Shown one piece after another: positions 1 through 64,000 of a stretch of 64,000 nt of DNA. The stretch is taken from assembly GCA_030603365.1 (NCBI GenBank), contig JAUVXV010000013.1, positions 32,001 through 96,000 on the forward strand, written 5' to 3'. The position numbers and the translations under genes were made by a program. Origin of the DNA: Candidatus Heimdallarchaeota archaeon (GTDB lineage Archaea > Asgardarchaeota > Heimdallarchaeia > Heimdallarchaeales > Heimdallarchaeaceae). Every line of letters begins with the position of its first letter. Positions within the stretch are counted from its first letter, which is position 1. The notes beneath the pieces are model-generated. The model saw nothing but the letters and a program-made list of their open reading frames with translations. It searched no databases and was not told the DNA's origin.

Positions 1-2
1 CT

Positions 3-1781
3 AATCTTGGATTAACTAATGGTCATGATTATTACCAACAAATAACCTATATCTTGGAAAACATAATTGGTACTTTTGGTCCACCTTTAACAGCTGATTC
101 TGATAATGGAGGACAAGATAGAGCTGAACTTGTAGTGCAAGGTTCTGATAGATCGCTATCAGGATATCTCGCCTTAGCTATAATGACTTTGAGATTAAAC
201 AATATTCCTTGCAGACCAGTATTTGGTTTTGCTATCGGTAATGAAATCGGTGGTGACCCAAACGATCGAATGCTTGAATTAGACAACTTTTATGCTTGGA
301 TTGAAGCTCTAATACCCATTGATTTAGGAGGAGGTAAAATTGTTTATAAATGGGGACAATTCCAAATGGGACCCTATTATGATGGGGTAGATTTAATCTA
401 TTGTGAAAATACTCTTTACTCTTCATATGATATTGATTTATACATATTAAACGAACCTCCTCTATACTTCCCAGTTTCTAGTCAGTTGGCTGGAGGAGAA
501 CTAGTTTATGTTACTGATTATGCAACCAATTATACCTTTAGGGCAGTAGTATCAGATGTAAACGGTCCAGTGGATGGAGCTACTGTTACATTCAAAACAC
601 TTACCCTTGAAGATTATTACGCTTACCAAGCTAATCCTATTTTATTATTAACTTCCGCTCGGGATGTAGGGACGGCAGCAACGGTGGGAGGAGTGGCAGA
701 ATTATACACGGAATTAGATCCCATTGCCTATCCGATGTATGTGCCAAATGACAATTCGACGGTTTTTGCACTCTTAGGATATGTAACGTTCTTATCGATG
801 AATGCGACGGGATTCATAGTTGCACCTGATGGATATCTGACGAATGTCTATATTGATACAAACAAACAATTAATGGTGAATCCTTATCCGCCACCTATAG
901 GGATAGCAGATTTTTATATCCTCCAAAGAGGTGTAAATTATACTATATCTACAAATTTGTATGGTGAAATAACACATACCACACCTTTACCCAATAGGCT
1001 GGTAACATACTACATTTTAGATGACCCACAGCTGCAATTAATAATTGCAGACCCATTGAACCTGTTAAGTATCACTCCATATGGTGAGGCTCTAGCTTTT
1101 ACTAATAGTACGGGTGGATCAGCTGTAGCTACTTTATCAACAGGTTTCAATTTCTTTGAAAATTGTTCAGTATCTACGACCTACTATGTTGTTGCTCGAT
1201 ATGGACAAAATTATACGATTACAATATTAATCTATGAAGACAGTAAGAAATCAACTATTGATATAAGTGATGATTTCTTCAACAAGGATACAGAAGGAGA
1301 TACCTTTACAACAGATGTAGATTTCTATTTATATCTAGAACCTTCAGGTGGAACACCAGAACCAATAACCAATGAGGGTATTGATATCTGGTTTGTTGCT
1401 CAAGATGTATATAACGCTGCAACCAAGACAAGTAGATCAGCTCTAGAAAGCGATTTAACTGCTAGTCCTTTTGCTGTATTAGAAGAGAGTGCATTAACTG
1501 ATGGTGGCGGTATTTACAACACAACTCTAGTAGTTGACGTCTCTACTTTCTATGCAGGAATTTATTATGTAGTAATTTTCTATCTTGACACTTGGAATAT
1601 ATCAGCAGAAATTGTAATTGCAGATGTACCTCTCTCCCCTGTATTTGGTATGGATGGTCTTGAAAACAGTCTACCATCAGTTGAGCTAGGTGTAAATCGC
1701 GTTTTAGAATTATCGTCGCTATCAGAAAATTATCTTCTTTCTTCTCGAATGAAAATGATGCTTAGTGAGGTCTTAAAATGA
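3..1781 (+). CDS. Transglutaminase-like (apparently inactive) domain surface protein, 5'-truncated by window edge
   Basis: Frame is open from nt 3 (aat ctt gga tta...). YLALAIMTLRLNNIPCRPVFGF...YAWIE...WGQFQ matches the transglutaminase-like core pattern and is followed by beta-rich acidic sequence with NxS/T sequons. The stop overlaps the next ATG. Confidence 0.65.
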   Translation, partial: NLGLTNGHDYYQQITYILENIIGTFGPPLTADSDNGGQDRAELVVQGSDRSLSGYLALAIMTLRLNNIPCRPVFGFAIGNEIGGDPNDRMLELDNFYAWIEALIPIDLGGGKIVYKWGQFQMGPYYDGVDLIYCENTLYSSYDIDLYILNEPPLYFPVSSQLAGGELVYVTDYATNYTFRAVVSDVNGPVDGATVTFKTLTLEDYYAYQANPILLLTSARDVGTAATVGGVAELYTELDPIAYPMYVPNDNSTVFALLGYVTFLSMNATGFIVAPDGYLTNVYIDTNKQLMVNPYPPPIGIADFYILQRGVNYTISTNLYGEITHTTPLPNRLVTYYILDDPQLQLIIADPLNLLSITPYGEALAFTNSTGGSAVATLSTGFNFFENCSVSTTYYVVARYGQNYTITILIYEDSKKSTIDISDDFFNKDTEGDTFTTDVDFYLYLEPSGGTPEPITNEGIDIWFVAQDVYNAATKTSRSALESDLTASPFAVLEESALTDGGGIYNTTLVVDVSTFYAGIYYVVIFYLDTWNISAEIVIADVPLSPVFGMDGLENSLPSVELGVNRVLELSSLSENYLLSSRMKMMLSEVLK

Positions 1782-4700
1782 AGAAAAAGCAGTTATCAAT
1801 GTTGTACTCTGTCTTCATTTTCTTATTTTTGTTAACTAGTAATTATGCACAAATTGCAGTAGATGCAAATATAAAACAAAACCAAGATAGAAGTTTAGTA
1901 ATTAGTGGCTCCCAAAACCCAATGTCTGCACCTGACTATATAATAGAAATGCTGAACAACAGACAAAACTTCGAGTCAATGGAAGAATCTGATACTGTAT
2001 CAACTATTTCAGATTTAGAAACATCATCGTTAGATCCAATGAATCCTGTGTTTGAGGAATTGGAAATAACTATTCACGAAGATGAAGATTATTCTCTTGA
2101 ATCAGATTTAGGTGGAACTCATGAATTAATCCCACCTATCCCAGATAATAAGATTAAGCGAGGTGCCACTGTAACTGTTACAGGAAGATTATGGGGAGGT
2201 ATAACTGGGAGATATTGGGATAATGAAATGGTTTATCTTTATTACAGTATCACAGAAGCAGAATATGAGGGCAATCAAGCTTTTTATTTTGGAAATGGTC
2301 AATATGAAGTAAGTTCAGATTTGACTGATATTGATGGTATATTCAGCATTGATTTGGTAACATCTATATTAAGCTCTAGTGATTTCTCGAAAGTAGGTGA
2401 TATAAATCTTTTAACTTGGTTTAATGGTTCTTCAGCTGAAAGATTGGCCGGAAGTCCAGGAGCAAAAAATGTCACTTTCTTTGGACAAATGGATATCAAC
2501 AATATAGCTTCAGTTACAAACCCAAGTAATCCTTATTCTTTTACAACTAGCATTGTTTTTGAAAATGGAACAACTGTAAAAACATTCGGAACTAATTATG
2601 ACCTAGTTGTTGATTGGTCAGTTTCAAATGGTTTTGATCATAGCAGCACAAATGCTTTTACTGTATCACATCAGCATTCTTATGGTACAACTGCACCTGG
2701 TCCTGCGGAAGAAACGGTTTATTATTCTGCTTCATACAACATTGCGCAACTAGGAATAAACTTCTTTATAGAAAATTCAACAGGATTTATTGTAACAATT
2801 GAAGATTACACGATTAATACAGTTAATGTTCCATATACTACAGAAGAATCTCTAGTGGTTGATGCATATTTTGATTTTACTGGTACATATCTAAAAGGAC
2901 CTCAAGAGATTCAGATGGGTTCAACAATTGATTTCTATGCTAATTTATCATTCTCAGGTGGTTTGGTTAATGGTAGTGACATTGATATCTATATTCTATA
3001 TGGTACCACACCAACATATAGCCATTCTAATACAACAGTTGCTGGAGCGATTTCATTCAGTTTATATTTTGATCCAACAGTATATACAGATATCACACAA
3101 GGAATCTCAATTCAATTTAGATTTTATGAAAGCACTTACTATCCGGCCCGATTCCTCAATGATAGCCTAAGTACTATCCTAGCTGTAGATATAAGTACTG
3201 TTACTCTTACTTTAGATGATTCTTCTATTTTCTATACTACCAGTATGTCCCTAGGTTTCAATGTTGAGGTTAGAGATGTTAATAACAATCTAGCACGATT
3301 ATCTAGATTCCAGTTGATTTTTCCAGGAATAGGAACTGAAGAGATTGTCACTGCAACTGGATCAGAAGATGTTTCTAAAATTGTTCCATCTTATGTTATT
3401 TTGAATGATTTTGAAACAATTATAATTACAGCATTGTTTGAAGATGGGGGACACTACAAATATTATGTCCCAGGTAGTCCTTCAGACAGCGACTCATTTG
3501 ATATTTATCATTCTCTTACACTAATATTATATTATCCTAATGCAACGGTTGTATCGACTGCATCAACAAATGAATGGAATCAAACCTATTGGCCTCAATT
3601 TTCTGCAGGATATTATGAATTGACAGCTGTTGATCAATCTGGAAGAAACCCAATTGGTGCAGAAATATCTATTTCCTTTGCAGGAAGCACAATGAATGCT
3701 TATATTACTGTAGGAGTAAACTATGTCAGATGGGGATCTGCAAGTTTGGTTAATGCCTCATTTGAAACTTGGGAGGCATATGTTGGTGATTTGATAGCTA
3801 CTGGAGGATCTATGCCAACTCCACCTTCAATTATTTTATCTGTCAATGTCTTTGGTCCAGATAATGCATTTCCAACAATCGATGATATTATATTGACACC
3901 TGATCCATTTATACTGATTCCTCATGATCCTTATTACAATATTACAGTAACAGTAATTGCGAGTGATATAGGAACTGGAGTAAGAACAGTAAACCTTACG
4001 TATGGTGTTTTTGATTTTACAGACACACTAGTTTATTGGGATATCCTTATAATGTCAAATATTGGTCCTAACACATATCAAGCAAACATAACAACCTTTC
4101 TTATCCATGATCAGTATTTAGTTCGCTTTGCACTTGAAGTCAATGATTATAATGGTTATGGAATAAATGCTGTTGGTGGTCTACAGACGAACCCAATATT
4201 TTGGTATGACCAATGGGCTGCAAATTACTATCTATTTCCATTGGTTCCAGAATTTAGAGTAGGAGATGTTTATGGTCCTGTTGAAGATTCACCACCTTTA
4301 TTCAATCCTTCATCAGATCCTTTGGATCCTTCTGTTGATATTACTGTATATATGAATGATAGTATTGTTTATTCTGGAATGAATGATGTAATAATCGCTG
4401 TTCATAGAAACAACACAATAACAGGAGTGCTAGAATTATTCTTCGTAAATAATGAGTCAATGACGAATATACTTGGTACTAACCAATGGACTTATGCTTT
4501 GGATATGGATTATAATTATGAATATTGGGTGTTTTACTTAGGATTCGATACAGCGAGTCCAGGTAATAACCCAACGCCAACTGGATTTTATGGTCCTGTT
4601 TATCTTCAAGCTATAGATAGTACAGCACCAAGTATAAGCGCAATTACACCGATATATAATGGAACCATTGCTTCACCTGATACTGTTATTACATATAATG

Positions 4701-5446
4701 TGACTATTTCTGATACTCAAACTAACATATCCTCTGTTGTTCTCAGTATAGATATCACATTGGGTGAAACAGTTTATGTTGAAGATTATACGATAATAAT
4801 GACAAGGGTTGGAACTTCAGACGTGTTCACAGCTCAACTTGATCTTAGCGATTTTGCTCTGACAAGATCAGGAACATATGCCCTCTTATACTCTGTTACT
4901 GCAACGGACGAGGTAGGAAACTTTGATACAATTTCAGCTTCAATGGGAATTCTCAATGAAGCAGGTGGATTAGGTATAAGTAATTTGGGTGCCATTATTG
5001 GTGGAGTGGTAGGTGGAATTGTTGTTCTTCTAGCAGGTTTGTTCTTGTGGTTTAATAGGCACACTATCCAGACTTATACTAAGAAACAAACATTCAAACG
5101 AAGATTACGAGATTATCTTAGAGAGATTATTGAGGACATCAAAAAGGATGGTTTAGAAGGGAGATACAAAGAAGGTATACTAAAAAGTTGGAGTGTTGTG
5201 GAGGGAATAGGTAGAGAATTCTTCAATCTGCCAAGATATAGGAGTCAAACTCCTACAGAATTTGGAAGATTATTAACATATAGAGGAAAGATTGAGAGCG
5301 AACTCATCAATACTCTATTGCTTTATTTCGAAAAAGCACGTTATGGCCATGAAGAAATCACAGAGAAAGATTTCAACGCAGGTATTCGTGCTTTACTAAA
5401 ACTAGTCGATAAAATAGAAGTAGGTGAAATGAAAATTGAGTCATAG
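1778..5446 (+). CDS. Large secreted/surface glycoprotein with C-terminal TM and DUF4129-like cytoplasmic domain
   Basis: N-terminal signal peptide, long acidic Ig-like region, TM GAIIGGVVGGIVVLLAGLFLWF, and tail SQTPTEF...FEKARYG typical of DUF4129. Confidence 0.7.
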   Translation: MKKKQLSMLYSVFIFLFLLTSNYAQIAVDANIKQNQDRSLVISGSQNPMSAPDYIIEMLNNRQNFESMEESDTVSTISDLETSSLDPMNPVFEELEITIHEDEDYSLESDLGGTHELIPPIPDNKIKRGATVTVTGRLWGGITGRYWDNEMVYLYYSITEAEYEGNQAFYFGNGQYEVSSDLTDIDGIFSIDLVTSILSSSDFSKVGDINLLTWFNGSSAERLAGSPGAKNVTFFGQMDINNIASVTNPSNPYSFTTSIVFENGTTVKTFGTNYDLVVDWSVSNGFDHSSTNAFTVSHQHSYGTTAPGPAEETVYYSASYNIAQLGINFFIENSTGFIVTIEDYTINTVNVPYTTEESLVVDAYFDFTGTYLKGPQEIQMGSTIDFYANLSFSGGLVNGSDIDIYILYGTTPTYSHSNTTVAGAISFSLYFDPTVYTDITQGISIQFRFYESTYYPARFLNDSLSTILAVDISTVTLTLDDSSIFYTTSMSLGFNVEVRDVNNNLARLSRFQLIFPGIGTEEIVTATGSEDVSKIVPSYVILNDFETIIITALFEDGGHYKYYVPGSPSDSDSFDIYHSLTLILYYPNATVVSTASTNEWNQTYWPQFSAGYYELTAVDQSGRNPIGAEISISFAGSTMNAYITVGVNYVRWGSASLVNASFETWEAYVGDLIATGGSMPTPPSIILSVNVFGPDNAFPTIDDIILTPDPFILIPHDPYYNITVTVIASDIGTGVRTVNLTYGVFDFTDTLVYWDILIMSNIGPNTYQANITTFLIHDQYLVRFALEVNDYNGYGINAVGGLQTNPIFWYDQWAANYYLFPLVPEFRVGDVYGPVEDSPPLFNPSSDPLDPSVDITVYMNDSIVYSGMNDVIIAVHRNNTITGVLELFFVNNESMTNILGTNQWTYALDMDYNYEYWVFYLGFDTASPGNNPTPTGFYGPVYLQAIDSTAPSISAITPIYNGTIASPDTVITYNVTISDTQTNISSVVLSIDITLGETVYVEDYTIIMTRVGTSDVFTAQLDLSDFALTRSGTYALLYSVTATDEVGNFDTISASMGILNEAGGLGISNLGAIIGGVVGGIVVLLAGLFLWFNRHTIQTYTKKQTFKRRLRDYLREIIEDIKKDGLEGRYKEGILKSWSVVEGIGREFFNLPRYRSQTPTEFGRLLTYRGKIESELINTLLLYFEKARYGHEEITEKDFNAGIRALLKLVDKIEVGEMKIES

Positions 5447-5879
5447 TGGATTCTTTGGATTCTTTAAGAAACGGAAACAAGTAAAAGCTTTGAACCAGAT
5501 GTTCACATCAGTTATGGCTGATGTTAGAATTTTCGAGCAAAGGCAAGATTACAAAGGAGCAGTAATAGCTTCTTTTGGCGGTTTAACAAACATTGCTGGT
5601 GGTCTTCTTGAATTAGCTCGTGCTCCTTACCAAACAGGTAGAGAATTTGGTTTCCAAGTGGCTGACAAAGCAAACATATCAAGTGAAGTTATGGATGAAT
5701 ATCTTACTTCATTTGAGATTGCTAGATATACAGATGCTGAGATAACTTACGACGATTATCAAGAAGCAGTTCAGAGATTAGATATCTGTTTCAGAGGTAT
5801 AAGAGAACAGGGTGTAGAAGTAGTTGAGCCAGCAAGAACCCAAACAAAGGCAAGGAAGAAGATTAAGAGAAAGGATTAG
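5436..5879 (+). CDS. Stand-alone DUF4129-like protein
   Basis: YQTGREF...FEIARY motif parallels the tail of the upstream gene. Sits within the operon. Confidence 0.6.
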   Translation: MSHSGFFGFFKKRKQVKALNQMFTSVMADVRIFEQRQDYKGAVIASFGGLTNIAGGLLELARAPYQTGREFGFQVADKANISSEVMDEYLTSFEIARYTDAEITYDDYQEAVQRLDICFRGIREQGVEVVEPARTQTKARKKIKRKD

Positions 5880-7485
5880 AGGAATAAATCTCAACTTCAC
5901 TAAATATACTATAGTGATGTCTATCCTCTTCTTGATTGTAGTGGTACCTATATTATTAGGGATAGTAGGTCTAGGTCGAGCTGGTATGAAATTCAGTATT
6001 TATAATGATAATTGGGATGGTCTATCAAGTTTACGAGTATCACTTCAAAGTGAAGGTTATACCAACATAACTAATGGAATGTCGTCTTTGTCATTACTAA
6101 ATCGAGTGTATGAACCAGGTGTTCTTGTTATAATGGGTCCAGCTACCCAATATTCAACAACAGATACTATATCATTGATAACGTTCTTAGCAAGAGGAGG
6201 TAGTCTGTTAGTTGCGGATGATTATGGAACGGGAGCTGAAATCTTTGAACCATTATTCAATATCTTAAATACGTGGGAAGAAGTAGCAGCTCTAGCTGGC
6301 TTGGCTTCATTAACAGACTTGTTTGGATTTGGTGCAAATGAATCTGAAGGACTAACCGAAGAAGCACTGATGTTTGAAATGTTAGGGATGCTCAGAGGTT
6401 TTGCATTTAATGGTTCGGTTCTAATGGACGCGGGTAGTTATACAACTAATCCAGCACAACCTGTTTTGATAAATATGGAACCTTCAAATCCATTAACCGC
6501 AGGTGTCACTAGACTTCAGATGGAATTTGGTACTGTGTTAAGCATCGCAATTCATCATCCATTATATATAGATAGTGGAGGGACTGAAACAGTTAAAACA
6601 TACCAAACAGATTGGATGCCTTTACAAGCAGTTACTTTGGAATTATTTGGTATGGAAATAGAGAATCAATTCCTTCCATTCTTACCATTTTACACAACTA
6701 CATCAGCTTGGTTAGAATCTGATTTTCAATCAGCAAAAGAAGGAACTGCCACACCAGATGTGGAAGAATGGGGGGGAGTAATGTTTTCTCCAATCATGAC
6801 TCTACCTATTGGCTCAGGTAAGATTGTAATGATAGGAGATCCTGATATATTCATCAATAAATGGATAGATCAAACTACAGAAAATGATAATTTACAATTT
6901 AGTTTAAATCTTTTTAATTATCTTACCGAAGATTTAAACGTAACATATAATCCCAGATCAGCACAAATTATTTTTGATGAGGGTCATACTCATCAGAAAT
7001 TCTACAGTGCTTCTGTTTACTCAATGACCATAATGAGATTTCTGACAGAAATGTCAATGTTTCCATTATATTCTCCGTTTATCCCAATAATTTTTGCAGT
7101 CTTGGGATATAAACTAATTCCTAAAAAATCAAGACTTTCTCCTGTTCTTTGGACAAAATATAGAGGAGAAAAAGGTAAGTCTAGGTTTGAAAGAGAAATA
7201 CGAAGAATCACGGAAACGGGAGCATATAGTGAGGCAGTGGGGTTGTTATATCGAACCTTAGTTAGAGGTTTAAGAAAGGTGTCAAAACAATCGATGTCGA
7301 CACCAGAAGAAATTGCAGGATTCTTCTCAGAAAGAGATACTTCTATGAGGTATAAAGATCTGCATGAAACTTTAGTTAGAATAGATAATTATCTGGCAAA
7401 ACCAAAGATTCTGCCTGAGCATCTGTTCATGAAATATATGGCATTCATTAAGGGGTTAATTGATAGATTACCCAAAATTAAGTAA
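5824..7485 (+). CDS. DUF4350-like membrane-anchored protein (true start probably somewhat downstream)
   Basis: N-terminal TM, FSIYNDNWDGLSSL, GGSLLVADD, GSGKIVMIGDPDIFIN and IIFDEGH motifs, second TM. Usual neighbour of MoxR. Confidence 0.65.
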   Translation: MSQQEPKQRQGRRLRERIRGINLNFTKYTIVMSILFLIVVVPILLGIVGLGRAGMKFSIYNDNWDGLSSLRVSLQSEGYTNITNGMSSLSLLNRVYEPGVLVIMGPATQYSTTDTISLITFLARGGSLLVADDYGTGAEIFEPLFNILNTWEEVAALAGLASLTDLFGFGANESEGLTEEALMFEMLGMLRGFAFNGSVLMDAGSYTTNPAQPVLINMEPSNPLTAGVTRLQMEFGTVLSIAIHHPLYIDSGGTETVKTYQTDWMPLQAVTLELFGMEIENQFLPFLPFYTTTSAWLESDFQSAKEGTATPDVEEWGGVMFSPIMTLPIGSGKIVMIGDPDIFINKWIDQTTENDNLQFSLNLFNYLTEDLNVTYNPRSAQIIFDEGHTHQKFYSASVYSMTIMRFLTEMSMFPLYSPFIPIIFAVLGYKLIPKKSRLSPVLWTKYRGEKGKSRFEREIRRITETGAYSEAVGLLYRTLVRGLRKVSKQSMSTPEEIAGFFSERDTSMRYKDLHETLVRIDNYLAKPKILPEHLFMKYMAFIKGLIDRLPKIK

Positions 7486-7503
7486 AGGAAAAAGTGAAAA
7501 AAA

Positions 7504-8505
7504 ATGAGTGAAGAAAAAAGTGAAGAAGTGAAAGGAAAAGCAAAAACAACTACTGAGGCAGTTGTTACTCCTAAAGATGTTAAGAGAGTATGGGATGAAA
7601 TCTACAGCGAACTAAGCAGAGTCATCATTGGCAAATTGGACGTTCTTGAAGATATGTTCATCTCATTATTAGCAGGAGGACATTGTCTTTTAGAAGGTGT
7701 TCCAGGTATTGCTAAAACTGTTATGGCGAAGACTTTTGCAATGACTCTAGGATGTGAGTTTAAACGTGTGCAATTTACACCAGATCTTCTGCCATCAGAT
7801 ATTGTAGGTACTACCATTTATGATCCTAAAGCAGGAACATTCAAAATGAGAAAAGGGCCTATCTTTACCAATATCCTTCTAGCAGACGAAATTAACAGAA
7901 GTCCTCCAAAAACACAAGCAGCGCTCTTGGAAGCAATGGGAGAAAAACAAGTTACAGTTGAAGGTACAACTTTCAAGCTTGAAGATCCATTCTTGGTCAT
8001 CGCGACTCAGAACCCCATTGAGCAAGAAGGAACATATCCGTTACCAGAAGCTCAGGTTGACAGGTTCATGTTTAAGCTCTTAGTTGGTCTTCCTTCTCCA
8101 GAAGAAGAAATGGACATTATCAAGCTTAAGCACAAACAAGTCAGACAAACTGTTAGAAGAGTTACAACTCCTATGACTATTGTCAAGATGAAAGAGACTG
8201 TTGAATCCAAAATATATTTACATGAAGATTTGATGGTGTATATCAAAGATTTAGTAGTATCGACAAGAACAGATCCCAGATTAATGCTTGGTGGAAGTCC
8301 CAGATGCAGTATTGCTTTATTGAATGCTTCTAAATCTGTTGCTGCAATGAGAGGTAGAGATTATGTTATCCCAGATGATATTAAGAGGATAGCAAGAGTA
8401 GCTACTGCTCATAGATTGCAAATGAAACCAGAAGCAGAACTTGAAGGAACCACTGGTACAATGGTTGTCAATGAGATATTGAGAAACTTACCAGTACCTG
8501 TGTAG
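7504..8505 (+). CDS. moxR: MoxR-family AAA+ ATPase
   Basis: Walker A region EGVPGIAKT, RVQFTPDLLPSDIVG, Walker B LLADEINR, ATQNPIEQEGTYPLPEAQVDRF. Confidence 0.95.
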   Translation: MSEEKSEEVKGKAKTTTEAVVTPKDVKRVWDEIYSELSRVIIGKLDVLEDMFISLLAGGHCLLEGVPGIAKTVMAKTFAMTLGCEFKRVQFTPDLLPSDIVGTTIYDPKAGTFKMRKGPIFTNILLADEINRSPPKTQAALLEAMGEKQVTVEGTTFKLEDPFLVIATQNPIEQEGTYPLPEAQVDRFMFKLLVGLPSPEEEMDIIKLKHKQVRQTVRRVTTPMTIVKMKETVESKIYLHEDLMVYIKDLVVSTRTDPRLMLGGSPRCSIALLNASKSVAAMRGRDYVIPDDIKRIARVATAHRLQMKPEAELEGTTGTMVVNEILRNLPVPV

Positions 8506-8532
8506 TATAACAGTGGAAATAGGTGGAAAATA

Positions 8533-9984
8533 GTGTTTACACGCCGTGGTGGCTGGCTAATCTTTGCTGGAATTGTGATGATTAGCGTAGGCTTTGCACT
8601 GGCTGGTTATTTATCGTTAAACGTTATGTTTGATTCGTTTGGATTGAATCCACAACCTAATGATACTTATGTAGATCCAGGAGTATCTCAAGGATTTGGT
8701 GTAATGGACTTTCTTCATTTCTATATGGATAGGGCGGGGACATTAATCTGGTTCTTCATAATTGGAGGCGTAATGTTAATCTTTTCAGTACTCTTAGGTT
8801 TGCCTTTCTATAGGTTAGGGGCTAATCCCAAATCAATAGAAATCAAAAGAAGAGTATCCAAACCTAAAGCTTTTGCTGGAGATTATCTCTACATTGAAGT
8901 AACTGCCAGAAATAAGTCTGTAAATCAATTACCAACAATAGAAATTTATGATGCAATTCCAGAGGTTTTTGATCTAGTTTTAGGAGAAAATTTCATAGTA
9001 ACGCAACTGAATCCTAGACAAACCATATCCTATGGGTATGTTGTACGAATACCTATTCGAGGATTATTTGAGATTGGACCAACTAAGGTTATAATCAGAG
9101 ATCGAATGGGTTTCTATGCAACCGAAGGTAAAATTAGATCAAAAACAGAGATACTTGTTTATCCAAGCTATGAAGATATTAAGAAACTAGAGATGGTTGG
9201 TAAAAAACGTCAATTAGGGCTTCTATTTGGTGTGCATAGGACTAAGCTAAAAGGGATGGGTACTGAATTTTGGGGTATCCGTAAATATCAAACTGGTGAT
9301 GCTTTCAAATTCATTGATTGGAAAGCTTTCTCTCGTTCTGGTAAAATGATGGTTCGCGAATTTGAGTCTGAAGAAAATATTCGTCTTCTTATCATGATCG
9401 ATTCCTCTGCTAGTATGGGGGCTGGTTTACCTCGAAATACCAAACTTGAATATGCTATCCGTAGTGCTGTTCTTCTCATTCATCTGGGTTTCGAGAAGAG
9501 AGATCTTGTTGGTTTGTGTGTTTATGGTGATAAGGTGAGGAATTGGGTAGACTTAACTTCTACTAGAACTCGTTTATTCCAGTTCCTTGAAGTATTAGCT
9601 CACACTAAACCTGAAGGTGAGTCAGATCTAGAAACTGCGATAGCGTATGTTCTTCAGAGGGTTAAACGTTCTGCTTACATAGTTATACTTACCGATCTTG
9701 AATCTCATCCTGAGCGCATGATTCAAGCAATTAGAAGAGCTAGAGCTAGGAAACATAATATAACTGTTCTATCACCATTCGGTCCATGGTTTGAAATTGT
9801 TTCTCAACAGCTTTCACCAGTAGAACAGATGATTGGCTATGCTATGGTCGAGAAACAATTAGGGGAACGCCAGAATATGTTTAAGATGCTACGAAGATAT
9901 GATGCAGTTTCAATATCTGTTGGTCCAGATGATTTCTTACCAACAGTAATGGCTCAATTCAATAGGATGCAAAGACAAGGGTGA
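8533..9984 (+). CDS. DUF58 / vWA-domain membrane protein (MoxR partner)
   Basis: GTEFWGIRKYQTGDAFKFIDWKA, VREFE and MIDAS-like DSSASM. N-terminal TMs. Confidence 0.88.
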   Translation: MFTRRGGWLIFAGIVMISVGFALAGYLSLNVMFDSFGLNPQPNDTYVDPGVSQGFGVMDFLHFYMDRAGTLIWFFIIGGVMLIFSVLLGLPFYRLGANPKSIEIKRRVSKPKAFAGDYLYIEVTARNKSVNQLPTIEIYDAIPEVFDLVLGENFIVTQLNPRQTISYGYVVRIPIRGLFEIGPTKVIIRDRMGFYATEGKIRSKTEILVYPSYEDIKKLEMVGKKRQLGLLFGVHRTKLKGMGTEFWGIRKYQTGDAFKFIDWKAFSRSGKMMVREFESEENIRLLIMIDSSASMGAGLPRNTKLEYAIRSAVLLIHLGFEKRDLVGLCVYGDKVRNWVDLTSTRTRLFQFLEVLAHTKPEGESDLETAIAYVLQRVKRSAYIVILTDLESHPERMIQAIRRARARKHNITVLSPFGPWFEIVSQQLSPVEQMIGYAMVEKQLGERQNMFKMLRRYDAVSISVGPDDFLPTVMAQFNRMQRQG

Positions 9985-9990
9985 AAAAAA

Positions 9991-11499
9991 ATGGAATCAT
10001 TATCAGATACAAGAGTTATTGACCTTGGAATAAGAGGAGTTCAACGAAGGATTAAGGGCGCAAGAACCCAAACAGTGATTACACATGTAATTGGAAGATC
10101 GTTAGCAATAGGAGCTATAGCTTGGGTACTAGTGCAAATCTTCACTCTCATAGCCTTTGATGACCCTGCTAGATTCCCTGAAGGATATTTTATTGATTCA
10201 CTTTCATTCATTTTTGTGTTAATTGAGTTGATTGCTATTATAATATTTACTGCCCCATTGATGATTTTTGTTGCATTTCTAGGAGATGATGCATCGGGAA
10301 TTCTATTAGGTGCAAGAGCTTTCCTTACAGGAGACCTATTTGGTAGTATTAGTCCTCCATCTGGGGTGGATAGTAATCTGCTCTTTGGAAGTACAGCATT
10401 AGACATATTCTCACCATTTGTGTATCTTTTTGGTGGAGAAATACTCCAGCCACTAAGAATTGCAAATCGAGCATCATTCATGTTATTTTTCATAGTAATT
10501 CTAGTAATAGCTCTTGTAGCATTCCTGTTTAGAGCTGAGATGCGATCTGCTGCTGCTGCATTCATTAGTATACAAGTTATCATCTTTCATGGAAGTGTAC
10601 AACGACTGTTCAGTTCCAGCTTTAGTTTCTCACCAACAAATAATATAGGGGAGCTCTTTTCGAACAGTGTAGTTCTGATTGCACTCTCGTCGTACTTATT
10701 CCTAGAAATAGCTTTACAAATCTCGTATATCTCGCAGCTACTCAATCCAGCGCAAAGTAGACAACAGCGTGTACTCAGAGCACTTACTAGATTAAATGAT
10801 TTTAGGCTTGGAGTAACAACAAGTCCAGCTCAGCAACAAATTGTGACTGCTGAATCCGATGAAGATGGTGACGAACGACAGTCTACAAAATCTATTGGAA
10901 GCACGGGGAGTTCTATTGCACGTAAATTTGGTGTTGCGGGAATGACTTATTTCTTAGAAAAAGCTTCTGATTCATTATTTTCTCGTCCAGGCGGACAACA
11001 AGATAAACTAACTTCAAGGTTACAGAGATACCATGATGGTTTAGTACACAGTGATCCAAGAGTAGATGAGAAGCTTGTTGGAGCAGAAGTTACAGTTAAA
11101 CCACTAATGACAATAGTATATGTACTCACATCAGTCGTGTTTAGAGTTTTCATAATGTTAGCAGGATTGTATGCAATACTTAATCCAAATGTTTTATTAT
11201 TTGTTTTAAGATATCCAGAGCCAATTTACAATTCACTAGAGATGTTGCAACCTGAGGGAGTAGTGTTATTACTCATTCCTATTGTAGTAATAATCTTATT
11301 GCTTACTTCTCTAATTGGCTTCATACAAGAAAGATTCTCAAAAAGATTTGAAGATGCTCTAGACCCAATGTTAGCTGACCAAGAATTCTATGAAGAAGAA
11401 CTTCCAGGGATTATTACAGAAGGAGAGTTAGAACCTATAACTGAAGAAGAGATGTTTTATGATAGACTCTCTGAAGAATTTGGGGAAGAAGAAGATTAA
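9991..11499 (+). CDS. Multi-pass membrane protein, last gene of MoxR operon
   Basis: Many hydrophobic segments, acidic tail, 6 bp after the DUF58 gene. Confidence 0.7.
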   Translation: MESLSDTRVIDLGIRGVQRRIKGARTQTVITHVIGRSLAIGAIAWVLVQIFTLIAFDDPARFPEGYFIDSLSFIFVLIELIAIIIFTAPLMIFVAFLGDDASGILLGARAFLTGDLFGSISPPSGVDSNLLFGSTALDIFSPFVYLFGGEILQPLRIANRASFMLFFIVILVIALVAFLFRAEMRSAAAAFISIQVIIFHGSVQRLFSSSFSFSPTNNIGELFSNSVVLIALSSYLFLEIALQISYISQLLNPAQSRQQRVLRALTRLNDFRLGVTTSPAQQQIVTAESDEDGDERQSTKSIGSTGSSIARKFGVAGMTYFLEKASDSLFSRPGGQQDKLTSRLQRYHDGLVHSDPRVDEKLVGAEVTVKPLMTIVYVLTSVVFRVFIMLAGLYAILNPNVLLFVLRYPEPIYNSLEMLQPEGVVLLLIPIVVIILLLTSLIGFIQERFSKRFEDALDPMLADQEFYEEELPGIITEGELEPITEEEMFYDRLSEEFGEEED

Positions 11500-11508
11500 C
11501 CAATCTTC

Positions 11509-11550
11509 ACTCATTTTTTCCTTTCATTTTTTTTGATTTTCATTATTTTG
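11509..11550 (+). terminator. T-rich archaeal terminator of the MoxR operon
   Basis: Oligo-T runs (attttttcctttcatttttttt) directly after the stop. Confidence 0.45.
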
Positions 11551-11649
11551 TAACAATATTTTTCCAGTGGAAACAATAAGGTACTTGTTGGAAAGGTATT
11601 ATTTACTTGTTAAGAATAAACAAAAGAATAAAGAAAGAAGAAAAAAAGT

Positions 11650-13890
11650 TTAGGTTCGTTTATACATGAACCTTTCCCAGTTAGAAACATCAGGGACTTG
11701 AGGAGATAATTCTTTACGAGTACGAATAGACTCGATGATTTCAGTTTCAAGATTAATGGGGACACGTTCGAAACCTGTAAATTCATAACCAAAGAAAGCT
11801 CTACCTGAACTGCTTCCTCGTATTTCATCTGCTAGATCAATAGTTTCGGCAGTAGGAACCTTTCCCCTTATTCTAGTATTTTCACCCTCTTGTATCATAT
11901 CTAAAATTATACCTCTATGTTGTGTAATCACTTTAGACATATTTCCTACATAATCTGCAGGTACTTTGATGTCAATTATGAGCATTGGTTCCAAAACTTG
12001 TGGTTCACTTGTAAGGAATGTTGTATGAAATGCTGCTAAGCACATTTGGAAAATTTCGGTAAAACCTGTATGGGCTGGATCTACGTGAACTGTTGCATCT
12101 GTGATTGTAAATAATGCTCCCATGAGAGGCTCTTTAGCCAAAGTAGCACCTTCACAGAAATCATGGAAAATCTGGATGATATAGGCCTTAATATTGTCTA
12201 ACCTTTGAACACCAGTTGTAGCATCTATTATCATATTTGAGTCTTTAATGTACCAAATTCTTCTTGCCCTTTTAGCTTCCCAACCACCTTCTTGTTGAAG
12301 AAGATTAGCTCTTTCTCTCCTATCTTGGTCATTATGTACTTTTCCTGATTTTATCAAATCTATAGATGCTTGATTCAAAGGTTGAACATGAATCATAAGT
12401 CTATTATGACCATTTGGAGATTTAGCATGAACGTTAATACCCATCTTTGTTGGCACTTCTCTATAAACTATAATTGGGTCGCTAACATCTATTTGAACCT
12501 GTTCTTCAATTCTGGTAACCAAAATTTCTATCTGTAGAGGATCTATACCTGAAAGAACATATGTTTTAGACTCTTGGTCGTGTCTAAAAGTTGCTGTAGG
12601 GTCAGCCATAATCCACTTCGAGACAACTTCTCCTAACTTAGCAATATCTTGAGGATCTTTTGGTTTGATAGTTCTACTAACAACAGGTTCAGCAACATAA
12701 GAAATTTCTTCGAATGAAGTTAAGTTACCTTCCTCCCCTTCTCTAACAAAAGTTTCTCCTGCTGGAGTAATGAAACCATAAATAGCAAAAAGATTTCCTG
12801 CAGGAACCTCATCAACATCAAGTATATCTGTAATTTCCATTACTCCAAGTCGCTTTATTCTGGCAGTGGTTTTTTTACCCATCAAATACAACGTGTCAGA
12901 GCTTCTGAGTGTACCTGAAAATACTCTTCCAATTAGTGTAGGTCTTTTTGATTTTGGTTCAATAAAGATTTTAGTGATCATTCCCATTAATGGTCCATCT
13001 CTATCACAATTCATCAAAGATTGGCCTTCAGGAGAAGATAAATCTCCGCCCCAAATGGCAGGAATTTTCATTTTTTGGCCTTCTACAGGGTTTGGTAGAT
13101 GTTTAATTACCATTTCTAATAGTGGTTCTTCTAAAGGTAGGTTTTCTCTTAACCATGCTTTATCATCATGTTCATATTTAGCAAAAACATCTTGAGGTTT
13201 GATTTGCAATCTTTTTAGAGTGGTCATATTAAATGCCCAGCCATCTTTTGCACTTCCAATTGCAACAGAACCATCAGCAAATGAGACTTGCCAATCTTTA
13301 ACTGAATCTTCAGGAGCGTTATCTCTGATGAGTTTGTTCACACCATTGAGAATGTTATCGATTTTTTGAAAAACATCTGCTGGTGCTAACTTTAATTCAG
13401 AAATAAGTCTGTCAACTTTATTAATAAACAAAACTGGTTTACATTTTTCATTCAAGCTTAACCTAATGTTTGTTTCAGTTTGGGTCATAATTCCTTCAAG
13501 AGCATCAACAAGGATAATTACACCGTCACTACCTCTAAGAGCTCTGCTTACTTCTCCTGTGAAGCTTATGTGTCCTGGAGTATCATTGATTTCAAATAGG
13601 TAAGATTGAATATCTCCATTTTCATCTTCAAAATCATAGTTTAGCAATACAACTGAAGTAAAGATAGTAATTCCTCTCTCTTGTTCTTCTTCATCTGAGT
13701 CCATCATAACTTTGACCCCAGCGTCCTTATCACTCATAAGTCCAGCTTTTCTTAGTAGGTAGTCGCTGGTAGTTGTTTTACCATGATCGATATGTGCAGA
13801 TATAGAGAACACTCTTCTTAATTCCATAGGGTGATTCTTAATCATATCACGAATTTCTTCTGGATTCTTTACACGAACCATTTTTATCAC
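11650..13890 (-). CDS. fusA: Translation elongation factor EF-2 family GTPase (divergent, possibly the Asgard EF-2 paralogue)
   Basis: AHIDHGKTT, ERGITI, DTPGH, NKVD and full EF-2 length. The diphthamide loop reads HVDPAHTG. Confidence 0.9.
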   Translation of the reverse strand: MIKMVRVKNPEEIRDMIKNHPMELRRVFSISAHIDHGKTTTSDYLLRKAGLMSDKDAGVKVMMDSDEEEQERGITIFTSVVLLNYDFEDENGDIQSYLFEINDTPGHISFTGEVSRALRGSDGVIILVDALEGIMTQTETNIRLSLNEKCKPVLFINKVDRLISELKLAPADVFQKIDNILNGVNKLIRDNAPEDSVKDWQVSFADGSVAIGSAKDGWAFNMTTLKRLQIKPQDVFAKYEHDDKAWLRENLPLEEPLLEMVIKHLPNPVEGQKMKIPAIWGGDLSSPEGQSLMNCDRDGPLMGMITKIFIEPKSKRPTLIGRVFSGTLRSSDTLYLMGKKTTARIKRLGVMEITDILDVDEVPAGNLFAIYGFITPAGETFVREGEEGNLTSFEEISYVAEPVVSRTIKPKDPQDIAKLGEVVSKWIMADPTATFRHDQESKTYVLSGIDPLQIEILVTRIEEQVQIDVSDPIIVYREVPTKMGINVHAKSPNGHNRLMIHVQPLNQASIDLIKSGKVHNDQDRRERANLLQQEGGWEAKRARRIWYIKDSNMIIDATTGVQRLDNIKAYIIQIFHDFCEGATLAKEPLMGALFTITDATVHVDPAHTGFTEIFQMCLAAFHTTFLTSEPQVLEPMLIIDIKVPADYVGNMSKVITQHRGIILDMIQEGENTRIRGKVPTAETIDLADEIRGSSSGRAFFGYEFTGFERVPINLETEIIESIRTRKELSPQVPDVSNWERFMYKRT

Positions 13891-14013
13891 ATAATTGTGC
13901 TATGAGGCTTTTTCAAAAACTTATATTATAAATATAATGATTTTTGCGAATGTCCAAGATTGTTTTTGTTCTACAAAGATTTATTATCCTATCAAATAAT
14001 TAGTTCCTTGCAA

Positions 14014-15165
14014 ATGGTTATAGTACGTGGAAACGCTTTAATTGGACCAGATTTGGAGTTTATTGAAGGCATAAGCATTCATGTGGATGAAAACGGTATA
14101 ATCACAAATATATCCAAGAAACAAAGCTCTGCTAAATATGTTTTACCTCCTTCTTATGTAATTGTTCCAGGTTTTATTAATGCCCATACCCATGTTGCTG
14201 ATGCTTTTATTAAGGATTATACTTATGGTTTATCGCTTGAAGAAGCGGTTGGTCCGAATGGGATAAAACATTCCAAACTAAGATTAAGTTCATTGCAAGA
14301 TAAAGCTGAGAGTATAAGAAATTCTTTGGAATTATTAATAAAAAATGGTTATACTACCTTTGTTGATTTCAGAGAAGAAGGTATAGAAGGAATTAGACAA
14401 TTAAAAGAGGAATTGGATGACTTTCCGATAAGAGGTTTAATATTAGGACGAAAACATGGCGAAGATGATTTATTAGATGTTTTTGAACAAGCTGATGGGC
14501 TCGGTTTTTCTGATGTTTTTTCAATTAACAATGAATCTATGACTCAAACAAAGATTCTGAAAGAAAATAACCCTGAGAAAATCATTGCTATTCACGCATC
14601 TGAGTCAATGGAAACTATTTCCGAATCCCTTACTCAGTTTGGTAAACCAGATATAGAAAAAATATGTGAGTATCCGTTTTTTGATTTTGTTGTTCATGCA
14701 ACATACTCAAATGAAAACGATCTATCTCTTCTAAAGAAAAACGACATAAATGTAATCACTTGTCCTATTTCAGCCCTCTATCACGGTTTGAAATTTCCTC
14801 CTATTGCGTTAATGCTCAAGAGCAAAGTTTTACTTGGTTTAGGGACTGATAACACTTTTTGCTGTAACCCTGACCCATTTAGACTTATGGCATTCACATT
14901 GTATTCTGCACGTAGTAATTATCAAAATGTATCACCTAAAGAAATTCTAAAAACTGTTACAGTTAATCCTGGATTGATTGTTAAAAGACAGATAGGTCAA
15001 ATTACTGAAGGGTATAGTGGAGATTTCATCGGAATTGATTTGAATAGTCCTAACACTAGATATTCAAAGGATGTTTATTCAGCTTTGACTATGCGCGCAG
15101 AACCTAGTGATATAGGCTTTCAAATGTATAAAGGAAAGGTTGTAAAATGGAAAGACCAAAAATAA
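14014..15165 (+). CDS. Metal-dependent amidohydrolase/deaminase (SsnA/MTA-SAH deaminase superfamily)
   Basis: PGFINAHTH, IHASE, VVH and LGLGTDN motifs. ATG at 14014 preferred over TTG at 13960. Confidence 0.85.
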   Translation: MVIVRGNALIGPDLEFIEGISIHVDENGIITNISKKQSSAKYVLPPSYVIVPGFINAHTHVADAFIKDYTYGLSLEEAVGPNGIKHSKLRLSSLQDKAESIRNSLELLIKNGYTTFVDFREEGIEGIRQLKEELDDFPIRGLILGRKHGEDDLLDVFEQADGLGFSDVFSINNESMTQTKILKENNPEKIIAIHASESMETISESLTQFGKPDIEKICEYPFFDFVVHATYSNENDLSLLKKNDINVITCPISALYHGLKFPPIALMLKSKVLLGLGTDNTFCCNPDPFRLMAFTLYSARSNYQNVSPKEILKTVTVNPGLIVKRQIGQITEGYSGDFIGIDLNSPNTRYSKDVYSALTMRAEPSDIGFQMYKGKVVKWKDQK

Positions 15166-15818
15166 TTGTTAATGTAGCTTGCTCTTTAGATGGTGTAATC
15201 GCGTCTAATAAAGGAGCTTTAATCCTGTCGACTACAGAAGATTGGTTAAGAGTACATGAACTCAGAAATTCAGTGGATGCGATTCTTGTTGGAATAAATA
15301 CTATTGAGAAAGATGATTCTTTGCTAACCATTCGTTATGTGACACCAAAAACACCTCACCCTTTGCGTGTTATATTAGATTCTACGTGTAAAATACCTCT
15401 TACAGCAAGAGTTTTGACGAATTTAGAAATATATCCTACTTTGATAGTAACCTCTAAAGAATCTTCTGATGAAAAAATCAAAAAAATAGAAGAACTTGGG
15501 GCTCAAGTCCTTAAGATAACTAATAAACAACATCCCAACTATCTTAGCTTAACTGAAATCCTTCAGAAATTAAAGCAAGAATTCAATATAGAAAGACTAT
15601 TGGTTGAAGGTGGTTCGAAAATAATTACCGAGTTTCTCAAGTGTAAGTTAGTGGACACTATGCACATATTTTATGCAGCATTATTTGCTGGAACAATTAA
15701 TGCTAAACTTTTGTATGATGAAAAGGTTGTAGTTAATGTGGCTGATACACTAGATTTTGAATTAGAAAAAGTAGAACAATTTGAGGAAGGCTTTGTAGTC
15801 ACCATTAAACCAAAGTAG
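15147..15818 (+). CDS. 2,5-diamino-6-ribosylamino-4(3H)-pyrimidinone 5'-phosphate reductase (RibD C-terminal/ArfC type)
   Basis: ACSLDGVIA, VHELRNSVDAILVGINT, LRVILDS and LLVEGG. No deaminase domain. Confidence 0.85.
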   Translation: MERPKIIVNVACSLDGVIASNKGALILSTTEDWLRVHELRNSVDAILVGINTIEKDDSLLTIRYVTPKTPHPLRVILDSTCKIPLTARVLTNLEIYPTLIVTSKESSDEKIKKIEELGAQVLKITNKQHPNYLSLTEILQKLKQEFNIERLLVEGGSKIITEFLKCKLVDTMHIFYAALFAGTINAKLLYDEKVVVNVADTLDFELEKVEQFEEGFVVTIKPK

Positions 15819-16922
15819 TTGAGAGGTATGGAAACAGAAAATATTCTCTCCTTATTGCAGAATAATAAGGAAGAACTGTTCCTAAAGGCTAAAGAAAAAA
15901 AAGGGCAATTCTATAACAACATTGTAACATTTTCGCGAAATGTGTTTGTGCCTGTAACTCGTCAATGCAGAAATAGATGTGGATATTGTGGCTTTGTGTC
16001 AGATGATGCAAGTAGTTGGATTACTCCAGACAAATATCAAATTTTGCTTAAGAAATCTAAAGATGCAAAATGCAAAGAAATTCTGCTCACTTTAGGAGAA
16101 AAACCTGAAGAGAAATATCAAACAGCAAAAGATTTCTTACTTAGTCATAATTTTGAATCTACTGTAGACTATGTTAATTCCTTCTGTGAAACTGCATTAG
16201 ATAATTTTCTTCTCCCGCATTCAAATTTAGGAATTTTATCTTTCGAGGAACTTAAACTCCTCAAGGAAACAAATGCTAGTATGGGACTTATGCTTGAAAC
16301 AAGTAGTTCACGTTTGATGGAAGCAGGAGGAGCTCACCACTATTCACCAGGAAAGGATCCATCTGTACGTCTAGAAACACTTTCAAATGCTGGAAAACTA
16401 AAGATTCCATTTACTTCTGGAATTTTAATTGGAATAGGAGAATCTTGGGCTGAAAGAATAGAGTCTCTTCAAACAATTGAGAAAATTTACAAGAAATACA
16501 ATAATATACAAGAGGTTATTGTACAGAATTTTAATCCCCAGCCTAATACTCCTATGTCTGATTGGTTATCTCCCACTGATGAAGAGATTTTACTAACTTT
16601 GTCTATAGCTCGCATCGTCTTATCTCCAACAGTTAATATTCAAATTCCACCTAATCTAAACAAAGACAGAATTGTGGAAGCTTTAGATTCAGGCGCTAAT
16701 GATGTTGGTGGTATTTCTCCCCTAACTATTGACTATATTAATCCTAACATGGATTGGCATGAAGAAAAAATGCTGTATAAGCAATTGGGAGATTATAATT
16801 ATGAATTAATAGAAAGATTACCCGTTTATCCTCCTTATGAAAAATATTTAAACACTCGATTGAGAGAGATAATTGAGGATTATCACCACAATGAAGAAAC
16901 TCTCTACTCCAAAAATCGATGA
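15819..16922 (+). CDS. cofG: FO synthase subunit CofG (radical SAM)
   Basis: TFSRNVFVPVTRQCRNRCGYC, NASMGLMLE, SPGKDP, IPFTSGILIGIGE, IQIPPNL, GGISPLTIDYINP. Confidence 0.93.
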   Translation: MRGMETENILSLLQNNKEELFLKAKEKKGQFYNNIVTFSRNVFVPVTRQCRNRCGYCGFVSDDASSWITPDKYQILLKKSKDAKCKEILLTLGEKPEEKYQTAKDFLLSHNFESTVDYVNSFCETALDNFLLPHSNLGILSFEELKLLKETNASMGLMLETSSSRLMEAGGAHHYSPGKDPSVRLETLSNAGKLKIPFTSGILIGIGESWAERIESLQTIEKIYKKYNNIQEVIVQNFNPQPNTPMSDWLSPTDEEILLTLSIARIVLSPTVNIQIPPNLNKDRIVEALDSGANDVGGISPLTIDYINPNMDWHEEKMLYKQLGDYNYELIERLPVYPPYEKYLNTRLREIIEDYHHNEETLYSKNR

Positions 16923-18015
16923 AATGTGTGATTTAAGCTCGTTTAGAGCAACACATCAAGATGAAATTAAAGAAATAACTCAAATGCTTAAAAAAAGAGG
17001 TGGAGAGTTATGGATACAGACTTCAGTAGCAGATGAATTACGTACCCAACAATCTGGAGACGAAGTCACCTTTGTTGTTAATCAGAATATCAATTTCACT
17101 CAACACTGCATAGGATCTTGTCGTTTCTGTTCTTATAGTATAAAACCTGGAACTGTCAAAGATAAACCTACAAGGATGTCATTGGATGAGATAAGAATTG
17201 AAGCAGAAAAAGCGGTAACAAGAGGTTGTACTGAGTTATGTATTCAAGGTGGTTTAGATTCAGAACTAGATTATGAGTTCTATATTAACTTACTAGAAAC
17301 AATAAAATCAGTTTCTTCTAACCTTCACATCCACGGTTTTTCTCCTTCAGAAATTGCTTTTATGTCCCAAATCTCTGAACTAACTGTAGAAGATGTTTTC
17401 AAAGATTTAATGTCACATGGATTGGATTCTTTTCCAGGAACAGCTGCAGAAATTTTGGTTGATGAAGTAAGAAGGAAAATCTGTCCAGAGAAGATATCAA
17501 CTAATCAATGGGTCAATATAGTTTTACTTGGACATTCTTTAGGATTAAAATCAACAGCAACAATGATGTACGGACATATTGAAACATATCAAGAAGAAGC
17601 TGAACATCTGGCTATTCTCAAATATATTCAAAGCAATTCAAAGGGTTTTACAGAATTCATTCCTCTAACTTTTGTTTATCCAAATACAGTATTATACAAA
17701 TATTTAGGAGCAAGACCTAGTAGTACAGGAATGCATGATTTAGCTCTATTTAGTACGGCAAGATTATATTTAGGAGAATCTTTCTCCAATATTCAGGCTT
17801 CTTGGGTTAAACTAGGACCTAAACTAGCTCAAATATCTTTGAATGCTGGTGTCAATGATTTTGGTGGAACTTTATTTACAGAGAATATAACAAAGAGTGC
17901 AGGGGGAACTTTTGGAGAAGAAAAAAGCATCGAGGAATTTGTTGACTTAATTAGAGATGCGGGTAGAATACCTGTTCAACGAGATACTATGTATAGTAAG
18001 TTAAATACCTATTAA
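16891..18015 (+). CDS. cofH: FO synthase subunit CofH (radical SAM)
   Basis: VTFVVNQNINFTQHCIGSCRFC, PGTAAEIL, TATMMYGHIE, NIQASWVKLG, NDFGGTL. Follows cofG. Confidence 0.92.
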   Translation: MKKLSTPKIDEMCDLSSFRATHQDEIKEITQMLKKRGGELWIQTSVADELRTQQSGDEVTFVVNQNINFTQHCIGSCRFCSYSIKPGTVKDKPTRMSLDEIRIEAEKAVTRGCTELCIQGGLDSELDYEFYINLLETIKSVSSNLHIHGFSPSEIAFMSQISELTVEDVFKDLMSHGLDSFPGTAAEILVDEVRRKICPEKISTNQWVNIVLLGHSLGLKSTATMMYGHIETYQEEAEHLAILKYIQSNSKGFTEFIPLTFVYPNTVLYKYLGARPSSTGMHDLALFSTARLYLGESFSNIQASWVKLGPKLAQISLNAGVNDFGGTLFTENITKSAGGTFGEEKSIEEFVDLIRDAGRIPVQRDTMYSKLNTY

Positions 18016-18066
18016 GGATAAGCCAAGTTTTAAATTAAATGAAGTGCTTTGTTTTATAGGGGTTCA

Positions 18067-18912
18067 ATGAGTTCTAAAAAACGATCTTCTCCAGAGATTT
18101 GGAAGTCTCTTTCTAATAAAATTCGAAGAGATTTATTGTGTTTTATTGGAGAGAAGAACGTTGCTTCTTTTACTGAGATTCAAGAAAGATTCCAAATGAA
18201 AGTGGGGACACTCTACCATCATCTAGATACATTGGGCGCTCTTCTAACTCAGGATTCATCAAAACGTTATTTATTAACTGAAAAAGGAAAGAGATCTTAT
18301 GCATTGATTGAAGAAGAAATCGATGTGTCTGCTCCTAGTCAGCAATTGTTTGGCGCTCTTTCTTTTCTCCATATCATATTTTTGAGACCAGTCTATCGTT
18401 TTATAAAGACAGATTCTATAAGATCTCTGGGTTTTTCATTAATCCTCTTGATAGGTTTAACAGTTGCAACCTATTTTCTTTCTGCATCACCCATTTTTCT
18501 ATTTCCTTCTTTCATATCTCCTGATTTTCTTGCTCCAATATTCTTTCTAGCTTCAGTTGCAATAACCTACGCTATTTGTGAAGTATTTGTATCTCTAGTT
18601 TTTAAGCGGAAAAATGACAAATTGGCTCTCTTTCAAAGTGTTATAATTATTCAAATAGTTTTGATAATTCCTACAATTATACTTGCATTTGTTTTTGGGT
18701 ATGAATATCCTGTATCATTTCTGGATTTGAATGTCTGGTTCATAATTGTTGTATTTCTTTTCCAATTACTGTGTGTTGGTTTATTAATTGAAGCTATCAT
18801 TATTATCAAAGAATTAAGATTCGAGAAAGCTGGCGTTCTTGCCTTGTTTGTTGTTTTTATCGTAAATGCTCTCGCTTTTGTAATAATGAACTTACTGGAG
18901 GTTACGATTTGA
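18067..18912 (+). CDS. Winged-HTH (ArsR-like) domain fused to multi-pass membrane domain
   Basis: LSNKIRRDLL...SFTEI...GTLYHHLDTL...YLLTEKG followed by several hydrophobic helices. Confidence 0.75.
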   Translation: MSSKKRSSPEIWKSLSNKIRRDLLCFIGEKNVASFTEIQERFQMKVGTLYHHLDTLGALLTQDSSKRYLLTEKGKRSYALIEEEIDVSAPSQQLFGALSFLHIIFLRPVYRFIKTDSIRSLGFSLILLIGLTVATYFLSASPIFLFPSFISPDFLAPIFFLASVAITYAICEVFVSLVFKRKNDKLALFQSVIIIQIVLIIPTIILAFVFGYEYPVSFLDLNVWFIIVVFLFQLLCVGLLIEAIIIIKELRFEKAGVLALFVVFIVNALAFVIMNLLEVTI

Positions 18913-19009
18913 TGAAGTTCGAGAAAATTGGAACTCAATACTTTAAAATTTATAGAAATAAATGCTTATCAATTAACGTATATATAATAAAACATGAGGG
19001 GAACGCTGA

Positions 19010-22000
19010 ATGAGTGCCAATAACCTCCAACAATCAAAGAATAGAATAGCCCCACCATTTCTAAAAATCTTTTTGGTACTCATCCTTTTCCTCTCTTCCA
19101 TAGTTCTAATTCCTACATCCTTGGGGTTCAGTGATCTCAATCAAAATCCGCAAGACCCAATCAGCTATACACCTTCTCTTCATGTAAGTGAAGAATTACC
19201 TTTATTTCATGAAAAGATAAATGTGATTATTGGAAAAAATGATTCATTAATAAGCGTACTTGAGCTAAATGGTGGTGAGATTAGAACTCCATTCGATCTA
19301 TCGAGTTCTGAACTTGTTTTGGTAAATCAACTTGACTTTATCGTTAACAATCAGTCTTCCTTCTCAAAAATTTGGACAAATCCATTATGGCAATTTCCTG
19401 ATGGTTTAGTAATTAGATTAACTGCAAGAACTCAAGATTATAACCGTTTAATCTCTATTTATCGTTTTGTTGATAATATTATCCGAAATTTCTATGGTGT
19501 AACTCCTGGAGTTTTCAATTTACGTTCTTTATCTTCTACAGATACTGTTATCTCACTTGTTGCACCTATCTCCTATACACAAGCATTAGAAATTTTTCAG
19601 GAAATTTTTGTTTTTGAAGATCAAGTAAATAACGGAAACACAATCTCACTGATGGGTGATTTATTGAGTCAATCACCAGCTGTCTATGCTTTTGGATATT
19701 CAATACAAAAAAGATTGGGGAGTATAAGTCGTTTAACCAAGAGTGTTCTAATAGGTGTAGAGAATAAAATCCCACACAATGGAGACCAAAGATCATTCAA
19801 TTTAGAAGATGTTTTTGGAGCAGCATTAATTCCAAATTCCCATGCTCTTCTTACAAACTTTGCTTTTCATGTTCCTTTTCTAGTAAATATTACATATATG
19901 AACCCTCTTCCTGATAACATGGGAGGTACAGCAACTGGATCTTTTGAATGGATCTTGAAGTATCTAACTATAATCTCACATCCATCCTTCAACTTAGATG
20001 TGATTTACTATCCTTTCACCTATGATGATTTCATTTTTCCCAGAATCACTGTATCTAACTCTTATTCTGACTTCAAACTGGAAAATGATGGTGTTCTAAA
20101 TATGACGTATACAATCAACAATACTGGAACTGATACAGCTTTTAATACCTCTATAGTTCTTCCCATTCCATTTGAATTAGGGGTTTTTGTACAGGAGGGG
20201 CTTGTTATACCAGTGTTAAAAGAAACAATCCAGATTAATGAGAGCTTTACTTCCTATGTAGAACTCAAAATAAGTTATAGTGTGTATTCATTCAGTATCC
20301 CTATTATCGATATTCAAGGCTGGTATGAAAATTCTTCGACATTGATGCCAGAAAGATGGTTGGATGAGAATATTATCGAATTAAACGAATATGTTTCAAT
20401 TCATTGCTCTAATGGCATATCTTCAGATTTACTCTTCGCAATTGAAACACATATTATACCCATTTTGGAAATTGGGATAGATGAGATAATGGCTGATTTT
20501 GGTTATTATGAACCTTTAATTGTTGATTCATTGAAAACAGCTGCAACTGAATCCTATGAAATTGCTTTCGAAGCTTTTTATGAGAATAAAACAATCTTCC
20601 AATTCAGTTCTTCAGATTTCATATATAATTCCAATCCGTACGGTGGGTATTTGGAACATGTTATCCCTCAAATAGAAGTAGATGAGACTCTAGAAACTTC
20701 ATGGACAATTTTTAATATTCCAACCTCAGCTGATAGATATGGTGGTTTTTCTTGGGATTTGAAGACAGTCAGTTATGATGAGTATATAGTTTTTCAAACT
20801 TCAGAACGTGACTATAAGGATTTTATGTTAAGTGTTTTTGCTGCAATAGATTCTGCGGGAAGATTTCTAAGTGTGCATGACCCTATAACAGGTGTTTTTG
20901 TTTCCTTAGGAAGTAGATACCAATATGCAGATTCTTTAGGTAGAAAGTATTTTGGGTTAACAAATGGTCTTAATCTTCAAATAGGTGATGATGAAGCGGT
21001 TTTAGAAAGCATCCTAAATATGAATAGTACGATCTATCGCGTAGGTGATGAAGTTCCATTCAGTCTAGATATTACTAATTTGGGGACAATAGAGGCTTAT
21101 GATATTCACGTGGATATAGTTAATTTGAAGCTAAATTATTTGTGGCTTCCAACTGATGTGGTTGTTGTAAAATCATTTGACATTGATCAGATCAACGCAG
21201 GGGAACATATTAAAATAGATTTTTCAGCATATGCAAATAGCTATATAGGGTTGAATACTTATGTCGCAATTATAAGTTTCATTTCAGATAAAGATCAGGT
21301 TGCTACAGAGGTTATTGATCTTTGGACTGGTCAACCAGTACCTTGGGAATATAGTGGCGAAACCACAAATGTAATTACCTCTACTTTAACTTTCGGAGTT
21401 TTATTTCCCCCATTATTACTGGAAGATGAACTAAGACCAAGTTTTCCACTTCCTGAAATTACTACTTCTAACAATTACGAAATAGATCAAGAAAAAAGAG
21501 AACTACTATTGGAATATGAAATAACCAATACAGGTCTTTCGTCAACAGATCTCACCTTATATCAAGTGTTTCCAAAGGGTCAAGGAGATCTTGAATATCT
21601 AAATTGCTCACTAATTCAAGGTGACACAATTATCACATTAGAACCTGTTATATCTACTAAAGGAGATTATTATTTTATTAACTACGTAAATATTACTTTA
21701 GAACCAGGAGACAAAATATTGGTTGAAGCTCGTCTGAGCAATATTTCAGAAGATTTTACCATTCCGCCGATAATCATAAAATACTATTCCATTTATCAAA
21801 TTCATACAACTGATTTTGCAACCACTAACAGTCAAACTGAAGTGAATACAGCTAATCCTGCAAGTCTCTATGTGAAAGCATCCCCTTCTACTGTTATTGA
21901 AGGGGGTCAAAACCAATTCATATGGTCATCCTTCTCTCCAGTTATTCATATAAATCTTCCTTTCTCAAGTGAGTATGAACGAATAATCTTCTCATCCCTA

Positions 22001-22084
22001 CCCTGGCTATATCCTGTTATAAGCACAGCGATTTTAGGAGGCTTGATCCTCATAGCAATGATAATTTCTAGAACCCGAAAATAG
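19010..22084 (+). CDS. Large secreted, C-terminally anchored protein with Ig-like (CARDB-type) domains
   Basis: Signal peptide, recurrent I-x-N-x-G motifs (TINNTG, ITNLG, ITNTG), C-terminal TM followed by RTRK. Confidence 0.65.
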   Translation: MSANNLQQSKNRIAPPFLKIFLVLILFLSSIVLIPTSLGFSDLNQNPQDPISYTPSLHVSEELPLFHEKINVIIGKNDSLISVLELNGGEIRTPFDLSSSELVLVNQLDFIVNNQSSFSKIWTNPLWQFPDGLVIRLTARTQDYNRLISIYRFVDNIIRNFYGVTPGVFNLRSLSSTDTVISLVAPISYTQALEIFQEIFVFEDQVNNGNTISLMGDLLSQSPAVYAFGYSIQKRLGSISRLTKSVLIGVENKIPHNGDQRSFNLEDVFGAALIPNSHALLTNFAFHVPFLVNITYMNPLPDNMGGTATGSFEWILKYLTIISHPSFNLDVIYYPFTYDDFIFPRITVSNSYSDFKLENDGVLNMTYTINNTGTDTAFNTSIVLPIPFELGVFVQEGLVIPVLKETIQINESFTSYVELKISYSVYSFSIPIIDIQGWYENSSTLMPERWLDENIIELNEYVSIHCSNGISSDLLFAIETHIIPILEIGIDEIMADFGYYEPLIVDSLKTAATESYEIAFEAFYENKTIFQFSSSDFIYNSNPYGGYLEHVIPQIEVDETLETSWTIFNIPTSADRYGGFSWDLKTVSYDEYIVFQTSERDYKDFMLSVFAAIDSAGRFLSVHDPITGVFVSLGSRYQYADSLGRKYFGLTNGLNLQIGDDEAVLESILNMNSTIYRVGDEVPFSLDITNLGTIEAYDIHVDIVNLKLNYLWLPTDVVVVKSFDIDQINAGEHIKIDFSAYANSYIGLNTYVAIISFISDKDQVATEVIDLWTGQPVPWEYSGETTNVITSTLTFGVLFPPLLLEDELRPSFPLPEITTSNNYEIDQEKRELLLEYEITNTGLSSTDLTLYQVFPKGQGDLEYLNCSLIQGDTIITLEPVISTKGDYYFINYVNITLEPGDKILVEARLSNISEDFTIPPIIIKYYSIYQIHTTDFATTNSQTEVNTANPASLYVKASPSTVIEGGQNQFIWSSFSPVIHINLPFSSEYERIIFSSLPWLYPVISTAILGGLILIAMIISRTRK

Positions 22085-22123
22085 CGAGAAGTAGTTAAAA
22101 ATCAAAATAATGAGATAACAGAT

Positions 22124-22381
22124 TTATCTCATGTCAAAATCTTCTGATGTAAAGCTTTTCAGAAAAGCCATTATCTCCTCTTGCATTTCCGCGCTTTTTC
22201 TGAAACTCATTGCTTGTGTATAAAACATAGCGAACATATCTCCTAACAAACATTGAGTACATAGATCAGATGTTAATTCCTCATCGGGATATCTGCAGGG
22301 GAAATTAACTGGTTGAACTTTACCTTCAGGACTTCTTCCACTAATCCCTTGCTTCCACTTACAAACTCTTGGTGCAGACAT
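22124..22381 (-). CDS. Small four-cysteine hypothetical protein
   Basis: Occupies the intergenic space and has an AGGT SD-like sequence upstream. Cys pattern C...C...CTQC. Confidence 0.6.
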   Translation of the reverse strand: MSAPRVCKWKQGISGRSPEGKVQPVNFPCRYPDEELTSDLCTQCLLGDMFAMFYTQAMSFRKSAEMQEEIMAFLKSFTSEDFDMR

Positions 22382-22519
22382 TTAAGTTACCTTTTAACGG
22401 AAACAGATATAGTATTTTTTAAACATATCCATTAATTATTATTCTGTCAAAATAACTATAAGATTTCTTGCTCCAGCTTTATTAATAATAAACCTTATAC
22501 AGTTTCAAGAAGTGTTTCA

Positions 22520-25066
22520 ATGAAATGTCCAGACTGCAAAAAGGATTTGAATGTGGCGGGAAGTGCAAACTTTTTTACTTTTCGTTGTAATTTTTGCGGG
22601 TTAAATGAAAGGACATTTGCACCTAATGAAGAAGAAGCGTATGAAAAACTAATAGAAGCAAAAAAGACAAGAAGAGATTTGACTAAACAAACAAAACAAA
22701 AAACTGAAGATTCTCCTCTTCCATTCCCTAGAAGGACAATGGAAGAAAAGCAGCGTTTAATTGCAAAAGGGGGATATAACCCTGATAATTTACCTTCAGT
22801 ATTAAAAAGTATAATTAACAATCCTGACATTGAATTGATTTATTACAAATTTCTCAAACAAAAGTTCCCAAAGATTACAACAAAAAAGGTACAACTCCCA
22901 GAAAATTTAGATAAATTCCTTAAAGAAAGTAATTTTCTTTCTTTGTATGAGTTTCAACATAAAGCATTTGATTCAATTATGAATGGTAAGGATACTGTGA
23001 TTGTTGCTCCAACAGGTACGGGAAAAACTGAAGCTTTTCTTTTACCAATAATATCGAAAATCTGGGAAATTTCACCACATCCTTTGCTTAGAAGAGGAAT
23101 TTCTACTATTATCATTTATCCCACAAAAGCATTAGCACGAGATCAAGAAAAGAAGATAAAGAGATATGGAGGGGCACTTGGTGTCACTTGTGAAGTTTAT
23201 GATGGAGATACATCGAAAACTAAAAGAGAAAATATCATGGAAGCACCTCCTGATATTCTTATTACAAATCCTGATATGTTGCATTATCATTTAAGAAATC
23301 ATCAGTTTACAGTTCTTCTTAAAGGGTTGAAATTCGTTGTTATTGATGAAGTACATATTGCAACTGGAGCTTTTGGTTCCAATCTATATTTTATCCTAAA
23401 AAGACTTCAAAGGTTTGCAGCAAACAGAGTACAATTTGTAGGCTCTTCTGCTACAATAGGAAATGCAAGAGAGTTTACTAACCAATTGTTCGACAGAGAT
23501 ATGCACGAGGTTGTAGTTGAAGAAGCTAGAAAAGCACCAACACATCTATTGATTATAATTCCTTGGCAAGTGAGTCAATATACAGTTACGTCAGAAATTA
23601 CTAGACAACTAGTAAATGCTGGACATAAAACCTTGTGTTTTCAGAATAGTCACAAAAATGCTGAAATAATCAATTTACTATTGAAATCAGCTAGAATACG
23701 TTCATCTGTTCATCGTGCTGGATTAACAAAGGAGTATAGAGATAGAATAGAAACACAATTCAGGGAAGGAAATATAGATGCACTTGTTTCCACGCCTACC
23801 TTAGAACTAGGGATAGACATTGGAGATGTAGATGGTGTCGTGTCTTCTATAGTTGACATTACTAGATTTACTCAAAGATTAGGTAGGGCAGGAAGGAAAG
23901 GACAAGAATCTGTTGGTTCTCTAGTTTTGAGGAATGATGATCCCATAAGTACCTTCTATTGTGTCTATCCAGAATCATATTTCGATGATATCAGACGAGG
24001 TTATGTGGAATCAAGAAATGAAATTGTTTCATATTACCAAATTCTTGCAGCAATTTTAGAAAAAAACCTCGAGAAGAATGAATTTGAAAATCATAAGGAT
24101 ATTCTGAAAAAACTTGAAAATGAATCGTTAATTAGAAGAACATCTTCAGGTACATTCAGAGCTCAGTCACGAAGTGAAATTATACGAAAATTGCAATCTT
24201 ATTCTATTAGGGGCATTGGTGATAATCTAGTTCTAAAAGACGATAAAGGAAGAAAAATAGGAGAGAGATCAATGCCTATGGCTGCAAGAGAACTTCATCC
24301 TGGAGCAATTTACCTTCATGGGGGAAAGCATTACAAATCTCAAACTTTCAAATATAACCCTAAATTTGGCGGAGGAGAAATAGCACTTCAACCTATTCAA
24401 CCAGTAAATCACAAAACTACAGCTAATAGATACGCTATCCCTACAATCCTCCAGATAAATCAAACCAAAGAAGTATTAGGAACGGATGTAATCTATTGTG
24501 ACCTTCAAATTACAGAACATGTTACAGGATACAAAGTTACAGATATCTTTACCAATAAGCTACTAGAATCAAAGGATTTTGATGAACCTATAATATATAC
24601 ATTCAAAACAAAAGGCTTCATGTTCACAATGCCTAAACCTTCTAGTATGCTTAATGAGTTGCAACATCTTTCAGAAGACATTATCCTAAATGGTACTTTT
24701 CATGCTGTTGAGCATGTTGTAATAGAATCTAGTTCAATGCTCACAGGAGGTGGTAGTTCAGAACTTGGAGGTATCTCAATGGGACAATCTGGAGCAATAT
24801 TTGTGTATGATGGAGCAAAAGGAGGAAGCGGATTATCAAAATTACTCTATGATAGATTAGAAGAAGGTTTTCAAAGATCTCTAAAAATACTGAAAAATTG
24901 TAAATGTACAACATCAGATGGTTGTCCAAGGTGCACTTATTCTTATCAATGTGGTAACAACAATCAGCCATTAAATAAGTCTGGTGCAATTGAATCACTG
25001 AAACAACTAGGAAAATTGAAACTAAAAGTAGTAGAAAACTATAACGATTTTGAAGCTTATGTCTAA
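22520..25066 (+). CDS. SF2 DEAH helicase with C-terminal DUF1998 (Hrq1/MrfA/SftH-like) and N-terminal Zn ribbon
   Basis: APTGTGKT, YPTKALARDQ, TNPDMLH, DEVH, SATIGN, LELGIDIG, QRLGRAGR, HAVEH and CKC...GCPRC. N-terminal CPDC/CNFC. Confidence 0.9.
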   Translation: MKCPDCKKDLNVAGSANFFTFRCNFCGLNERTFAPNEEEAYEKLIEAKKTRRDLTKQTKQKTEDSPLPFPRRTMEEKQRLIAKGGYNPDNLPSVLKSIINNPDIELIYYKFLKQKFPKITTKKVQLPENLDKFLKESNFLSLYEFQHKAFDSIMNGKDTVIVAPTGTGKTEAFLLPIISKIWEISPHPLLRRGISTIIIYPTKALARDQEKKIKRYGGALGVTCEVYDGDTSKTKRENIMEAPPDILITNPDMLHYHLRNHQFTVLLKGLKFVVIDEVHIATGAFGSNLYFILKRLQRFAANRVQFVGSSATIGNAREFTNQLFDRDMHEVVVEEARKAPTHLLIIIPWQVSQYTVTSEITRQLVNAGHKTLCFQNSHKNAEIINLLLKSARIRSSVHRAGLTKEYRDRIETQFREGNIDALVSTPTLELGIDIGDVDGVVSSIVDITRFTQRLGRAGRKGQESVGSLVLRNDDPISTFYCVYPESYFDDIRRGYVESRNEIVSYYQILAAILEKNLEKNEFENHKDILKKLENESLIRRTSSGTFRAQSRSEIIRKLQSYSIRGIGDNLVLKDDKGRKIGERSMPMAARELHPGAIYLHGGKHYKSQTFKYNPKFGGGEIALQPIQPVNHKTTANRYAIPTILQINQTKEVLGTDVIYCDLQITEHVTGYKVTDIFTNKLLESKDFDEPIIYTFKTKGFMFTMPKPSSMLNELQHLSEDIILNGTFHAVEHVVIESSSMLTGGGSSELGGISMGQSGAIFVYDGAKGGSGLSKLLYDRLEEGFQRSLKILKNCKCTTSDGCPRCTYSYQCGNNNQPLNKSGAIESLKQLGKLKLKVVENYNDFEAYV

Positions 25067-25173
25067 GTTTTTTCACAATAATTTGTTATTTTTCTTTTAG
25101 CGTGTAATACCCGAGATATGTTTACAATCATATCTCTGTCTGATGTGCTTTTATGTTATATTTAAGCTGATTT

Positions 25174-25593
25174 GTGTTAATGATGACAGTTGATTATGAC
25201 TCAGAAGAGTTCATTGATATTGCACTTAATTGTATTTTTCCATCAAGTGAGGAGATTGAACCAGAAATCTTGAAGGAAATAACTGTTTTTCTAGAAGAGA
25301 GTGATAATCAAGTTTCACCTGAAGATGCAGAGATGGTAAGAGGAGAAATAAGGAAAGCTTTAATTCATTTTAAGAATCGACCATATCTTTATAATACACG
25401 TAAGAAGATGGAAAAACTCCTTAAAGTAAATGATAATTGGAGACGTTTTATTGTTTCACCAAATTCTTTCGTATCTGAATTTCGAGATGCAGGTCTAAAT
25501 AATGAAGAAATTGATTTATTACGAACATCATTGAAGACAGCTAGAAATTCATACTCTGTGATAAAGAATATCCCACTACCACGCACAAATTAG
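25174..25593 (+). CDS. Hypothetical protein
   Basis: 139-aa ORF filling the gap with typical composition. Confidence 0.6.
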   Translation: MLMMTVDYDSEEFIDIALNCIFPSSEEIEPEILKEITVFLEESDNQVSPEDAEMVRGEIRKALIHFKNRPYLYNTRKKMEKLLKVNDNWRRFIVSPNSFVSEFRDAGLNNEEIDLLRTSLKTARNSYSVIKNIPLPRTN

Positions 25594-25695
25594 AACTGAA
25601 CGAATTCATAATCAAGTTTTAATACTCCTATTTGAAACTTGATGTGGTTCAAAACGCAAAATTATCTCGTAAAGAATAAAGATAAAAAAGGATAG

Positions 25696-26619
25696 TTGGG
25701 GGATAAAATGCAGAAGGAAGAATTATTCGAGATTCTTGATAGTTATCTTTTTAGTAATTCTCGTCTTGATGAAAAGAAACTGAGTGAAAAAATCCAGATA
25801 AGTCAGAAGAATATAAAGGACTTTTTCTCTCAGAAATCAGAGGAAATGGGTTTTATTAGAGATGGAAGTTCTATTTTCTTTGCACATGAAATTATAAGAG
25901 AAAATATTGAAGACATAAATGAATCCTTTTGGAATTGGTATCTTCGTTGTGTCCCCAGTTATAGTGATCTTGCATGGGAAGAAGGAGCAGCAATTGCTGA
26001 TACCTCAAGAATAAAAATAATTCCCTTTAGAACATCTTCCAAGAGTTTTATCCAATCATTTACAGCTCGAATATTAATTCTAGGTGAAGAAAAAACAGGT
26101 AAACAATCATTTGTTTTTGCTCTTTCAGGAGATTCACTGAATAGACCAGCTCCGGGTGTATTTTCAGGAAAAATCTCAAGATTTTTAGATGAATTTGAGA
26201 CTGATTTTGAGAGTATAATTTTGGATATTCCGCCAGATTCTCCACTTTGGATTTATGCAAAAGCTTCATTTGGAGTTATCCTTACATATGATCTTTCGGA
26301 ACCACAGACTTTTGAAAAATTACTATATTGGCTAGATGTTTTCATGGATTCATATTCTTATGAATTATGTCCTCCCATAATGCTATTGGGAACAAAAATG
26401 GATTTACTTACTCAAGAAGAAATTACTGCATCTAGAAGAAAAGCAGAAATATTGAGAGAGCAGATAGAACAAGAATATGGAACGATAGCCTTGAATGAAC
26501 TAATCTCCTTAACAGAAGGGGGTAATGTTTTAAACTCATTTGAGAATTTTGCTAAAACAGTTCGTCAATGGTATCAAATTATTAAACAAGAATATCTTGA
26601 TGATAATCCGATGGCTTAG
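25696..26619 (+). CDS. Degenerate Ras/Rab-like GTPase with N-terminal extension
   Basis: RILILGEEKTGKQSF (G1-like), ILDIPP (G3 degenerate), GVILTYDLSEPQTFEKL, LLGTKMD (G4). Confidence 0.7.
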   Translation: MGDKMQKEELFEILDSYLFSNSRLDEKKLSEKIQISQKNIKDFFSQKSEEMGFIRDGSSIFFAHEIIRENIEDINESFWNWYLRCVPSYSDLAWEEGAAIADTSRIKIIPFRTSSKSFIQSFTARILILGEEKTGKQSFVFALSGDSLNRPAPGVFSGKISRFLDEFETDFESIILDIPPDSPLWIYAKASFGVILTYDLSEPQTFEKLLYWLDVFMDSYSYELCPPIMLLGTKMDLLTQEEITASRRKAEILREQIEQEYGTIALNELISLTEGGNVLNSFENFAKTVRQWYQIIKQEYLDDNPMA

Positions 26620-26711
26620 GAACAAAAATTTCAACATCGTTTCGAAAAAATTAAATGTCATATCTCATTTAGTGTCTTAAGATTTGAGAATAAAGGCTAG
26701 AGTGAACAAAA

Positions 26712-28820
26712 ATGGAGAAACTAATAAGCTTGCAGCTTCGTTTCCAGGATAAAGCTAAAAAAAATAAAGTCAAACTCCTTAAAATCCTGATTATTATTGC
26801 TATTGCAATCTCTCTTCTAGTAATCTCCATAATTATTAAAAATATGGTGTCAGAATGGTACTGGGATAAACATGGACAAGGATTTTATTGGTCTGATCCA
26901 GAATTGTTTGGCACCATATATGAAGGCGACACATGGTATATCGAAGCTTATGTTGATGCTTCTTGGTATTATGAACCCTATCTCAAATCTTTTCGATTTG
27001 AGAACTGGAATCCATATGCTGGGGGGCAAGGGCCGCTAAATGGTTATGCATATGGTCCTATGTTTGTCTTTGGATTATATTTTATCTCACTTGTTATTAG
27101 TATATTCTATCCTAATATGCCAATTGACGAATTGGTACCTTTATCTGTAAAATGGACTCACATAGCATTTGACTCATTATCAGTGGTTATGGTCTATCTC
27201 ATCGTTGTGATGTTAAAATCGTTCAAACAGAATGAATTCAAGAGACATAGCTATGGTATTTTAGCTGCTAGTATTTTTGCTTGTATGCCAATAAATTTGA
27301 TTTATGTAGATAGTCTTTATCTTAATACTCCTCAAATGACATTTTTCACTCTATTGAGCCTTCTTCTATTCATGAAAGATAGATATAGAGTAGGGGCGTT
27401 TATTTTATCAATAGCGTGGTTGACAAAGCAAATGCCACTGTTTCTATTGATACCATGGTTTTTCATAGTGTGGAAGAAAAAATCTCTCAAATCAGCATTC
27501 ATGGACTTTTTATTACCGTTTCTACTAACGACGGTGATAATTTCTTTACCTTGGCTTATTATGACGCCTAGAAATTATCTTCGTAGGGTTTTTGGTCCTG
27601 GAAGACCAGTGAGAGTGTTTAATGTAGAGGATGCTTTAAGTAGCACGTATAATGGTCGAACCGTTACGCTTGCACACAGTTTTCTACAACTTGGAAATGA
27701 GGGGTTGGCAGTGTTCTACCACCAAATAAATTTGTATATGATTCCCTTCGTTTTATTCTACCTCATTGCAGTGATGTTTGCTTATTTCAATGGTGAGAAA
27801 ATAGGTAATAACGAATCCTACCAAATTATATTCGTTACATGGGTCCTAATTAATACCCATCTCTTTATTTCTCGTGGTGTATACAAATATTACAACGCTT
27901 TTCTCACACCTTTCGTGGTAATCAGTTTGTTAGTGTTTTTCGATGATGTCATTCCTAAGGCAATTGGAGAAATGCCTAAACTTAAAGAGAATACATTGAA
28001 AATCTTGAAACCTAGAGATGGAGCAAAAAATGATTTAGAAGATGGAGTAAAATCCAAATCAAACGAGAAAATACCTCTACTTCAAAAAATGATTTTTCCT
28101 GTTTCTCTGACAATTACCTTTTTAGGATCTTGTGCAGCTTTCTACTATTTTAATTGGATATTAATTGTGAATTCAAGACATTTGCACCCACTTTACTTAC
28201 TTATTCTGTTTGGGATTGTTAGTGTGCTAATACACCCTTCAATTTATGCTAGTCTTTTCAAAAAAGATAATTATTGGATGATTTTCATAGATTTAAGATA
28301 TATTTTAAAAGAATTCGGGTTAATTTTGCTCTCATTTGGCAATTATATTCGTAAAATAGTTGATAAATTCGGGTTAATTTTGCTATCATTTGACAATTAT
28401 ATTCGTAAAATAGTTGATAAAGTACAAAAGAAATTTGACTATATTGAGTCTAAAATTTTTAAATATAAAGATTCTACTCCCAAATTGGATGGTCTAAATA
28501 TATTTGTTGCAAACTTGACACATTTCTGGGAGAGGTTTGGACTAATCTTACTTTCGTTTGACAATAGTATCCATAAACTAACAAATACAGTACAAGAGAA
28601 ATTTGACTATATTGAGTCCAAGTTTGAGAGTTCTGAATTCTCCTTTTTCCTGACTGATATTTTTTGTGCGTTTATTGTACTATTAGCTTACACAATATTG
28701 TTGGGAGTTTGTATTGGATTAGTCTTAATTTTATTTGATAATGCTATTCGTAAATTAGTTGATAAAGTTCAAGAGAAACTTGACTATATTGAGTCCAAGT
28801 TTGAGAGATCTAAAGACTAA
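26712..28820 (+). CDS. GT-C fold (GT87/PMT-like) membrane glycosyltransferase with repeated C-terminal extension
   Basis: YVDA...NPY...YAYGP luminal motif, LTKQMP and many TMs. C-terminal FGLILLSFDN...DYIESK repeats. Confidence 0.6.
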   Translation: MEKLISLQLRFQDKAKKNKVKLLKILIIIAIAISLLVISIIIKNMVSEWYWDKHGQGFYWSDPELFGTIYEGDTWYIEAYVDASWYYEPYLKSFRFENWNPYAGGQGPLNGYAYGPMFVFGLYFISLVISIFYPNMPIDELVPLSVKWTHIAFDSLSVVMVYLIVVMLKSFKQNEFKRHSYGILAASIFACMPINLIYVDSLYLNTPQMTFFTLLSLLLFMKDRYRVGAFILSIAWLTKQMPLFLLIPWFFIVWKKKSLKSAFMDFLLPFLLTTVIISLPWLIMTPRNYLRRVFGPGRPVRVFNVEDALSSTYNGRTVTLAHSFLQLGNEGLAVFYHQINLYMIPFVLFYLIAVMFAYFNGEKIGNNESYQIIFVTWVLINTHLFISRGVYKYYNAFLTPFVVISLLVFFDDVIPKAIGEMPKLKENTLKILKPRDGAKNDLEDGVKSKSNEKIPLLQKMIFPVSLTITFLGSCAAFYYFNWILIVNSRHLHPLYLLILFGIVSVLIHPSIYASLFKKDNYWMIFIDLRYILKEFGLILLSFGNYIRKIVDKFGLILLSFDNYIRKIVDKVQKKFDYIESKIFKYKDSTPKLDGLNIFVANLTHFWERFGLILLSFDNSIHKLTNTVQEKFDYIESKFESSEFSFFLTDIFCAFIVLLAYTILLGVCIGLVLILFDNAIRKLVDKVQEKLDYIESKFERSKD
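28312..28421 (+). repeat. 54-bp in-frame tandem duplication (2 copies), with further diverged copies to ~28810
   Basis: aattcgggttaattttgct(c/a)tcatttg(g/a)caattatattcgtaaaatagttgata at 28312 and 28366. Confidence 0.9.
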
Positions 28821-28911
28821 TGACCTTTCCATGTTTTCATCTTGCCCGTATACTTAAAAGTTAAATATTAATACAATATATGTAGATTATAACAAGTTCT
28901 CGGGATTACAG

Positions 28912-29481
28912 ATGTTCAAAAAATTACGCAATTCAAAGAAAGGTGTTTCTGAAGTATTAGCATCTGTAATAATAATTTCACTTGTTATAGCTGCTACAGC
29001 ACTTGTTAGTACAATACTAACAAATGTGGACATTGTAGATTTATTTGGTTATTTGGATACACCTAAAGATAAAGTGGTAACTATAGCTTTGGATATTTTA
29101 ACTATTAATGATACAGATTTAGATTCTTTATCAGATACGGTGATTTTGCTATTATCTTTAGATGTAGATTCTCCAAGTATTTATGTTCAAGATGTGGATG
29201 TTCAACTTCCAACGGGAGATACACTAGATGATATTACACCATGGTCAATATTAGCCACTTCACAAATATGGAATAACGAGTTTAATGGATACACTATTGT
29301 ATACGGACACTTTAATGCAACTTTTACAGTTCAAATAAATGACATGGTACAGAATGAGGCTGAATTGAGCTCTGGAACAGCTTTTCATCTCGTCTTCTAT
29401 TATATATATGTCTCAGATTTAGGTGGAAAAATAAGAACCATATCCAGTTACTACGTGAGTTCACTCTTAGTTGCTCCTTAG
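28912..29481 (+). CDS. Archaeal type IV pilin/archaellin-like protein (class III signal peptide)
   Basis: MFKKLRNSKKG|VSEVLASVIIISLVIAATALV. Confidence 0.8.
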   Translation: MFKKLRNSKKGVSEVLASVIIISLVIAATALVSTILTNVDIVDLFGYLDTPKDKVVTIALDILTINDTDLDSLSDTVILLLSLDVDSPSIYVQDVDVQLPTGDTLDDITPWSILATSQIWNNEFNGYTIVYGHFNATFTVQINDMVQNEAELSSGTAFHLVFYYIYVSDLGGKIRTISSYYVSSLLVAP

Positions 29482-29559
29482 TATATTTCTTCTCTATAAA
29501 GAGAAAACTTTCTTAAATACTAAATAACTGCTATTCTTATTGAAATCAGGGGGCAAAAA

Positions 29560-30891
29560 TTGAAAAAACACTTAGAAATTTTGAAGAATCTTGTCGCTTA
29601 TAATACTGTAAACAACCCAATTGAAAATCAAATTCCTTCAAGAGATATTCTCGATCATATTAACGAGAATTACTTGCAACCGCTTGGATATTGTAGTGAG
29701 TTTTATGAAAAAGAAGATTATTGGTCTCTTTTTTCTTATTTAGAACGTGGTTCTCCAGTTATTTTGTTTATTGGACATTGTGATGTAGTTCCTATTGGTC
29801 CAAATTGGGAAACAGATCCCTTTGATTTAACATTAAAGGAAGAGCGAGCTTATGGAAGAGGAGCTTCTGATATGAAAGGAGCAGTAGCTGTAATGTTGAG
29901 CTTGGCAGAGGAGTTTAGGGATTACAATAAGGGGACAATAATTTATACAATCAATTTAGATGAAGAATCTGGTGGAAGAAATGGTGCCGGGGAATTAATC
30001 ACCTTATTACAACAAAAAAACCTTGAGCCTGATTATGTGATAAATGGAGATGCAAATGGTCTACAGATAATCAATAGACGGAGAAATCCCTATATTTCAT
30101 CTTTTAAACTAGCCAAGAAAATACAACAGATTAAAGGCATTAAAAAGGTTGAAAAATTCACAACAAAGATTGCTGCAGACAGAACTATGCATGCAGCATA
30201 TTTTATGCGAGATATTGATGTTCACTGCGCTGATGAAGTTTCAGATTTCTTAAGTGAAAATTCTTATTTCATTCATAAACTACGTGGATCATTTGTGAAA
30301 AATAACGTTTTACCTTCAGATATAACAATTGAGTATATAATTCCTGATGAAAAGAGTAATCAAACGCATGATGTCGATATGAATCTAACAAAATTCATAA
30401 GTTCGGTATCAAAATTCAATGATATAGATATTCCATCTGCTCCAAGTGATTATGGAATTAATCTTACATTTAATTATTATAGAGAAGAGAAAGAATATCA
30501 TCTCTGTCAGATGGATTTAAGAATTATGAGTAAAGATCACAAAGCAGTTGAGAACTATTTTCTCAATTTTGCTGATTCAGAAGGGATTGAGGCTGAAATA
30601 AAAACAAAAGGCAGCGTTGGACCTGTACTTACACCAAAAGAATCTCCATTAGTGCAAGTGTGTATGCAAGTAGCTAGAGAAATGAACCTAACACCTGAAC
30701 CTATGGAAATGGGAGGGGCAACAGATTCAAGATGGTTTAGTGCCATAAACATTCCATCCATCGAATTTGGTCCTTTAGGTGGAAATGTACATGGCGCAAA
30801 TGAATATATAGAAATCAACAGCCTAGTAACAGTAAAAGAGTTTTATTTTAGAATATATGAAAAATTGGTGGTAGAACACAAAGAAAAATGA
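29560..30891 (+). CDS. M20 family metallopeptidase/deacylase (ArgE/DapE-like)
   Basis: GHCDVVP, YGRGASDMKG, DEESGG, GGATD, HGANE. Confidence 0.9.
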   Translation: MKKHLEILKNLVAYNTVNNPIENQIPSRDILDHINENYLQPLGYCSEFYEKEDYWSLFSYLERGSPVILFIGHCDVVPIGPNWETDPFDLTLKEERAYGRGASDMKGAVAVMLSLAEEFRDYNKGTIIYTINLDEESGGRNGAGELITLLQQKNLEPDYVINGDANGLQIINRRRNPYISSFKLAKKIQQIKGIKKVEKFTTKIAADRTMHAAYFMRDIDVHCADEVSDFLSENSYFIHKLRGSFVKNNVLPSDITIEYIIPDEKSNQTHDVDMNLTKFISSVSKFNDIDIPSAPSDYGINLTFNYYREEKEYHLCQMDLRIMSKDHKAVENYFLNFADSEGIEAEIKTKGSVGPVLTPKESPLVQVCMQVAREMNLTPEPMEMGGATDSRWFSAINIPSIEFGPLGGNVHGANEYIEINSLVTVKEFYFRIYEKLVVEHKEK

Positions 30892-30949
30892 CTTTGGAAA
30901 GTAATGACTATATAACTGAATCATTGCTGACTACAAAAGAATTAAATCT

Positions 30950-31711
30950 ATGAACAAAAATCATCTATTAGATAATATGTCACTCGAACCAAAAAGAGCT
31001 TACAAAATTGTTCTTATAGGTGATCCCGAAGTAGGTAAAACTTCAATTAGAAGAAAGTACATGGGAAAGTCATTTAGAGCTGACTATCTAAAAACACTAG
31101 GAGCAGATTTTGCAGCTCAAAAAGTTAATGTGGAAGGAGAATCAGTTCTTTTAACAATTTGGGATTTAGCAGGTCAATCTATTTTTCATGGAATGAGATC
31201 TTCCTTTTATCATGGTTGTAAATGTGCATTAGTTGTTTTTGATGTTACCAACCCCCAAACCTTAGAAAATTGTTATAAATGGGCTGAAGAGGCAGCTAAC
31301 TTCGCTAAAAGTTCCATGAAAGAGATTTATCTTATAGGAAATAAAATCGATTTAGTAGATGATCGTTTAGTCAACCATGACGCAATAGCGAGCATCGCTG
31401 AGAAATTCAGAATAGCTTTCAAATTTCCTGTAGAAATCTATGAAACTTCAGCTTTAACAGGAGAAAATATAATTGAACTCTTCGAACATATGAGTAGAAG
31501 ATTAATCATTGGTGACGAAACTAGAGAAGAGCAACTAGAAGTGCAATCTGAAAATGAGCAACAGGTAAATGAAGAAAAAATCATTGAAGAGGGAGAAAAA
31601 ACAATAAGTAATGAAACCATAATTAAGATGCTTGAAGAACTGGAAAATAGAATAAACAACATTACTACTGACTTAAGTGAAATAAAGAAACAACTAAAAA
31701 ATGTTGATTAA
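30950..31711 (+). CDS. Rab-like small GTPase with C-terminal coiled coil
   Basis: G1 GDPEVGKTS, G2 YLKTLGADF, G3 WDLAGQ, G4 NKID, G5 ETSA. Likely start at MSLEPK (30977). Confidence 0.92.
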   Translation: MNKNHLLDNMSLEPKRAYKIVLIGDPEVGKTSIRRKYMGKSFRADYLKTLGADFAAQKVNVEGESVLLTIWDLAGQSIFHGMRSSFYHGCKCALVVFDVTNPQTLENCYKWAEEAANFAKSSMKEIYLIGNKIDLVDDRLVNHDAIASIAEKFRIAFKFPVEIYETSALTGENIIELFEHMSRRLIIGDETREEQLEVQSENEQQVNEEKIIEEGEKTISNETIIKMLEELENRINNITTDLSEIKKQLKNVD

Positions 31712-31895
31712 GGCAATTTCAAGGTATATTTGTTTTTTTTGTAGCACCTCAAATCAAAGAATTATCATTCGTTTTTTAAGAAACAATATTAGAACCCCCT
31801 ATAATATTATTATATAATATATATGCATAATATTTTTATATTACATGACAATAAGATAACTGCTTACATAAATGTAGGTAAAGGTGAAATAAAAA

Positions 31896-33128
31896 ATGAA
31901 TAAAAAAGGACTAATTTTGATATTCCTTTTCCTAGTTTCTGCCGTCGGTGCTGTAACTGTAACACAAGCAGCTACTGACAATCAAGTCGAGATTAACTTC
32001 AAATATGTCCCATCAGCTTATGTGCCAATGGGTGAAGTATATGTCGAATTTGACAGCAGATACTTGGATGACAGTAATGTATTTGGAGAAAATGACGACC
32101 TTTACTTTGCCTTCTTCTATGATGTAGCTGTTGAAGCATATTTTGGTGGTGCTGTCACATACGGTGGCGGAGCACAACCAGATAACTGGTTTTACGATGT
32201 CCAGGACCTCAACAGTAGTTGTCAATACACCGAAACAAGAGTTGTCGGAGCATTCAACGTGTTCCTAGACAATTTTGATATGGGTGTAAGTAACTTTGAC
32301 ATAGCCGTAGATAACGGAAACTATCAAGAAATTAAATTAAAACTTGATATTGGTTGGCACTACTTAACAATAGTAGCTGCTGAACTAGTTTCTGATTGCA
32401 ATCGCACCATGTTCTGGTGGGAATATGCAAAAGATGAAAAGAAATTCTACGTAGCTAAAGATAAAAACGACATTCCTACATTAGCAGAAGATGCATGGTA
32501 TAATGATGTCAGTATGACTACAACTGCAGTGAACTCAGAAGACTTAGGTCAATATTATAATTGGACAAGTTTCCTAGCTTCCCCAAGACCAGTTGCAGAA
32601 TCAACAGCAAATCAATATGCTGAAGATGACTTGGGTACGGAATTAGGACCTATAACAACAAATATTGCAGTTCAGTGGAACGCTTCTGACACAGTATTAA
32701 ATTGGGTAGACGGACCTTACGGTTGGGTAGTATATGACAACATCTATGAGATGGGGCCAACAACTCACGTGTGGTTTGTAAACAACAATGATATTGATGC
32801 AGCAAATGAAACATATGAACCTGATACTCTAACAGGACTTCAGCAAGGACAGAACTGGGTTTACTTCGTTCTCTTTGGATTCAGAGTAGATGATTACTCA
32901 CAATTATATGGAGCTCCGCTTCCTCAATTGGCAGCAGACTCAGTTGTATTTAGTGTGTATCTAGGAGAATATCCACCTGAAATAACAGAGACAGATCCAT
33001 GTCCAGAGTGCCCAGAATGTACAGAGTGTGAAGAATGTATTGAACCAACTCCAGGCTTCGGTATACTTATAAGTGTCTCAATGCTCGGGCTAGCAGCCGT
33101 ACTTATTCTGGTACGCAAAAGAAAATAA
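31896..33128 (+). CDS. Secreted cell-surface protein with PGF-CTERM-like sorting signal
   Basis: Signal peptide, acidic body, Cys/Pro/Glu linker CPECPECTECEEC, and tail TPGFGILISVSMLGLAAVLILVRKRK. Confidence 0.8.
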   Translation: MNKKGLILIFLFLVSAVGAVTVTQAATDNQVEINFKYVPSAYVPMGEVYVEFDSRYLDDSNVFGENDDLYFAFFYDVAVEAYFGGAVTYGGGAQPDNWFYDVQDLNSSCQYTETRVVGAFNVFLDNFDMGVSNFDIAVDNGNYQEIKLKLDIGWHYLTIVAAELVSDCNRTMFWWEYAKDEKKFYVAKDKNDIPTLAEDAWYNDVSMTTTAVNSEDLGQYYNWTSFLASPRPVAESTANQYAEDDLGTELGPITTNIAVQWNASDTVLNWVDGPYGWVVYDNIYEMGPTTHVWFVNNNDIDAANETYEPDTLTGLQQGQNWVYFVLFGFRVDDYSQLYGAPLPQLAADSVVFSVYLGEYPPEITETDPCPECPECTECEECIEPTPGFGILISVSMLGLAAVLILVRKRK

Positions 33129-33134
33129 AATTAG

Positions 33135-35135
33135 GTGAGCTTAAATATGAAAAATAAATCAGCGATTTTCGCATTACTTATAGCCACTAGCTTACTCACA
33201 ATGAGTGTTTTTAATGCAAACGTACAAGTACAAGGTGCTGACGCTATCGCCAACATAGTCTTCAAGACTAACGGTGGTGGTGTAAGACCTGACTATGGTT
33301 TGTTCATTGCACAATATCTACGTGATTTAGGTATAGAAGTAGAAGTAAAAGTCGAAGAATGGTCCGTATTCGTAGGAACATTGATTCTGACACACGATTT
33401 CGATATCGGTGTAGTCGGTTTATCCGGTGGTGGAGCATCTCCAGACATGAGAGATGTGTATGCCGAAGGCGGATCATTGAACCTATTCGGGTTAGGTCCA
33501 GATTTACCATATGGTAATCAAAGCGAACAAATGCAAGATATCGGTGTAACTATTACTGATCTTGATGCCAGACAACAACATTATTACGATTGGCAACAAC
33601 TAATGATGGATAAACTTATCCCAATATTACCATTGTTTTCCCCCAGATCTTATGTAGCAACATGGGCAAATACAATGGGATATGAAGGTAGATGGGGAAT
33701 AGTTGATTCCTTGCCATATATGTACTATGATGGCTATCACGAAGGTCAAGTATCACTTACCGAATTCACCATTGCAGACGCAAATTGGAGAGAACTCAAC
33801 CCATTGTTCACAGATGATACATCAAGTTCATTCATCTGGAATTTAATGTCTGAACCAATTCTAACATTCAGTCCAGATCTTGCACCTCTAAAAACTGGTC
33901 TAGTTATCGATTGGGAACAAATTGACGAATTCCATTGGAAATTCTATATGAGAGATGATGTCTATTGGAACCCATCCTACAACGTTACTGGAAGAACAGC
34001 AAACTCTGACCCACTAAGTGCTATACCAACTAGTGAATTGATGCTAGGTTTGAAAGCTGGAGATTACAGCGATGGTACTAACCAACAAGTTACTGCAAAA
34101 GATGCCGTATTTACCTATCTAGTTTGGTCAAACGCAGTAGTCAGTGAAAGTACAACTTATCATGATTGGATATCAGAATGTTATGTAGATCCAGTAAATG
34201 AATTAGCTTTCCACGTTCATATAGATGGTAATCCAGACACTCCTGATGTAGAACAATATGTAGACTTTTGGGCAAGACTCCCATGGGATATTATGCCAGA
34301 ATTCTTCTTGAACTCAACCGACCCAACTGTAACATACACAGATGGTGGAATTGAGTGTATTGGTCTATATGACTTAATGATAAACACACCTGAGTGGGTA
34401 ACATTCAGTACCTCTGCATTTGGTTGTGGTAAGTATATGTTAGATTACTACATCAGAAACTCTGTTACAATTCTACAAAAGAGCCCATTCTGGTTAGGTA
34501 TAGGCGCAATCGACGATACTCCTCAAGATTTAGACTTCGATACATTTATCATTCGTGTTATTCCTGATTCCTCTGCTGAATTAGCAGAATTCAAAGCAGG
34601 AAAATTGGATTGGACTGGTCTAACAGCATTCCCAGCAGAAAGAAAACAAATGCAAGCAGATCCAAGATTTGATGTGCAAACATTTATTACTAGTTCTATG
34701 ACCTTCATGTTCTTCAATCTACGAAGACCATTTGTTGGTGGTTCAGATAACTTCGATTATCTTGACACTGTTGGTAAAGAGGAATATACAGTAGGTATAG
34801 CAGTACGTAAAGCAATTTGTTATGCGATTGACAGAGCTGAGATGAACCAAGTACTACATGATGGTGAGTATCTGATAGCACACAGCGTTCTGTATCCATC
34901 CACAGCGTTCTATTACTACAACGACATCATAAAATACAATTATGATATCCGTTCCGCTTTTGAATGGTTAGGTGCTGCAGGTTATCCTGTACCAGATTTA
35001 CCACCGGAAACTACTCCAGTGACATCTACTCCATCAATACCAGTTGAAACTACTCCAACACCATTCCCATTGTTTGGTGTGATTGCTGCTATCGGTGCTG
35101 CATCCGCAATTGCATTCTATCGCAGAAGAAAATAA
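33135..35135 (+). CDS. ABC-type peptide/nickel solute-binding protein (family 5), circularly permuted, C-terminally anchored; copy 1
   Basis: LNPLFTDD, FYMRDDVYW, TAKDAVFT, FGCGKY, FKAGKLD, FNLRRP and VRKAICYAIDR motifs. P/T linker, TM and RRRK tail. Likely start 33147. Confidence 0.88.
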   Translation: MSLNMKNKSAIFALLIATSLLTMSVFNANVQVQGADAIANIVFKTNGGGVRPDYGLFIAQYLRDLGIEVEVKVEEWSVFVGTLILTHDFDIGVVGLSGGGASPDMRDVYAEGGSLNLFGLGPDLPYGNQSEQMQDIGVTITDLDARQQHYYDWQQLMMDKLIPILPLFSPRSYVATWANTMGYEGRWGIVDSLPYMYYDGYHEGQVSLTEFTIADANWRELNPLFTDDTSSSFIWNLMSEPILTFSPDLAPLKTGLVIDWEQIDEFHWKFYMRDDVYWNPSYNVTGRTANSDPLSAIPTSELMLGLKAGDYSDGTNQQVTAKDAVFTYLVWSNAVVSESTTYHDWISECYVDPVNELAFHVHIDGNPDTPDVEQYVDFWARLPWDIMPEFFLNSTDPTVTYTDGGIECIGLYDLMINTPEWVTFSTSAFGCGKYMLDYYIRNSVTILQKSPFWLGIGAIDDTPQDLDFDTFIIRVIPDSSAELAEFKAGKLDWTGLTAFPAERKQMQADPRFDVQTFITSSMTFMFFNLRRPFVGGSDNFDYLDTVGKEEYTVGIAVRKAICYAIDRAEMNQVLHDGEYLIAHSVLYPSTAFYYYNDIIKYNYDIRSAFEWLGAAGYPVPDLPPETTPVTSTPSIPVETTPTPFPLFGVIAAIGAASAIAFYRRRK

Positions 35136-35165
35136 GTTTCAATTCTCTTTTTCTTTTTTTTTATT
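33246..35165 (+). repeat. Left arm of ~1.9-kb inverted repeat (partner 42348-44267)
   Basis: Long identical nucleotide tracts with the reverse complement of 42348-44267, extending into the post-stop T-rich tract. Confidence 0.9.
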
Positions 35166-35176
35166 TTTCTTGTTTT
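35136..35176 (+). terminator. T-rich terminator
   Basis: ctctttttcttttttttatttttc after the stop, with a homologous tract after copy 2. Confidence 0.5.
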
Positions 35177-35301
35177 CCGCTAAGGAAAGATTCCTGTTAT
35201 AGCTAAATCATTCAGGAAAGCAATGGCAATTACAAAGCTTCTTAGATAATTCAAAATAGCACGAAGCTAAATCTTTGTAATCTCCTATTCGTGTATCTCA
35301 T

Positions 35302-35742
35302 CTAAAAGAAGATTGCAGCGAAGATAGATGCGATAATTAAAAATACGGATATTTTGATTAAGGGATGAATATTCTTAAAAAAAGAAATAACACTCTTGTT
35401 TTCTTGAGATTTTACAATAAATATCCTTGAGCTTCTTCCAGAATTTAGGTAGAATACAAAAAGAAGTACAAGTGCAGTGGCAATCAACATAAACATGAAA
35501 AATGCACCAAAGGAAAAAAGACTGCTTTCTGCGTTGAAAATGGTCTTGGATAAGAAATAGATTGCAACCATAAGAATAGGAGTATAGATTAAACTGCTAA
35601 AAGGAACAGAGAGTGCTATATCAAGAAAAATCCTACCTGCCGAAACCTCAAACAGATAGTCACAACGAGGACAAGAGTAGGAACGAAAACTAACATCTTT
35701 TTTACGTTTGGCTATATCAGAACCACAATAAGGGCACTTCAT
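35302..35742 (-). CDS. Zn-ribbon membrane protein
   Basis: CPYC...CPRC followed by three hydrophobic segments. Overlaps the upstream stop (ATGA). Confidence 0.7.
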   Translation of the reverse strand: MKCPYCGSDIAKRKKDVSFRSYSCPRCDYLFEVSAGRIFLDIALSVPFSSLIYTPILMVAIYFLSKTIFNAESSLFSFGAFFMFMLIATALVLLFVFYLNSGRSSRIFIVKSQENKSVISFFKNIHPLIKISVFLIIASIFAAIFF

Positions 35743-37922
35743 AATAACTTCCTTCTGATAATCCTTTTTCTAACAATTACTGTTGTTATGGCACCTATTG
35801 GAATCAATGCTAAGAAACTATAAGCCCATGTATAATTTTTATCCCCAGGGAAACTATTTTTATCTAGAGGATCAGATTTAGCTGCTACTTCCTCTCCGTC
35901 GGTATAACCGTCATCATCAGTATCAGGAAGAGAGGGGTCAGTTCCATAAATGTCCACCTCTTGTACATTGGTTAGACCATCACCATCAATATCTGCATCA
36001 GCATCTGGCAAAAGAGGATTAGTATAATATCTATACACTTCCTCACCATCCAATAACCCATCAAAATCGGTATCCGCAATTTCTGGGTCAGTTCCATAGC
36101 TTGACTCATGAACATTCAATAATCCATCCTCATCAGGATCTTCATATGCATCATAAGGATTGTTTGGATCCAAAATATTGTCATGTTCGATTTCATAATC
36201 ATCTGGTATTCCGTCTTCATCTGAATCCGATGAAAATGGATTAGTAAAATAGATAAAAATCTCTTCTCCATCTGTTAAACCATCAAAATCTGTGTCTGGA
36301 TTGAGCGGGTTGGTATTATATATATCTACCTCATCAATGTTTAAAATTGTATCTCCGTCTGTATCCGAATCTATATCTGAGGCAAGAGGATTTAGGACAT
36401 ATTGATTCACTTCTAAACCGTCAATAACTGTGTCACCATCGGAGTCATTATTGTAAATGTCTGTTCCAATAATTTCTTCTTCATGATCAAATAAACCGTC
36501 ATTGTCACTATCATAATTCTGTGTGTGTGTTGGAGACCCTAAATCTGATATCCATGGTGCAACCCCAAAATCATTTGTTTCTTTGATTATAACATATCCA
36601 CGAGCTGATACTATCACAATTTCCAATTCTTGGTCATTATCTATATCATAAATAAGTGGTGATATTTTATCTGAAATAGACAATGTCCTTGGTATTGACT
36701 CTTTAAGTATCCCATTGTGTTCTAAAATTATTGCATTAAAGTAACTTATTAGCACTATTTCTGGCATGTTATCTCTATCCAAATCAGCGATTGCTGGCGT
36801 TCCAACATATCCAGATCCTGCTAGATAGTAAAATTCGTTCACTACCTCCTCCCCTTGGACACCATAAACAGCTAGACCATCATTTAATAATTGTAGAATC
36901 TCTAACTCTCCATCCATATCTATATCAAATACTGTGCCTTGTGTTGTTATGTAAACTGGTAAGGGAATTTCTGTGCTCCATGTCTTGTTATTTGCTGGAT
37001 TAAGAGATATTCCATGTAGAATACTGAATGTAGATGCGATAAAGAGCTCCTTTTCTCCATTATTGTTAAAATCACCAATCAATGGCATTTCTCTTAATTC
37101 TTCATCAGGGTGAATAATTTTAATAGGAAACCTTAGCGGATATCCATTCACAATTGTACCATTTAGATGCCAAGCAAAAACAAACCCATTGTCTGTCGTT
37201 ACAATGATTTCAGGTTCTCCATCACCTGTTATATCTTCAGCAATTGGGGGAATAAAACTGACAGTGTCGTTAATTTGTATGGGCCAGTTAGTAAAATTCT
37301 GACCTTGATGATCAATATAAAAAATTGTACTACTCTTTTTTTGGATTAAAACAAATTCTTTCTCTCCATCTTGATTCAAATCATGCATGATTGTACCCTG
37401 AATAAATTCACCAGATATATCAAATCCAAAAGTTGTATTGATCTCAGCTCTTCGGTTTACGGCAAAGAAACTAGTTATTTGTTTATCGTTTTCTGTTTTA
37501 GTATATTTGGTTATAAAACTCGGATCTGATTTATTCAAGTCCATCCTCCCTAGAATTTCAACATCTTGCATATCCCATAGCAAGGTTAATGGCCATCCAC
37601 TTGCTAATCTGTCTTTATTAAGAAAGAATACTTTTTTTCCTTCTTCTCCAGGAATATCCCCGATTATTATTGTTTCTAGAACACCATCATCATTCATATC
37701 TAGCACAAATGGAGGGATATGATAATTCAGGTTAGTTAGTAAGATTATTACTCTATCTAGATCTTCAACATAAGCTGATTTGATATTAGAATTCAAAGTA
37801 TTCTTATAAGAGTTATTTAGGAAATTTATTGAATTATTTGAGTTATATAGCGATGAATACAGGATTACTAAGAGTAACACAATTGAGAGAATTTTACCTT
37901 GTTTAGTTTTCATATAAATCAA
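35739..37922 (-). CDS. Secreted FG-GAP/VCBS-repeat protein with Ca-binding DxDxDG (bacterial TSP3-like) repeats and C-terminal anchor
   Basis: DLNQDGEKE, DITGDGEPEI and DLDRDNMPEI repeats, repeated DTDxDGLxDxEE...TxP, TM followed by a basic tail. Confidence 0.8.
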   Translation of the reverse strand: MIYMKTKQGKILSIVLLLVILYSSLYNSNNSINFLNNSYKNTLNSNIKSAYVEDLDRVIILLTNLNYHIPPFVLDMNDDGVLETIIIGDIPGEEGKKVFFLNKDRLASGWPLTLLWDMQDVEILGRMDLNKSDPSFITKYTKTENDKQITSFFAVNRRAEINTTFGFDISGEFIQGTIMHDLNQDGEKEFVLIQKKSSTIFYIDHQGQNFTNWPIQINDTVSFIPPIAEDITGDGEPEIIVTTDNGFVFAWHLNGTIVNGYPLRFPIKIIHPDEELREMPLIGDFNNNGEKELFIASTFSILHGISLNPANNKTWSTEIPLPVYITTQGTVFDIDMDGELEILQLLNDGLAVYGVQGEEVVNEFYYLAGSGYVGTPAIADLDRDNMPEIVLISYFNAIILEHNGILKESIPRTLSISDKISPLIYDIDNDQELEIVIVSARGYVIIKETNDFGVAPWISDLGSPTHTQNYDSDNDGLFDHEEEIIGTDIYNNDSDGDTVIDGLEVNQYVLNPLASDIDSDTDGDTILNIDEVDIYNTNPLNPDTDFDGLTDGEEIFIYFTNPFSSDSDEDGIPDDYEIEHDNILDPNNPYDAYEDPDEDGLLNVHESSYGTDPEIADTDFDGLLDGEEVYRYYTNPLLPDADADIDGDGLTNVQEVDIYGTDPSLPDTDDDGYTDGEEVAAKSDPLDKNSFPGDKNYTWAYSFLALIPIGAITTVIVRKRIIRRKLL

Positions 37923-38087
37923 CTTTCAATTTTGAGCGTCTAGGATTTTGATTAATCTCCAATATGTTTGATATGCTAGAAATTTATCAGCCTTTATAAA
38001 ACACAAGTTTCGCACATTTATTACTGTTGTCCAAATGCAAGCTTTGGAAACAAATAAAGTTAAAACTCTTAAATATACTAGTATTTT

Positions 38088-39344
38088 GTGACAGCAGAAG
38101 AGAAAGATCCTACCTATAAGGATTGGCCGTTTAGGAAACGGTTGAAATTCCAAATCACCAAATACTGGAAATATACAATAAAATGGTTTCCTTTTGCTCT
38201 CATAATAGGTGCTATTAGTGGGACTTTAATGGCTGTATTTACCAGTCTTATTGTCAATCTTGAGATAGGTCTCCATGTTATCCCTGTTTATATAAAATAT
38301 CCTATTATTGGTGGTATTACTTCTTTATTGTTATATTTTGGTTACAAAGAAGTGTATGGGGCAGGTATATCTCATGTTCTCTCTCACAAAAACACAACAA
38401 CTCCTCTAAAAGCTAGAGGGTTGGTTACAAAGTTTTTTGCTAGTGTTCTAACATTAGGTGTTGGAGCACCAGCTGGAAGAGAAGGACCAGCGTTAACTCT
38501 TGGGAGTACTGCTGCGTATGTTATTGGTGATAAAATAGGTATGAGTAAAGAAGATGAAATGCATGCAATTACAATAGGAGCAGCAGCTTGTACAGCAGCT
38601 GTTTTTGGTGCTCCACTCGGTGGTACTGTGTTTGCTTCTGAAGTTCCTTACAAAAGAGATCTGGATGAAACAGTATTTCTTCCTGCACTTGTAGCAAGTG
38701 CGATTTCATTTCTAGTTTATGATTCTCTTCTAAACTTAATTCAAAAAATACCATTTCTTGAAATAGTCGGTTTCCCAAATCTCGTGATTCCTATAATACT
38801 CTCTAATGCTATGGCATTCATAATATCAATGGATTTCAGCTTATATAGAGGACAAATTCAGAGTAAGGAAGTAATTTTACGACGAACGATACAATATACA
38901 GATGTCCTTGAAACCTTAACTGTAAGAGAATCAATGCAAGATTCTTTTGTAACAGTAAATCAAGCTGATAAACTAGAAGAAGTTTTTCAGCTTCTATATT
39001 TACATAAAATCAGTTCTCTGTCTGTTGTAAATGATCAAAATAATCTAGTAGGAATGATAAGTGCAATAGATTTTCAACGTGGTTTTTCAAAAGGAAATAC
39101 TTTAGTAAAAGATGTGATGACGAAAGAGGTAATTACGGCATTTCCAGATGAAAGTTTATCGTTAATCTTTGATAGACTAACAACTTATAGCATTGAATGT
39201 TTACCTGTTATCGAAAGAGAGCAACCTCAAAGGATACTAGGAATATTGTCCTTTAGAGATATCGAATCAAGATATGAAACAGCGTTAACTAAAATTCATA
39301 GTAAAAGAAAACTAACCATAGAGGAAATAGAAGATGATTTTTAA
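38088..39344 (+). CDS. CLC chloride channel/transporter homologue with two CBS domains, internally deleted
   Basis: GAGI, GREGP and GAAACTAAVFGAPLGG motifs plus a CBS pair, but the membrane part is roughly half normal length. Confidence 0.8.
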   Translation: MTAEEKDPTYKDWPFRKRLKFQITKYWKYTIKWFPFALIIGAISGTLMAVFTSLIVNLEIGLHVIPVYIKYPIIGGITSLLLYFGYKEVYGAGISHVLSHKNTTTPLKARGLVTKFFASVLTLGVGAPAGREGPALTLGSTAAYVIGDKIGMSKEDEMHAITIGAAACTAAVFGAPLGGTVFASEVPYKRDLDETVFLPALVASAISFLVYDSLLNLIQKIPFLEIVGFPNLVIPIILSNAMAFIISMDFSLYRGQIQSKEVILRRTIQYTDVLETLTVRESMQDSFVTVNQADKLEEVFQLLYLHKISSLSVVNDQNNLVGMISAIDFQRGFSKGNTLVKDVMTKEVITAFPDESLSLIFDRLTTYSIECLPVIEREQPQRILGILSFRDIESRYETALTKIHSKRKLTIEEIEDDF

Positions 39345-40101
39345 AACAGAACATTCTGCAATCAAAGATCTTGAGGTTCTGGATTTTAAAGAAGCAATAT
39401 GGTTAACTCATTGGTATCCTCAAATTTGTCAATTTTTGGGAATTGATCCTAAAGAAGATAAAGATGCTTTACTGAATGCTTTAGCAATAACTTCCAGTAA
39501 TATTACTCCAGATGTTCTGAAGCAATTAATGCTAGATAAAAGCGTTTTTGCAATAGCTCCTGGAATTTATCTTGAAGATGAACTGGATGAATATCTTAAA
39601 CGATATAATCGAAAAGAAGATATTCTGATATCAGCTGATGGAGCTACTTCCTATTTAATTTCTCAAAATATCATACCCCATATTATAGTAACCGACCTCG
39701 ATGGTAATGTAGAAGACCAATTAACTGCCCAGAAGAAAGGATCGATTCTTCTGATACATGTTCATGGGGATAATTATCATAAAATTCAGAAATACTTTGA
39801 AGATATCTCAAATGGAAGATTTTTATTAACTACTCAAATCCAACCTTTGCCAGGATCTTTTAATTTCTATGGTTTTACAGATGGCGATAGAATAGTGTGT
39901 CTCTCAACAGTGATGTCAGCTAAGGAGATATTTCTCATAGGTTATGATTTTGGTTCTGAGATAGGAAAGTATTCAAAGGATGGTTCAATTGATGATGAAC
40001 TCAAAGCTAGAAAAATGAAAAAATTTATTATAGGAAAATCAGTAATAAACTGGTGTTCTAATACTGGTCAATCTATCTCATTTCTAATAAATCGTGAGTA
40101 A
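39334..40101 (+). CDS. mptE: 6-hydroxymethyl-7,8-dihydropterin pyrophosphokinase (archaeal MptE)
   Basis: WYPQICQFLGIDPKED, ISADGAT, IVTDLDG, HVHGDN, GFTDGDR, LIGYDF. Confidence 0.82.
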   Translation: MIFKTEHSAIKDLEVLDFKEAIWLTHWYPQICQFLGIDPKEDKDALLNALAITSSNITPDVLKQLMLDKSVFAIAPGIYLEDELDEYLKRYNRKEDILISADGATSYLISQNIIPHIIVTDLDGNVEDQLTAQKKGSILLIHVHGDNYHKIQKYFEDISNGRFLLTTQIQPLPGSFNFYGFTDGDRIVCLSTVMSAKEIFLIGYDFGSEIGKYSKDGSIDDELKARKMKKFIIGKSVINWCSNTGQSISFLINRE

Positions 40102-40104
40102 TTT

Positions 40105-40596
40105 TTATCCATGAACTGGAAATAATTCTGTTGTTACTCCCTGACCATCATATTCATACACAGTCACTGTAACTTGGCTAATGTTTTCTTGCTTTATTTC
40201 CTCATTCTTAGCCAACATTTTCACGAAATAATGACTCAATTCTTCTACAGTAGTATTTTCAATTGGTAAGATAACAACATCAGATTTAGGGAACTCATAT
40301 TCTTTGTCAATATGTGGTATATTAACAATAAGTTGATCTCCTTTCTCAGTAATGGTCATCAAGTGGTTTTTAGAAGGTATGAGAACTACATGATCAAGAG
40401 TGTCAACAATGGGCTTCATAATACGTTTTATTGTATGGAAATTGATTACCATATTATCTTTACCCTGAGTTCCATAAACGTTTACTAAAATTCTATAATT
40501 ATGACCATGAAGAGGTTCATTAAAATTTTCTCCAATTACAAAGTGTGCACATGAAAAAGTTAGATAATCCCTATCCAAGAACAAATCATAAGTCAT
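40105..40596 (-). CDS. 6-pyruvoyl-tetrahydropterin synthase-family protein with PTPS-III-type ExxHGH motif
   Basis: FSCAHF, NEPLHGHNY, LDH, NTTVEEL, VYE. Confidence 0.85.
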   Translation of the reverse strand: MTYDLFLDRDYLTFSCAHFVIGENFNEPLHGHNYRILVNVYGTQGKDNMVINFHTIKRIMKPIVDTLDHVVLIPSKNHLMTITEKGDQLIVNIPHIDKEYEFPKSDVVILPIENTTVEELSHYFVKMLAKNEEIKQENISQVTVTVYEYDGQGVTTELFPVHG

Positions 40597-40647
40597 TATC
40601 TTAGTACTAATCCATTTTAATAAAAATCCTTCTTTTGAACATACTAA

Positions 40648-41583
40648 TTACTCACTACTGTCAAGAACAAAGGATTCTAGCTCTTGTATACCTAGATCTA
40701 TATCAACTAGATATACTAGAAAGTCAGATAGTAAAGCAGCATATTCATTTCTTAGTTCTTTTCCTAAGCTTATTAGGTCATCAAAATTATTTATGTCATC
40801 AAGACCCCAAGAAAGAACATCACAGAGTTTTCCTATTTCGTCTTCCGTAAGAACATCTTCTGTTGCCTTTTCAAGCATTTTGATCTGGGAAAGGATTTTT
40901 TCTGAGCTTGATGATTCGTCTTCATAGATAGATACGAGAGGAATGATACAAATGTCTAGCAATTCATGCAAAGTCATCTGAGCTTTATCTCCTAAATCAA
41001 TAGCTTGGTAAGATAAATCTGTAATCTGACTGATTAATTCTTTCTGTGTCTGTTGGTTATCACCTTCAGAAACAACTGCTTTGTGAAGATTTGTATACTC
41101 ATCTTGTTTACTTAAAACAAGTTTTAGATTTTCTCTGAGATTCTCCTCAGCAGTAGATTCTGGAGAAGTTCGATAATAGATGTTTTGCCAGTTATTATTG
41201 ACCAGTTCTTTAAGGTAGATTAATTCACTCCCTCTAACTAAGATGCTTTCGATTTTCTGAATAATGATTTCCCGTTCATTCATTCCTTTTAGATAAGCTC
41301 TTTCTACTTCTTCTTCAAATTCTGTTTTGGTTCTTCCTCCAGAACGAAGGTAGTCTACTATTGAGCTCTGATAAAATGTTCGTGCAAGCATAGACATAGC
41401 CGACAATAATGACGTTCTTAATGTATAAAGACTGTCCTCATTTGAACTAAGAAAGCGATCAATAGAGGATAGGATACTATTCATTAATGTGTAAATGTGT
41501 CGGAGTGTCCTGTAATTCAATCTGTCAAGGAATTTTCCTAAAACAGTCTGCCTCTCCAGAACCGCCTCTATATCTTCTTGCAT
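40648..41583 (-). CDS. Hypothetical alpha-helical protein
   Basis: 311-aa ORF, L/E-rich, no recognised motif. Confidence 0.65.
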   Translation of the reverse strand: MQEDIEAVLERQTVLGKFLDRLNYRTLRHIYTLMNSILSSIDRFLSSNEDSLYTLRTSLLSAMSMLARTFYQSSIVDYLRSGGRTKTEFEEEVERAYLKGMNEREIIIQKIESILVRGSELIYLKELVNNNWQNIYYRTSPESTAEENLRENLKLVLSKQDEYTNLHKAVVSEGDNQQTQKELISQITDLSYQAIDLGDKAQMTLHELLDICIIPLVSIYEDESSSSEKILSQIKMLEKATEDVLTEDEIGKLCDVLSWGLDDINNFDDLISLGKELRNEYAALLSDFLVYLVDIDLGIQELESFVLDSSE

Positions 41584-41741
41584 TAGTGAATATGTGATGG
41601 TGACACTTAAATAAAAGCCTTATCTTTTGGAAGAAGCGAATTTAAGGACATTTAAGTGAATAATCTTAATTTCCTTCTATAGAATTTAAATTATGTCTGA
41701 TAGAATGAGAAAAAAATGAAGAGAAACATATTTTTACATTA

Positions 41742-42254
41742 TTACCCATACAATTGGTAATCATGCACATTTAATTTGGCTTTTATTTCCTCATCTGGCT
41801 TATAAGCGAGTAATGAGAATTCTTGTTTTTCAGTAAGATTTTCAACAATGAACTGACTAAGACCTGAAATTTCATCTTTAGTAATATTATCCAAAGCAAT
41901 AAATCTAGATTCAGAAGTTTCATTGGTTCTGGATATGGGTTCTCCTCCTTTGTATTCAAGTCTGAAAACAATGTAGAGGTCTGAAATTAACCCTTTCTTC
42001 TTTTTCTCATTAGTCATATGTCTAATAGCTAAGATACTAGATGCTCTTGCTTCTACACCAGTTTCTTCATAAATTTCCCGTTCAATGGCTTTAGATAGCG
42101 ATTCTCCAAGCTCAACATAGCCTCCAGGAAGAGTCCATTTGCCTTGACTTACACCATAGGTGTGTTTAACAAACAGAATTTTCCCGTCCTTAATACAAAA
42201 TCCTCCTACTCCAACTTTGTGAAGACTATGCCTTGATACATAATCACTGTGCAT
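41742..42254 (-). CDS. NUDIX hydrolase
   Basis: Nudix box WTLPGGYVELGESLSKAIEREIYEETG. Confidence 0.92.
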   Translation of the reverse strand: MHSDYVSRHSLHKVGVGGFCIKDGKILFVKHTYGVSQGKWTLPGGYVELGESLSKAIEREIYEETGVEARASSILAIRHMTNEKKKKGLISDLYIVFRLEYKGGEPISRTNETSESRFIALDNITKDEISGLSQFIVENLTEKQEFSLLAYKPDEEIKAKLNVHDYQLYG

Positions 42255-42347
42255 GATTTACATTACAATTTCCTTCTAAAAAATCTTAGGTTTGAAATGT
42301 TAAAAGATAAACTACATACTTTACTATTTGTAGAGTTTCAAGAAAAC

Positions 42348-44267
42348 AAAAAAGAAAAAGAAAAAGAGAATTAAAACTTATTTTCTTCTGCGATAGAATG
42401 CAATTGCAGATGCAGCACCGATAGCAGCAATTATACCAAACAATGGGAGTGGTGACTCGGTAGTTTGTTGAGGTTCTGTTGGAGTAGATACCTCTGGAGT
42501 AGTTTCCGGTGGTAAATCTGGTACAGGATAACCTGCAGCACCTAACCATTCAAAAGCGGAACGGATATCATAATTGTATTTTATGATGTCGTTGTAGTAA
42601 TAGAACGCTGTGTATGGATACAGAACGCTGTGAGCAACAAGATATTCTCCATCATGAAGAACCTGATTCATCTCAGCTCTGTCGATAGCATAATTCATCG
42701 CTTTACGTACTGCTATACCTACTGTATATTCTTCTTTACCAACAGTGTCAAGATAAACGAAGTTATCTGCACCGCCAACAAAAGGACGACGTAGGTTGTA
42801 GAACATATAACTGAAACCTGCTGCAATAAATGTTTGCACATTAAATCTTGGATCTGCTTGCATTTGTTTTCTTTCTGCTGGGAATGCTGTTAAACCAGTC
42901 CAATCCAATTTTCCTGCTTTGAATTCTGCTAATTCAGCAGAGGAATCAGGAATAACACGAATGATAAATGAATCGAAGTCTAAATCTTGAGAAGTTCCAT
43001 CTATTACTCCTATACCTAACCAGAATGGGCTCTTTTGTAGAACTGTTACTGAGTTTCTGATGTAGTAATCTAACATATACTTGCCACAGCCAAATGCAGA
43101 GGTACTGAATGTAACCCATTGTTCGGTATTAAGCATATCAGCGTATATACCAACACATTCAACCCCACCATCAGTATATGATACGGTTGGGTCGGTTGAG
43201 TTCAAGAAGAATTCTGGCATAATATTCCATGGGAGTCTTGCCCAAAAGTCTACATAATGCTCAATTTCAGGAGTGTCTGGATTACCATCTATATGAACGT
43301 GGAAAGCTAATTCATTTACTGGATCTACATAACATTCTGATATCCAATCATGATAAGTTGTACTTTCACTAGTAATTGGGTTTGACCAAACTAGATAGGT
43401 AAATACGGCATCTTTAGCAGTAACTTGTTGGTTAGTACCATCGCTGTATTCTCCAAATTTCAAGCCTTGCATCAATTCACCAGTTGGTATAGCACTTAAA
43501 GGATCAGAGTTTGCTGTTCTTCCAGTGACGTTGTAGGATGGGTTCCAATAGACATCATCTCTCAAATAGAATTTGAAGTGGAATTCGTCAATTTGTTCCC
43601 AATCATAAACCAAACCAGTTTTTAGAGGTGCAAGATCTGGACTATATGTCATGATATTTTCAGCCATTAAATTCCAGATGAATGAACTTGATGTATCATC
43701 TGTGAACAATGGGTTGAGTTCTCTCCAGTTTGCATCTGCAAGATTGAATTCGGTAAGTGATACTTGACCTTCATGATAGCCATCATAGTACATGTAAGGT
43801 AAGGAATCAACTATTCCCCATCTGCCTTCATATCCCTCAGTATTTGCCCATGTTGCTACATAGGATCTGGGGGCATAAAGAGGCAGTATTGGTACAATCT
43901 TGTCCATCATCAGCTGTTGCCAGTCGTAATAATGTTGTTGTCTGGCATCAACATCAGTTATTGTTACACCGATATCTTGCATAATTTCAGATTGATTACA
44001 ATATGGTATATCTGGACCTAGTTGATAACAATTCAGTGAACCGTCTTCGGTATATATGTCTCTCATATCTGGAGAAGCTCCTCCTCCTGATAAACCGACT
44101 ACACCGATGTCGTAATCGTGTGTCAGAATCAATGTTCCTACGAATACGGACCATTCTTCAACCTTTACTTCTACTTCTATACCTATATCACGTAGATATT
44201 GTGCAATGAACAGGCCGTAATCAGGTCTTACGCCACCACCGTTAGTCTTGAAGACTAAGTTTGCGAT
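42348..44267 (-). repeat. Right arm of ~1.9-kb inverted repeat (partner 33246-35165)
   Basis: Reverse complement matches the left arm over the mature coding region and terminator. Confidence 0.9.
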
Positions 44268-44366
44268 GGGCTCAACACCTTGAACCATAAAAGAAGAATT
44301 ACTTCCACTCATTACAAGAAGATTTGCTAGGATGAAGATTGTAAAATATATTGCTTTTTTTTTCAT
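42378..44366 (-). CDS. ABC-type peptide/nickel solute-binding protein (family 5), circularly permuted; copy 2
   Basis: Near-identical to 33135-35135 except the signal peptide. Likely start MKKKAIYF at 44366. Confidence 0.88.
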   Translation of the reverse strand: MKKKAIYFTIFILANLLVMSGSNSSFMVQGVEPIANLVFKTNGGGVRPDYGLFIAQYLRDIGIEVEVKVEEWSVFVGTLILTHDYDIGVVGLSGGGASPDMRDIYTEDGSLNCYQLGPDIPYCNQSEIMQDIGVTITDVDARQQHYYDWQQLMMDKIVPILPLYAPRSYVATWANTEGYEGRWGIVDSLPYMYYDGYHEGQVSLTEFNLADANWRELNPLFTDDTSSSFIWNLMAENIMTYSPDLAPLKTGLVYDWEQIDEFHFKFYLRDDVYWNPSYNVTGRTANSDPLSAIPTGELMQGLKFGEYSDGTNQQVTAKDAVFTYLVWSNPITSESTTYHDWISECYVDPVNELAFHVHIDGNPDTPEIEHYVDFWARLPWNIMPEFFLNSTDPTVSYTDGGVECVGIYADMLNTEQWVTFSTSAFGCGKYMLDYYIRNSVTVLQKSPFWLGIGVIDGTSQDLDFDSFIIRVIPDSSAELAEFKAGKLDWTGLTAFPAERKQMQADPRFNVQTFIAAGFSYMFYNLRRPFVGGADNFVYLDTVGKEEYTVGIAVRKAMNYAIDRAEMNQVLHDGEYLVAHSVLYPYTAFYYYNDIIKYNYDIRSAFEWLGAAGYPVPDLPPETTPEVSTPTEPQQTTESPLPLFGIIAAIGAASAIAFYRRRK

Positions 44367-45001
44367 ATAAGCTCGCCTAACTATTCTTTTATTATGTGAA
44401 TATTTTCTCACACTATGAGACTGACCTTTGAGGCCTTTATTATTATTTTGGTCACTTTTCGCTAGAACCCCCGAAACATTAATAAGTGCATGTTTCGCTC
44501 GACGCGTATTTTTTAAAATTTGTAGTAATCATCTCAAGCATTCTATTTGATGGAAAGCTGTTCTTTGATGGCTATTGACGGAAAATAGAGTTCCTTTTAG
44601 GAGCACTCAACTACTTTTCAACTGATCTACATAAGTGTCTTTCAAGCCATTTAATTATGTCCACTGATTCCAGAAAGAGTAATTTGAGACGAGAGGGGAA
44701 AGTAATCTTGTTTCCAATTTTAGTTTTTGTTACTGTTACTTACATCTTTAGTGATGGTCATTCTCCGATATATAAAAGACAGAAAGGGTAAAAAAGATGA
44801 TATCTTTGAAATAGAATTTTACCCTTCAAATGGTAATGATGTTGTCTTCTCCCCTGACAGATGATGCTTACATATAAGGAATTTTTTTAGAACTGGTGTC
44901 TTTGCTTTTTTTCTTTCCCTAGAGATTATTAATAAAACCCGTCATAAGTTACATAAAGATTAATTATCTCCTAATACCAAGTGATTTTGGAATAAACAAG
45001 G

Positions 45002-46027
45002 ATGAAACAATTGAACATACTTAAGACGATGAAGAATAAACATTCTTTCACGGTCTTACAAGCATTTTTTGTCACTATTTTGTGGTCTTCATCATGGCCC
45101 ATTATAAAATTCGGTTTGAAGGAGATGCCTCCTTTAATTTTTGCTGGTATGAGATATGTTATAGCTTCCTTTCTTCTTCTAGTATATGTTTTATTTCAAC
45201 CTAAGTATAGAAAAGAAGTTAGAAGTTTGACTAAACGATGGTGGTTGAGATTGATACTTTATGGTTTAGTCTTTTACACAATTACTCAAGGTGCTCAATT
45301 TCTTGGTTTACTTTATTTAAACGCTATAACCGTAAGTCTTGTTCTAAGTTTCACACCGATTCTAGTACTGATTTTTGCTAATTTTCTACTAAAAGAAAAA
45401 ACAGATCTGATTCAAATATTACTTGTAGTATTAGCTATTATCGGAGCTTTGCTGTATTTTCTATTAAATCCAGAATTAACTGCCAGTTCGTGGGTAATAG
45501 TCTCTGGTACGCAACAGTATCTTTTACCTAGCACTACAATAATTGCTACATCTTGGAAGATCATAGGATTAATTATAGTGATTATAGGGGTTCTAGCAAA
45601 TGCTTTTTCAGCAATTATTGGAAGATCAATAAATCAAGCTAAAGAAGTAAGTACCGTTGTAATAACATCTATTAGCATGTTCATAGGTTCATTTGTCCTA
45701 CTAATAGCAGGTTTAATAATTGAAGATATTCCCCAATTTTCTATCATATCAATAGGTTACATTCTTTTTCTTAGCATTGTTAACACAGCATTTGCTTTTA
45801 CATTGTGGAATTATGTTATGCAGAAGCTTAAAGCTCTTGAAATTTCGTTAATCAATAATACAATGCTTTTTCAAATTACTATATTAGCTGTAATTTTCTT
45901 AGGAGAACTTCCAAATACTATTCAGTGGATAGGTTTGATCATAGTTACACTTGTTGGTCTCCTGCTTCCTATATTTGAGGCTAGAAAGAAAAAAGTAAAA
46001 GATGAACTCTCAAATAAAGAAACTTGA
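45002..46027 (+). CDS. DMT/EamA family transporter
   Basis: LWSSSWPIIKFGL, PPLIFAGMRY, NTAFAFTLWNY. About 10 TMs. Confidence 0.9.
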   Translation: MKQLNILKTMKNKHSFTVLQAFFVTILWSSSWPIIKFGLKEMPPLIFAGMRYVIASFLLLVYVLFQPKYRKEVRSLTKRWWLRLILYGLVFYTITQGAQFLGLLYLNAITVSLVLSFTPILVLIFANFLLKEKTDLIQILLVVLAIIGALLYFLLNPELTASSWVIVSGTQQYLLPSTTIIATSWKIIGLIIVIIGVLANAFSAIIGRSINQAKEVSTVVITSISMFIGSFVLLIAGLIIEDIPQFSIISIGYILFLSIVNTAFAFTLWNYVMQKLKALEISLINNTMLFQITILAVIFLGELPNTIQWIGLIIVTLVGLLLPIFEARKKKVKDELSNKET

Positions 46028-46732
46028 ATTGGTATATCCCTCGATGATTCTTAGTTCCGCTCTTCTGATTCTCTCCTGCATAGCAACTCGTTTTATACCA
46101 AGCTCAGCAGAAATTTCCTCAAGTGTACATCTGCGAGGAACTTCATAGTAACCCTTTTTGAGAGCTAATTGAAATGCTGCATATTGCTTATCCGTTAATA
46201 AATCTTGAATAGTTTCTGTAGGTCTCGAAGATAAGGCTTTCAATTGAATTGAAGTAAATCTATTTTGCAGTTTTTCTTGTAAATCCCGGAACGAATTAGG
46301 TGTTGGAGATAGAATGTTATGATATTGGACACCATTTTCAATCACAATAGGTAATATTGTCATACTTCCACTTTCAAGAATAGTATCATGGATTGACGGA
46401 TAATCAAGCTTATGAACAACTCTTGTCCAGAATCTGTTCTTACTTCTATGAGTAACTTTGATATCTTTAATTTGAGGTGACTTTTGCATAAGTTGCACAT
46501 AGTCTTCTAAAGTTTCTGTCTTATTATCAAGCGCTTCGTAAAAACCCAAACCTTCTGAACCATTTATCGCTAGAATTGATACTCTAACAGGTATTTTCTG
46601 TGTAAGCTCACAAGAGTAATAATCTTTCGAGCTAATTGCAATTTTACTCCTAATCACAAATAATAAGTATACTAACTTATTAAAAAAATAATTGGAAAAG
46701 AAAGAACTAGTTCTTTCTCTTTCTATAAACAA
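46010..46732 (-). CDS. Bacterio-opsin activator-type (HTH_10) transcriptional regulator (true start probably ~46660)
   Basis: LTDKQYAAFQLALKKGYYEVPRRCTLEEISAELGI...RRAE. Confidence 0.88.
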   Translation of the reverse strand: MFIERERTSSFFSNYFFNKLVYLLFVIRSKIAISSKDYYSCELTQKIPVRVSILAINGSEGLGFYEALDNKTETLEDYVQLMQKSPQIKDIKVTHRSKNRFWTRVVHKLDYPSIHDTILESGSMTILPIVIENGVQYHNILSPTPNSFRDLQEKLQNRFTSIQLKALSSRPTETIQDLLTDKQYAAFQLALKKGYYEVPRRCTLEEISAELGIKRVAMQERIRRAELRIIEGYTNSSFFI

Positions 46733-47600
46733 CTAATCCTATTATAAACAATCCAAACAATGAAAAGGCCCAATTGAATGGAGCACCCACTGGAACGCTT
46801 GTACTCTCTATATGTAACTTGACAATATCGTCGTCTATATCAAGCGAACCATCAATTTCTCTTTCATAATGTTCTGAAAAATCATAGTTAATGTAAGAAA
46901 GTATTCCTGTATCAACATTAAAACGAATTTCTATTTTTTCTATTGTTTTGGTTAGTTCCTTTTGCCAAGGTTCTACTAGGTTTTCGACTTTCTCATCAAT
47001 ATTACGTTCTACCTTCAATGTCCAGGATTTTGAAGTTAGTTTTGAAGATTGTATAATTCTAGTTTTTGTATATTCATAGGTATCGTAGGTTTCACTTTCT
47101 TCCGTTTTGTCTACAGAAATTTGCTGAAAATTATTCTGAAGAATTTCAAAGAAATTGTAAGATCCTGTTTGATTTTCATATGTGGTAGGTTGAATGAAGA
47201 AATCTATATCTATATCTAAATCCTCAAAATCTAACCAATCCAATCTAATCAAACCTATTTCATCAGTTATATTGGTTTTAAATTCATCATTTAGATAGAA
47301 TTCAGCCCAAATGTTGTCTTCTTCCAATAACTCCGAAGGTGTTCCATTGGTTACATTATTCACATTCTGTATAATTTTTACAGAAATGGTGTCCCCTTGA
47401 TCTAATCTGTCATCACCGAAATCTAGGTATGGTGTGTCGATTGTCCCACTTACTACGAGTTCTAGGACTTCCCAATCATAAGTTGCATCTACAGTTAATT
47501 CATCAGGGTATGAATAATCTTGACTGTTTACAAGATAAATTCCTGATGAAATAAACAACAATACCAATGTTACAAAAAATTTTATTTTTATTCTTTTCAT
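46707..47600 (-). CDS. Secreted acidic protein with C-terminal sorting/anchor signal
   Basis: Signal peptide and tail APFNWAFSLFGLFIIGLVVYRKRKN. Confidence 0.75.
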   Translation of the reverse strand: MKRIKIKFFVTLVLLFISSGIYLVNSQDYSYPDELTVDATYDWEVLELVVSGTIDTPYLDFGDDRLDQGDTISVKIIQNVNNVTNGTPSELLEEDNIWAEFYLNDEFKTNITDEIGLIRLDWLDFEDLDIDIDFFIQPTTYENQTGSYNFFEILQNNFQQISVDKTEESETYDTYEYTKTRIIQSSKLTSKSWTLKVERNIDEKVENLVEPWQKELTKTIEKIEIRFNVDTGILSYINYDFSEHYEREIDGSLDIDDDIVKLHIESTSVPVGAPFNWAFSLFGLFIIGLVVYRKRKN

Positions 47601-47655
47601 ATAAACTCACTTAATTCCTTTTAGATAATAAAATGTACTATTCAGAAATAAACTT

Positions 47656-48846
47656 TTGCGTTTCTTAATGAAAACAGTTAAAGATTCATACTTATTTACA
47701 ACAGTTGCAATAAAATTTTTATTAAGGGTAATTATATTGGCATATTGTAGTGTGGGATTAATGATAGGTTATAGATTCTTCAAATGGCTGAAATTATTAT
47801 TCTTCAATGGTTTCAATATCCGCTTGAAACACGTTCCTAAGGTCATGACAATTACTTTTATCAATTTTCTATTATATCCATTTGTTCTTAATGAACACTT
47901 TAAAGATAGAAGACGAATTAAACAAACTCAGATACTAAAAGATCCTATCTTTATTGTTGGTCATTGGAGAACTGGAACAACTCACTTACACAAAATGTTG
48001 GCATTAGATAAGCAATTTGACTTCATTTCTTTAACTGAAACTGCTTTTCCTCATTTAATCTTGGGGCAATCTAAGATACTTAACAGATTAATGAGACCCT
48101 TTATTGTTAAGAACAGACCTACAGATAATGTTGAAATGTTTCCTGAAATGCCGCATGAGCACGAATTTGCCTTAATGGTCTTATGTTCTCACTCACCAAT
48201 CCTAGGGATAGCATTTCCTGATAAATTTAATTATTACAGAAAATTCACTACTTTCGAAAATGTCGGTCCACGAAAAATCATTGAGTGGAAGAAACAGTTT
48301 ATGTTTCTGGTTAAAACTCTTACAATTAAGTCTGAAGGGAAACAATTGGTTCTAAAAAATCCTTTAGATACTTTTAGGATTAAATTAATTTTAGAACTCT
48401 TTCCAAACGCGAAATTTATTCACTTGTATCGAAATCCTTACGATGTGTTCTATTCTTCTTTGAAACTTCATAGACATAATGCTGAGATATATGCTTTGCA
48501 AAGACCAACTTATGATTTGTATCAAGTAGTTTTGGATAATTTTGTAGAGATGTACGATAATTTCTATGAAGAAATACAACATATTCCAGAAGGAAATTTT
48601 GTTGAAATAAAATTCGAAGATCTTGCTCAAAATTCAATTTTAGAACTAAAGAAAATCTATGATTCTTTATCTCTCAAGAATTTTGATAAAGCAGAATCTA
48701 GATTTCAACAATATCTTGATTCTGTGTCTGGTTACAAACCAAGCAATTATGATGTGAAATCAGAAGATAAGAAAAGAATCTACTCTCATTGGCACAAAAC
48801 AATAAAAAAATGGGGATATGAAAAAACTCCACAAAAAATCTCTTAG
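47656..48846 (+). CDS. PAPS-dependent sulfotransferase (true start probably downstream)
   Basis: 5'-PSB PIFIVGHWRTGTTHLH, LVLKNP, 3'-PB KFIHLYRNPYDVFYS. Confidence 0.88.
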   Translation: MRFLMKTVKDSYLFTTVAIKFLLRVIILAYCSVGLMIGYRFFKWLKLLFFNGFNIRLKHVPKVMTITFINFLLYPFVLNEHFKDRRRIKQTQILKDPIFIVGHWRTGTTHLHKMLALDKQFDFISLTETAFPHLILGQSKILNRLMRPFIVKNRPTDNVEMFPEMPHEHEFALMVLCSHSPILGIAFPDKFNYYRKFTTFENVGPRKIIEWKKQFMFLVKTLTIKSEGKQLVLKNPLDTFRIKLILELFPNAKFIHLYRNPYDVFYSSLKLHRHNAEIYALQRPTYDLYQVVLDNFVEMYDNFYEEIQHIPEGNFVEIKFEDLAQNSILELKKIYDSLSLKNFDKAESRFQQYLDSVSGYKPSNYDVKSEDKKRIYSHWHKTIKKWGYEKTPQKIS

Positions 48847-48869
48847 ATTCTTTGGGAGTGTTAAACATG

Positions 48870-50099
48870 CTATACTGATTGAGATTTTTCTTTCTCTTCT
48901 CTAACAATTTTTATGAACTCAGGAATGATTTCTAACATATCTCCAACTATCCCAAAATCTGCTACATCAAATATTACTGCTTCAGGATCTTTGTTAATTG
49001 CTATAACTGTATCAGCTGATGTCATACCTACAAGATGCTGAATAGCACCCGAAATACCTAGAGCAAAATATAGTGTGGGTGAAACTGTTTTACCTGATTG
49101 ACCAACTTGTTGAGGATGGGGAAGCCAACCTAAATCGATTAAAGCTCTTGAACCTGAAACAGTCCCATCTATTACTTCTGCCATTTCTTGTATAATTTGT
49201 AGATTTTCTTTACTTCCTATTCCTCTTCCAGCTGAAACCAAAATATTTGCTTCTTCGATATCTAAACCTTCATCTTGAGAAATAATCTCTTCAATAATCT
49301 TAGTTCTAATGCTGATTTTTTCTAGAATAACATCAACATCTTCAATAATTCCTGTTTTAGTTGCGTCTGGTTTTGGTTTAGAGAACACTCCAGGACGAAC
49401 AGTTGACATTTGTGGTCTAGTATAAGGTGAAAGAATTGAAGCCATGATATTACCACCAAAAGCAGGACGAGTTTGAACAAGTTGTCTTGAACGGTTAATA
49501 TCTAATCCTGTACAGTCTGCAGTAAGACCTAAAGCAAGACGGGCTGCAATACGAGGGGCAAGATCTCTTCCATTTGGTGTAGCTCCATAAAGAACAATCG
49601 ATGGTTTTTCAGCAGCAATTACACTAGAAATAACATTTGTGTATCCATCTGTTGAATAGTCTTCTAGTAATTCGTGCTCACAAAGATATACTTTATCTGC
49701 TCCATGTTGGAATAAAATAGGAATTAAATGCTTAACATCTTTTCCTAATAAAATTACAGCTAATGATTCTCTTAATTTATTTGCTAACTCTTTTCCCTTT
49801 CCTAAGAGTTCTAGAGCAACATTCTTGATTTCAATAGCTTCTCCTTTTCTTTCCCATTCTCCCCAAATAAAGACATTCTTAAACAAAGCGATTTCATCTT
49901 CTGAAATGGCTTTTCTTTCAATACTCAGAGCATCTACAGGACAGGCATTTACACAAGTTCCACAAAGAGTACAATTGTCTAAAACTTCTGCTTTCTTTGT
50001 TTCTGGTCCAACAACGATTGCACCAAAAGGACAGACTTTTTCACAGATTTTACAACCAATACATGTTTCTATATCTACTATTAACATTCCATCACACAC
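48870..50099 (-). CDS. etfA: Electron transfer flavoprotein alpha subunit with N-terminal 2x[4Fe-4S] ferredoxin domain
   Basis: [12 protein letters not shown] and [43 protein letters not shown]. Likely start 50087. Confidence 0.93.
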
Positions 50100-50895
50100 T
50101 CAAAAACTTGTTTTCCTTAAGATAATCAAACAGTTTTTTTGCTGCAACCTTAGCCTCACTGCCATCAATTATCTCGCCCCCTGTTTTACTTAGAGGAGCA
50201 AAAATTTTGTCTACTTGGGTAGGAGACGCGCTCAACCCAATCTTCTCTTCATCAATATTCAAATCGTCTGCAGAGAACGTTTCCAAAGGTTTATCTCTAG
50301 CAATACAAACATCTCGCATTGAAGGGATTCTTCGAATATTGGATCCTTTACTCATAGTTACTAATGCAGGCATCTTGGCAGAAAGAATTTGATATCCTTT
50401 CTCAGTCTCTCTCTTAACTTCCACTCTTTTGTTGTTGATTTTCACATCGACACCATAAGTAATCTGAGGGATACCAAGTTGTTCAGCTGTCTCGGCTGGG
50501 ACTTGTGCAGTATCACCATCAATAGCCTGTTTTCCTGTTAAAATTAGATCGAAATCAGGTTCAAGATTGGCAACACCCTCTTTTAGTGCTGTTGAAGTTG
50601 CCCAAACATCAGATCCTGCAAATTTTCTATCCGAGAGTAGATATGCCTTATCTGCTCCTAATTCTAAACACCTCAACAATACCATCTTAGCTTGTGGAGG
50701 TCCCATACTAATTGCAGTAACCTCTATTTCTAGCTCAGGATAATCATTCTTCAATTTAACAGCTTGATCTAACGCATACTCACAGTAAGGATTTAGGATT
50801 GAAGCCACACCTTCTCGAATTAAAGTTCCTGTTTCTGGATCCACAGCTATTTTATCGGCTTCTGGAACTTGTTTTGCTAAAACTACGATTTTCAT
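50092..50895 (-). CDS. etfB: Electron transfer flavoprotein beta subunit
   Basis: [46 protein letters not shown] overlaps the upstream stop (ATGA). Confidence 0.94.
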
Positions 50896-52535
50896 TGTTC
50901 CATCTCCCTTCCAAAAATGTTTCCACAATTGAAAACACAATCGGGATCAATTGCAAATTTCACAATTCTCATCTCTTGGACTCCTTCCTCTCCATACATA
51001 ATCTTGAGATATTCGTGCTTGATTTTACCAATACCATGTTCAGCTGAGATAGAACCTCCAAACTCAACAGCTTTTTTAGCAAATTTCTTGTAAAGCTCTT
51101 TTCCTAATTTAAGGTCTTCCATATTTCTAGGAAGGATATTAACGTGAACGTGATTATCCCCGATGTGACCCCATTCAACATATTCCAATCCTGCTTCTTT
51201 TAATTTTGTACGGTAGAAATTCATCATTTCTTTCAAGTATTTATCTTCAACAGACATATCTGTTCCCAATTTGTGAATTTCTGAGAATTGCTTCTTACGT
51301 TCAGCAATAATATTATTTACTATCTCTGGTACAGCATGTCGGAAGTGTTTGAAACGAGCTATTTCTCTCTCTTCATAAGCACACCAAGTATCGTCTAGAG
51401 AAGAATTACACTCTATCAACATATCGGAAATTTCATCAAAACATTTCTCCAACGTTTCTTCTGAATAATCAAGATTAAACGAAATCGCTGCTAATACATC
51501 TTCTCTGATTTTAGGAATGTTAACGAACTTGGGATCTTCTACTTGTTTATTCCTTAGTAAAGTCAAGGCTTTGTCGTCAAAAAACTCAATGAATTCAGGT
51601 TTGAATGATTCACTAGACCTTAATTTTTCTACGAAATCAATTGCATCATTTTCATCCTTGAAAAAGACTATGTTTGACATTGGTGCTATATATTCTTTGA
51701 GCCAGATATCCGCTTCAGTAATAACTCCAAAAATTCCTTCTGAACCTATAAACAAGTCTATTAAGTCCATGTTAGGTTCTGCCCATATACCTGCAGCATT
51801 TTTTGCTTTTGGCATCATATATGTAGGAATACGGATGAGATATTTCTCACCAGCTGTTTGAATGATGAATTTTCCATCCACTGCTCTATATTTCCCTCGA
51901 GGAATACTTAAAACCTCACCTGTACCAAGAATAACTCTCAGTTTCTTTATCCAATTCCTAGTTGCACCGTACTTGAATGAACGAGCACCAGAAGCGTTAG
52001 CGCCAATAGTACCTCCAATAGATGCTGTCATTTCTGTGGGGTCAACAGGATAGTAATAAGTAGGTTCAGTTTCGAATTTTTCTACCCAGTTTTTATCTTG
52101 AGGAATGCTTTTTTCCTTCTCTATTTTTTTGAGTTTTACAATATCATTAATCTCATTAAGAGAGATAGCAGGTTCTACTCTTAGAAACCACCTCTCCTCC
52201 TCCTCATCAAAACCAAGACCGATTACATGATCCATTCTTTCTAATGAAAGAACAGCTCCTCCAAATGGAACTGCACTACCTACAATACCTGTACGAGCGG
52301 CAGATACAGTAATCATTTGCTCTTCTTCTTTCATTTTTTTCACAAATGAAGATATTTCCTCTTCATTATTTGGGAAAAATAGCCATTCAGCATGACCACC
52401 ACTTATTTTTGATTCATCTACAAGGTAACTAGGATAGGATGCAGATATAATCATCTCCCCCTTAACTGACTTTAATTCTTCAAATGGTAGTGTTTCTATT
52501 TTTTGAGCTTCAATAATATTCTCAGACAACAACAA
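50892..52535 (-). CDS. FAD-linked oxidoreductase (GlcD/LctD D-2-hydroxyacid dehydrogenase family)
   Basis: PVDPTEMTASIGGTIGANASG, DLFIGSEGIFGVITE, GHIGDNHVH, GSISAEHGIG. Confidence 0.88.
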   Translation of the reverse strand: MLLSENIIEAQKIETLPFEELKSVKGEMIISASYPSYLVDESKISGGHAEWLFFPNNEEEISSFVKKMKEEEQMITVSAARTGIVGSAVPFGGAVLSLERMDHVIGLGFDEEEERWFLRVEPAISLNEINDIVKLKKIEKEKSIPQDKNWVEKFETEPTYYYPVDPTEMTASIGGTIGANASGARSFKYGATRNWIKKLRVILGTGEVLSIPRGKYRAVDGKFIIQTAGEKYLIRIPTYMMPKAKNAAGIWAEPNMDLIDLFIGSEGIFGVITEADIWLKEYIAPMSNIVFFKDENDAIDFVEKLRSSESFKPEFIEFFDDKALTLLRNKQVEDPKFVNIPKIREDVLAAISFNLDYSEETLEKCFDEISDMLIECNSSLDDTWCAYEEREIARFKHFRHAVPEIVNNIIAERKKQFSEIHKLGTDMSVEDKYLKEMMNFYRTKLKEAGLEYVEWGHIGDNHVHVNILPRNMEDLKLGKELYKKFAKKAVEFGGSISAEHGIGKIKHEYLKIMYGEEGVQEMRIVKFAIDPDCVFNCGNIFGREMEQ

Positions 52536-52663
52536 GCTCCTCCAATATATCTTTACAGTTAGTTGAAGCGTGGGTTAAAAGTGTATAAAAATATAATTAC
52601 TTGTCCATATTCTAATTAGACTTACAATAGCTTTAAAACTATCATAGATTCAACTATTTTAAG

Positions 52664-52906
52664 ATGGTAGAAATTGAGGTAATTTATGGAACTGAGTGGT
52701 GTGGAGATTGCAATAGATCAAAGAAATTCCTAGATGAAAATGATGTTTCCTACAAGTGGATAGACATAGATTTTGATGACAAAGCGAAAGAGAAAGCAGC
52801 AGAATTAAATGGTGGGAAATGGCGAGTTCCAACAATAGTATTTTCTGATGCTTCAATACTCAGAGAACCTTCAAATGAAGAATTAGGGGAAAAACTTGAT
52901 GTTTAA
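52664..52906 (+). CDS. Glutaredoxin/NrdH/mycoredoxin-like protein
   Basis: YGTEWCGDC, RVPTIVF. Confidence 0.88.
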   Translation: MVEIEVIYGTEWCGDCNRSKKFLDENDVSYKWIDIDFDDKAKEKAAELNGGKWRVPTIVFSDASILREPSNEELGEKLDV

Positions 52907-53008
52907 TCAATTTCTGTAATTTTAATTTCCTATTAATAATTATTTAGAATAAATATCTACAGTAAACAAAAACAATACTTTACTAATGAAAGGGGGAAGA
53001 AGAATTCC

Positions 53009-53992
53009 TCAAAAGAGACTATTTCTTCTTTTTCTAATAATCAAAACAGCTAAGCCAATAATAGCTAAAATACTTGCAAATAGAAAGAAACTACCTTCTT
53101 CAGTTTGTTCTACTTCATATTTCATGGGATATTGATCAAAAGAATCAGCAGGTCCATCTATGCTGTATGTTCCTGCACCGTCGTAATCATCCCACCAATT
53201 GCCATATTGGTGTAAAGCTTCAAACCATTGATTACTGCTTCCTTCGTCATACCCTTGACTGGTTATGTCCCCAGTTCTAACTCCATCAATATTGTAAGTG
53301 GGCTCATTAGAGTTGTTAACGAAGGTGTTGTGATAAATAATATTATACATACTGATGTTTCCGACAATGACTAATCCATGTTCATTGCTGTTACGAATGC
53401 TGTTGTTGGTAATATCATTATAACTGGAATCACGAATATTGATTCCTTGGTAATAACTTAATAGAATATCATTGCCTTTGATAGTGCAATGGTGAGCTTC
53501 GTTTAAGTGAATACCTTGCATAAATCCTGATATAGTGTTGTTCTCAATCAGAGTATAATTTGAACCAATAGCAATTCCTCCTCCATAAGTGATGCTGCTG
53601 GATAAAGTGTTATTGAGTATCTTTGCAGTTCCAGACAGTACTGTAGACTGAATAAAAATGCCTATATATTTGGTGACAATGTCACAATTTCGAATAATAA
53701 AATAAACGTTGGTACCGCTAATCACAATAGCCGGATTCCCATCACCAGTAGAAACAATATCTAAGTTTTCAATAAGATAGGGGTTAGATGAAGAACCATT
53801 ACCAGTAAAACCAAGCGTATCAAAGTCATCATCTGAATTAATAAAAACAGGAAAAGAAGCATCTAAATCCGCTAATCGACTAGATGAAGACCCAGAGTTT
53901 AAAATTGCAGAAGAAGGGTGTATTGTCGAGCTGTAAACAAGTAAACAGCTGAAAATAATTATGATTAATATCTTTTTATTTAATGATACCAT
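53009..53992 (-). CDS. Secreted right-handed beta-helix (NosD/CASH) protein with C-terminal anchor
   Basis: GNGSSSNPYLIENL, repeated GI-x-[LI]...N-x-I, GNWWDDY, DQYP, TM followed by RKRR. Confidence 0.85.
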   Translation of the reverse strand: MVSLNKKILIIIIFSCLLVYSSTIHPSSAILNSGSSSSRLADLDASFPVFINSDDDFDTLGFTGNGSSSNPYLIENLDIVSTGDGNPAIVISGTNVYFIIRNCDIVTKYIGIFIQSTVLSGTAKILNNTLSSSITYGGGIAIGSNYTLIENNTISGFMQGIHLNEAHHCTIKGNDILLSYYQGINIRDSSYNDITNNSIRNSNEHGLVIVGNISMYNIIYHNTFVNNSNEPTYNIDGVRTGDITSQGYDEGSSNQWFEALHQYGNWWDDYDGAGTYSIDGPADSFDQYPMKYEVEQTEEGSFFLFASILAIIGLAVLIIRKRRNSLF

Positions 53993-54059
53993 AAATAATT
54001 AGAAAATAAAGGTATATATTAAATTTAGCCAAAAAAAGAAAAGATGAGTCCTAACTCCA

Positions 54060-54497
54060 TCATTCAGTATTGTCTTGTCCAGCTTTCACAGGAATTTCTT
54101 CGGGAGTGGTGGCTGGAACTTCTGCTTTGTCCTCAACAGGGACACTAACAGGAGTGGGACGAACAGAAATGGGTTCAACTCCAAGTTTTTGTAGTGTTTT
54201 AGTATACTCATCAGTGAGGAAGAAATCTTTCAGAACAATCCAACTAGTAGGGATGATAACTGGAAGCTTACCTATACCTTCTGCACAAGAATGAGAAATC
54301 TCATCAAGGGATTCTTTTTTATCAACAGTACCGCATTTTAGACAAATCTTCCAACGAGCAGATCGTTGATAGAGCTTCTCAACGGTTTCATTATAAATTT
54401 CAAAACCTGAACTTAAAGGAGCATCTTGCAGGTCAAGTGTAAAACGACGGGCTCGAGATTTTATTTGTGTTTTCTCAGCATCTTTGACATCTGGCAT
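54060..54497 (-). CDS. Uncharacterised CxxC...HxC (putative Zn-binding) protein, paralogue 1
   Basis: LYQRSARWKICLKCG...HSC...PVIIPTSWIVLKDFF, shared with three other ORFs. GGAGG SD upstream. Confidence 0.85.
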   Translation of the reverse strand: MPDVKDAEKTQIKSRARRFTLDLQDAPLSSGFEIYNETVEKLYQRSARWKICLKCGTVDKKESLDEISHSCAEGIGKLPVIIPTSWIVLKDFFLTDEYTKTLQKLGVEPISVRPTPVSVPVEDKAEVPATTPEEIPVKAGQDNTE

Positions 54498-54526
54498 TTA
54501 TTTTCCTCCTTTAAATTTTTATTATA

Positions 54527-54545
54527 TGTGATACATACTAATACA
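54527..54545. promoter_or_regulatory. TGT-N13-ACA palindromic operator candidate next to the TATA of paralogue 1
   Basis: aTGTGATACATACTAATACAt, with a TATA-rich tract at 54546-54557 upstream on the minus strand. Confidence 0.55.
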
Positions 54546-54594
54546 TATTATATATATGTGTATGTGTTGGCAAATCTTGCCTATAAACATATTT

Positions 54595-54613
54595 TGTAAT
54601 CATAATAGACACA
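54595..54613. promoter_or_regulatory. TGT-N13-ACA palindromic operator candidate
   Basis: TGTAATCATAATAGACACAt. Left half repeated at 54728, 54751 and 54778. Confidence 0.5.
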
Positions 54614-54766
54614 TAAAGCGGAAACTTCTGCCTCAATCTTTACTTTCAATTCCTATTAATTAAACATCATTAAACATATTTTACCTTACTATTTAGCATT
54701 ATTTCGTTTTTTTATAATCTGTTCATATGTCATCATAAAGCGGTAATATATGTAATCATAGTTTTG

Positions 54767-54796
54767 TTTAAATACTATGTCATCATAACTATTACA
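54767..54796 (+). promoter_or_regulatory. TATA box plus TGT-N13-ACA operator of microprotein cassette 1
   Basis: TTTAAATA-cta-TGTCATCATAACTATTACA-tagaa, followed by CCAAGGTG SD and ATG at 54825. Confidence 0.6.
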
Positions 54797-54824
54797 TAGA
54801 ACAAGAAAACCAAGGTGGAAAAAA

Positions 54825-55028
54825 ATGAAAATGGAAATACAAAAACTGTTGGACCGTGAGCTAAGGAATCTTTACGCGGATCTAACTCAGCTTACCAAAG
54901 CTCTTGCAACCAGATATCCTAGAAAACATGATCGAGTGTATATCGATTATCGCATTGAAACCACAACTAGGTTTTCGAAACTCGACTTACGAAAGTATTG
55001 CGAAAACAAAGGTGATAGAATTGAATGA
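54825..55028 (+). CDS. Coiled-coil microprotein (family A, copy 1)
   Basis: EIQKLLDRELRNLYADLTQLTKA aligns with copies 2 and 3. AAGGTG SD. Confidence 0.7.
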   Translation: MKMEIQKLLDRELRNLYADLTQLTKALATRYPRKHDRVYIDYRIETTTRFSKLDLRKYCENKGDRIE

Positions 55029-55167
55029 ACAAGAATTACACACACTGTTGGATCAGAAAATAAAAGCACTCCATAGGGAGTTGAATCAGCTCAGAAGAGC
55101 TCGTCGCACCAGAAGAGCAAAAGCTCGTTCTAGGTACTCAATCGGGCAAATACCCCTTCAAGGGTAG
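55021..55167 (+). CDS. Coiled-coil/Arg-rich microprotein (family A, copy 2), 48 aa
   Basis: TTG start after AAGGTGA SD. (M)NEQELHTLLDQKIKALHRELNQLRRARRTRRAKARSRYSIGQIPLQG. Confidence 0.72.
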   Translation: MNEQELHTLLDQKIKALHRELNQLRRARRTRRAKARSRYSIGQIPLQG

Positions 55168-55207
55168 GCTCGGTTCTTGCTCCTTTTAATAACCCAGGTG
55201 ATATGAA

Positions 55208-55471
55208 ATGGCTGTAAAAATACAATTAAAATCCTCTCATGACCTAATTGCTGAACATGTAAAGATACTATATGATTTCGAATTTGTAGATGAAGAAAGT
55301 TATTACTTATTCCTTAAACAATTAGTTGAATCATTACATGCTTCAGTAGAAGAAGAATCAAAGAAAGCTGCAAAACGTATATATGAGAAAACCATTGAGG
55401 CAGAAGTTCGAAATGCTAAGGACAAAATCATGGCAAAGAAGCTTCTCCTGTTTGGGTCAATGTACTATTAA
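55208..55471 (+). CDS. Small hypothetical helical protein
   Basis: AGGTGA SD, 87 aa, in cassette 1. Confidence 0.65.
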   Translation: MAVKIQLKSSHDLIAEHVKILYDFEFVDEESYYLFLKQLVESLHASVEEESKKAAKRIYEKTIEAEVRNAKDKIMAKKLLLFGSMYY

Positions 55472-55490
55472 TTTGTATGAGGAATATCCC

Positions 55491-55610
55491 GTGATAAATC
55501 TAGCTCTCTTAAAACCTAATCCCGCTTATACCCTTCCTGGGTATAGCGATTTTTTACGATCACTAAGAAAATTACTAGAATTGAAAACAAAAGAAAATAG
55601 AGGTGTCTAA
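55491..55610 (+). CDS. Possible 39-aa microprotein
   Basis: GTG after GAGGA. (M)INLALLKPNPAYTLPGYSDFLRSLRKLLELKTKENRGV, stop 1 nt before the next ATG. Confidence 0.35.
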   Translation: MINLALLKPNPAYTLPGYSDFLRSLRKLLELKTKENRGV

Positions 55611-55611
55611 T

Positions 55612-55764
55612 ATGGCAAACAAAGTTGTAAATATAAGAAGAAAAATGAAATATGAAAAAATGAAAGAGAATGCATGGAAAGTTATGGGATATGCATTTTT
55701 ATTTACCCTATTAATGGTATTGGGGCTCATAACCTTAACTGCTTTATCAAATTTCTTACTTTAG
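55612..55764 (+). CDS. Single-TM microprotein (family B, copy 1), 50 aa
   Basis: GAGGTG SD. MANKVVNIRRKMKYEKMKENAWKVMGYAFLFTLLMVLGLITLTALSNFLL. Confidence 0.7.
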   Translation: MANKVVNIRRKMKYEKMKENAWKVMGYAFLFTLLMVLGLITLTALSNFLL

Positions 55765-55939
55765 AAATTTGACACTTTTTTTAATTTTTATTACATTCAG
55801 TTACCGATTTTTAGAAATATATTGTTTCTATGTTGAAATTGTGTAGTAATATTTGAACACACATCTATTCAAATCCGCTTCTAATGCTTATTTTGTAGGT
55901 GTTCCTAAATCTAAGGTAATTTGTGCCAACGGGCAAATG

Positions 55940-55968
55940 TTTATTAACATGTATGAGTTTATTCTACA
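55940..55968 (+). promoter_or_regulatory. TATA box plus TGT-N13-ACA operator upstream of paralogue 2
   Basis: TTTATTAA-ca-TGTATGAGTTTATTCTACA-t, 13 nt before ATG 55982. Confidence 0.55.
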
Positions 55969-55981
55969 TGAGTAACGTAAT

Positions 55982-56410
55982 ATGACCGACATGACCAATG
56001 CTCGAAAAAAAGCAGTTCGATCTAGAGCAAGACGTTTTACGCTAGATCTATGGGATGCTCCGCTTGATTCAGGCTTAGAACTTTATCAAACAATAATTGG
56101 TGAATTATATGAAGGGTCATCAAGAATTAGACTTTGTTTAAAATGTGGCGCTATTGATTCTATTCAAGATCTTAAGAAAGATAACCACGCTTGTGCTCTT
56201 TCATTTAAGAGTTTTCCAGTTTTAGTAACTACAAGTTGGAAACTATTATCTGACTTCTTTCTAACAGGTAGATATGTTGAAGCCTTGCAACATCTTGGTG
56301 TTGAATTAGGCGTACGAGAAGTTGTTACTGTTCCAGTTGAGACAACTCCTGAAGTACTTACTACTATTGAAGAACAAGAAACTGCACGTGTATCTGTGTC
56401 AGATAAGTAA
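55982..56410 (+). CDS. Uncharacterised CxxC...HxC protein, paralogue 2
   Basis: RSRARRFTLDLWDAPL...CLKCG...HAC...PVLVTTSWKLLSDFF. Confidence 0.85.
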   Translation: MTDMTNARKKAVRSRARRFTLDLWDAPLDSGLELYQTIIGELYEGSSRIRLCLKCGAIDSIQDLKKDNHACALSFKSFPVLVTTSWKLLSDFFLTGRYVEALQHLGVELGVREVVTVPVETTPEVLTTIEEQETARVSVSDK

Positions 56411-56593
56411 GTTTTTTTAACTTTTTCCTTCAATTTTTTATGTGTTTTTGAGTATAAAATACCCCTTTTTTCTATTTGTTTTCCGACATCTTCGGCCATA
56501 TTTGCCTCTATTTTCTTATTGATTTACTGTGGTCGTATGTGCAATACAATGCACTAACGACCCAGAAAGGTTGTTTTTTACACCTAAAAAAGA

Positions 56594-56663
56594 TGTCTGA
56601 AGAAATCAGACAATTCTTTCTTCTAAAAATGCCTTTATATATGATGTCGGAGTAAGTCAGACA
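56594..56663 (+). promoter_or_regulatory. Two TGTC(T/G)GA-N5-TCAGACA operators flanking a TATA box (cassette 2)
   Basis: TGTCTGA-agaaa-TCAGACA (56594-56612), TTTATATA (56634-56641), TGTCGGA-gtaag-TCAGACA (56645-56663). Confidence 0.7.
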
Positions 56664-56688
56664 TAGAAAAACCCAAGGTGTAAAAAAA

Positions 56689-56838
56689 ATGACCAACAAC
56701 GAACTTTCCAGAACACTGGACCAAGAGATCAGGGCGCTCCAAAAGGAGTTAAACGAGCTTAAAAGAGCTCGCAGAGCCCTTCGAGCTAATACACGCTCAG
56801 AACGATTGCTAACTCAGCGCATTCCCCTTGCGGGATGA
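56689..56838 (+). CDS. Coiled-coil/Arg-rich microprotein (family A, copy 3), 49 aa
   Basis: CCAAGGTG SD. MTNNELSRTLDQEIRALQKELNELKRARRALRANTRSERLLTQRIPLAG, a clear paralogue of 55021-55167. Confidence 0.75.
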   Translation: MTNNELSRTLDQEIRALQKELNELKRARRALRANTRSERLLTQRIPLAG

Positions 56839-56885
56839 GCTGGGTCTTCAATCCCTTTCATAAAACTGAAACGGAGGTGTAAAGT

Positions 56886-57038
56886 GTGTTAAGTCTGCCC
56901 CGATTTATTTACAGAATTAAGGTTGAAAAACCATGTGTCTATCTCTGGAGAATGCTAAGAATTGCATTACCATTGTTTGTAGCAGGTATAGTCGCAGTAA
57001 TTGGTTTAGCTCCTGAATTTGCTAGAGTAGTTATATAA
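56886..57038 (+). CDS. Single-TM microprotein (family B, copy 2), 50 aa
   Basis: GGAGGTG SD, GTG start. (M)LSLPRFIYRIKVEKPCVYLWRMLRIALPLFVAGIVAVIGLAPEFARVVI. Confidence 0.68.
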   Translation: MLSLPRFIYRIKVEKPCVYLWRMLRIALPLFVAGIVAVIGLAPEFARVVI

Positions 57039-57084
57039 AATGAAGAAAAGTGTCCCCCACTTTTCCTTTCATTTATTTATTTAC

Positions 57085-57251
57085 GATTATCATCCCATCC
57101 AAGAACTCACGCTGTTTGTATCTTGCTGAACAGACAAACCTGCAGAGCTCACCATCTGCTTGGGATCAGGAAACAACAAACTCTTACTAACCCAGAGCTT
57201 GTGTGCTACCGTCTGTTTCCTGATCCTTTCCATTTCTTCAGGATGATAATC
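57085..57251. ncRNA. Candidate structured RNA (multi-stem, unknown family)
   Basis: 11-bp closing stem 57085-95/57241-51, 13-bp stem 57163-75/57214-26, and further hairpins 57114-39, 57142-59 and 57176-57202. Confidence 0.55.
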
Positions 57252-57304
57252 AGATTTGAACTCACTAGAGACTTAAAACATGGATCACAAAAGAGGTGTA
57301 AAAA

Positions 57305-57448
57305 ATGATTGGTAACGAAAGAAATTTTGTTCGAAGATTTAAGATAGAAAGAACACTCTCCATTACTTGGAGGTTAATCATCTACATAATTTCTTTGACA
57401 GTAATTGTTGTTACAGGGATTTTTTCCCTATCTGTAATATCCAATTAA
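57305..57448 (+). CDS. Single-TM microprotein (family B, copy 3), 47 aa
   Basis: GAGGTG SD. MIGNERNFVRRFKIERTLSITWRLIIYIISLTVIVVTGIFSLSVISN. T-rich terminator at ~57478-57510. Confidence 0.7.
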   Translation: MIGNERNFVRRFKIERTLSITWRLIIYIISLTVIVVTGIFSLSVISN

Positions 57449-57555
57449 GAAAATATCATGATGAGAATTAGTCCTTTCATCTTTTTTTTTTTTCTTCTTC
57501 TTTATTTCTAGCAAAAGAGAGTGAAAATAAATTTCGTAGGAAGTTTATTACACTT

Positions 57556-58665
57556 TTATGGTATTAACCATTTTCCTGCCTTATAGATTTCTTTTCCATC
57601 CAAATAAATTACTGAATCTTCGCTTTTCATATCCTTGAGTATGTCCCAGTGTATTGGTTATTCATTTTTTGAACCAACCTCTGCAAATCCTGAACCTAGT
57701 GCTAGGTGTACAGTTCCTCCCATTTTCTCATCGAAGAGCATATTCTTTGTAAATTTCTGAATTCCGTAATTTGTTCCAATTGCTACTTCTCCTAGAATAT
57801 CGGCGTTTTCCATTTCCAGAACTTTTTCCAATATCTCTTGTCCCTTTGATGCTGTATATTCAACTACCTTACCATCTTTGAACTTTAACCAAATATTTTC
57901 AACTTCTTTACCCATATAGATACCTGGATAGGTAAAACGGATTGTCCCATTTACTGAGTCTTCGACTGGGGATGTGAATACTTCACCATCTGGTAAATTC
58001 TTATCTCCGCAAGCATTAATCCACCCTCTTCCATCGATGCTTAAAACTAAATCAGTGTCTTCTCCGACGATACGTAACTCCTTACCTTTTCTCAACACTT
58101 CTACTATTGCTTCTTGTTCTTTCTTAACATTTAACCAATGCTCAACAGGATCTTCTTTATCTAGTGCAAGTGCCTTGTAAACAAATTCTTTGTATTCAAA
58201 AGACCCCATATTAGCTTCTTGAGCAAAAGCAGGTGAAGGATATGGACAGATTACCCAATCTAATTCTCCTGAAGCAGATCTCTCAAAATATATTTTTGTG
58301 AGTTCTTTATTTGCTTCTCTTGTCATCATTTGTTTGTCTGGACTAATATTGGTAAGTGCTTTTCTGTTAGTGGAGCTAAATACACTGATGAATTTGTCTG
58401 CTAGTTTTATCCCCTGTAAAGCAATAGGGTTTTGATATTTTAGCTGATGCTCTTGCGCATGTGTGTAAAATAACTCATCTTGACCTGGGATAACTATCCT
58501 AATGTTTAGTATGTGTCCTCCAGTTTTAATAACTTCCAAATCTATCTCGCGAATCAAGTCTGCTGCATCAATTCCACCTGAGAGTAGAACAGTGTTTCCT
58601 TTCTCGACTCTCACTGAATAGTTAACAACAAGTTTTGCTAGTTTTTCATTAAAATCATCTAACAT
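57556..58665 (-). pseudogene. M29 (AmpS/AmpT thermophilic metallo-) aminopeptidase interrupted by in-frame TAA at 57658-57660
   Basis: NLPDGEVFTSP, GEVAIG, LFDEKMGGTVHLALG. After the TAA the same frame continues PIHWDILKDM...KAGKWLIP to a stop at 57556. Confidence 0.8.
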
Positions 58666-58828
58666 ATTTTTACCTTCCTACTACATCAAAAAGCTGAACC
58701 ATTATAAGTTTTGCAGAATCAAGATATATTATTGATTTATGTCTTTCAGAAATTTTTATGTTGTTATTACATATGCAAATATACATTAATATGTTACAAA
58801 TAATAGGTACATAAGAGTGGTGAGACTT

Positions 58829-59299
58829 ATGCCCAAAATATCGAAAGCTGAACAACAATTTATACGCTCTCTCGCTAAGAAATATGTCATGAAACTTATA
58901 GTTTCTCCATTTAACGAGGGGTTGTTAATTTATTCTGATACATATGATTCATTATATATTCGATCAGCAAGATGGAAATTCTGTTTAAAATGTGGTGAGA
59001 TAGAGTCTACTGAAGAAATGTTAGATGAACACGAATTAAAGAAAATGGGTGCTTCTGACCGAAAACAAGCACAAGAAAGAGTACATCAGTGTACAATGGG
59101 TATAAATCACTTTCCAGTGCTTATAACAACTTCTTGGTACAAATTGAAAGACTTCTTTATGACAGACAAATATGTCAAAGCTCTTGAGAATGCAGGAGTT
59201 AAGGATATTCCATTTCAGAAGCCTATCTTTGAGAAGGTACCTATAAAGGTCAAAGCAGAAAAAGCTCGTGAAACAGTTATGCAAGATAGTACTGCTTAA
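58829..59299 (+). CDS. Uncharacterised CxxC...HxC protein, paralogue 3
   Basis: LYIRSARWKFCLKCG...HQC...PVLITTSWYKLKDFF. ATG at 58829 after GGTGA. Confidence 0.85.
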   Translation: MPKISKAEQQFIRSLAKKYVMKLIVSPFNEGLLIYSDTYDSLYIRSARWKFCLKCGEIESTEEMLDEHELKKMGASDRKQAQERVHQCTMGINHFPVLITTSWYKLKDFFMTDKYVKALENAGVKDIPFQKPIFEKVPIKVKAEKARETVMQDSTA

Positions 59300-59393
59300 C
59301 CACTTACTCTTTTTATATGGTGATAACATCTCGCATAATATTTATAACTTGGTTTGCTCTAGAGAATCTAGTGGATAAAAAGAGAATACCCTA

Positions 59394-59768
59394 ATGCCTG
59401 ATATTTCAAATAAAGAAAAAGAAGAAATCAGAATATTAGCTAAATGTTTTAGTGGTATTCTTTCTAAAGTTACTTTTAGGAGTGGTTCTCAGATATATTA
59501 TCTTACATTCAAAAGATTGTACAAGAGATCTGCTAGATGGAAGTATTGTCTGATTTGTGGGCTGGTAGGTTTACCAGAAGATTTCCGTAAAGAGAAACAC
59601 AGATGTCCTTCAATGGTTTTTCACAATGTTCAGGTTTTGGTTTCAACTTCTTGGTTTAAATTGAAAGACTTCTTCTTAAATTCTGAATACAAAGAAGTAT
59701 TAGAGGAAGTTGGGATAAATCAGAAAAACCACATGAAAATAGATTCAAGTAATGGTTCCAAAACCTGA
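59394..59768 (+). CDS. Uncharacterised CxxC...HxC protein, paralogue 4
   Basis: LYKRSARWKYCLICG...HRC...VLVSTSWFKLKDFF. Confidence 0.83.
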   Translation: MPDISNKEKEEIRILAKCFSGILSKVTFRSGSQIYYLTFKRLYKRSARWKYCLICGLVGLPEDFRKEKHRCPSMVFHNVQVLVSTSWFKLKDFFLNSEYKEVLEEVGINQKNHMKIDSSNGSKT

Positions 59769-59953
59769 TTCTTCTCTTAAGTCGCTAAAACAAAGCATTT
59801 TAAAATAATACAGAGAAACTAACTCAAAGTTGAGGAAGATTAGATAATAGATAAATGCAATTTTGTTCAACAGTTTAAGAAAACTACTAATGCTAAAAAT
59901 TATGAAATTGATATTATAAGACTTAGCTATGAAAAAGAAAACAACTGATAACT

Positions 59954-61231
59954 ATGAAATTTAACGATTATAACATTCAAGGTGAAATTAAAAGAGCTTT
60001 GGATGAAATGGGGATACATACCCCAACAGATATTCAAGAAAAAGCGATACCAGAAATTCTAAAGGGCGAAGATACACATATTTTGGCACAAGCTAAAACT
60101 GGAACAGGAAAAACTTTAGCTTTCGCAATACCTATAGTAGAATTTCTCGATCCAACACTAAGAAAAGTTCAAGCGGTTATTCTAGTTCCAACTAGAGAAT
60201 TATGCAAGCAAGTATACAATGTTATTTCCAAACTGGGAAAACACAGAAGACTCAAAGCTGTGGAAGTATACGGTGGAGTTTCGATAAATAGACAAATTGA
60301 AAAAATCAAATCTGGAGCACAAATCGTAGTAGCGACACCTGGAAGATTAATAGACCTATACCATCGAAATGCTATTTCATTTGGAGCAGTGCAATTTGCA
60401 GTTCTTGATGAAGCAGATAGGATGCTTGATATGGGGTTCCTGCCTGATGTAGATTTTATTTTATTTGATGCCATGAAAAATGTTTATCCAAGATTACTTC
60501 TTTTTTCAGCAACAATGCTTCCTGAAGTGAAAAATATCATGATGGACTATAGTTTGGATGACAAAATAGTAGAAATAGACGTTAGTAGAGATGATCTGAC
60601 TGTTTCTTCTTGTAAACAATATTATTATGAAATCAAAGATACCAAGCAGAAATACAATTCATTCATTAGGCTTCTACAAAGAGAAAAACCTTCATCATGT
60701 ATCGTTTTTGTGAATACTAAACGATGGGCAGATAATCTTAAGAAAAGATTGTTCAAAGATAAGAGAATCAATTTGAGGGTCGGACTTCTACAGGGAGATA
60801 TGTCTCAAAGACAGCGCGAGATAGCGATGAGCGATTTTAGGAAGAAAAAAATAACATGTCTAATTGCTACAGATGTCGCTGCAAGAGGATTAGACATTCC
60901 TCATGTTTCTCATATTTTCAATTATGATTTACCTGTAGGTAACGCAGAAAACTATGTTCATCGAATAGGTAGAACATCAAGAATGGAAAGAGCTGGAATA
61001 GCAATATCTCTAGTTGACCAAGAAGAAATGAACATGATTAGACGTATTGAAATGTTCATGAAGAAAGATATTCAAAGATTCTATTTGACTAGAGAAGAGA
61101 GAGAGCAAGATAGAAAAAAACGTCGTGGATATCCTAGAGTGACAGAATCCAAGCAACCCAAGAAAAAACCAGCAAGCTTAGACGATGAAGAGTTTCCTGA
61201 AACTTTTGCAGATACATCAATATATGGCTAA
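59954..61231 (+). CDS. DEAD-box RNA helicase (DeaD/CshA-like)
   Basis: Q motif PTDIQ, AKTGTGKT, PTREL, TPGR, DEAD, SAT, ARGLD, HRIGRTSR. Confidence 0.95.
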   Translation: MKFNDYNIQGEIKRALDEMGIHTPTDIQEKAIPEILKGEDTHILAQAKTGTGKTLAFAIPIVEFLDPTLRKVQAVILVPTRELCKQVYNVISKLGKHRRLKAVEVYGGVSINRQIEKIKSGAQIVVATPGRLIDLYHRNAISFGAVQFAVLDEADRMLDMGFLPDVDFILFDAMKNVYPRLLLFSATMLPEVKNIMMDYSLDDKIVEIDVSRDDLTVSSCKQYYYEIKDTKQKYNSFIRLLQREKPSSCIVFVNTKRWADNLKKRLFKDKRINLRVGLLQGDMSQRQREIAMSDFRKKKITCLIATDVAARGLDIPHVSHIFNYDLPVGNAENYVHRIGRTSRMERAGIAISLVDQEEMNMIRRIEMFMKKDIQRFYLTREEREQDRKKRRGYPRVTESKQPKKKPASLDDEEFPETFADTSIYG

Positions 61232-61243
61232 GATTTCTTCCAT

Positions 61244-62080
61244 TTATTGATTTGTTTTTTCTATTTTTTCTTTTTGAAACAGATTCATTACAATAATGCC
61301 TGCTATAATACATCCCATTCCACCTATTTGAATAGGTAAAATACTCTCTTTAATTGCATAGGACCCAAGAATAGATGTTAATATTATACTAACTGAAGCA
61401 AAACTAAGAACAACTATGTTTGCTGGAGCCATCGTAAAGGCAAATTGCGTATAAGCTAACGTAAGTGCTGCTAATGCAAATGTAACGAATGTAAATATCA
61501 ACACAAGTTCATCTATATCGGTTATTCTCTTAGAAACTGTTTGAAAAGCCATAAACGTTCCAGCGGATAACCCTAGGAGAGTTCCTTTAATCTTTGAGGG
61601 TTTTTGAAATGCAAGATAAGACAATACACCAATCGGTATAACAAAAGCTCCTAATATTATTAAAAAGAAAATTAGGTTAAAATCAGAATATAATAATTCA
61701 GTAGGCTCTCCGTAGAAAACAGTTATCAAAACAGTTCCTGTAATGATCAAGAGGGTACCTCCAAGTTCCCATTTTGTTAATTTTTCCTTTAGAACAAAGA
61801 AAGAGAAAACTAGTAAGCTAACCAACCCCACTCCTTCTAGAGGTGCAATAATATTTACATTAGTGTGAAAAACAGCAAGAGAAACCCAATGAAGACCTAA
61901 GAAAGAAACTGTTAGGACTGTACCAAAAATCCAGACACCAGAATGCTTGCTTTTTAGCGTTTTATCAGTTTGCAAACCTGTTATTGCATATTTTTGGACA
62001 CCCTTCCCAATGTATAATAAAATGTAAGCAATCAACCCGAGTAATATTCCAAAAAATAAATCTATATTGAAATTGCTCAT
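61244..62080 (-). CDS. DMT-superfamily membrane transporter (NIPA/EamA-like)
   Basis: About 9 TMs, GKGVQK, IIAPL, VLKEKLTKWE. Confidence 0.7.
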   Translation of the reverse strand: MSNFNIDLFFGILLGLIAYILLYIGKGVQKYAITGLQTDKTLKSKHSGVWIFGTVLTVSFLGLHWVSLAVFHTNVNIIAPLEGVGLVSLLVFSFFVLKEKLTKWELGGTLLIITGTVLITVFYGEPTELLYSDFNLIFFLIILGAFVIPIGVLSYLAFQKPSKIKGTLLGLSAGTFMAFQTVSKRITDIDELVLIFTFVTFALAALTLAYTQFAFTMAPANIVVLSFASVSIILTSILGSYAIKESILPIQIGGMGCIIAGIIVMNLFQKEKIEKTNQ

Positions 62081-62121
62081 TGAAGTTTTTGTGATTATCT
62101 TCTACATAAGTTTTTTTCAGC

Positions 62122-62328
62122 TCAAATTGTTTCTTCAGCATCTTCTAATTTTTCAAAATTGAGTCTGAAATGAGTAGAATTCAAGAACCTTTCAGGGTCC
62201 TTTTGGAAAAGAACTAGACAAGGAGAATCACAGAAGTATAATTTCTTATTCTTGTAAACAGTTGAGACTTCCTTTGTAGGGAGATCTCCACCACAACATG
62301 TTTTTAATTTTGTAGTTTGGTTATTCAT
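62122..62328 (-). CDS. YHS/TRASH metal-binding domain protein
   Basis: CCG...YKNKKLYFCDSPCLVLFQKDPERF. Confidence 0.8.
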   Translation of the reverse strand: MNNQTTKLKTCCGGDLPTKEVSTVYKNKKLYFCDSPCLVLFQKDPERFLNSTHFRLNFEKLEDAEETI

Positions 62329-62429
62329 TGAATAGTTTCACTCTTCTCTAATTATGAGTATTTTGTAATTACAAAAATAGCTTTTAATTGACAGCTAGAT
62401 TAAAAAGAGAAAACAAACATTGTATATTT

Positions 62430-62717
62430 ATGAAAGTACTAACCTTTCATTTTAGAAGTAGCAAGTCGTTTGATGAAGTAATGAAATTAGCAGAATCAAG
62501 AGAAAAACAGTACGGGGAAGTACCAGGACTATCACAGATTGTATATATGAAAGATGAAAGAATAGATCAGTATGGAAGTATTCTTTTTTTTGATACTGAA
62601 GAAGATTTGAACAATTTTCGAACTTCAAACTTAGCAAAAACCCTTAAAGAAGTCTATCATATATCAGGAACACCAGAGATAAGAATTTTTGATGTAATTA
62701 AGCAACTGAGCAGCTAA
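62430..62717 (+). CDS. YdhR/ABM-like dimeric alpha-beta barrel protein
   Basis: VPGL...Y...YGSILFFDT...F..S...PEIRIFDV pattern. ATG at 62430. Confidence 0.65.
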   Translation: MKVLTFHFRSSKSFDEVMKLAESREKQYGEVPGLSQIVYMKDERIDQYGSILFFDTEEDLNNFRTSNLAKTLKEVYHISGTPEIRIFDVIKQLSS

Positions 62718-62883
62718 GCTACAAAGTTACATATGGATAGTTAATGCATTTCATTTTTTATCATAATTATTGGTTTTAAGTAAACATTATCTGTCTACAG
62801 TGAATGAGTAGGAAATTCCAACGAAAAAACTATTAAGCTATGAATAACTAATATAAACAGTTTACATTTATCAATGTGAGTAT

Positions 62884-64000
62884 ATGAAAGGGGTATTCTA
62901 TACTGAATTAAGAGAAATCGAACAACACATTCTTAGTAGTAAGTATAAAGAATCTTTGAAAAAATTGGATGGTCTTTTGAATAGAAACGAACTACTTGAA
63001 GAAGAAATTATTCAAGCAAAAATCCTTAAAGCAAGAATATTTCTTGATATTCAGCCGTTTTCTGAAGCTTTGACTAATGCAAAACAAGCATATGAGTCAA
63101 GTGTCAAAATTGATGATATCTTTCTAATTTTCGATTCAGCTCTTGTTTATAGTAAAACCTTAGGTTACTTAGGATCAAATAGTTTAGCTAGAGAAAAAAC
63201 AAATCACGCAATAGAAGTTTTAGAAAAGTACCAAGATAAAGAATCACTTGGATATCTCAAAAGAAAAGCCAACATCCTCACAACTAGGTTTAGCAGCACA
63301 TCAGAAGAATATTTGGATAATTTAAATCATGCTATTGACATATCTGATCAAGTAGAAGATGATTTTCAAAAAGCTTGGTATCTATTTTCCAAAGCTGATG
63401 TTTTTCTGAATCAAGGAAATTACACACGAAGTGAACATTGTTATGAACAAAGTTTGAGTATTTTTACAAACTTAGGCTATAAGATGGGGATCATAGCCTG
63501 TTCTACTAATATTGCAGCGGGTTTTCTTCAAAGAGGAGAACTTGACGAATATCTTAGATACTCATTAAAAGGATTATCATATGCAGAAGAGATTGATTCT
63601 TCTTATGCTTTAGGAGGTATATACGCTGATTTAGGTTTTTACTATTGGCAAAAAGGGGAATTGGAAACCTCATTACAATATTATGATAAATCAATTGTGC
63701 AAATAACAAAAGGAAAACACTTTGGAAATATACACTACATTGCAGTTAATTTCAGAATGAATTTAGTTTTTCTTGAACAAGGTAAATACGAAAAAATAAA
63801 CCAGAACCTAGAAAAAATGGAAATTGTTGCATCATTAAACAGTATCCAGGATAGAAGTGGTAAATATCCCTTTATGCTTATTTACATGCTTGCTAAAACT
63901 ATTTATCTCAAAGCTACTTCTTTTGATGATAATCAAGATGAAATTGAAAGAATGCTGAAGGAGATTGTTAAAGAGAAGTTGATTTATATTGAAATGAACC
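62884..64000 (+). CDS. Tetratricopeptide-repeat protein, 3'-truncated by window edge (absent from the ORF track)
   Basis: Open frame from ATG 62884 to the window end, with TPR-like units such as ADVFLNQGNYTRSEHCYEQSL and DLGFYYWQKGELETSLQYYDKS. Confidence 0.8.
   Translation, partial: MKGVFYTELREIEQHILSSKYKESLKKLDGLLNRNELLEEEIIQAKILKARIFLDIQPFSEALTNAKQAYESSVKIDDIFLIFDSALVYSKTLGYLGSNSLAREKTNHAIEVLEKYQDKESLGYLKRKANILTTRFSSTSEEYLDNLNHAIDISDQVEDDFQKAWYLFSKADVFLNQGNYTRSEHCYEQSLSIFTNLGYKMGIIACSTNIAAGFLQRGELDEYLRYSLKGLSYAEEIDSSYALGGIYADLGFYYWQKGELETSLQYYDKSIVQITKGKHFGNIHYIAVNFRMNLVFLEQGKYEKINQNLEKMEIVASLNSIQDRSGKYPFMLIYMLAKTIYLKATSFDDNQDEIERMLKEIVKEKLIYIEMN

Follow-up and report, generated by a model that had tools for sequence, protein, structure and literature searches.

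A conserved cluster of C2HC zinc proteins, microproteins and palindromic promoter elements in a Heimdallarchaeia lineage

A group of short genes between positions 54060 and 59768 of a 64,000-nucleotide stretch of Heimdallarchaeota DNA (the window) raises the question of whether small zinc proteins, even smaller proteins and repeated promoter elements belong to one system and, if so, what controls it. The cluster is genuine, self-contained and lineage-specific. Its zinc protein genes were recognised by homology and motif, with an AlphaFold model for A2, and its microprotein genes by conservation and the ratio of nonsynonymous to synonymous substitution (dN/dS):

54060..54497, minus strand: A1, a C2HC zinc protein of 145 aa, divergent from microprotein operon 1
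54825..55028, plus strand: m1, a 67-aa helical microprotein (dN/dS 0.32)
55021..55167, plus strand: m2, a 48-aa coiled-coil microprotein with an arginine-rich LKRARR segment and a C-terminal Gly
55208..55471, plus strand: m3, an 87-aa acidic, all-helical microprotein (dN/dS 0.06-0.19)
55612..55764, plus strand: m4, a 50-aa tail-anchored, single-pass membrane microprotein
55982..56410, plus strand: A2, a zinc protein of 142 aa, for which orthologues suggest a start at 55991
56689..56838, plus strand: m5, a 49-aa arginine-rich coiled-coil microprotein, paralogous to m2
56886..57038, plus strand: m6, a 50-aa single-pass membrane microprotein (TB family)
57305..57448, plus strand: m7, a 47-aa tail-anchored membrane microprotein, paralogous to m4
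58817..59299, plus strand: A3, a zinc protein for which orthologues suggest ATG 58829 as the start
59394..59768, plus strand: A4, a 124-aa zinc protein, the most divergent paralogue

The initial annotation had described a duplicated module and inferred a self-contained regulon; the system is indeed duplicated and self-contained, and it is conserved, with a third cassette present on contig C11. Both cassettes exist as proposed, the second extending further than was thought, through the folded element described below and m7, to 57448. The protein families co-occur in many genomes. Three proteins were searched for across genomes, namely the zinc protein, the 86-aa helical microprotein and the microprotein of the coiled-coil type, and each is confined to a pair of sister genera of Heimdallarchaeia.

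The four CxxC...HxC paralogues reported earlier, A1 to A4, were found where they had been placed. The other paralogues in the window have 37-46% identity to A1. Each protein has a single CxxCG motif (CLKCG) and an HxC motif, forming a C2HC site in a chain of 124-160 residues, and over 65 homologues the residues C52, C55, G56, H69 and C71 (A2 numbering) are invariant. Comparison of the paralogues shows that in A3 the CxxC and HxC motifs are separated by a 17-residue insert. The whole genome has six clear copies, the sixth lying about 8 kb past the end of the window, and a seventh, weak match on contig C16 (E 1.3e-3). In the tree the zinc proteins that adjoin microprotein operons, A1 among them, form one clade (support 99/95). 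Among the paralogue groups, an SRARRF motif in helix 1 is peculiar to these microprotein-adjacent proteins.

The family has no match in Pfam (hmmscan, E ≤1), NCBIfam, PHROG or PADLOC, in agreement with the earlier failure to recognise relatives. When 1.84 billion representative proteins were searched with a profile, there were 23 matches within the family and one spurious match to a repeat. The nearest clusters by language-model features were Gmx_para_CXXCG and Imm11 (PF09535, PF07791) at a score of 0.77, which is a lead only, being below 0.9. These families share with the zinc proteins a CxxCG motif and a habit of occurring as several small paralogues, but they are bacterial and are found in polymorphic-toxin immunity contexts. 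Membership was rejected, as no Pfam HMM matched at E ≤1.

The AlphaFold model of A2 has a compact zinc-bound domain and a basic N-terminal helix. It is confident over residues 1-100, where ten-residue blocks mostly have a pLDDT of 85-94 and one block has 75. Four helices surround the zinc knuckle. Searches of the PDB and of predicted structures gave no match to this fold: all Foldseek E values exceeded 1, and the best VIA match was to a designed helical protein (Z 5.0). Known DNA-binding domains, including helix-turn-helix (HTH) and winged-helix forms, were absent among the Foldseek and VIA matches. Judging from the model, helices 86-94 and 97-103 could be arranged in a manner resembling an HTH.

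The seven small open reading frames m1-m7, coding for 47-87 residues, are genuine genes, as had been proposed. Their order and amino-acid sequences are conserved in other genomes of the genus, and rough dN/dS values of 0.06-0.51 indicate purifying selection. The starts of m2 and m4 are corrected to TTG 55021, overlapping the m1 stop, and to ATG 55612. In m2 and m5 a heptad zipper is followed on its C-terminal side by an arginine-rich segment, LKRARRxxRxKAR, and the LKRARR segment is the most conserved part of the protein. The N-terminal part of m1 resembles this coiled coil. Against PDB profiles the coiled-coil microprotein finds generic coiled coils only (E 0.013 or worse), and neither it nor the 86-aa helical microprotein matches a Pfam, NCBIfam, PHROG or PADLOC family. 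The remaining microproteins, m4, m7 and m6, have 47-50 residues and one hydrophobic span each, with a 51-aa equivalent in group I genomes; the tail-anchored type (m4/m7) has a basic N-terminus. A known PADLOC defence system was rejected as an identity for the cluster, the sole overlap being that of a 21-residue coiled coil with a type I specificity subunit (E 0.0018). No other known, characterised system was matched in Pfam, NCBIfam or PHROG. The grounds for refutation named in the initial annotation that were put to the test, concerning co-occurrence, purifying selection and a match to a known system, all failed to overturn it.

A "lone" coiled-coil microprotein, widely kept in both genera, heads a separate operon together with a coiled-coil protein of 445-486 residues, whose C-terminus, read by eye, looks like an ArsR-like winged helix. 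The minus-strand reading frame at 57658-58665 (335 aa), which by eye appears to be aminopeptidase-like, is not part of the system of zinc proteins and microproteins; in another genome a glutaredoxin-like gene occupies its site.

The zinc protein genes and the microprotein operons have a common promoter organization, identified from the sequence and its orthologues:

54526..54558, minus strand: A1 promoter, in which a 21-bp palindrome of the form ATGT-N13-ACAT (54526-54546) adjoins a TATA-like run rich in A/T
54727..54797, plus strand: operon 1 promoter, a distal half-palindrome ATGTCATCATAA from 54727, the TATA box TTTAAATA (54767-54774) and a proximal 21-bp palindrome (54777-54797)
55940..55969, plus strand: A2 promoter, the TATA box TTTATTAA followed directly by a 21-bp palindrome (55949-55969)
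56593..56664, plus strand: operon 2 promoter, a distal palindrome (56593-56613), the TATA box TTTATATA (56634-56641) and a proximal palindrome (56644-56664), the palindromes being 51 bp apart start-to-start
58791..58812, plus strand: A3 promoter, with the palindrome ATGT-N14-ACAT immediately behind TTAATAT

The promoter string noted previously, consisting of TATA, ATGTC..ACAT, AGAA, CCAAGGTG, an A-run and ATG, was located at both cassettes. A palindrome of about 19-22 bp directly follows the TATA box at every microprotein operon and at most zinc protein genes in most orthogroups; it was not readable in the "A4-like" group and in some A6 rows. In both window operons, in the third cassette and in their orthologues the proximal operator starts 2-3 nt past the TATA box. 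The distance from there to the distal operator upstream varies with the lineage and is 41, 51-52 or 72-73 bp, equivalent to 4, 5 or 7 helical turns, with the exception of two rows at 47 and 50 bp.

The inner bases of the operators vary symmetrically across the half-sites (CGG/CCG, CGCA/TGCG, CTGA/TCAG). They are unlike between cassettes and alike between a zinc protein gene and its neighbouring operon. In the genomes G018, G022 and G025, for example, the A1 promoter and the m1 operon of cassette 1 share TTACTGCA-type sites, while the A2 promoter of cassette 2 and the operon next to it share ATGT-type sites, showing that operator specificity follows the cassette.

A chance origin of the operators is excluded. 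The ATGT-N13-ACAT motif occurs 82 times in the genome, and seven of these sites fall within 1,116 nt of promoter windows, where 0.025 would be expected, in a test that is post hoc. A stricter form of the motif has ten sites elsewhere, and all seven of those inspected were inside open reading frames of at least 150 aa and had no adjacent TATA box.

It is quite plausible, at slightly less than even confidence, that the zinc proteins repress both their own genes and a microprotein regulon specific to this lineage. That they bind DNA, and repress by doing so, is what we infer; the earlier proposal of a self-contained regulon holds to the extent that the cis-regulatory logic common to the zinc protein genes and microprotein operons fits control by a zinc protein. 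In archaea, repressors typically occupy the stretch from the TATA box to the start of transcription. The zinc proteins are predicted to bind as symmetric, sequence-specific oligomers to the 19-22 bp palindromes in this position and would block the recruitment of polymerase. Every paralogue would repress its own gene, and members of the microprotein-adjacent clade would additionally repress the neighbouring operon. The second operator, 4, 5 or 7 helical turns upstream, may permit cooperative binding or looping. Derepression by a signal, perhaps acting at the zinc-thiolate site, would release a burst of m1, the arginine-rich coiled-coil proteins m2/m5, the helical m3 and the single-pass membrane proteins m4/m7 and m6.

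This layout, with a TATA-abutting palindrome over the start site, an autoregulated gene and an adjacent target operon, is like that of the MDR1, LrpA, Phr and TrmB-type archaeal repressors, whose sites fall in that same stretch from TATA to the start of transcription. Those repressors are HTH or winged-helix proteins, however, whereas the zinc-bound fold described here is without a match (best Z 5.0), and the present system is marked by its second operator in helical phase. Another comparison is with Brz, an activator of bop. Brz and the CPxCG-type haloarchaeal proteins are small zinc-finger proteins encoded beside their presumed target genes (PMC2253796, in part). The present proteins are likewise small and archaeal, have a CxxCG knuckle and no classical DNA-binding domain, and adjoin genes thought to be regulated. 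Nevertheless, Brz-like proteins build a C4 site from two CPxCG-like knuckles within about 60 residues, as opposed to one CxxCG and an HxC here, in a protein twice as long with four helices around the knuckle. The operators here are palindromic, and the abstract of PMC2253796 mentions none for Brz. The zinc proteins lack sequence or profile matches to described families in Pfam, NCBIfam and the 1.84 billion proteins.

A rather less probable explanation, though one to be taken seriously, is that the operators are bound by another factor. This might be m1, an unlinked regulator, or the arginine-rich coiled-coil microprotein acting as a dimer on its own operon. In that case the zinc proteins would be effectors under shared regulation, or would partner the microproteins, for instance through association of the helical bundle with the coiled coil. 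Every operon with a double operator encodes a coiled-coil microprotein, the LKRARR segment is its best-conserved part, and the similar SRARRF is present in helix 1 of the adjacent zinc proteins; the operon of the lone microprotein, if its partner is indeed ArsR-like, would tie the family to transcription factors. Furthermore, the A1 proteins are nearly alike despite strongly differing operators. Between lineages with ATGTCAT-type and TTACTGCA-type operators they show scattered substitutions only, and no diverged recognition helix stands out; because all the lineages are close kin, covariation of operator and protein is inseparable from shared descent. Against a microprotein as the binder, the solitary zinc protein genes (A3, A6 and group-I A4), which have no microprotein gene nearby, also have TATA-abutting palindromes, with sequence and spacing specific to each orthogroup. 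The outer arms of the half-sites are 14-16 bp apart, which is unfit for a zipper forceps with adjacent basic arms. In bZIP proteins the basic region immediately precedes the leucine zipper on its N-terminal side. Like these, m2/m5 combine a heptad zipper with an arginine-rich stretch, of a kind known also from the phage lambda N peptide that binds boxB, but the stretch is C-terminal to the heptads, which rules them out as bZIP proteins. The earlier claim that the coiled-coil microproteins bind nucleic acid was not substantiated, arginine richness being its sole basis.

Beyond the m6 gene the cluster has two further elements:

57045..57065, plus strand: terminator-like hairpin with a T-rich tail, 3' of m6 (from sequence)
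about 57109-57232, no strand assigned: three-hairpin element with P1 (loop UUGCU), P2 and a long P3 (from conservation and folding)

The second corresponds to the multi-stem element suspected earlier, and it is conserved. Its folding z is -3 to -7, its length about 120 nt, and an 11-bp outer inverted repeat flanks it at about 57087-57097 and 57241-57251. Elements of this type are situated upstream of tail-anchored microprotein genes and may provide these with an extra layer of control. The folded element is 84-91% conserved, as compared with 68-74% for the coding DNA around it, and P1 is invariant. A cmscan of 52000-62000 (E up to 1) found no Rfam family for 57109-57232 and only two weak, unrelated matches outside it.

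The tail-anchored microprotein might instead be a membrane-active toxin in a toxin-antitoxin-like or membrane-stress module, its translation checked by the upstream RNA or by an antisense transcript and its transcription controlled by the zinc protein. This appears improbable. We know of no type I toxin-antitoxin system established in archaea. The general anatomy, in which a long, conserved, structured segment precedes the gene for a hydrophobic protein of about 50 residues with one membrane pass, is that of bacterial type I toxins such as hok/sok and tisB/istR (PMC2887945, in part), and m4, m7 and m6 are all hydrophobic membrane proteins of fewer than 60 residues. On contig C11 the three-hairpin element is kept with no microprotein reading frame downstream, as a trans-acting RNA might be, and a covarying long-range helix in the leader of m4-type genes ends just 5' of the ribosome-binding site. 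In contrast to those toxins, the protein here is tail-anchored with a basic N-terminus and its gene is inside a larger operon predicted to be protein-regulated. Neither an antisense promoter nor an antisense transcript is known at the locus, duplex energies between the element and the membrane microprotein mRNA are no better than those of shuffles, the locus occurs as a single syntenic copy and is not scattered, purifying selection on the membrane microproteins is ordinary, and the PADLOC defence-protein models give no meaningful match. No result of the analysis supports the toxin-antitoxin, dormancy or stress role suggested initially.

A domesticated virus or mobile-element remnant that retained small zinc-finger and membrane proteins, also suggested initially, is very improbable: archaeal viruses commonly encode small orphan proteins of both kinds (zinc-finger proteins and microproteins), the families are narrow in lineage and expanded within it, and one cassette is duplicated onto another contig, but in several species the flanks are the same housekeeping genes (flavoprotein oxidase/ETF genes and a DEAD-box helicase gene), the G+C content is comparable to the remainder of the window, the window has no tRNA genes, no integrase-like product was read among the open reading frames of 52000-62000, the domains listed for neighbouring genes in two further genomes include no integrase, and no relatives were found in viral contigs (pattern scan), PHROG or viral folds.

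A more elaborate form of the zinc-repressor reading, a long shot at present, is a control circuit of three layers invented within one Heimdallarchaeia lineage. The zinc protein, having a new fold, would repress through phased double operators. The arginine-rich coiled-coil microprotein, which would share an RARR motif with the repressor, would bind the invariant P1 hairpin, by analogy with N and boxB, although the P1 loop UUGCU is unlike the GNRA-like loop of boxB. The tail-anchored membrane microproteins gated in this way would act as a switch, toxin or remodelling factor at the membrane. If such a circuit exists, it would be a peptide-RNA control device, possibly a type I-like module, of a kind undescribed in archaea.

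The cluster is made up of four zinc-protein paralogues (A1-A4), seven small ORFs between them (m1-m7) and an RNA element. A1 with m1-m4 forms cassette 1, and A2 with m5, m6, the RNA element and m7 forms cassette 2.

Zinc-protein genes (products in the 124-160 aa set), small ORFs and RNA element of the cluster
54060-54497, minus strand, zinc-protein paralogue A1
54825-55028, small ORF m1
55021-55167, small ORF m2, starting with TTG
55208-55471, small ORF m3
55612-55764, small ORF m4, starting with ATG
55982-56410, plus strand, zinc-protein paralogue A2
56689-56838, small ORF m5
56886-57038, small ORF m6
57109-57232, three-hairpin RNA element
57305-57448, small ORF m7
58817-59299, plus strand, zinc-protein paralogue A3
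59394-59768, plus strand, zinc-protein paralogue A4

The small ORFs m1-m7 are genes. The coiled-coil microproteins m2 and m5 are paralogues with 51-53% identity, as are the tail-anchored microproteins m4 and m7 with 29%; the N-terminal part of m1 is similar to m2. In two other genomes, GCA_016840095 and GCA_021399345, the cluster has the same neighbours as in the window, flavoprotein oxidase/ETF genes on one side and a DEAD-box helicase gene on the other. The zinc-protein gene order is also the same, and the products of ORFs of 47-86 aa, called independently in these genomes, align with those of the window. Substitutions between microprotein orthologues cluster at third codon positions and the dN/dS ratio, by a rough Nei-Gojobori estimate, is 0.06-0.51 in the 16 computable pairs. 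The order of the genes is also kept. The microproteins are under purifying selection, as the initial annotation expected of real genes. The AlphaFold model of m3 consists of two long helices and has low confidence (pLDDT 63).

Application of the family HMMs to 19 further loci of the genus revealed two recurrent units, in which the families co-occur with conserved synteny. In the first unit, a zinc-protein gene is divergent from genes for m1, a coiled-coil microprotein, m3 and a tail-anchored microprotein. In the second, a zinc-protein gene is followed by those for a coiled-coil, an m6-like membrane and a tail-anchored microprotein. A third cassette, on contig C11 of the source genome, has a zinc-protein gene, m1, a coiled-coil microprotein, an m6-like microprotein and the RNA element. 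In one group of genomes, where the HMMs of the membrane families found no match, a separate 51-aa ORF of tail-anchored type lies some 340 nt past m3.

The stop codon of m1 (TGA 55026-55028) overlaps the start region of m2 (TTG 55021, with GGTGA before it), an arrangement repeated in genome G026, and suggests translational coupling of the two genes. In other genomes (loci L008, 6363-6743, minus strand, and L009, 6490-6906, minus strand), m3 and m4 are separated by a gene for a 126-138-aa protein without a counterpart in the window. This protein combines an N-terminal membrane anchor with five to seven short repeats, each with IRT, VRA or VRS at its end. Compared with the window, G022 has the A4 orthologue (L008 2946-3302, plus strand; L009 3226-3584) in inverted orientation, and in G025 the gene is split into a 52-aa ORF and a frame-shifted remainder. 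A 335-aa ORF between m7 and A3 (57658-58665, minus strand), aminopeptidase-like by eye, is specific to the window lineage. A glutaredoxin-like gene (52664-52906, plus strand) flanks A1. Two lineages keep it close to the main cluster. G022 has a duplicate within the cluster, in G025 the gene is broken, and the group I loci examined and the C11 cassette lack it. This linkage is too weak to indicate a redox signal.

Nine residues (G31, C52, C55, G56, H69, C71, T84, W86 and F93) are invariant in 65 zinc-protein homologues, and C52, C55, G56, H69 and C71 among them define a CxxCG...HxC (C2HC) metal site. The 3.65-Mb source assembly (17 contigs; the window is 32001-96000 of contig C7) has six clear copies of the protein, including one on contig C11 and one about 8 kb past the window end, and one weak match (E 1.3e-3). 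The zinc proteins adjoining microprotein operons form a single clade with support of 99/95. For A2, the AlphaFold model has good confidence in residues 1-100, where 10-residue blocks are mostly at 85-94 pLDDT and one is at 75. It has a pair of long helices, a zinc knuckle accompanied by a small sheet and a pair of short helices, with a disordered tail after them. Nothing convincing resembled this fold in the PDB (Foldseek), in the wide VIA search and a second VIA look, in the ESM Atlas or among the BFVD viral structures; the best fold Z of 5.0 is under the usual level of unmatched models. Profile searches of PDB sequences with the zinc protein, m3 and the coiled-coil family gave no significant match. 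A homodimer prediction with two copies of residues 1-110, the zinc domain, scored 0.09 (mark 0.42) and is neutral on dimerisation. Longer, fused versions of the protein were looked for and not found, which is weak evidence.

The zinc protein occurs in all 24 genomes of the genus and both of the sister genus. It is absent from two closed genomes of the same family, and the other 373 sampled genomes of the phylum gave a single marginal match (E 2.7e-4). A HMMER profile search of 1.84 billion representative proteins returned 24 matches, 23 of them in-family and one a spurious repeat match. The m3 family (22 of 24 genomes, and both of the sister genus) has one marginal match beyond the two genera (E 5.6e-4); a single-sequence search, limited by its word index, retrieved only m3 itself and a single close relative. 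The coiled-coil family is present in 20 of the 24 genomes and both sister-genus genomes, and in none of the other four genomes of the family-level search. Every named database homologue of the window's proteins is from a Heimdallarchaeota MAG. The cluster families have no match in Pfam, NCBIfam, PHROGs or PADLOC, which, together with the fold searches, agrees with their first description as unrecognised, and a literature search found no paper on the zinc-protein family. The cluster is real, conserved and unrecognised. Being confined to two genera, it has limited general reach.

Every microprotein operon has an upstream TATA box (TTTAAATA or TTTATATA) followed 2-3 nt later by a palindrome of about 19-21 bp, with a second palindrome situated farther upstream. 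Depending on the lineage, the start-to-start distance is 41 bp, 51-52 bp or 72-73 bp, approximately 4, 5 and 7 turns of DNA, with two exceptions at 47 and 50 bp. The outer arms are kept and the central spacer is variable, while the inner arm bases vary symmetrically (CGG/CCG, CGCA/TGCG, CTGA/TCAG). Most zinc-protein genes, solitary ones among them, likewise have palindromes abutting the TATA box. Each orthogroup has its own palindrome sequence and spacing, for instance N14 for A3, and an upstream palindrome was not readable in some groups. In three genomes, sites of the TTACTGCA...TGCAGTAA type are found at both the A1 promoter and the adjoining m1 operon, and ATGT...ACAT-type sites at the A2 promoter and its operon.

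In the source genome, 7 of 82 ATGT-N13-ACAT sites lie within 1,116 nt of promoter windows, compared with 0.025 expected (a post hoc count). Ten other sites fit a stricter form of the motif, and the seven inspected are inside ORFs of at least 150 aa and have no TATA box. The regulon therefore looks self-contained, as had been proposed from the window. Perfect 6-nt inverted repeats, in a generic test, were modestly enriched upstream of zinc-protein genes (27% versus 9-10%), where operators are frequently imperfect or A/T-rich. Plain ATGTC-N11-GACAT showed no genome-wide enrichment over other spacings. The operator signal is one of position and conservation, not of genome-wide motif frequency. 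An extra palindrome, GTGCA-N6-TGCAC (56539-56554), precedes the distal operator of operon 2 by about 40 nt, and related palindromes occupy this position in orthologous loci and in the C11 cassette. This extra palindrome may be bound by another factor or mark where the A2 transcript ends.

The RNA element, starting GCTGWTTGTWTCTTGCTGAA, is located upstream of tail-anchored microprotein genes, and in some genomes precedes both m7-type and m4-type genes; no microprotein ORF was found after the C11 copy. Single copies fold as three hairpins (z -2.7 to -6.8): P1 with loop UUGCU, P2, and a long P3 starting GGATCRGG. The sequence of P3 varies among subtypes with its pairing kept, and P1 has a U-A to A-U exchange, for which one of the two underlying alignments was fitted to the model. 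Interspecies identity is 84-91%, against 68-74% for flanking genes and 67% for the downstream spacer. A covariance model derived from the five most similar copies located the element only within these cassettes; as the sequences were aligned by fitting them to this model, the covariation counts are biased. A joint RNAalifold analysis of the 13 copies, aligned with MAFFT, was dropped because the subtypes misalign. The hairpins are bracketed by an 11-bp outer inverted repeat in the window lineage, and an extra covarying hairpin, read directly, precedes P1 in another. Summed folding energies are -505.6 kcal/mol for the plus and -488.6 kcal/mol for the minus strand, mixed per copy. There was no match in Rfam. 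Among public sequencing runs, no RNA run was listed with the locus; only cold-seep and sediment DNA runs carry part of it. In G025 (L040, about 4750-5190), some 350 nt of unrelated sequence, lacking at the same point in G029 (L015), separate the element from the m7-type gene and may be a small insertion.

The simplest account of this arrangement is that the zinc proteins are autoregulating repressors, and we infer a repressor-plus-operon regulon of new parts with an added RNA layer. This fits the palindromes that abut the TATA box of most zinc-protein genes, the matching layout of neighbouring operons, the cassette-specific operator type, the symmetric half-site changes and the helical phasing of the second site. 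It is weakened by a fold without likeness to any DNA-binding domain, by A1 proteins that differ little across lineages with strongly different operators, and by the coiled-coil microprotein, which might instead bind the operator or be a partner of the zinc protein. That alternative is favoured by a RARR motif common to this microprotein and helix 1 of the adjoining zinc proteins, and by a related "lone" copy heading a conserved operon with a large coiled-coil protein that has, by eye only, an ArsR-like winged-helix C-terminus. The membrane microproteins as a type I-like toxin under RNA control are a possible but unsupported reading. An origin from a mobile element, suggested initially, is unlikely given the shared housekeeping neighbours in two other genomes, the lack of PHROG matches and the absence of a meaningful match to the zinc-protein model among viral structures.

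The "lone" operon (L056 3347-3487, 3118-3363 and 1769-3106, all minus strand; L084 2384-4245, plus strand) was observed in the source genome and one sister-genus genome (G011). It encodes a 43-46-aa coiled-coil microprotein, a 77-81-aa acidic helical protein and a 445-486-aa coiled-coil protein whose C-terminus is, by eye only, an ArsR-like winged helix. Short truncated coiled-coil matches, as expected of the "lone" form, occur in most genus genomes and both sister-genus genomes. On contig C2 (L073, 102000-116000), three m3-like paralogues (3121-3393 and 3491-3823, minus strand; 11751-11990, plus strand) are interspersed with five or more paralogous proteins (about 210-276 aa), which carry a motif that is winged-helix-like by eye only (..PLTVRE..IYRYVKDL..AGQR..GKTATE..). 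Thus another group of putative regulators, unrelated to the first, also neighbours the m3 family.

Among known archaea, the Heimdallarchaeia are most closely related to eukaryotes, and to our knowledge almost nothing is known of their lineage-specific regulation and small proteome. The locus provides a confidently predicted zinc-binding domain without a fold match, clear candidate DNA targets, and a structured RNA without an Rfam family. Its seven conserved, selected microproteins would be missed by the 60-aa cutoff of standard gene callers, and the operator variants are a natural series for studying the evolution of binding specificity. Although the host is uncultured, so compact and self-contained a circuit could be reconstituted in vitro or moved into a model archaeon.

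What the first reader, a model, noticed from the sequence alone, without database searches (positions are those of the whole stretch)
57085..57265. ~167-nt multi-stem candidate RNA with a repeated RCTNAC motif in unpaired regions
Seen in sequence: a perfect 11-bp closing stem (GATTATCATCC/GGATGATAATC) encloses hairpins GTTTGT/ACAAAC and GCAGA/TCTGC and a 13-bp stem GGATCAGGAAACA/TGTTTCCTGATCC capped by a 9-bp stem. The single A-C mismatch of that cap becomes G-U on the minus strand, weakly favouring minus-strand transcription. Unpaired segments repeat ACTCAC (57105), GCTGAAC (57125), GCTCAC (57147), ACTAAC (57186), GCTAC (57205) and ACTCAC (57260). An alternative pairing TCCAAG/CTTGGG competes with the long stem. 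Inference: an antitoxin or sponge sRNA presenting repeated protein-binding loops, or a switchable 5' leader for the 57305 peptide.
Basis: partly seen in the sequence, partly recalled or inferred. Interest (0 to 1): 0.72.

Follow-up and report, generated by a model that had tools for sequence, protein, structure and literature searches.

The report
Conserved structured leader before archaeal microprotein gene
The hairpins are real and form a conserved, previously undescribed RNA-like element that sits in front of a tiny membrane-protein gene in one genus of Heimdall (Asgard) archaea; it is most likely part of that gene's messenger RNA and controls it, but no transcript data exist yet.

Summary
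The conserved unit is smaller than reported. It comprises three hairpins (H1 57113-57136, H2 57142-57159, H3 57163-57226).

- **Conservation:** the core is 85% identical among four orthologues (H1 100%), against 63% at neighbouring third codon positions.
- **Not conserved:** the 11-bp closing stem, the TCCAAG/CTTGGG alternative pairing and most RCTNAC sites.
- **Host:** an archaeon; all named relatives are Candidatus Heimdallarchaeota MAGs.
- **Distribution:** I found 19 distinct instances in three subtypes, in 12 of 25 genomes of one genus. No convincing match appeared in 58 other genomes of the class, and Rfam has no match.
- **Gene coupling:** the element lies 140-195 nt upstream of the start codon of a 47-50 aa tail-anchored membrane microprotein. 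Fifteen of 19 such genes have it, and 15 of the 16 element copies found in the genome search precede one.
- **Promoter:** no TATA-like box lies between the element and the gene.

Best reading: a cis-acting structured leader or intercistronic RNA on the + strand. Strand, transcript ends and mechanism are inferred, not shown. It is not a MITE (two copies, both inside a duplicated 1.3-kb gene cassette). The scan had noted this same stretch before in overlapping windows, but not on other DNA.

The parts
56886..57038 (+). ORF C, a 50-aa microprotein with a C-terminal TM helix; the gene upstream of the element in subtypes I and II
   Evidence: Conserved at protein level in the paralogue and the orthologues.
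57045..57065 (+). Hairpin after the ORF C stop, followed by a T/pyrimidine-rich tract; a probable (partial) terminator of the upstream genes
   Evidence: Scored as terminator-like on both strands. The stem is kept in subtypes I and II, with GAAAAG/CTTTTC changing to GAAAGG/CCTTTC in one relative.
57070..57079 (+). Conserved CATTTAT / TTTATTTA box, a candidate TATA box about 26 nt before 57101
   Evidence: Conserved in subtypes I and II. Its role as a promoter is inferred only.
57085..57095 (+). 5' arm of the 11-bp closing stem (specific to this lineage)
   Evidence: Present. Not conserved.
57113..57136 (+). Hairpin 1: a 9-bp stem with one bulge and an invariant UUGCU loop; the most conserved part of the family
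   Evidence: 100% identical in four orthologues. The 5' strand and loop are invariant in all subtypes. One pair switches U-A to A-U between subtypes, and two instances have U-A changed to U.G.
57142..57159 (+). Hairpin 2: a 5-bp stem with loop GCUCACCA
   Evidence: Kept as a 4-6 bp hairpin with a different loop and register in subtype II. Broken in G016 and absent in one subtype III instance.
57163..57226 (+). Hairpin 3: a 13-bp perfect stem, a 9-bp cap and an 11-nt 3' internal loop holding GUGUGCUNC
   Evidence: It is the longest perfect inverted repeat in 24 kb. The GGAUC(A/G)GG 5' strand is invariant in all instances. The interior differs completely between subtypes, yet each forms a long hairpin. 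Compensatory changes are seen.
57227..57240 (+). Pyrimidine tract after hairpin 3 (CCUC/CUUC words complementary to the SD core)
   Evidence: Present in subtype I and, as the loop of hairpin 4, in subtype II. It is the predicted SD partner in subtype I only.
57241..57251 (+). 3' arm of the closing stem
   Evidence: Similarity to the C11 paralogue ends at 57238, before this arm.
57293..57298 (+). Shine-Dalgarno GAGGUG of ORF D
   Evidence: Complementary to the genome's 16S 3' end GGAUCACCUCCU. Conserved in relatives.
57305..57448 (+). ORF D, a 47-aa tail-anchored TM microprotein; the gene the element precedes
   Evidence: Family alignment A10. Fifteen of 19 family genes in the genus have the element upstream.
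57482..57493 (+). T12 run, the likely archaeal terminator of the ORF D transcript
   Evidence: Read directly from the sequence. The terminator role is inferred.

Best explanation
The conserved three-hairpin core (about 57101-57240) is the structured 5' leader, or intercistronic segment, of the + strand mRNA for the tail-anchored microprotein ORF D (57305-57448).

**Transcript model (inferred).** Transcription would come either from the conserved CATTTAT box at 57070, or by read-through of the hairpin and T-tract after ORF C, from the ORF B promoter (TTTATATA near 56634).

**Proposed mechanism (inferred).**
- The invariant parts are the hairpin 1 loop and 5' strand, and the GGAUCAGG strand of hairpin 3.
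- A UGCUR word in the hairpin 1 loop recurs in the apical part of hairpin 3 in most instances.
- These parts are recognition sites for a trans factor that sets how much of the downstream microprotein is made. That would work through translation, RNA stability or read-through.
- The likeliest factor is one of the basic proteins encoded in the same cassette.

**Shown:** the structure, its conservation, its restriction to one genus and its coupling to the gene.

**Not shown:** the strand, the transcript ends, the factor and the regulatory output.
For: **Constraint.**
- The core is 0.85 identical among four orthologues and hairpin 1 is 1.00. Codon position 3 is 0.63 and the downstream spacer 0.51.
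- Indels of 1, 2 and 5 nt rule out coding.

**Same architecture in three diverged subtypes.**
- All have hairpin 1, a fixed spacing of 32 nt in most instances, and GGAUCAGG opening a long hairpin whose interior is unrelated in sequence between subtypes.
- The core folds with z -2.6 to -4.0 on the + strand.

**Pair changes that keep structure.**
- Hairpin 1: U-A to A-U.
- Hairpin 3, pair 13: A-U to G-C.
- Subtype II inner stem: A-U / G.U / G-C at one position.
- Hairpin 4 is rebuilt with many changes on both sides.
- In subtype II, 96% of cells pair, against 37-41% when partners are slid.

**Coupling to the gene.**
- The element and the microprotein family occur in the same 12 of 25 genomes.
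- Fifteen of 19 family genes have the element upstream, and 15 of 16 element copies precede one. The distance from hairpin 1 to the ATG is 140-195 nt.

**Promoter position.** The cassette's clear TATA boxes lie about 50 nt before their ATGs. None lies between the element and ORF D, which has a true SD.
Against: - No transcript evidence exists, because no RNA run could be listed.
- An unbiased G.U against A.C tally does not resolve the strand: 11:18, 27:25 and 19:16. The consensus energy of subtype I is slightly better on the - strand.
- Formal covariation is thin because the sequences vary little: 1 to 4 covarying pairs per subtype, and the shuffle control for covarying pairs reached the observed value in 28 of 500 runs.
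- No consistent expression platform was found. The SD is predicted masked in subtype I but more open than with shuffled leaders in subtypes II and III.
- The C11 paralogue keeps the element at 84% identity although no microprotein gene follows it.
- Four family genes lack the element.
Confidence: 0.55

Rival explanations
1. A stand-alone small RNA on the + strand. It would be made from its own promoter at the CATTTAT box, or cut out of the operon transcript. It would end in the pyrimidine tract after hairpin 3 and act in trans, as a protein-binding or base-pairing sRNA.
For: - The C11 paralogue keeps the core but has no downstream microprotein gene, and a T5 run lies 25 nt after hairpin 3.
- Similarity between the paralogues ends right after the pyrimidine tract.
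- A UGCUR word occurs in the hairpin 1 loop and again in the apical part of hairpin 3 in most instances.
Against: - No oligo-T terminator follows hairpin 3 in subtypes II and III.
- No unusual complementarity to the initiation regions of cassette genes was found. The one outlier was an artefact.
- Position and orientation relative to the downstream gene are fixed in 15 of 16 copies.
Confidence: 0.15
2. An antisense RNA made from the - strand that overlaps the leader of the ORF D mRNA. It would resemble a type I antitoxin controlling a small membrane peptide.
For: - The - strand folds about as well: z -3.6 for the core and -3.8 for the full stretch.
- The cap A.C mismatch becomes G.U on the - strand.
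- Subtype I consensus energy is -41.2 on - against -37.2 on +.
- The hairpin at 57043-57067 also scores as a - strand terminator.
- The downstream gene encodes a 47-aa hydrophobic peptide.
Against: - No conserved promoter-like box on the - strand lies to the right of the element. That spacer is only 0.51 identical.
- The T-tail of the - strand terminator is poor in G023.
- Subtypes II and III fold better on +, and one variant gives z -3.8 on + against -1.7 on -.
- Toxicity of the peptide is untested, and three paralogous peptides sit in operon-like cassettes, which is unlike known type I pairs.
Confidence: 0.1
3. A DNA-level regulatory region: operator sites or a cruciform-forming sequence bound by a cassette-encoded regulator, with no role for an RNA structure.
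For: - The sequence invariance of the hairpin 1 5' strand and of GGATCAGG is stronger than pairing alone would need.
- A palindrome (GATCAACC-N8-GGTTGATC) sits between the CATTTAT box and hairpin 1 in subtype II, where an archaeal repressor would bind.
- Earlier notes describe palindromic operators in this cluster.
Against: - The constraint runs continuously over 130 nt.
- Long inverted repeats are kept in three subtypes although their sequences are unrelated.
- Changes such as A-U to G.U to G-C fit RNA pairing better than protein-binding sites.
Confidence: 0.07
4. The ~167-nt four-way junction closed by the 11-bp stem, is the functional unit and presents RCTNAC loops as a protein sponge.
For: - The closing stem is perfect in the window and nearly so in G023 and G020.
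- Strict RCTNAC words are enriched in the window copy, with P about 0.004.
Against: - The closing stem is absent in G016, in the C11 paralogue and in subtypes II and III. It evolves at the background rate and shows uncompensated changes.
- Such repeats are common locally.
- Only 2 of the 6 motif sites are invariant even within subtype I.
- If transcription starts about 26 nt after the CATTTAT box, the 5' arm lies outside the RNA (inference).
Confidence: 0.05

Closest known systems
Structured cis-regulatory mRNA leaders bound by a protein (for example ribosomal-protein autoregulatory leaders, archaeal L7Ae or L1 binding to their own mRNAs, and lambda N with the boxB hairpin)
   Same: A conserved hairpin with an invariant small loop lies in the untranslated region directly before an SD and start codon. 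Small, very basic proteins are encoded next to it.
   Different: No binding protein has been identified and no K-turn or boxB-like signature is present. There are three hairpins, with a very long third one. The family is restricted to one genus of Heimdallarchaeota, and the regulated product is a 47-50 aa tail-anchored membrane microprotein.
Leaders of bacterial type I toxin mRNAs (hok, tisB, zorO)
   Same: A long, highly structured 5' untranslated region (about 200 nt) precedes a gene for a hydrophobic single-TM peptide of under 60 aa.
   Different: - The host is an archaeon.
- No antitoxin RNA or promoter for one was found.
- SD occlusion is not consistently predicted.
- The peptide has a basic N-terminal half and a C-terminal anchor.
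- The peptide genes occur as paralogous sets inside larger cassettes.
Riboswitches
   Same: A multi-stem conserved element upstream of the regulated gene, more conserved than the coding sequence next to it.
   Different: - There is no match to any Rfam family.
- Conservation sits in the hairpin strands and loops rather than in a junction core.
- No terminator or SD-sequestering platform is shared by the subtypes.
- The taxonomic range is very narrow, and the regulated gene has no metabolic link.
Retron msr-msd non-coding RNA
   Same: In the window copy, terminal inverted repeats enclose small hairpins and one long hairpin.
   Different: The neighbouring genes annotated here include no reverse transcriptase, and Rfam has no match. 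The terminal inverted repeat is not conserved, and the host is an archaeon.
MITE-like DNA repeats
   Same: Inverted repeats, and more than one copy in the genome.
   Different: Only two copies exist, each the tail of a 1.3-kb duplicated gene cassette, with no target-site duplication. A true multi-copy mobile element does exist in these genomes, and in one relative it has inserted into the leader. It is unrelated in sequence.

Membership tests
Any Rfam 15 family | A score at or above the family's gathering threshold | tested here: not met
   There were no matches in the whole window or in four loci holding subtypes II and III. The best sub-threshold hits were 13-23 bits with E above 1.
Cis-regulatory structured leader | Lies on the same strand, directly upstream of the regulated gene, with no promoter in between | tested here: met
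   The distance from hairpin 1 to the ATG is 140-195 nt in 15 of 16 copies. No TATA-like box lies between the element and ORF D. This rests on position only, because the transcript has not been mapped.
Cis-regulatory structured leader | A conserved secondary structure supported by covariation | tested here: inconclusive
   The architecture is kept in three subtypes with unrelated hairpin 3 interiors, and several compensatory pairs are seen. Only 1 to 4 covarying pairs per subtype were counted, and the shuffle controls are weak.
Cis-regulatory structured leader | An expression platform (a terminator or SD-sequestering helix that alternates with the sensor fold) | tested here: inconclusive
   The probability that the SD is unpaired is 0.00-0.33 in subtype I, against 0.13-0.62 in subtypes II and III, where it is mostly higher than with shuffled leaders. 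The proposed competing helix is not conserved.
Type I toxin-antitoxin system | A small hydrophobic toxin peptide | tested here: inconclusive
   ORF D is 47 aa with one TM helix. Toxicity was not tested.
Type I toxin-antitoxin system | An antisense or divergent antitoxin RNA with its own promoter | not testable with these tools
   No RNA run was listed. No conserved - strand promoter-like box was seen.
MITE / mobile DNA repeat | Many dispersed copies with terminal inverted repeats and target-site duplications | tested here: not met
   The genome holds two copies, each embedded in a 1.3-kb paralogous cassette. The hairpin 1 word occurs nowhere else in the genome.
Retron msr-msd | An adjacent reverse transcriptase gene and conserved a1/a2 inverted repeats | tested here: not met
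   The neighbours are microprotein genes, an M29 peptidase and a DEAD-box helicase. The closing inverted repeat is not conserved.
Protein-coding sequence | A reading frame preserved among relatives | tested here: not met
   Indels of 1, 2 and 5 nt occur inside the core among close relatives.

The most novel reading that the evidence does not exclude
The leader is the RNA half of a lineage-specific RNA-protein switch. One of the cassette's own basic proteins would bind the invariant hairpin 1 loop and the GGAUCAGG strand of hairpin 3. That binding would gate synthesis of the tail-anchored membrane microprotein. The candidates are the Arg-rich coiled-coil 49-aa protein and the C2HC zinc protein. 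Each paralogous cassette (subtypes I-III) would have its own matched leader. This would be a self-contained post-transcriptional circuit of a kind not described in Asgard archaea.
Probability: 0.15. Interest if true: 0.75.

Novelty: new variant of a known kind. Interest (0 to 1): 0.5.

Why it matters
Very few structured regulatory RNAs are known in archaea, and I found none reported for Asgard archaea. This element is a well-delimited, strongly constrained candidate, conserved more tightly than the genes around it. It is tied to a family of tail-anchored membrane microproteins that exists only in one Heimdallarchaeota genus. If it does control these genes, it gives a small testable system of about 130 nt of RNA and a 47-aa product. 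That system could be used to study post-transcriptional control and microprotein biology in the archaeal lineage closest to eukaryotes. Its narrow range and the lack of any transcript data limit what can be claimed now.

Tried and rejected
- **RNA evidence:** no RNA holder was listed for 56880-57460, so neither expression nor strand could be checked.
- **Rfam:** nothing was found at gathering or permissive thresholds.
- **tRNA/tmRNA:** none in the window.
- **Bacterial promoter and terminator reading:** dropped once the host proved to be an archaeon.
- **Strand from G.U against A.C:** a first count on + strand structures looked decisive (57:12). It was biased, and the unbiased union of pairs gives no answer.
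- **Anti-SD switch:** not consistent across subtypes.
- **Trans targets among cassette initiation regions:** nothing was found. One outlier (z -3.2) was an artefact with no underlying similarity.
- **C/D box, H/ACA, K-turn and bulge-helix-bulge signatures:** looked for by eye in the sequence and not found (inference, no tool).
- **MITE, retron and coding readings:** rejected; see the membership tests.
- **Family libraries:** Pfam, PHROGs and NCBIfam give nothing for ORFs A to D. ORF A has only 15 relatives, none with a Pfam domain or an informative name.
- **Literature:** a full-text search found nothing on structured RNAs of this lineage.

Full report
**Observation.**
- The 181-nt stretch folds at -55.4 kcal/mol on the + strand (z -5.7 against dinucleotide shuffles) and -60.7 on the - strand (z -3.8).
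- The window contains no Rfam family at gathering score and no tRNA. A permissive Rfam scan of 56500-57900 gave only chance-level hits.

**Host.**
- The genome's SSU rRNA scores 1298 bits on the archaeal model and 1047 on the bacterial one.
- Every named contig that carries the element is a Candidatus Heimdallarchaeota MAG.
- Promoters should therefore be read as TATA boxes and terminators as T-runs.
- The 16S 3' end reads GGAUCACCUCCU, so the GAGGUG words before the small genes are true SD sites.

**Context.**
- The element is the tail of a 1.3-kb segment (55915-57238) that is duplicated on contig C11 at 73-81% identity.
- That segment encodes ORF A (142 aa), ORF B (49 aa, coiled coil with an Arg-rich tail) and ORF C (50 aa, C-terminal TM helix), followed by a hairpin with a T-rich tract.
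- ORF A, the 145-aa ORF at 54060-54497 (-) and the 160-aa ORF at 58817-59299 (+) are paralogues.
- None of these proteins matches Pfam, PHROGs or NCBIfam. ORF A has only 15 relatives in 5.8 billion clusters.
- ORF D (47 aa, tail-anchored) lies downstream of the element, behind a strong SD.

**Conserved unit.**
- Syntenic orthologues in three species of the genus, plus the paralogue, give a five-way alignment.
- Pairwise identity among the four orthologues is as follows:

| Region | Identity |
|---|---|
| Core 57101-57232 | 0.85 |
| Hairpin 1 | 1.00 |
| ORF C / ORF D third codon positions | 0.63 |
| Spacer before the SD | 0.51 |
| Closing-stem arms | 0.66 and 0.58 |

- The closing stem is missing in G016 and in the paralogue, whose similarity ends at 57238.
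- The stem carries uncompensated changes in G023.
- Perfect inverted repeats of this size are common locally.
- The TCCAAG/CTTGGG alternative exists only in the window copy.
- Indels of 1, 2 and 5 nt exclude coding.

**Family and range.**
- A covariance model of subtype I found weaker full-length matches in five more species, all in the same gene order.
- A scan for the shared words (the hairpin 1 word, 28-36 nt, then GGATCAGG) found 10 genome and 4 metagenome stretches.
- Together these give 19 distinct instances in three subtypes.
- A second model, built on the part shared by all subtypes, found the element in 12 of 25 genomes of the genus. It found none in the 6 genomes of the family's other genera, and one marginal 26-bit hit among the other 52 genomes of the class.
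- In the window's genome, the hairpin 1 word occurs only at the two copies.

**Structure.**
- All subtypes have hairpin 1, with a 9-bp stem and a UUGCU loop.
- Most have a short hairpin 2, whose loop and register differ between subtypes.
- All have a long hairpin 3 that opens with GGAUC(A/G)GG. Its interior is unrelated in sequence between subtypes.
- The core z-scores on + are -3.8 (I), -4.0 and -3.8 (II) and -2.6 (III).
- Changes that keep pairing:
  - hairpin 1, U-A to A-U between subtypes, and U-A to U.G in two instances;
  - the 13th pair of hairpin 3, A-U to G-C;
  - a subtype II inner pair seen as A-U, G.U and G-C;
  - a fourth hairpin before the SD in subtype II, rebuilt with many changes.
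- In subtype II, 96% of cells pair, against 37-41% after sliding partners. Only four pairs covary, and shuffles are a weak control because variation is low.
- The evidence for selection on pairing is therefore good at the level of architecture and modest at the level of formal covariation.

**Strand.**
- Counting G.U against A.C on structures predicted on the + strand looked decisive, but that count is biased.
- On the union of pairs predicted on both strands, the tallies are 11:18, 27:25 and 19:16.
- Consensus energies favour - in subtype I and + in subtypes II and III.
- The strand is inferred from the gene context described next.

**Coupling to the gene.**
- A 47-50 aa tail-anchored microprotein of one family follows the element in every subtype.
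- A profile of that family hits strongly in exactly the 12 genomes that carry the element.
- Fifteen of its 19 genes have the element upstream, one of them displaced by an insertion.
- Fifteen of the 16 element copies found in the genome search precede such a gene.
- Clear TATA boxes of the cassette (TTTAAATA, TTTATATA) lie about 50 nt before their start codons. None lies between the element and ORF D.
- An mRNA for ORF D must therefore start upstream of the element and carry it on the + strand.
- The start would be either the conserved CATTTAT box at 57070, which would leave the 5' arm of the closing stem outside the RNA, or the ORF B promoter with read-through of the hairpin and T-tract.
- Internal terminators inside archaeal operons are documented in Methanococcus maripaludis (PMC10450193; abstract as listed).

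**Mechanism.**
- I could not find a shared expression platform. The SD is predicted masked by the pyrimidine tract in subtype I, but it is more open than with shuffled leaders in subtypes II and III.
- No trans target emerged.
- The invariant features are the hairpin 1 loop and 5' strand and the GGAUCAGG strand.
- A UGCUR word sits in the hairpin 1 loop and recurs in the apical part of hairpin 3 in most instances.
- Sequence-level invariance beyond what pairing needs points to recognition by a factor. The basic proteins encoded alongside are the obvious candidates, but this is inference.

**Exceptions.**
- The C11 paralogue keeps the core at 84% identity. It has lost the loop-closing pair of hairpin 1, and it is followed by a T5 run and about 210 nt of non-coding DNA rather than a microprotein gene.
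- Four family genes, including the window's own at 55612, lack the element.
- In G012, a 355-nt copy of a multi-copy mobile element splits the leader between hairpins 3 and 4.

**Verdict.**
- This is a real, strongly constrained, genus-restricted structured element with no known family.
- It is best read as a cis-acting leader of a microprotein gene.
- It is not a MITE, a retron RNA or a coding sequence.
- Strand, transcript ends and function need transcript mapping and binding tests.

Noticed in passing
L018:1152-1506 (G012:C41:109823-110177); also G000:C15:200737-201071, and G000:C7:132153-132329 (outside the window): A 355-nt insertion splits the leader between hairpins 3 and 4 in G012, whose sequence here is otherwise about 99% identical to G018. 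It appears to be flanked by a CACG direct repeat. It is a multi-copy element with 11-12 matches per genome in G000 and G012. Its first ~85 nt are the most widely repeated part, and matches often lie at contig ends. Rfam has no match.
   Followed up: partly
window 56574-56585: TTTTTTACACCT is a perfect 12-nt complement of the initiation cassette AGGTGTAAAAAA. That cassette precedes ORF B (56676-56687) and ORF D (57294-57305). On a + strand read-through RNA it would act as an anti-SD. On the - strand it reads as a cassette with no obvious start codon after it.
   Followed up: partly
L020:1470-1530 (-), i.e. G000:C8 near 10098-10160: By eye, the 16S rRNA 3' end carries an extra stretch of about 32 nt between the CUGCGG of the last helix and the terminal GGAUCACCUCCU. 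It could be a small insertion or an intron-like element. I did not check it against an alignment.
   Followed up: no
window 57045-57065 and equivalents in L014, L017, L029, L035: The hairpin after the ORF C stop is conserved in subtypes I and II, with one compensatory change (GAAAAG/CTTTTC to GAAAGG/CCTTTC). A long pyrimidine/T tract follows it. This looks like an intrinsic-terminator-like signal in an archaeon.
   Followed up: partly
L017:1490-1513 and equivalents (subtype II): A hairpin or palindrome, GATCAACC-N8-GGTTGATC, lies between the CATTTAT box and hairpin 1. One relative keeps it through a double change that includes a G.U. It could be an RNA hairpin or an operator overlapping the transcription start.
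   Followed up: partly
L029, L027 and L035 (two element copies about 1.6 kb apart on one strand): Several relatives carry a subtype III and a subtype II element in tandem, each before its own microprotein gene. The window's first cassette has lost its subtype III copy. At 55524-55556 it has instead a 10-bp hairpin followed by a T6 run.
   Followed up: partly
window 54060-54497 (-), 55982-56410 (+), 58817-59299 (+): Three paralogues of one protein family of 140-160 aa, with no Pfam, PHROGs or NCBIfam match, flank the microgene cassettes. ORF A has only 15 relatives in the large protein collection, none with an informative name.
   Followed up: partly
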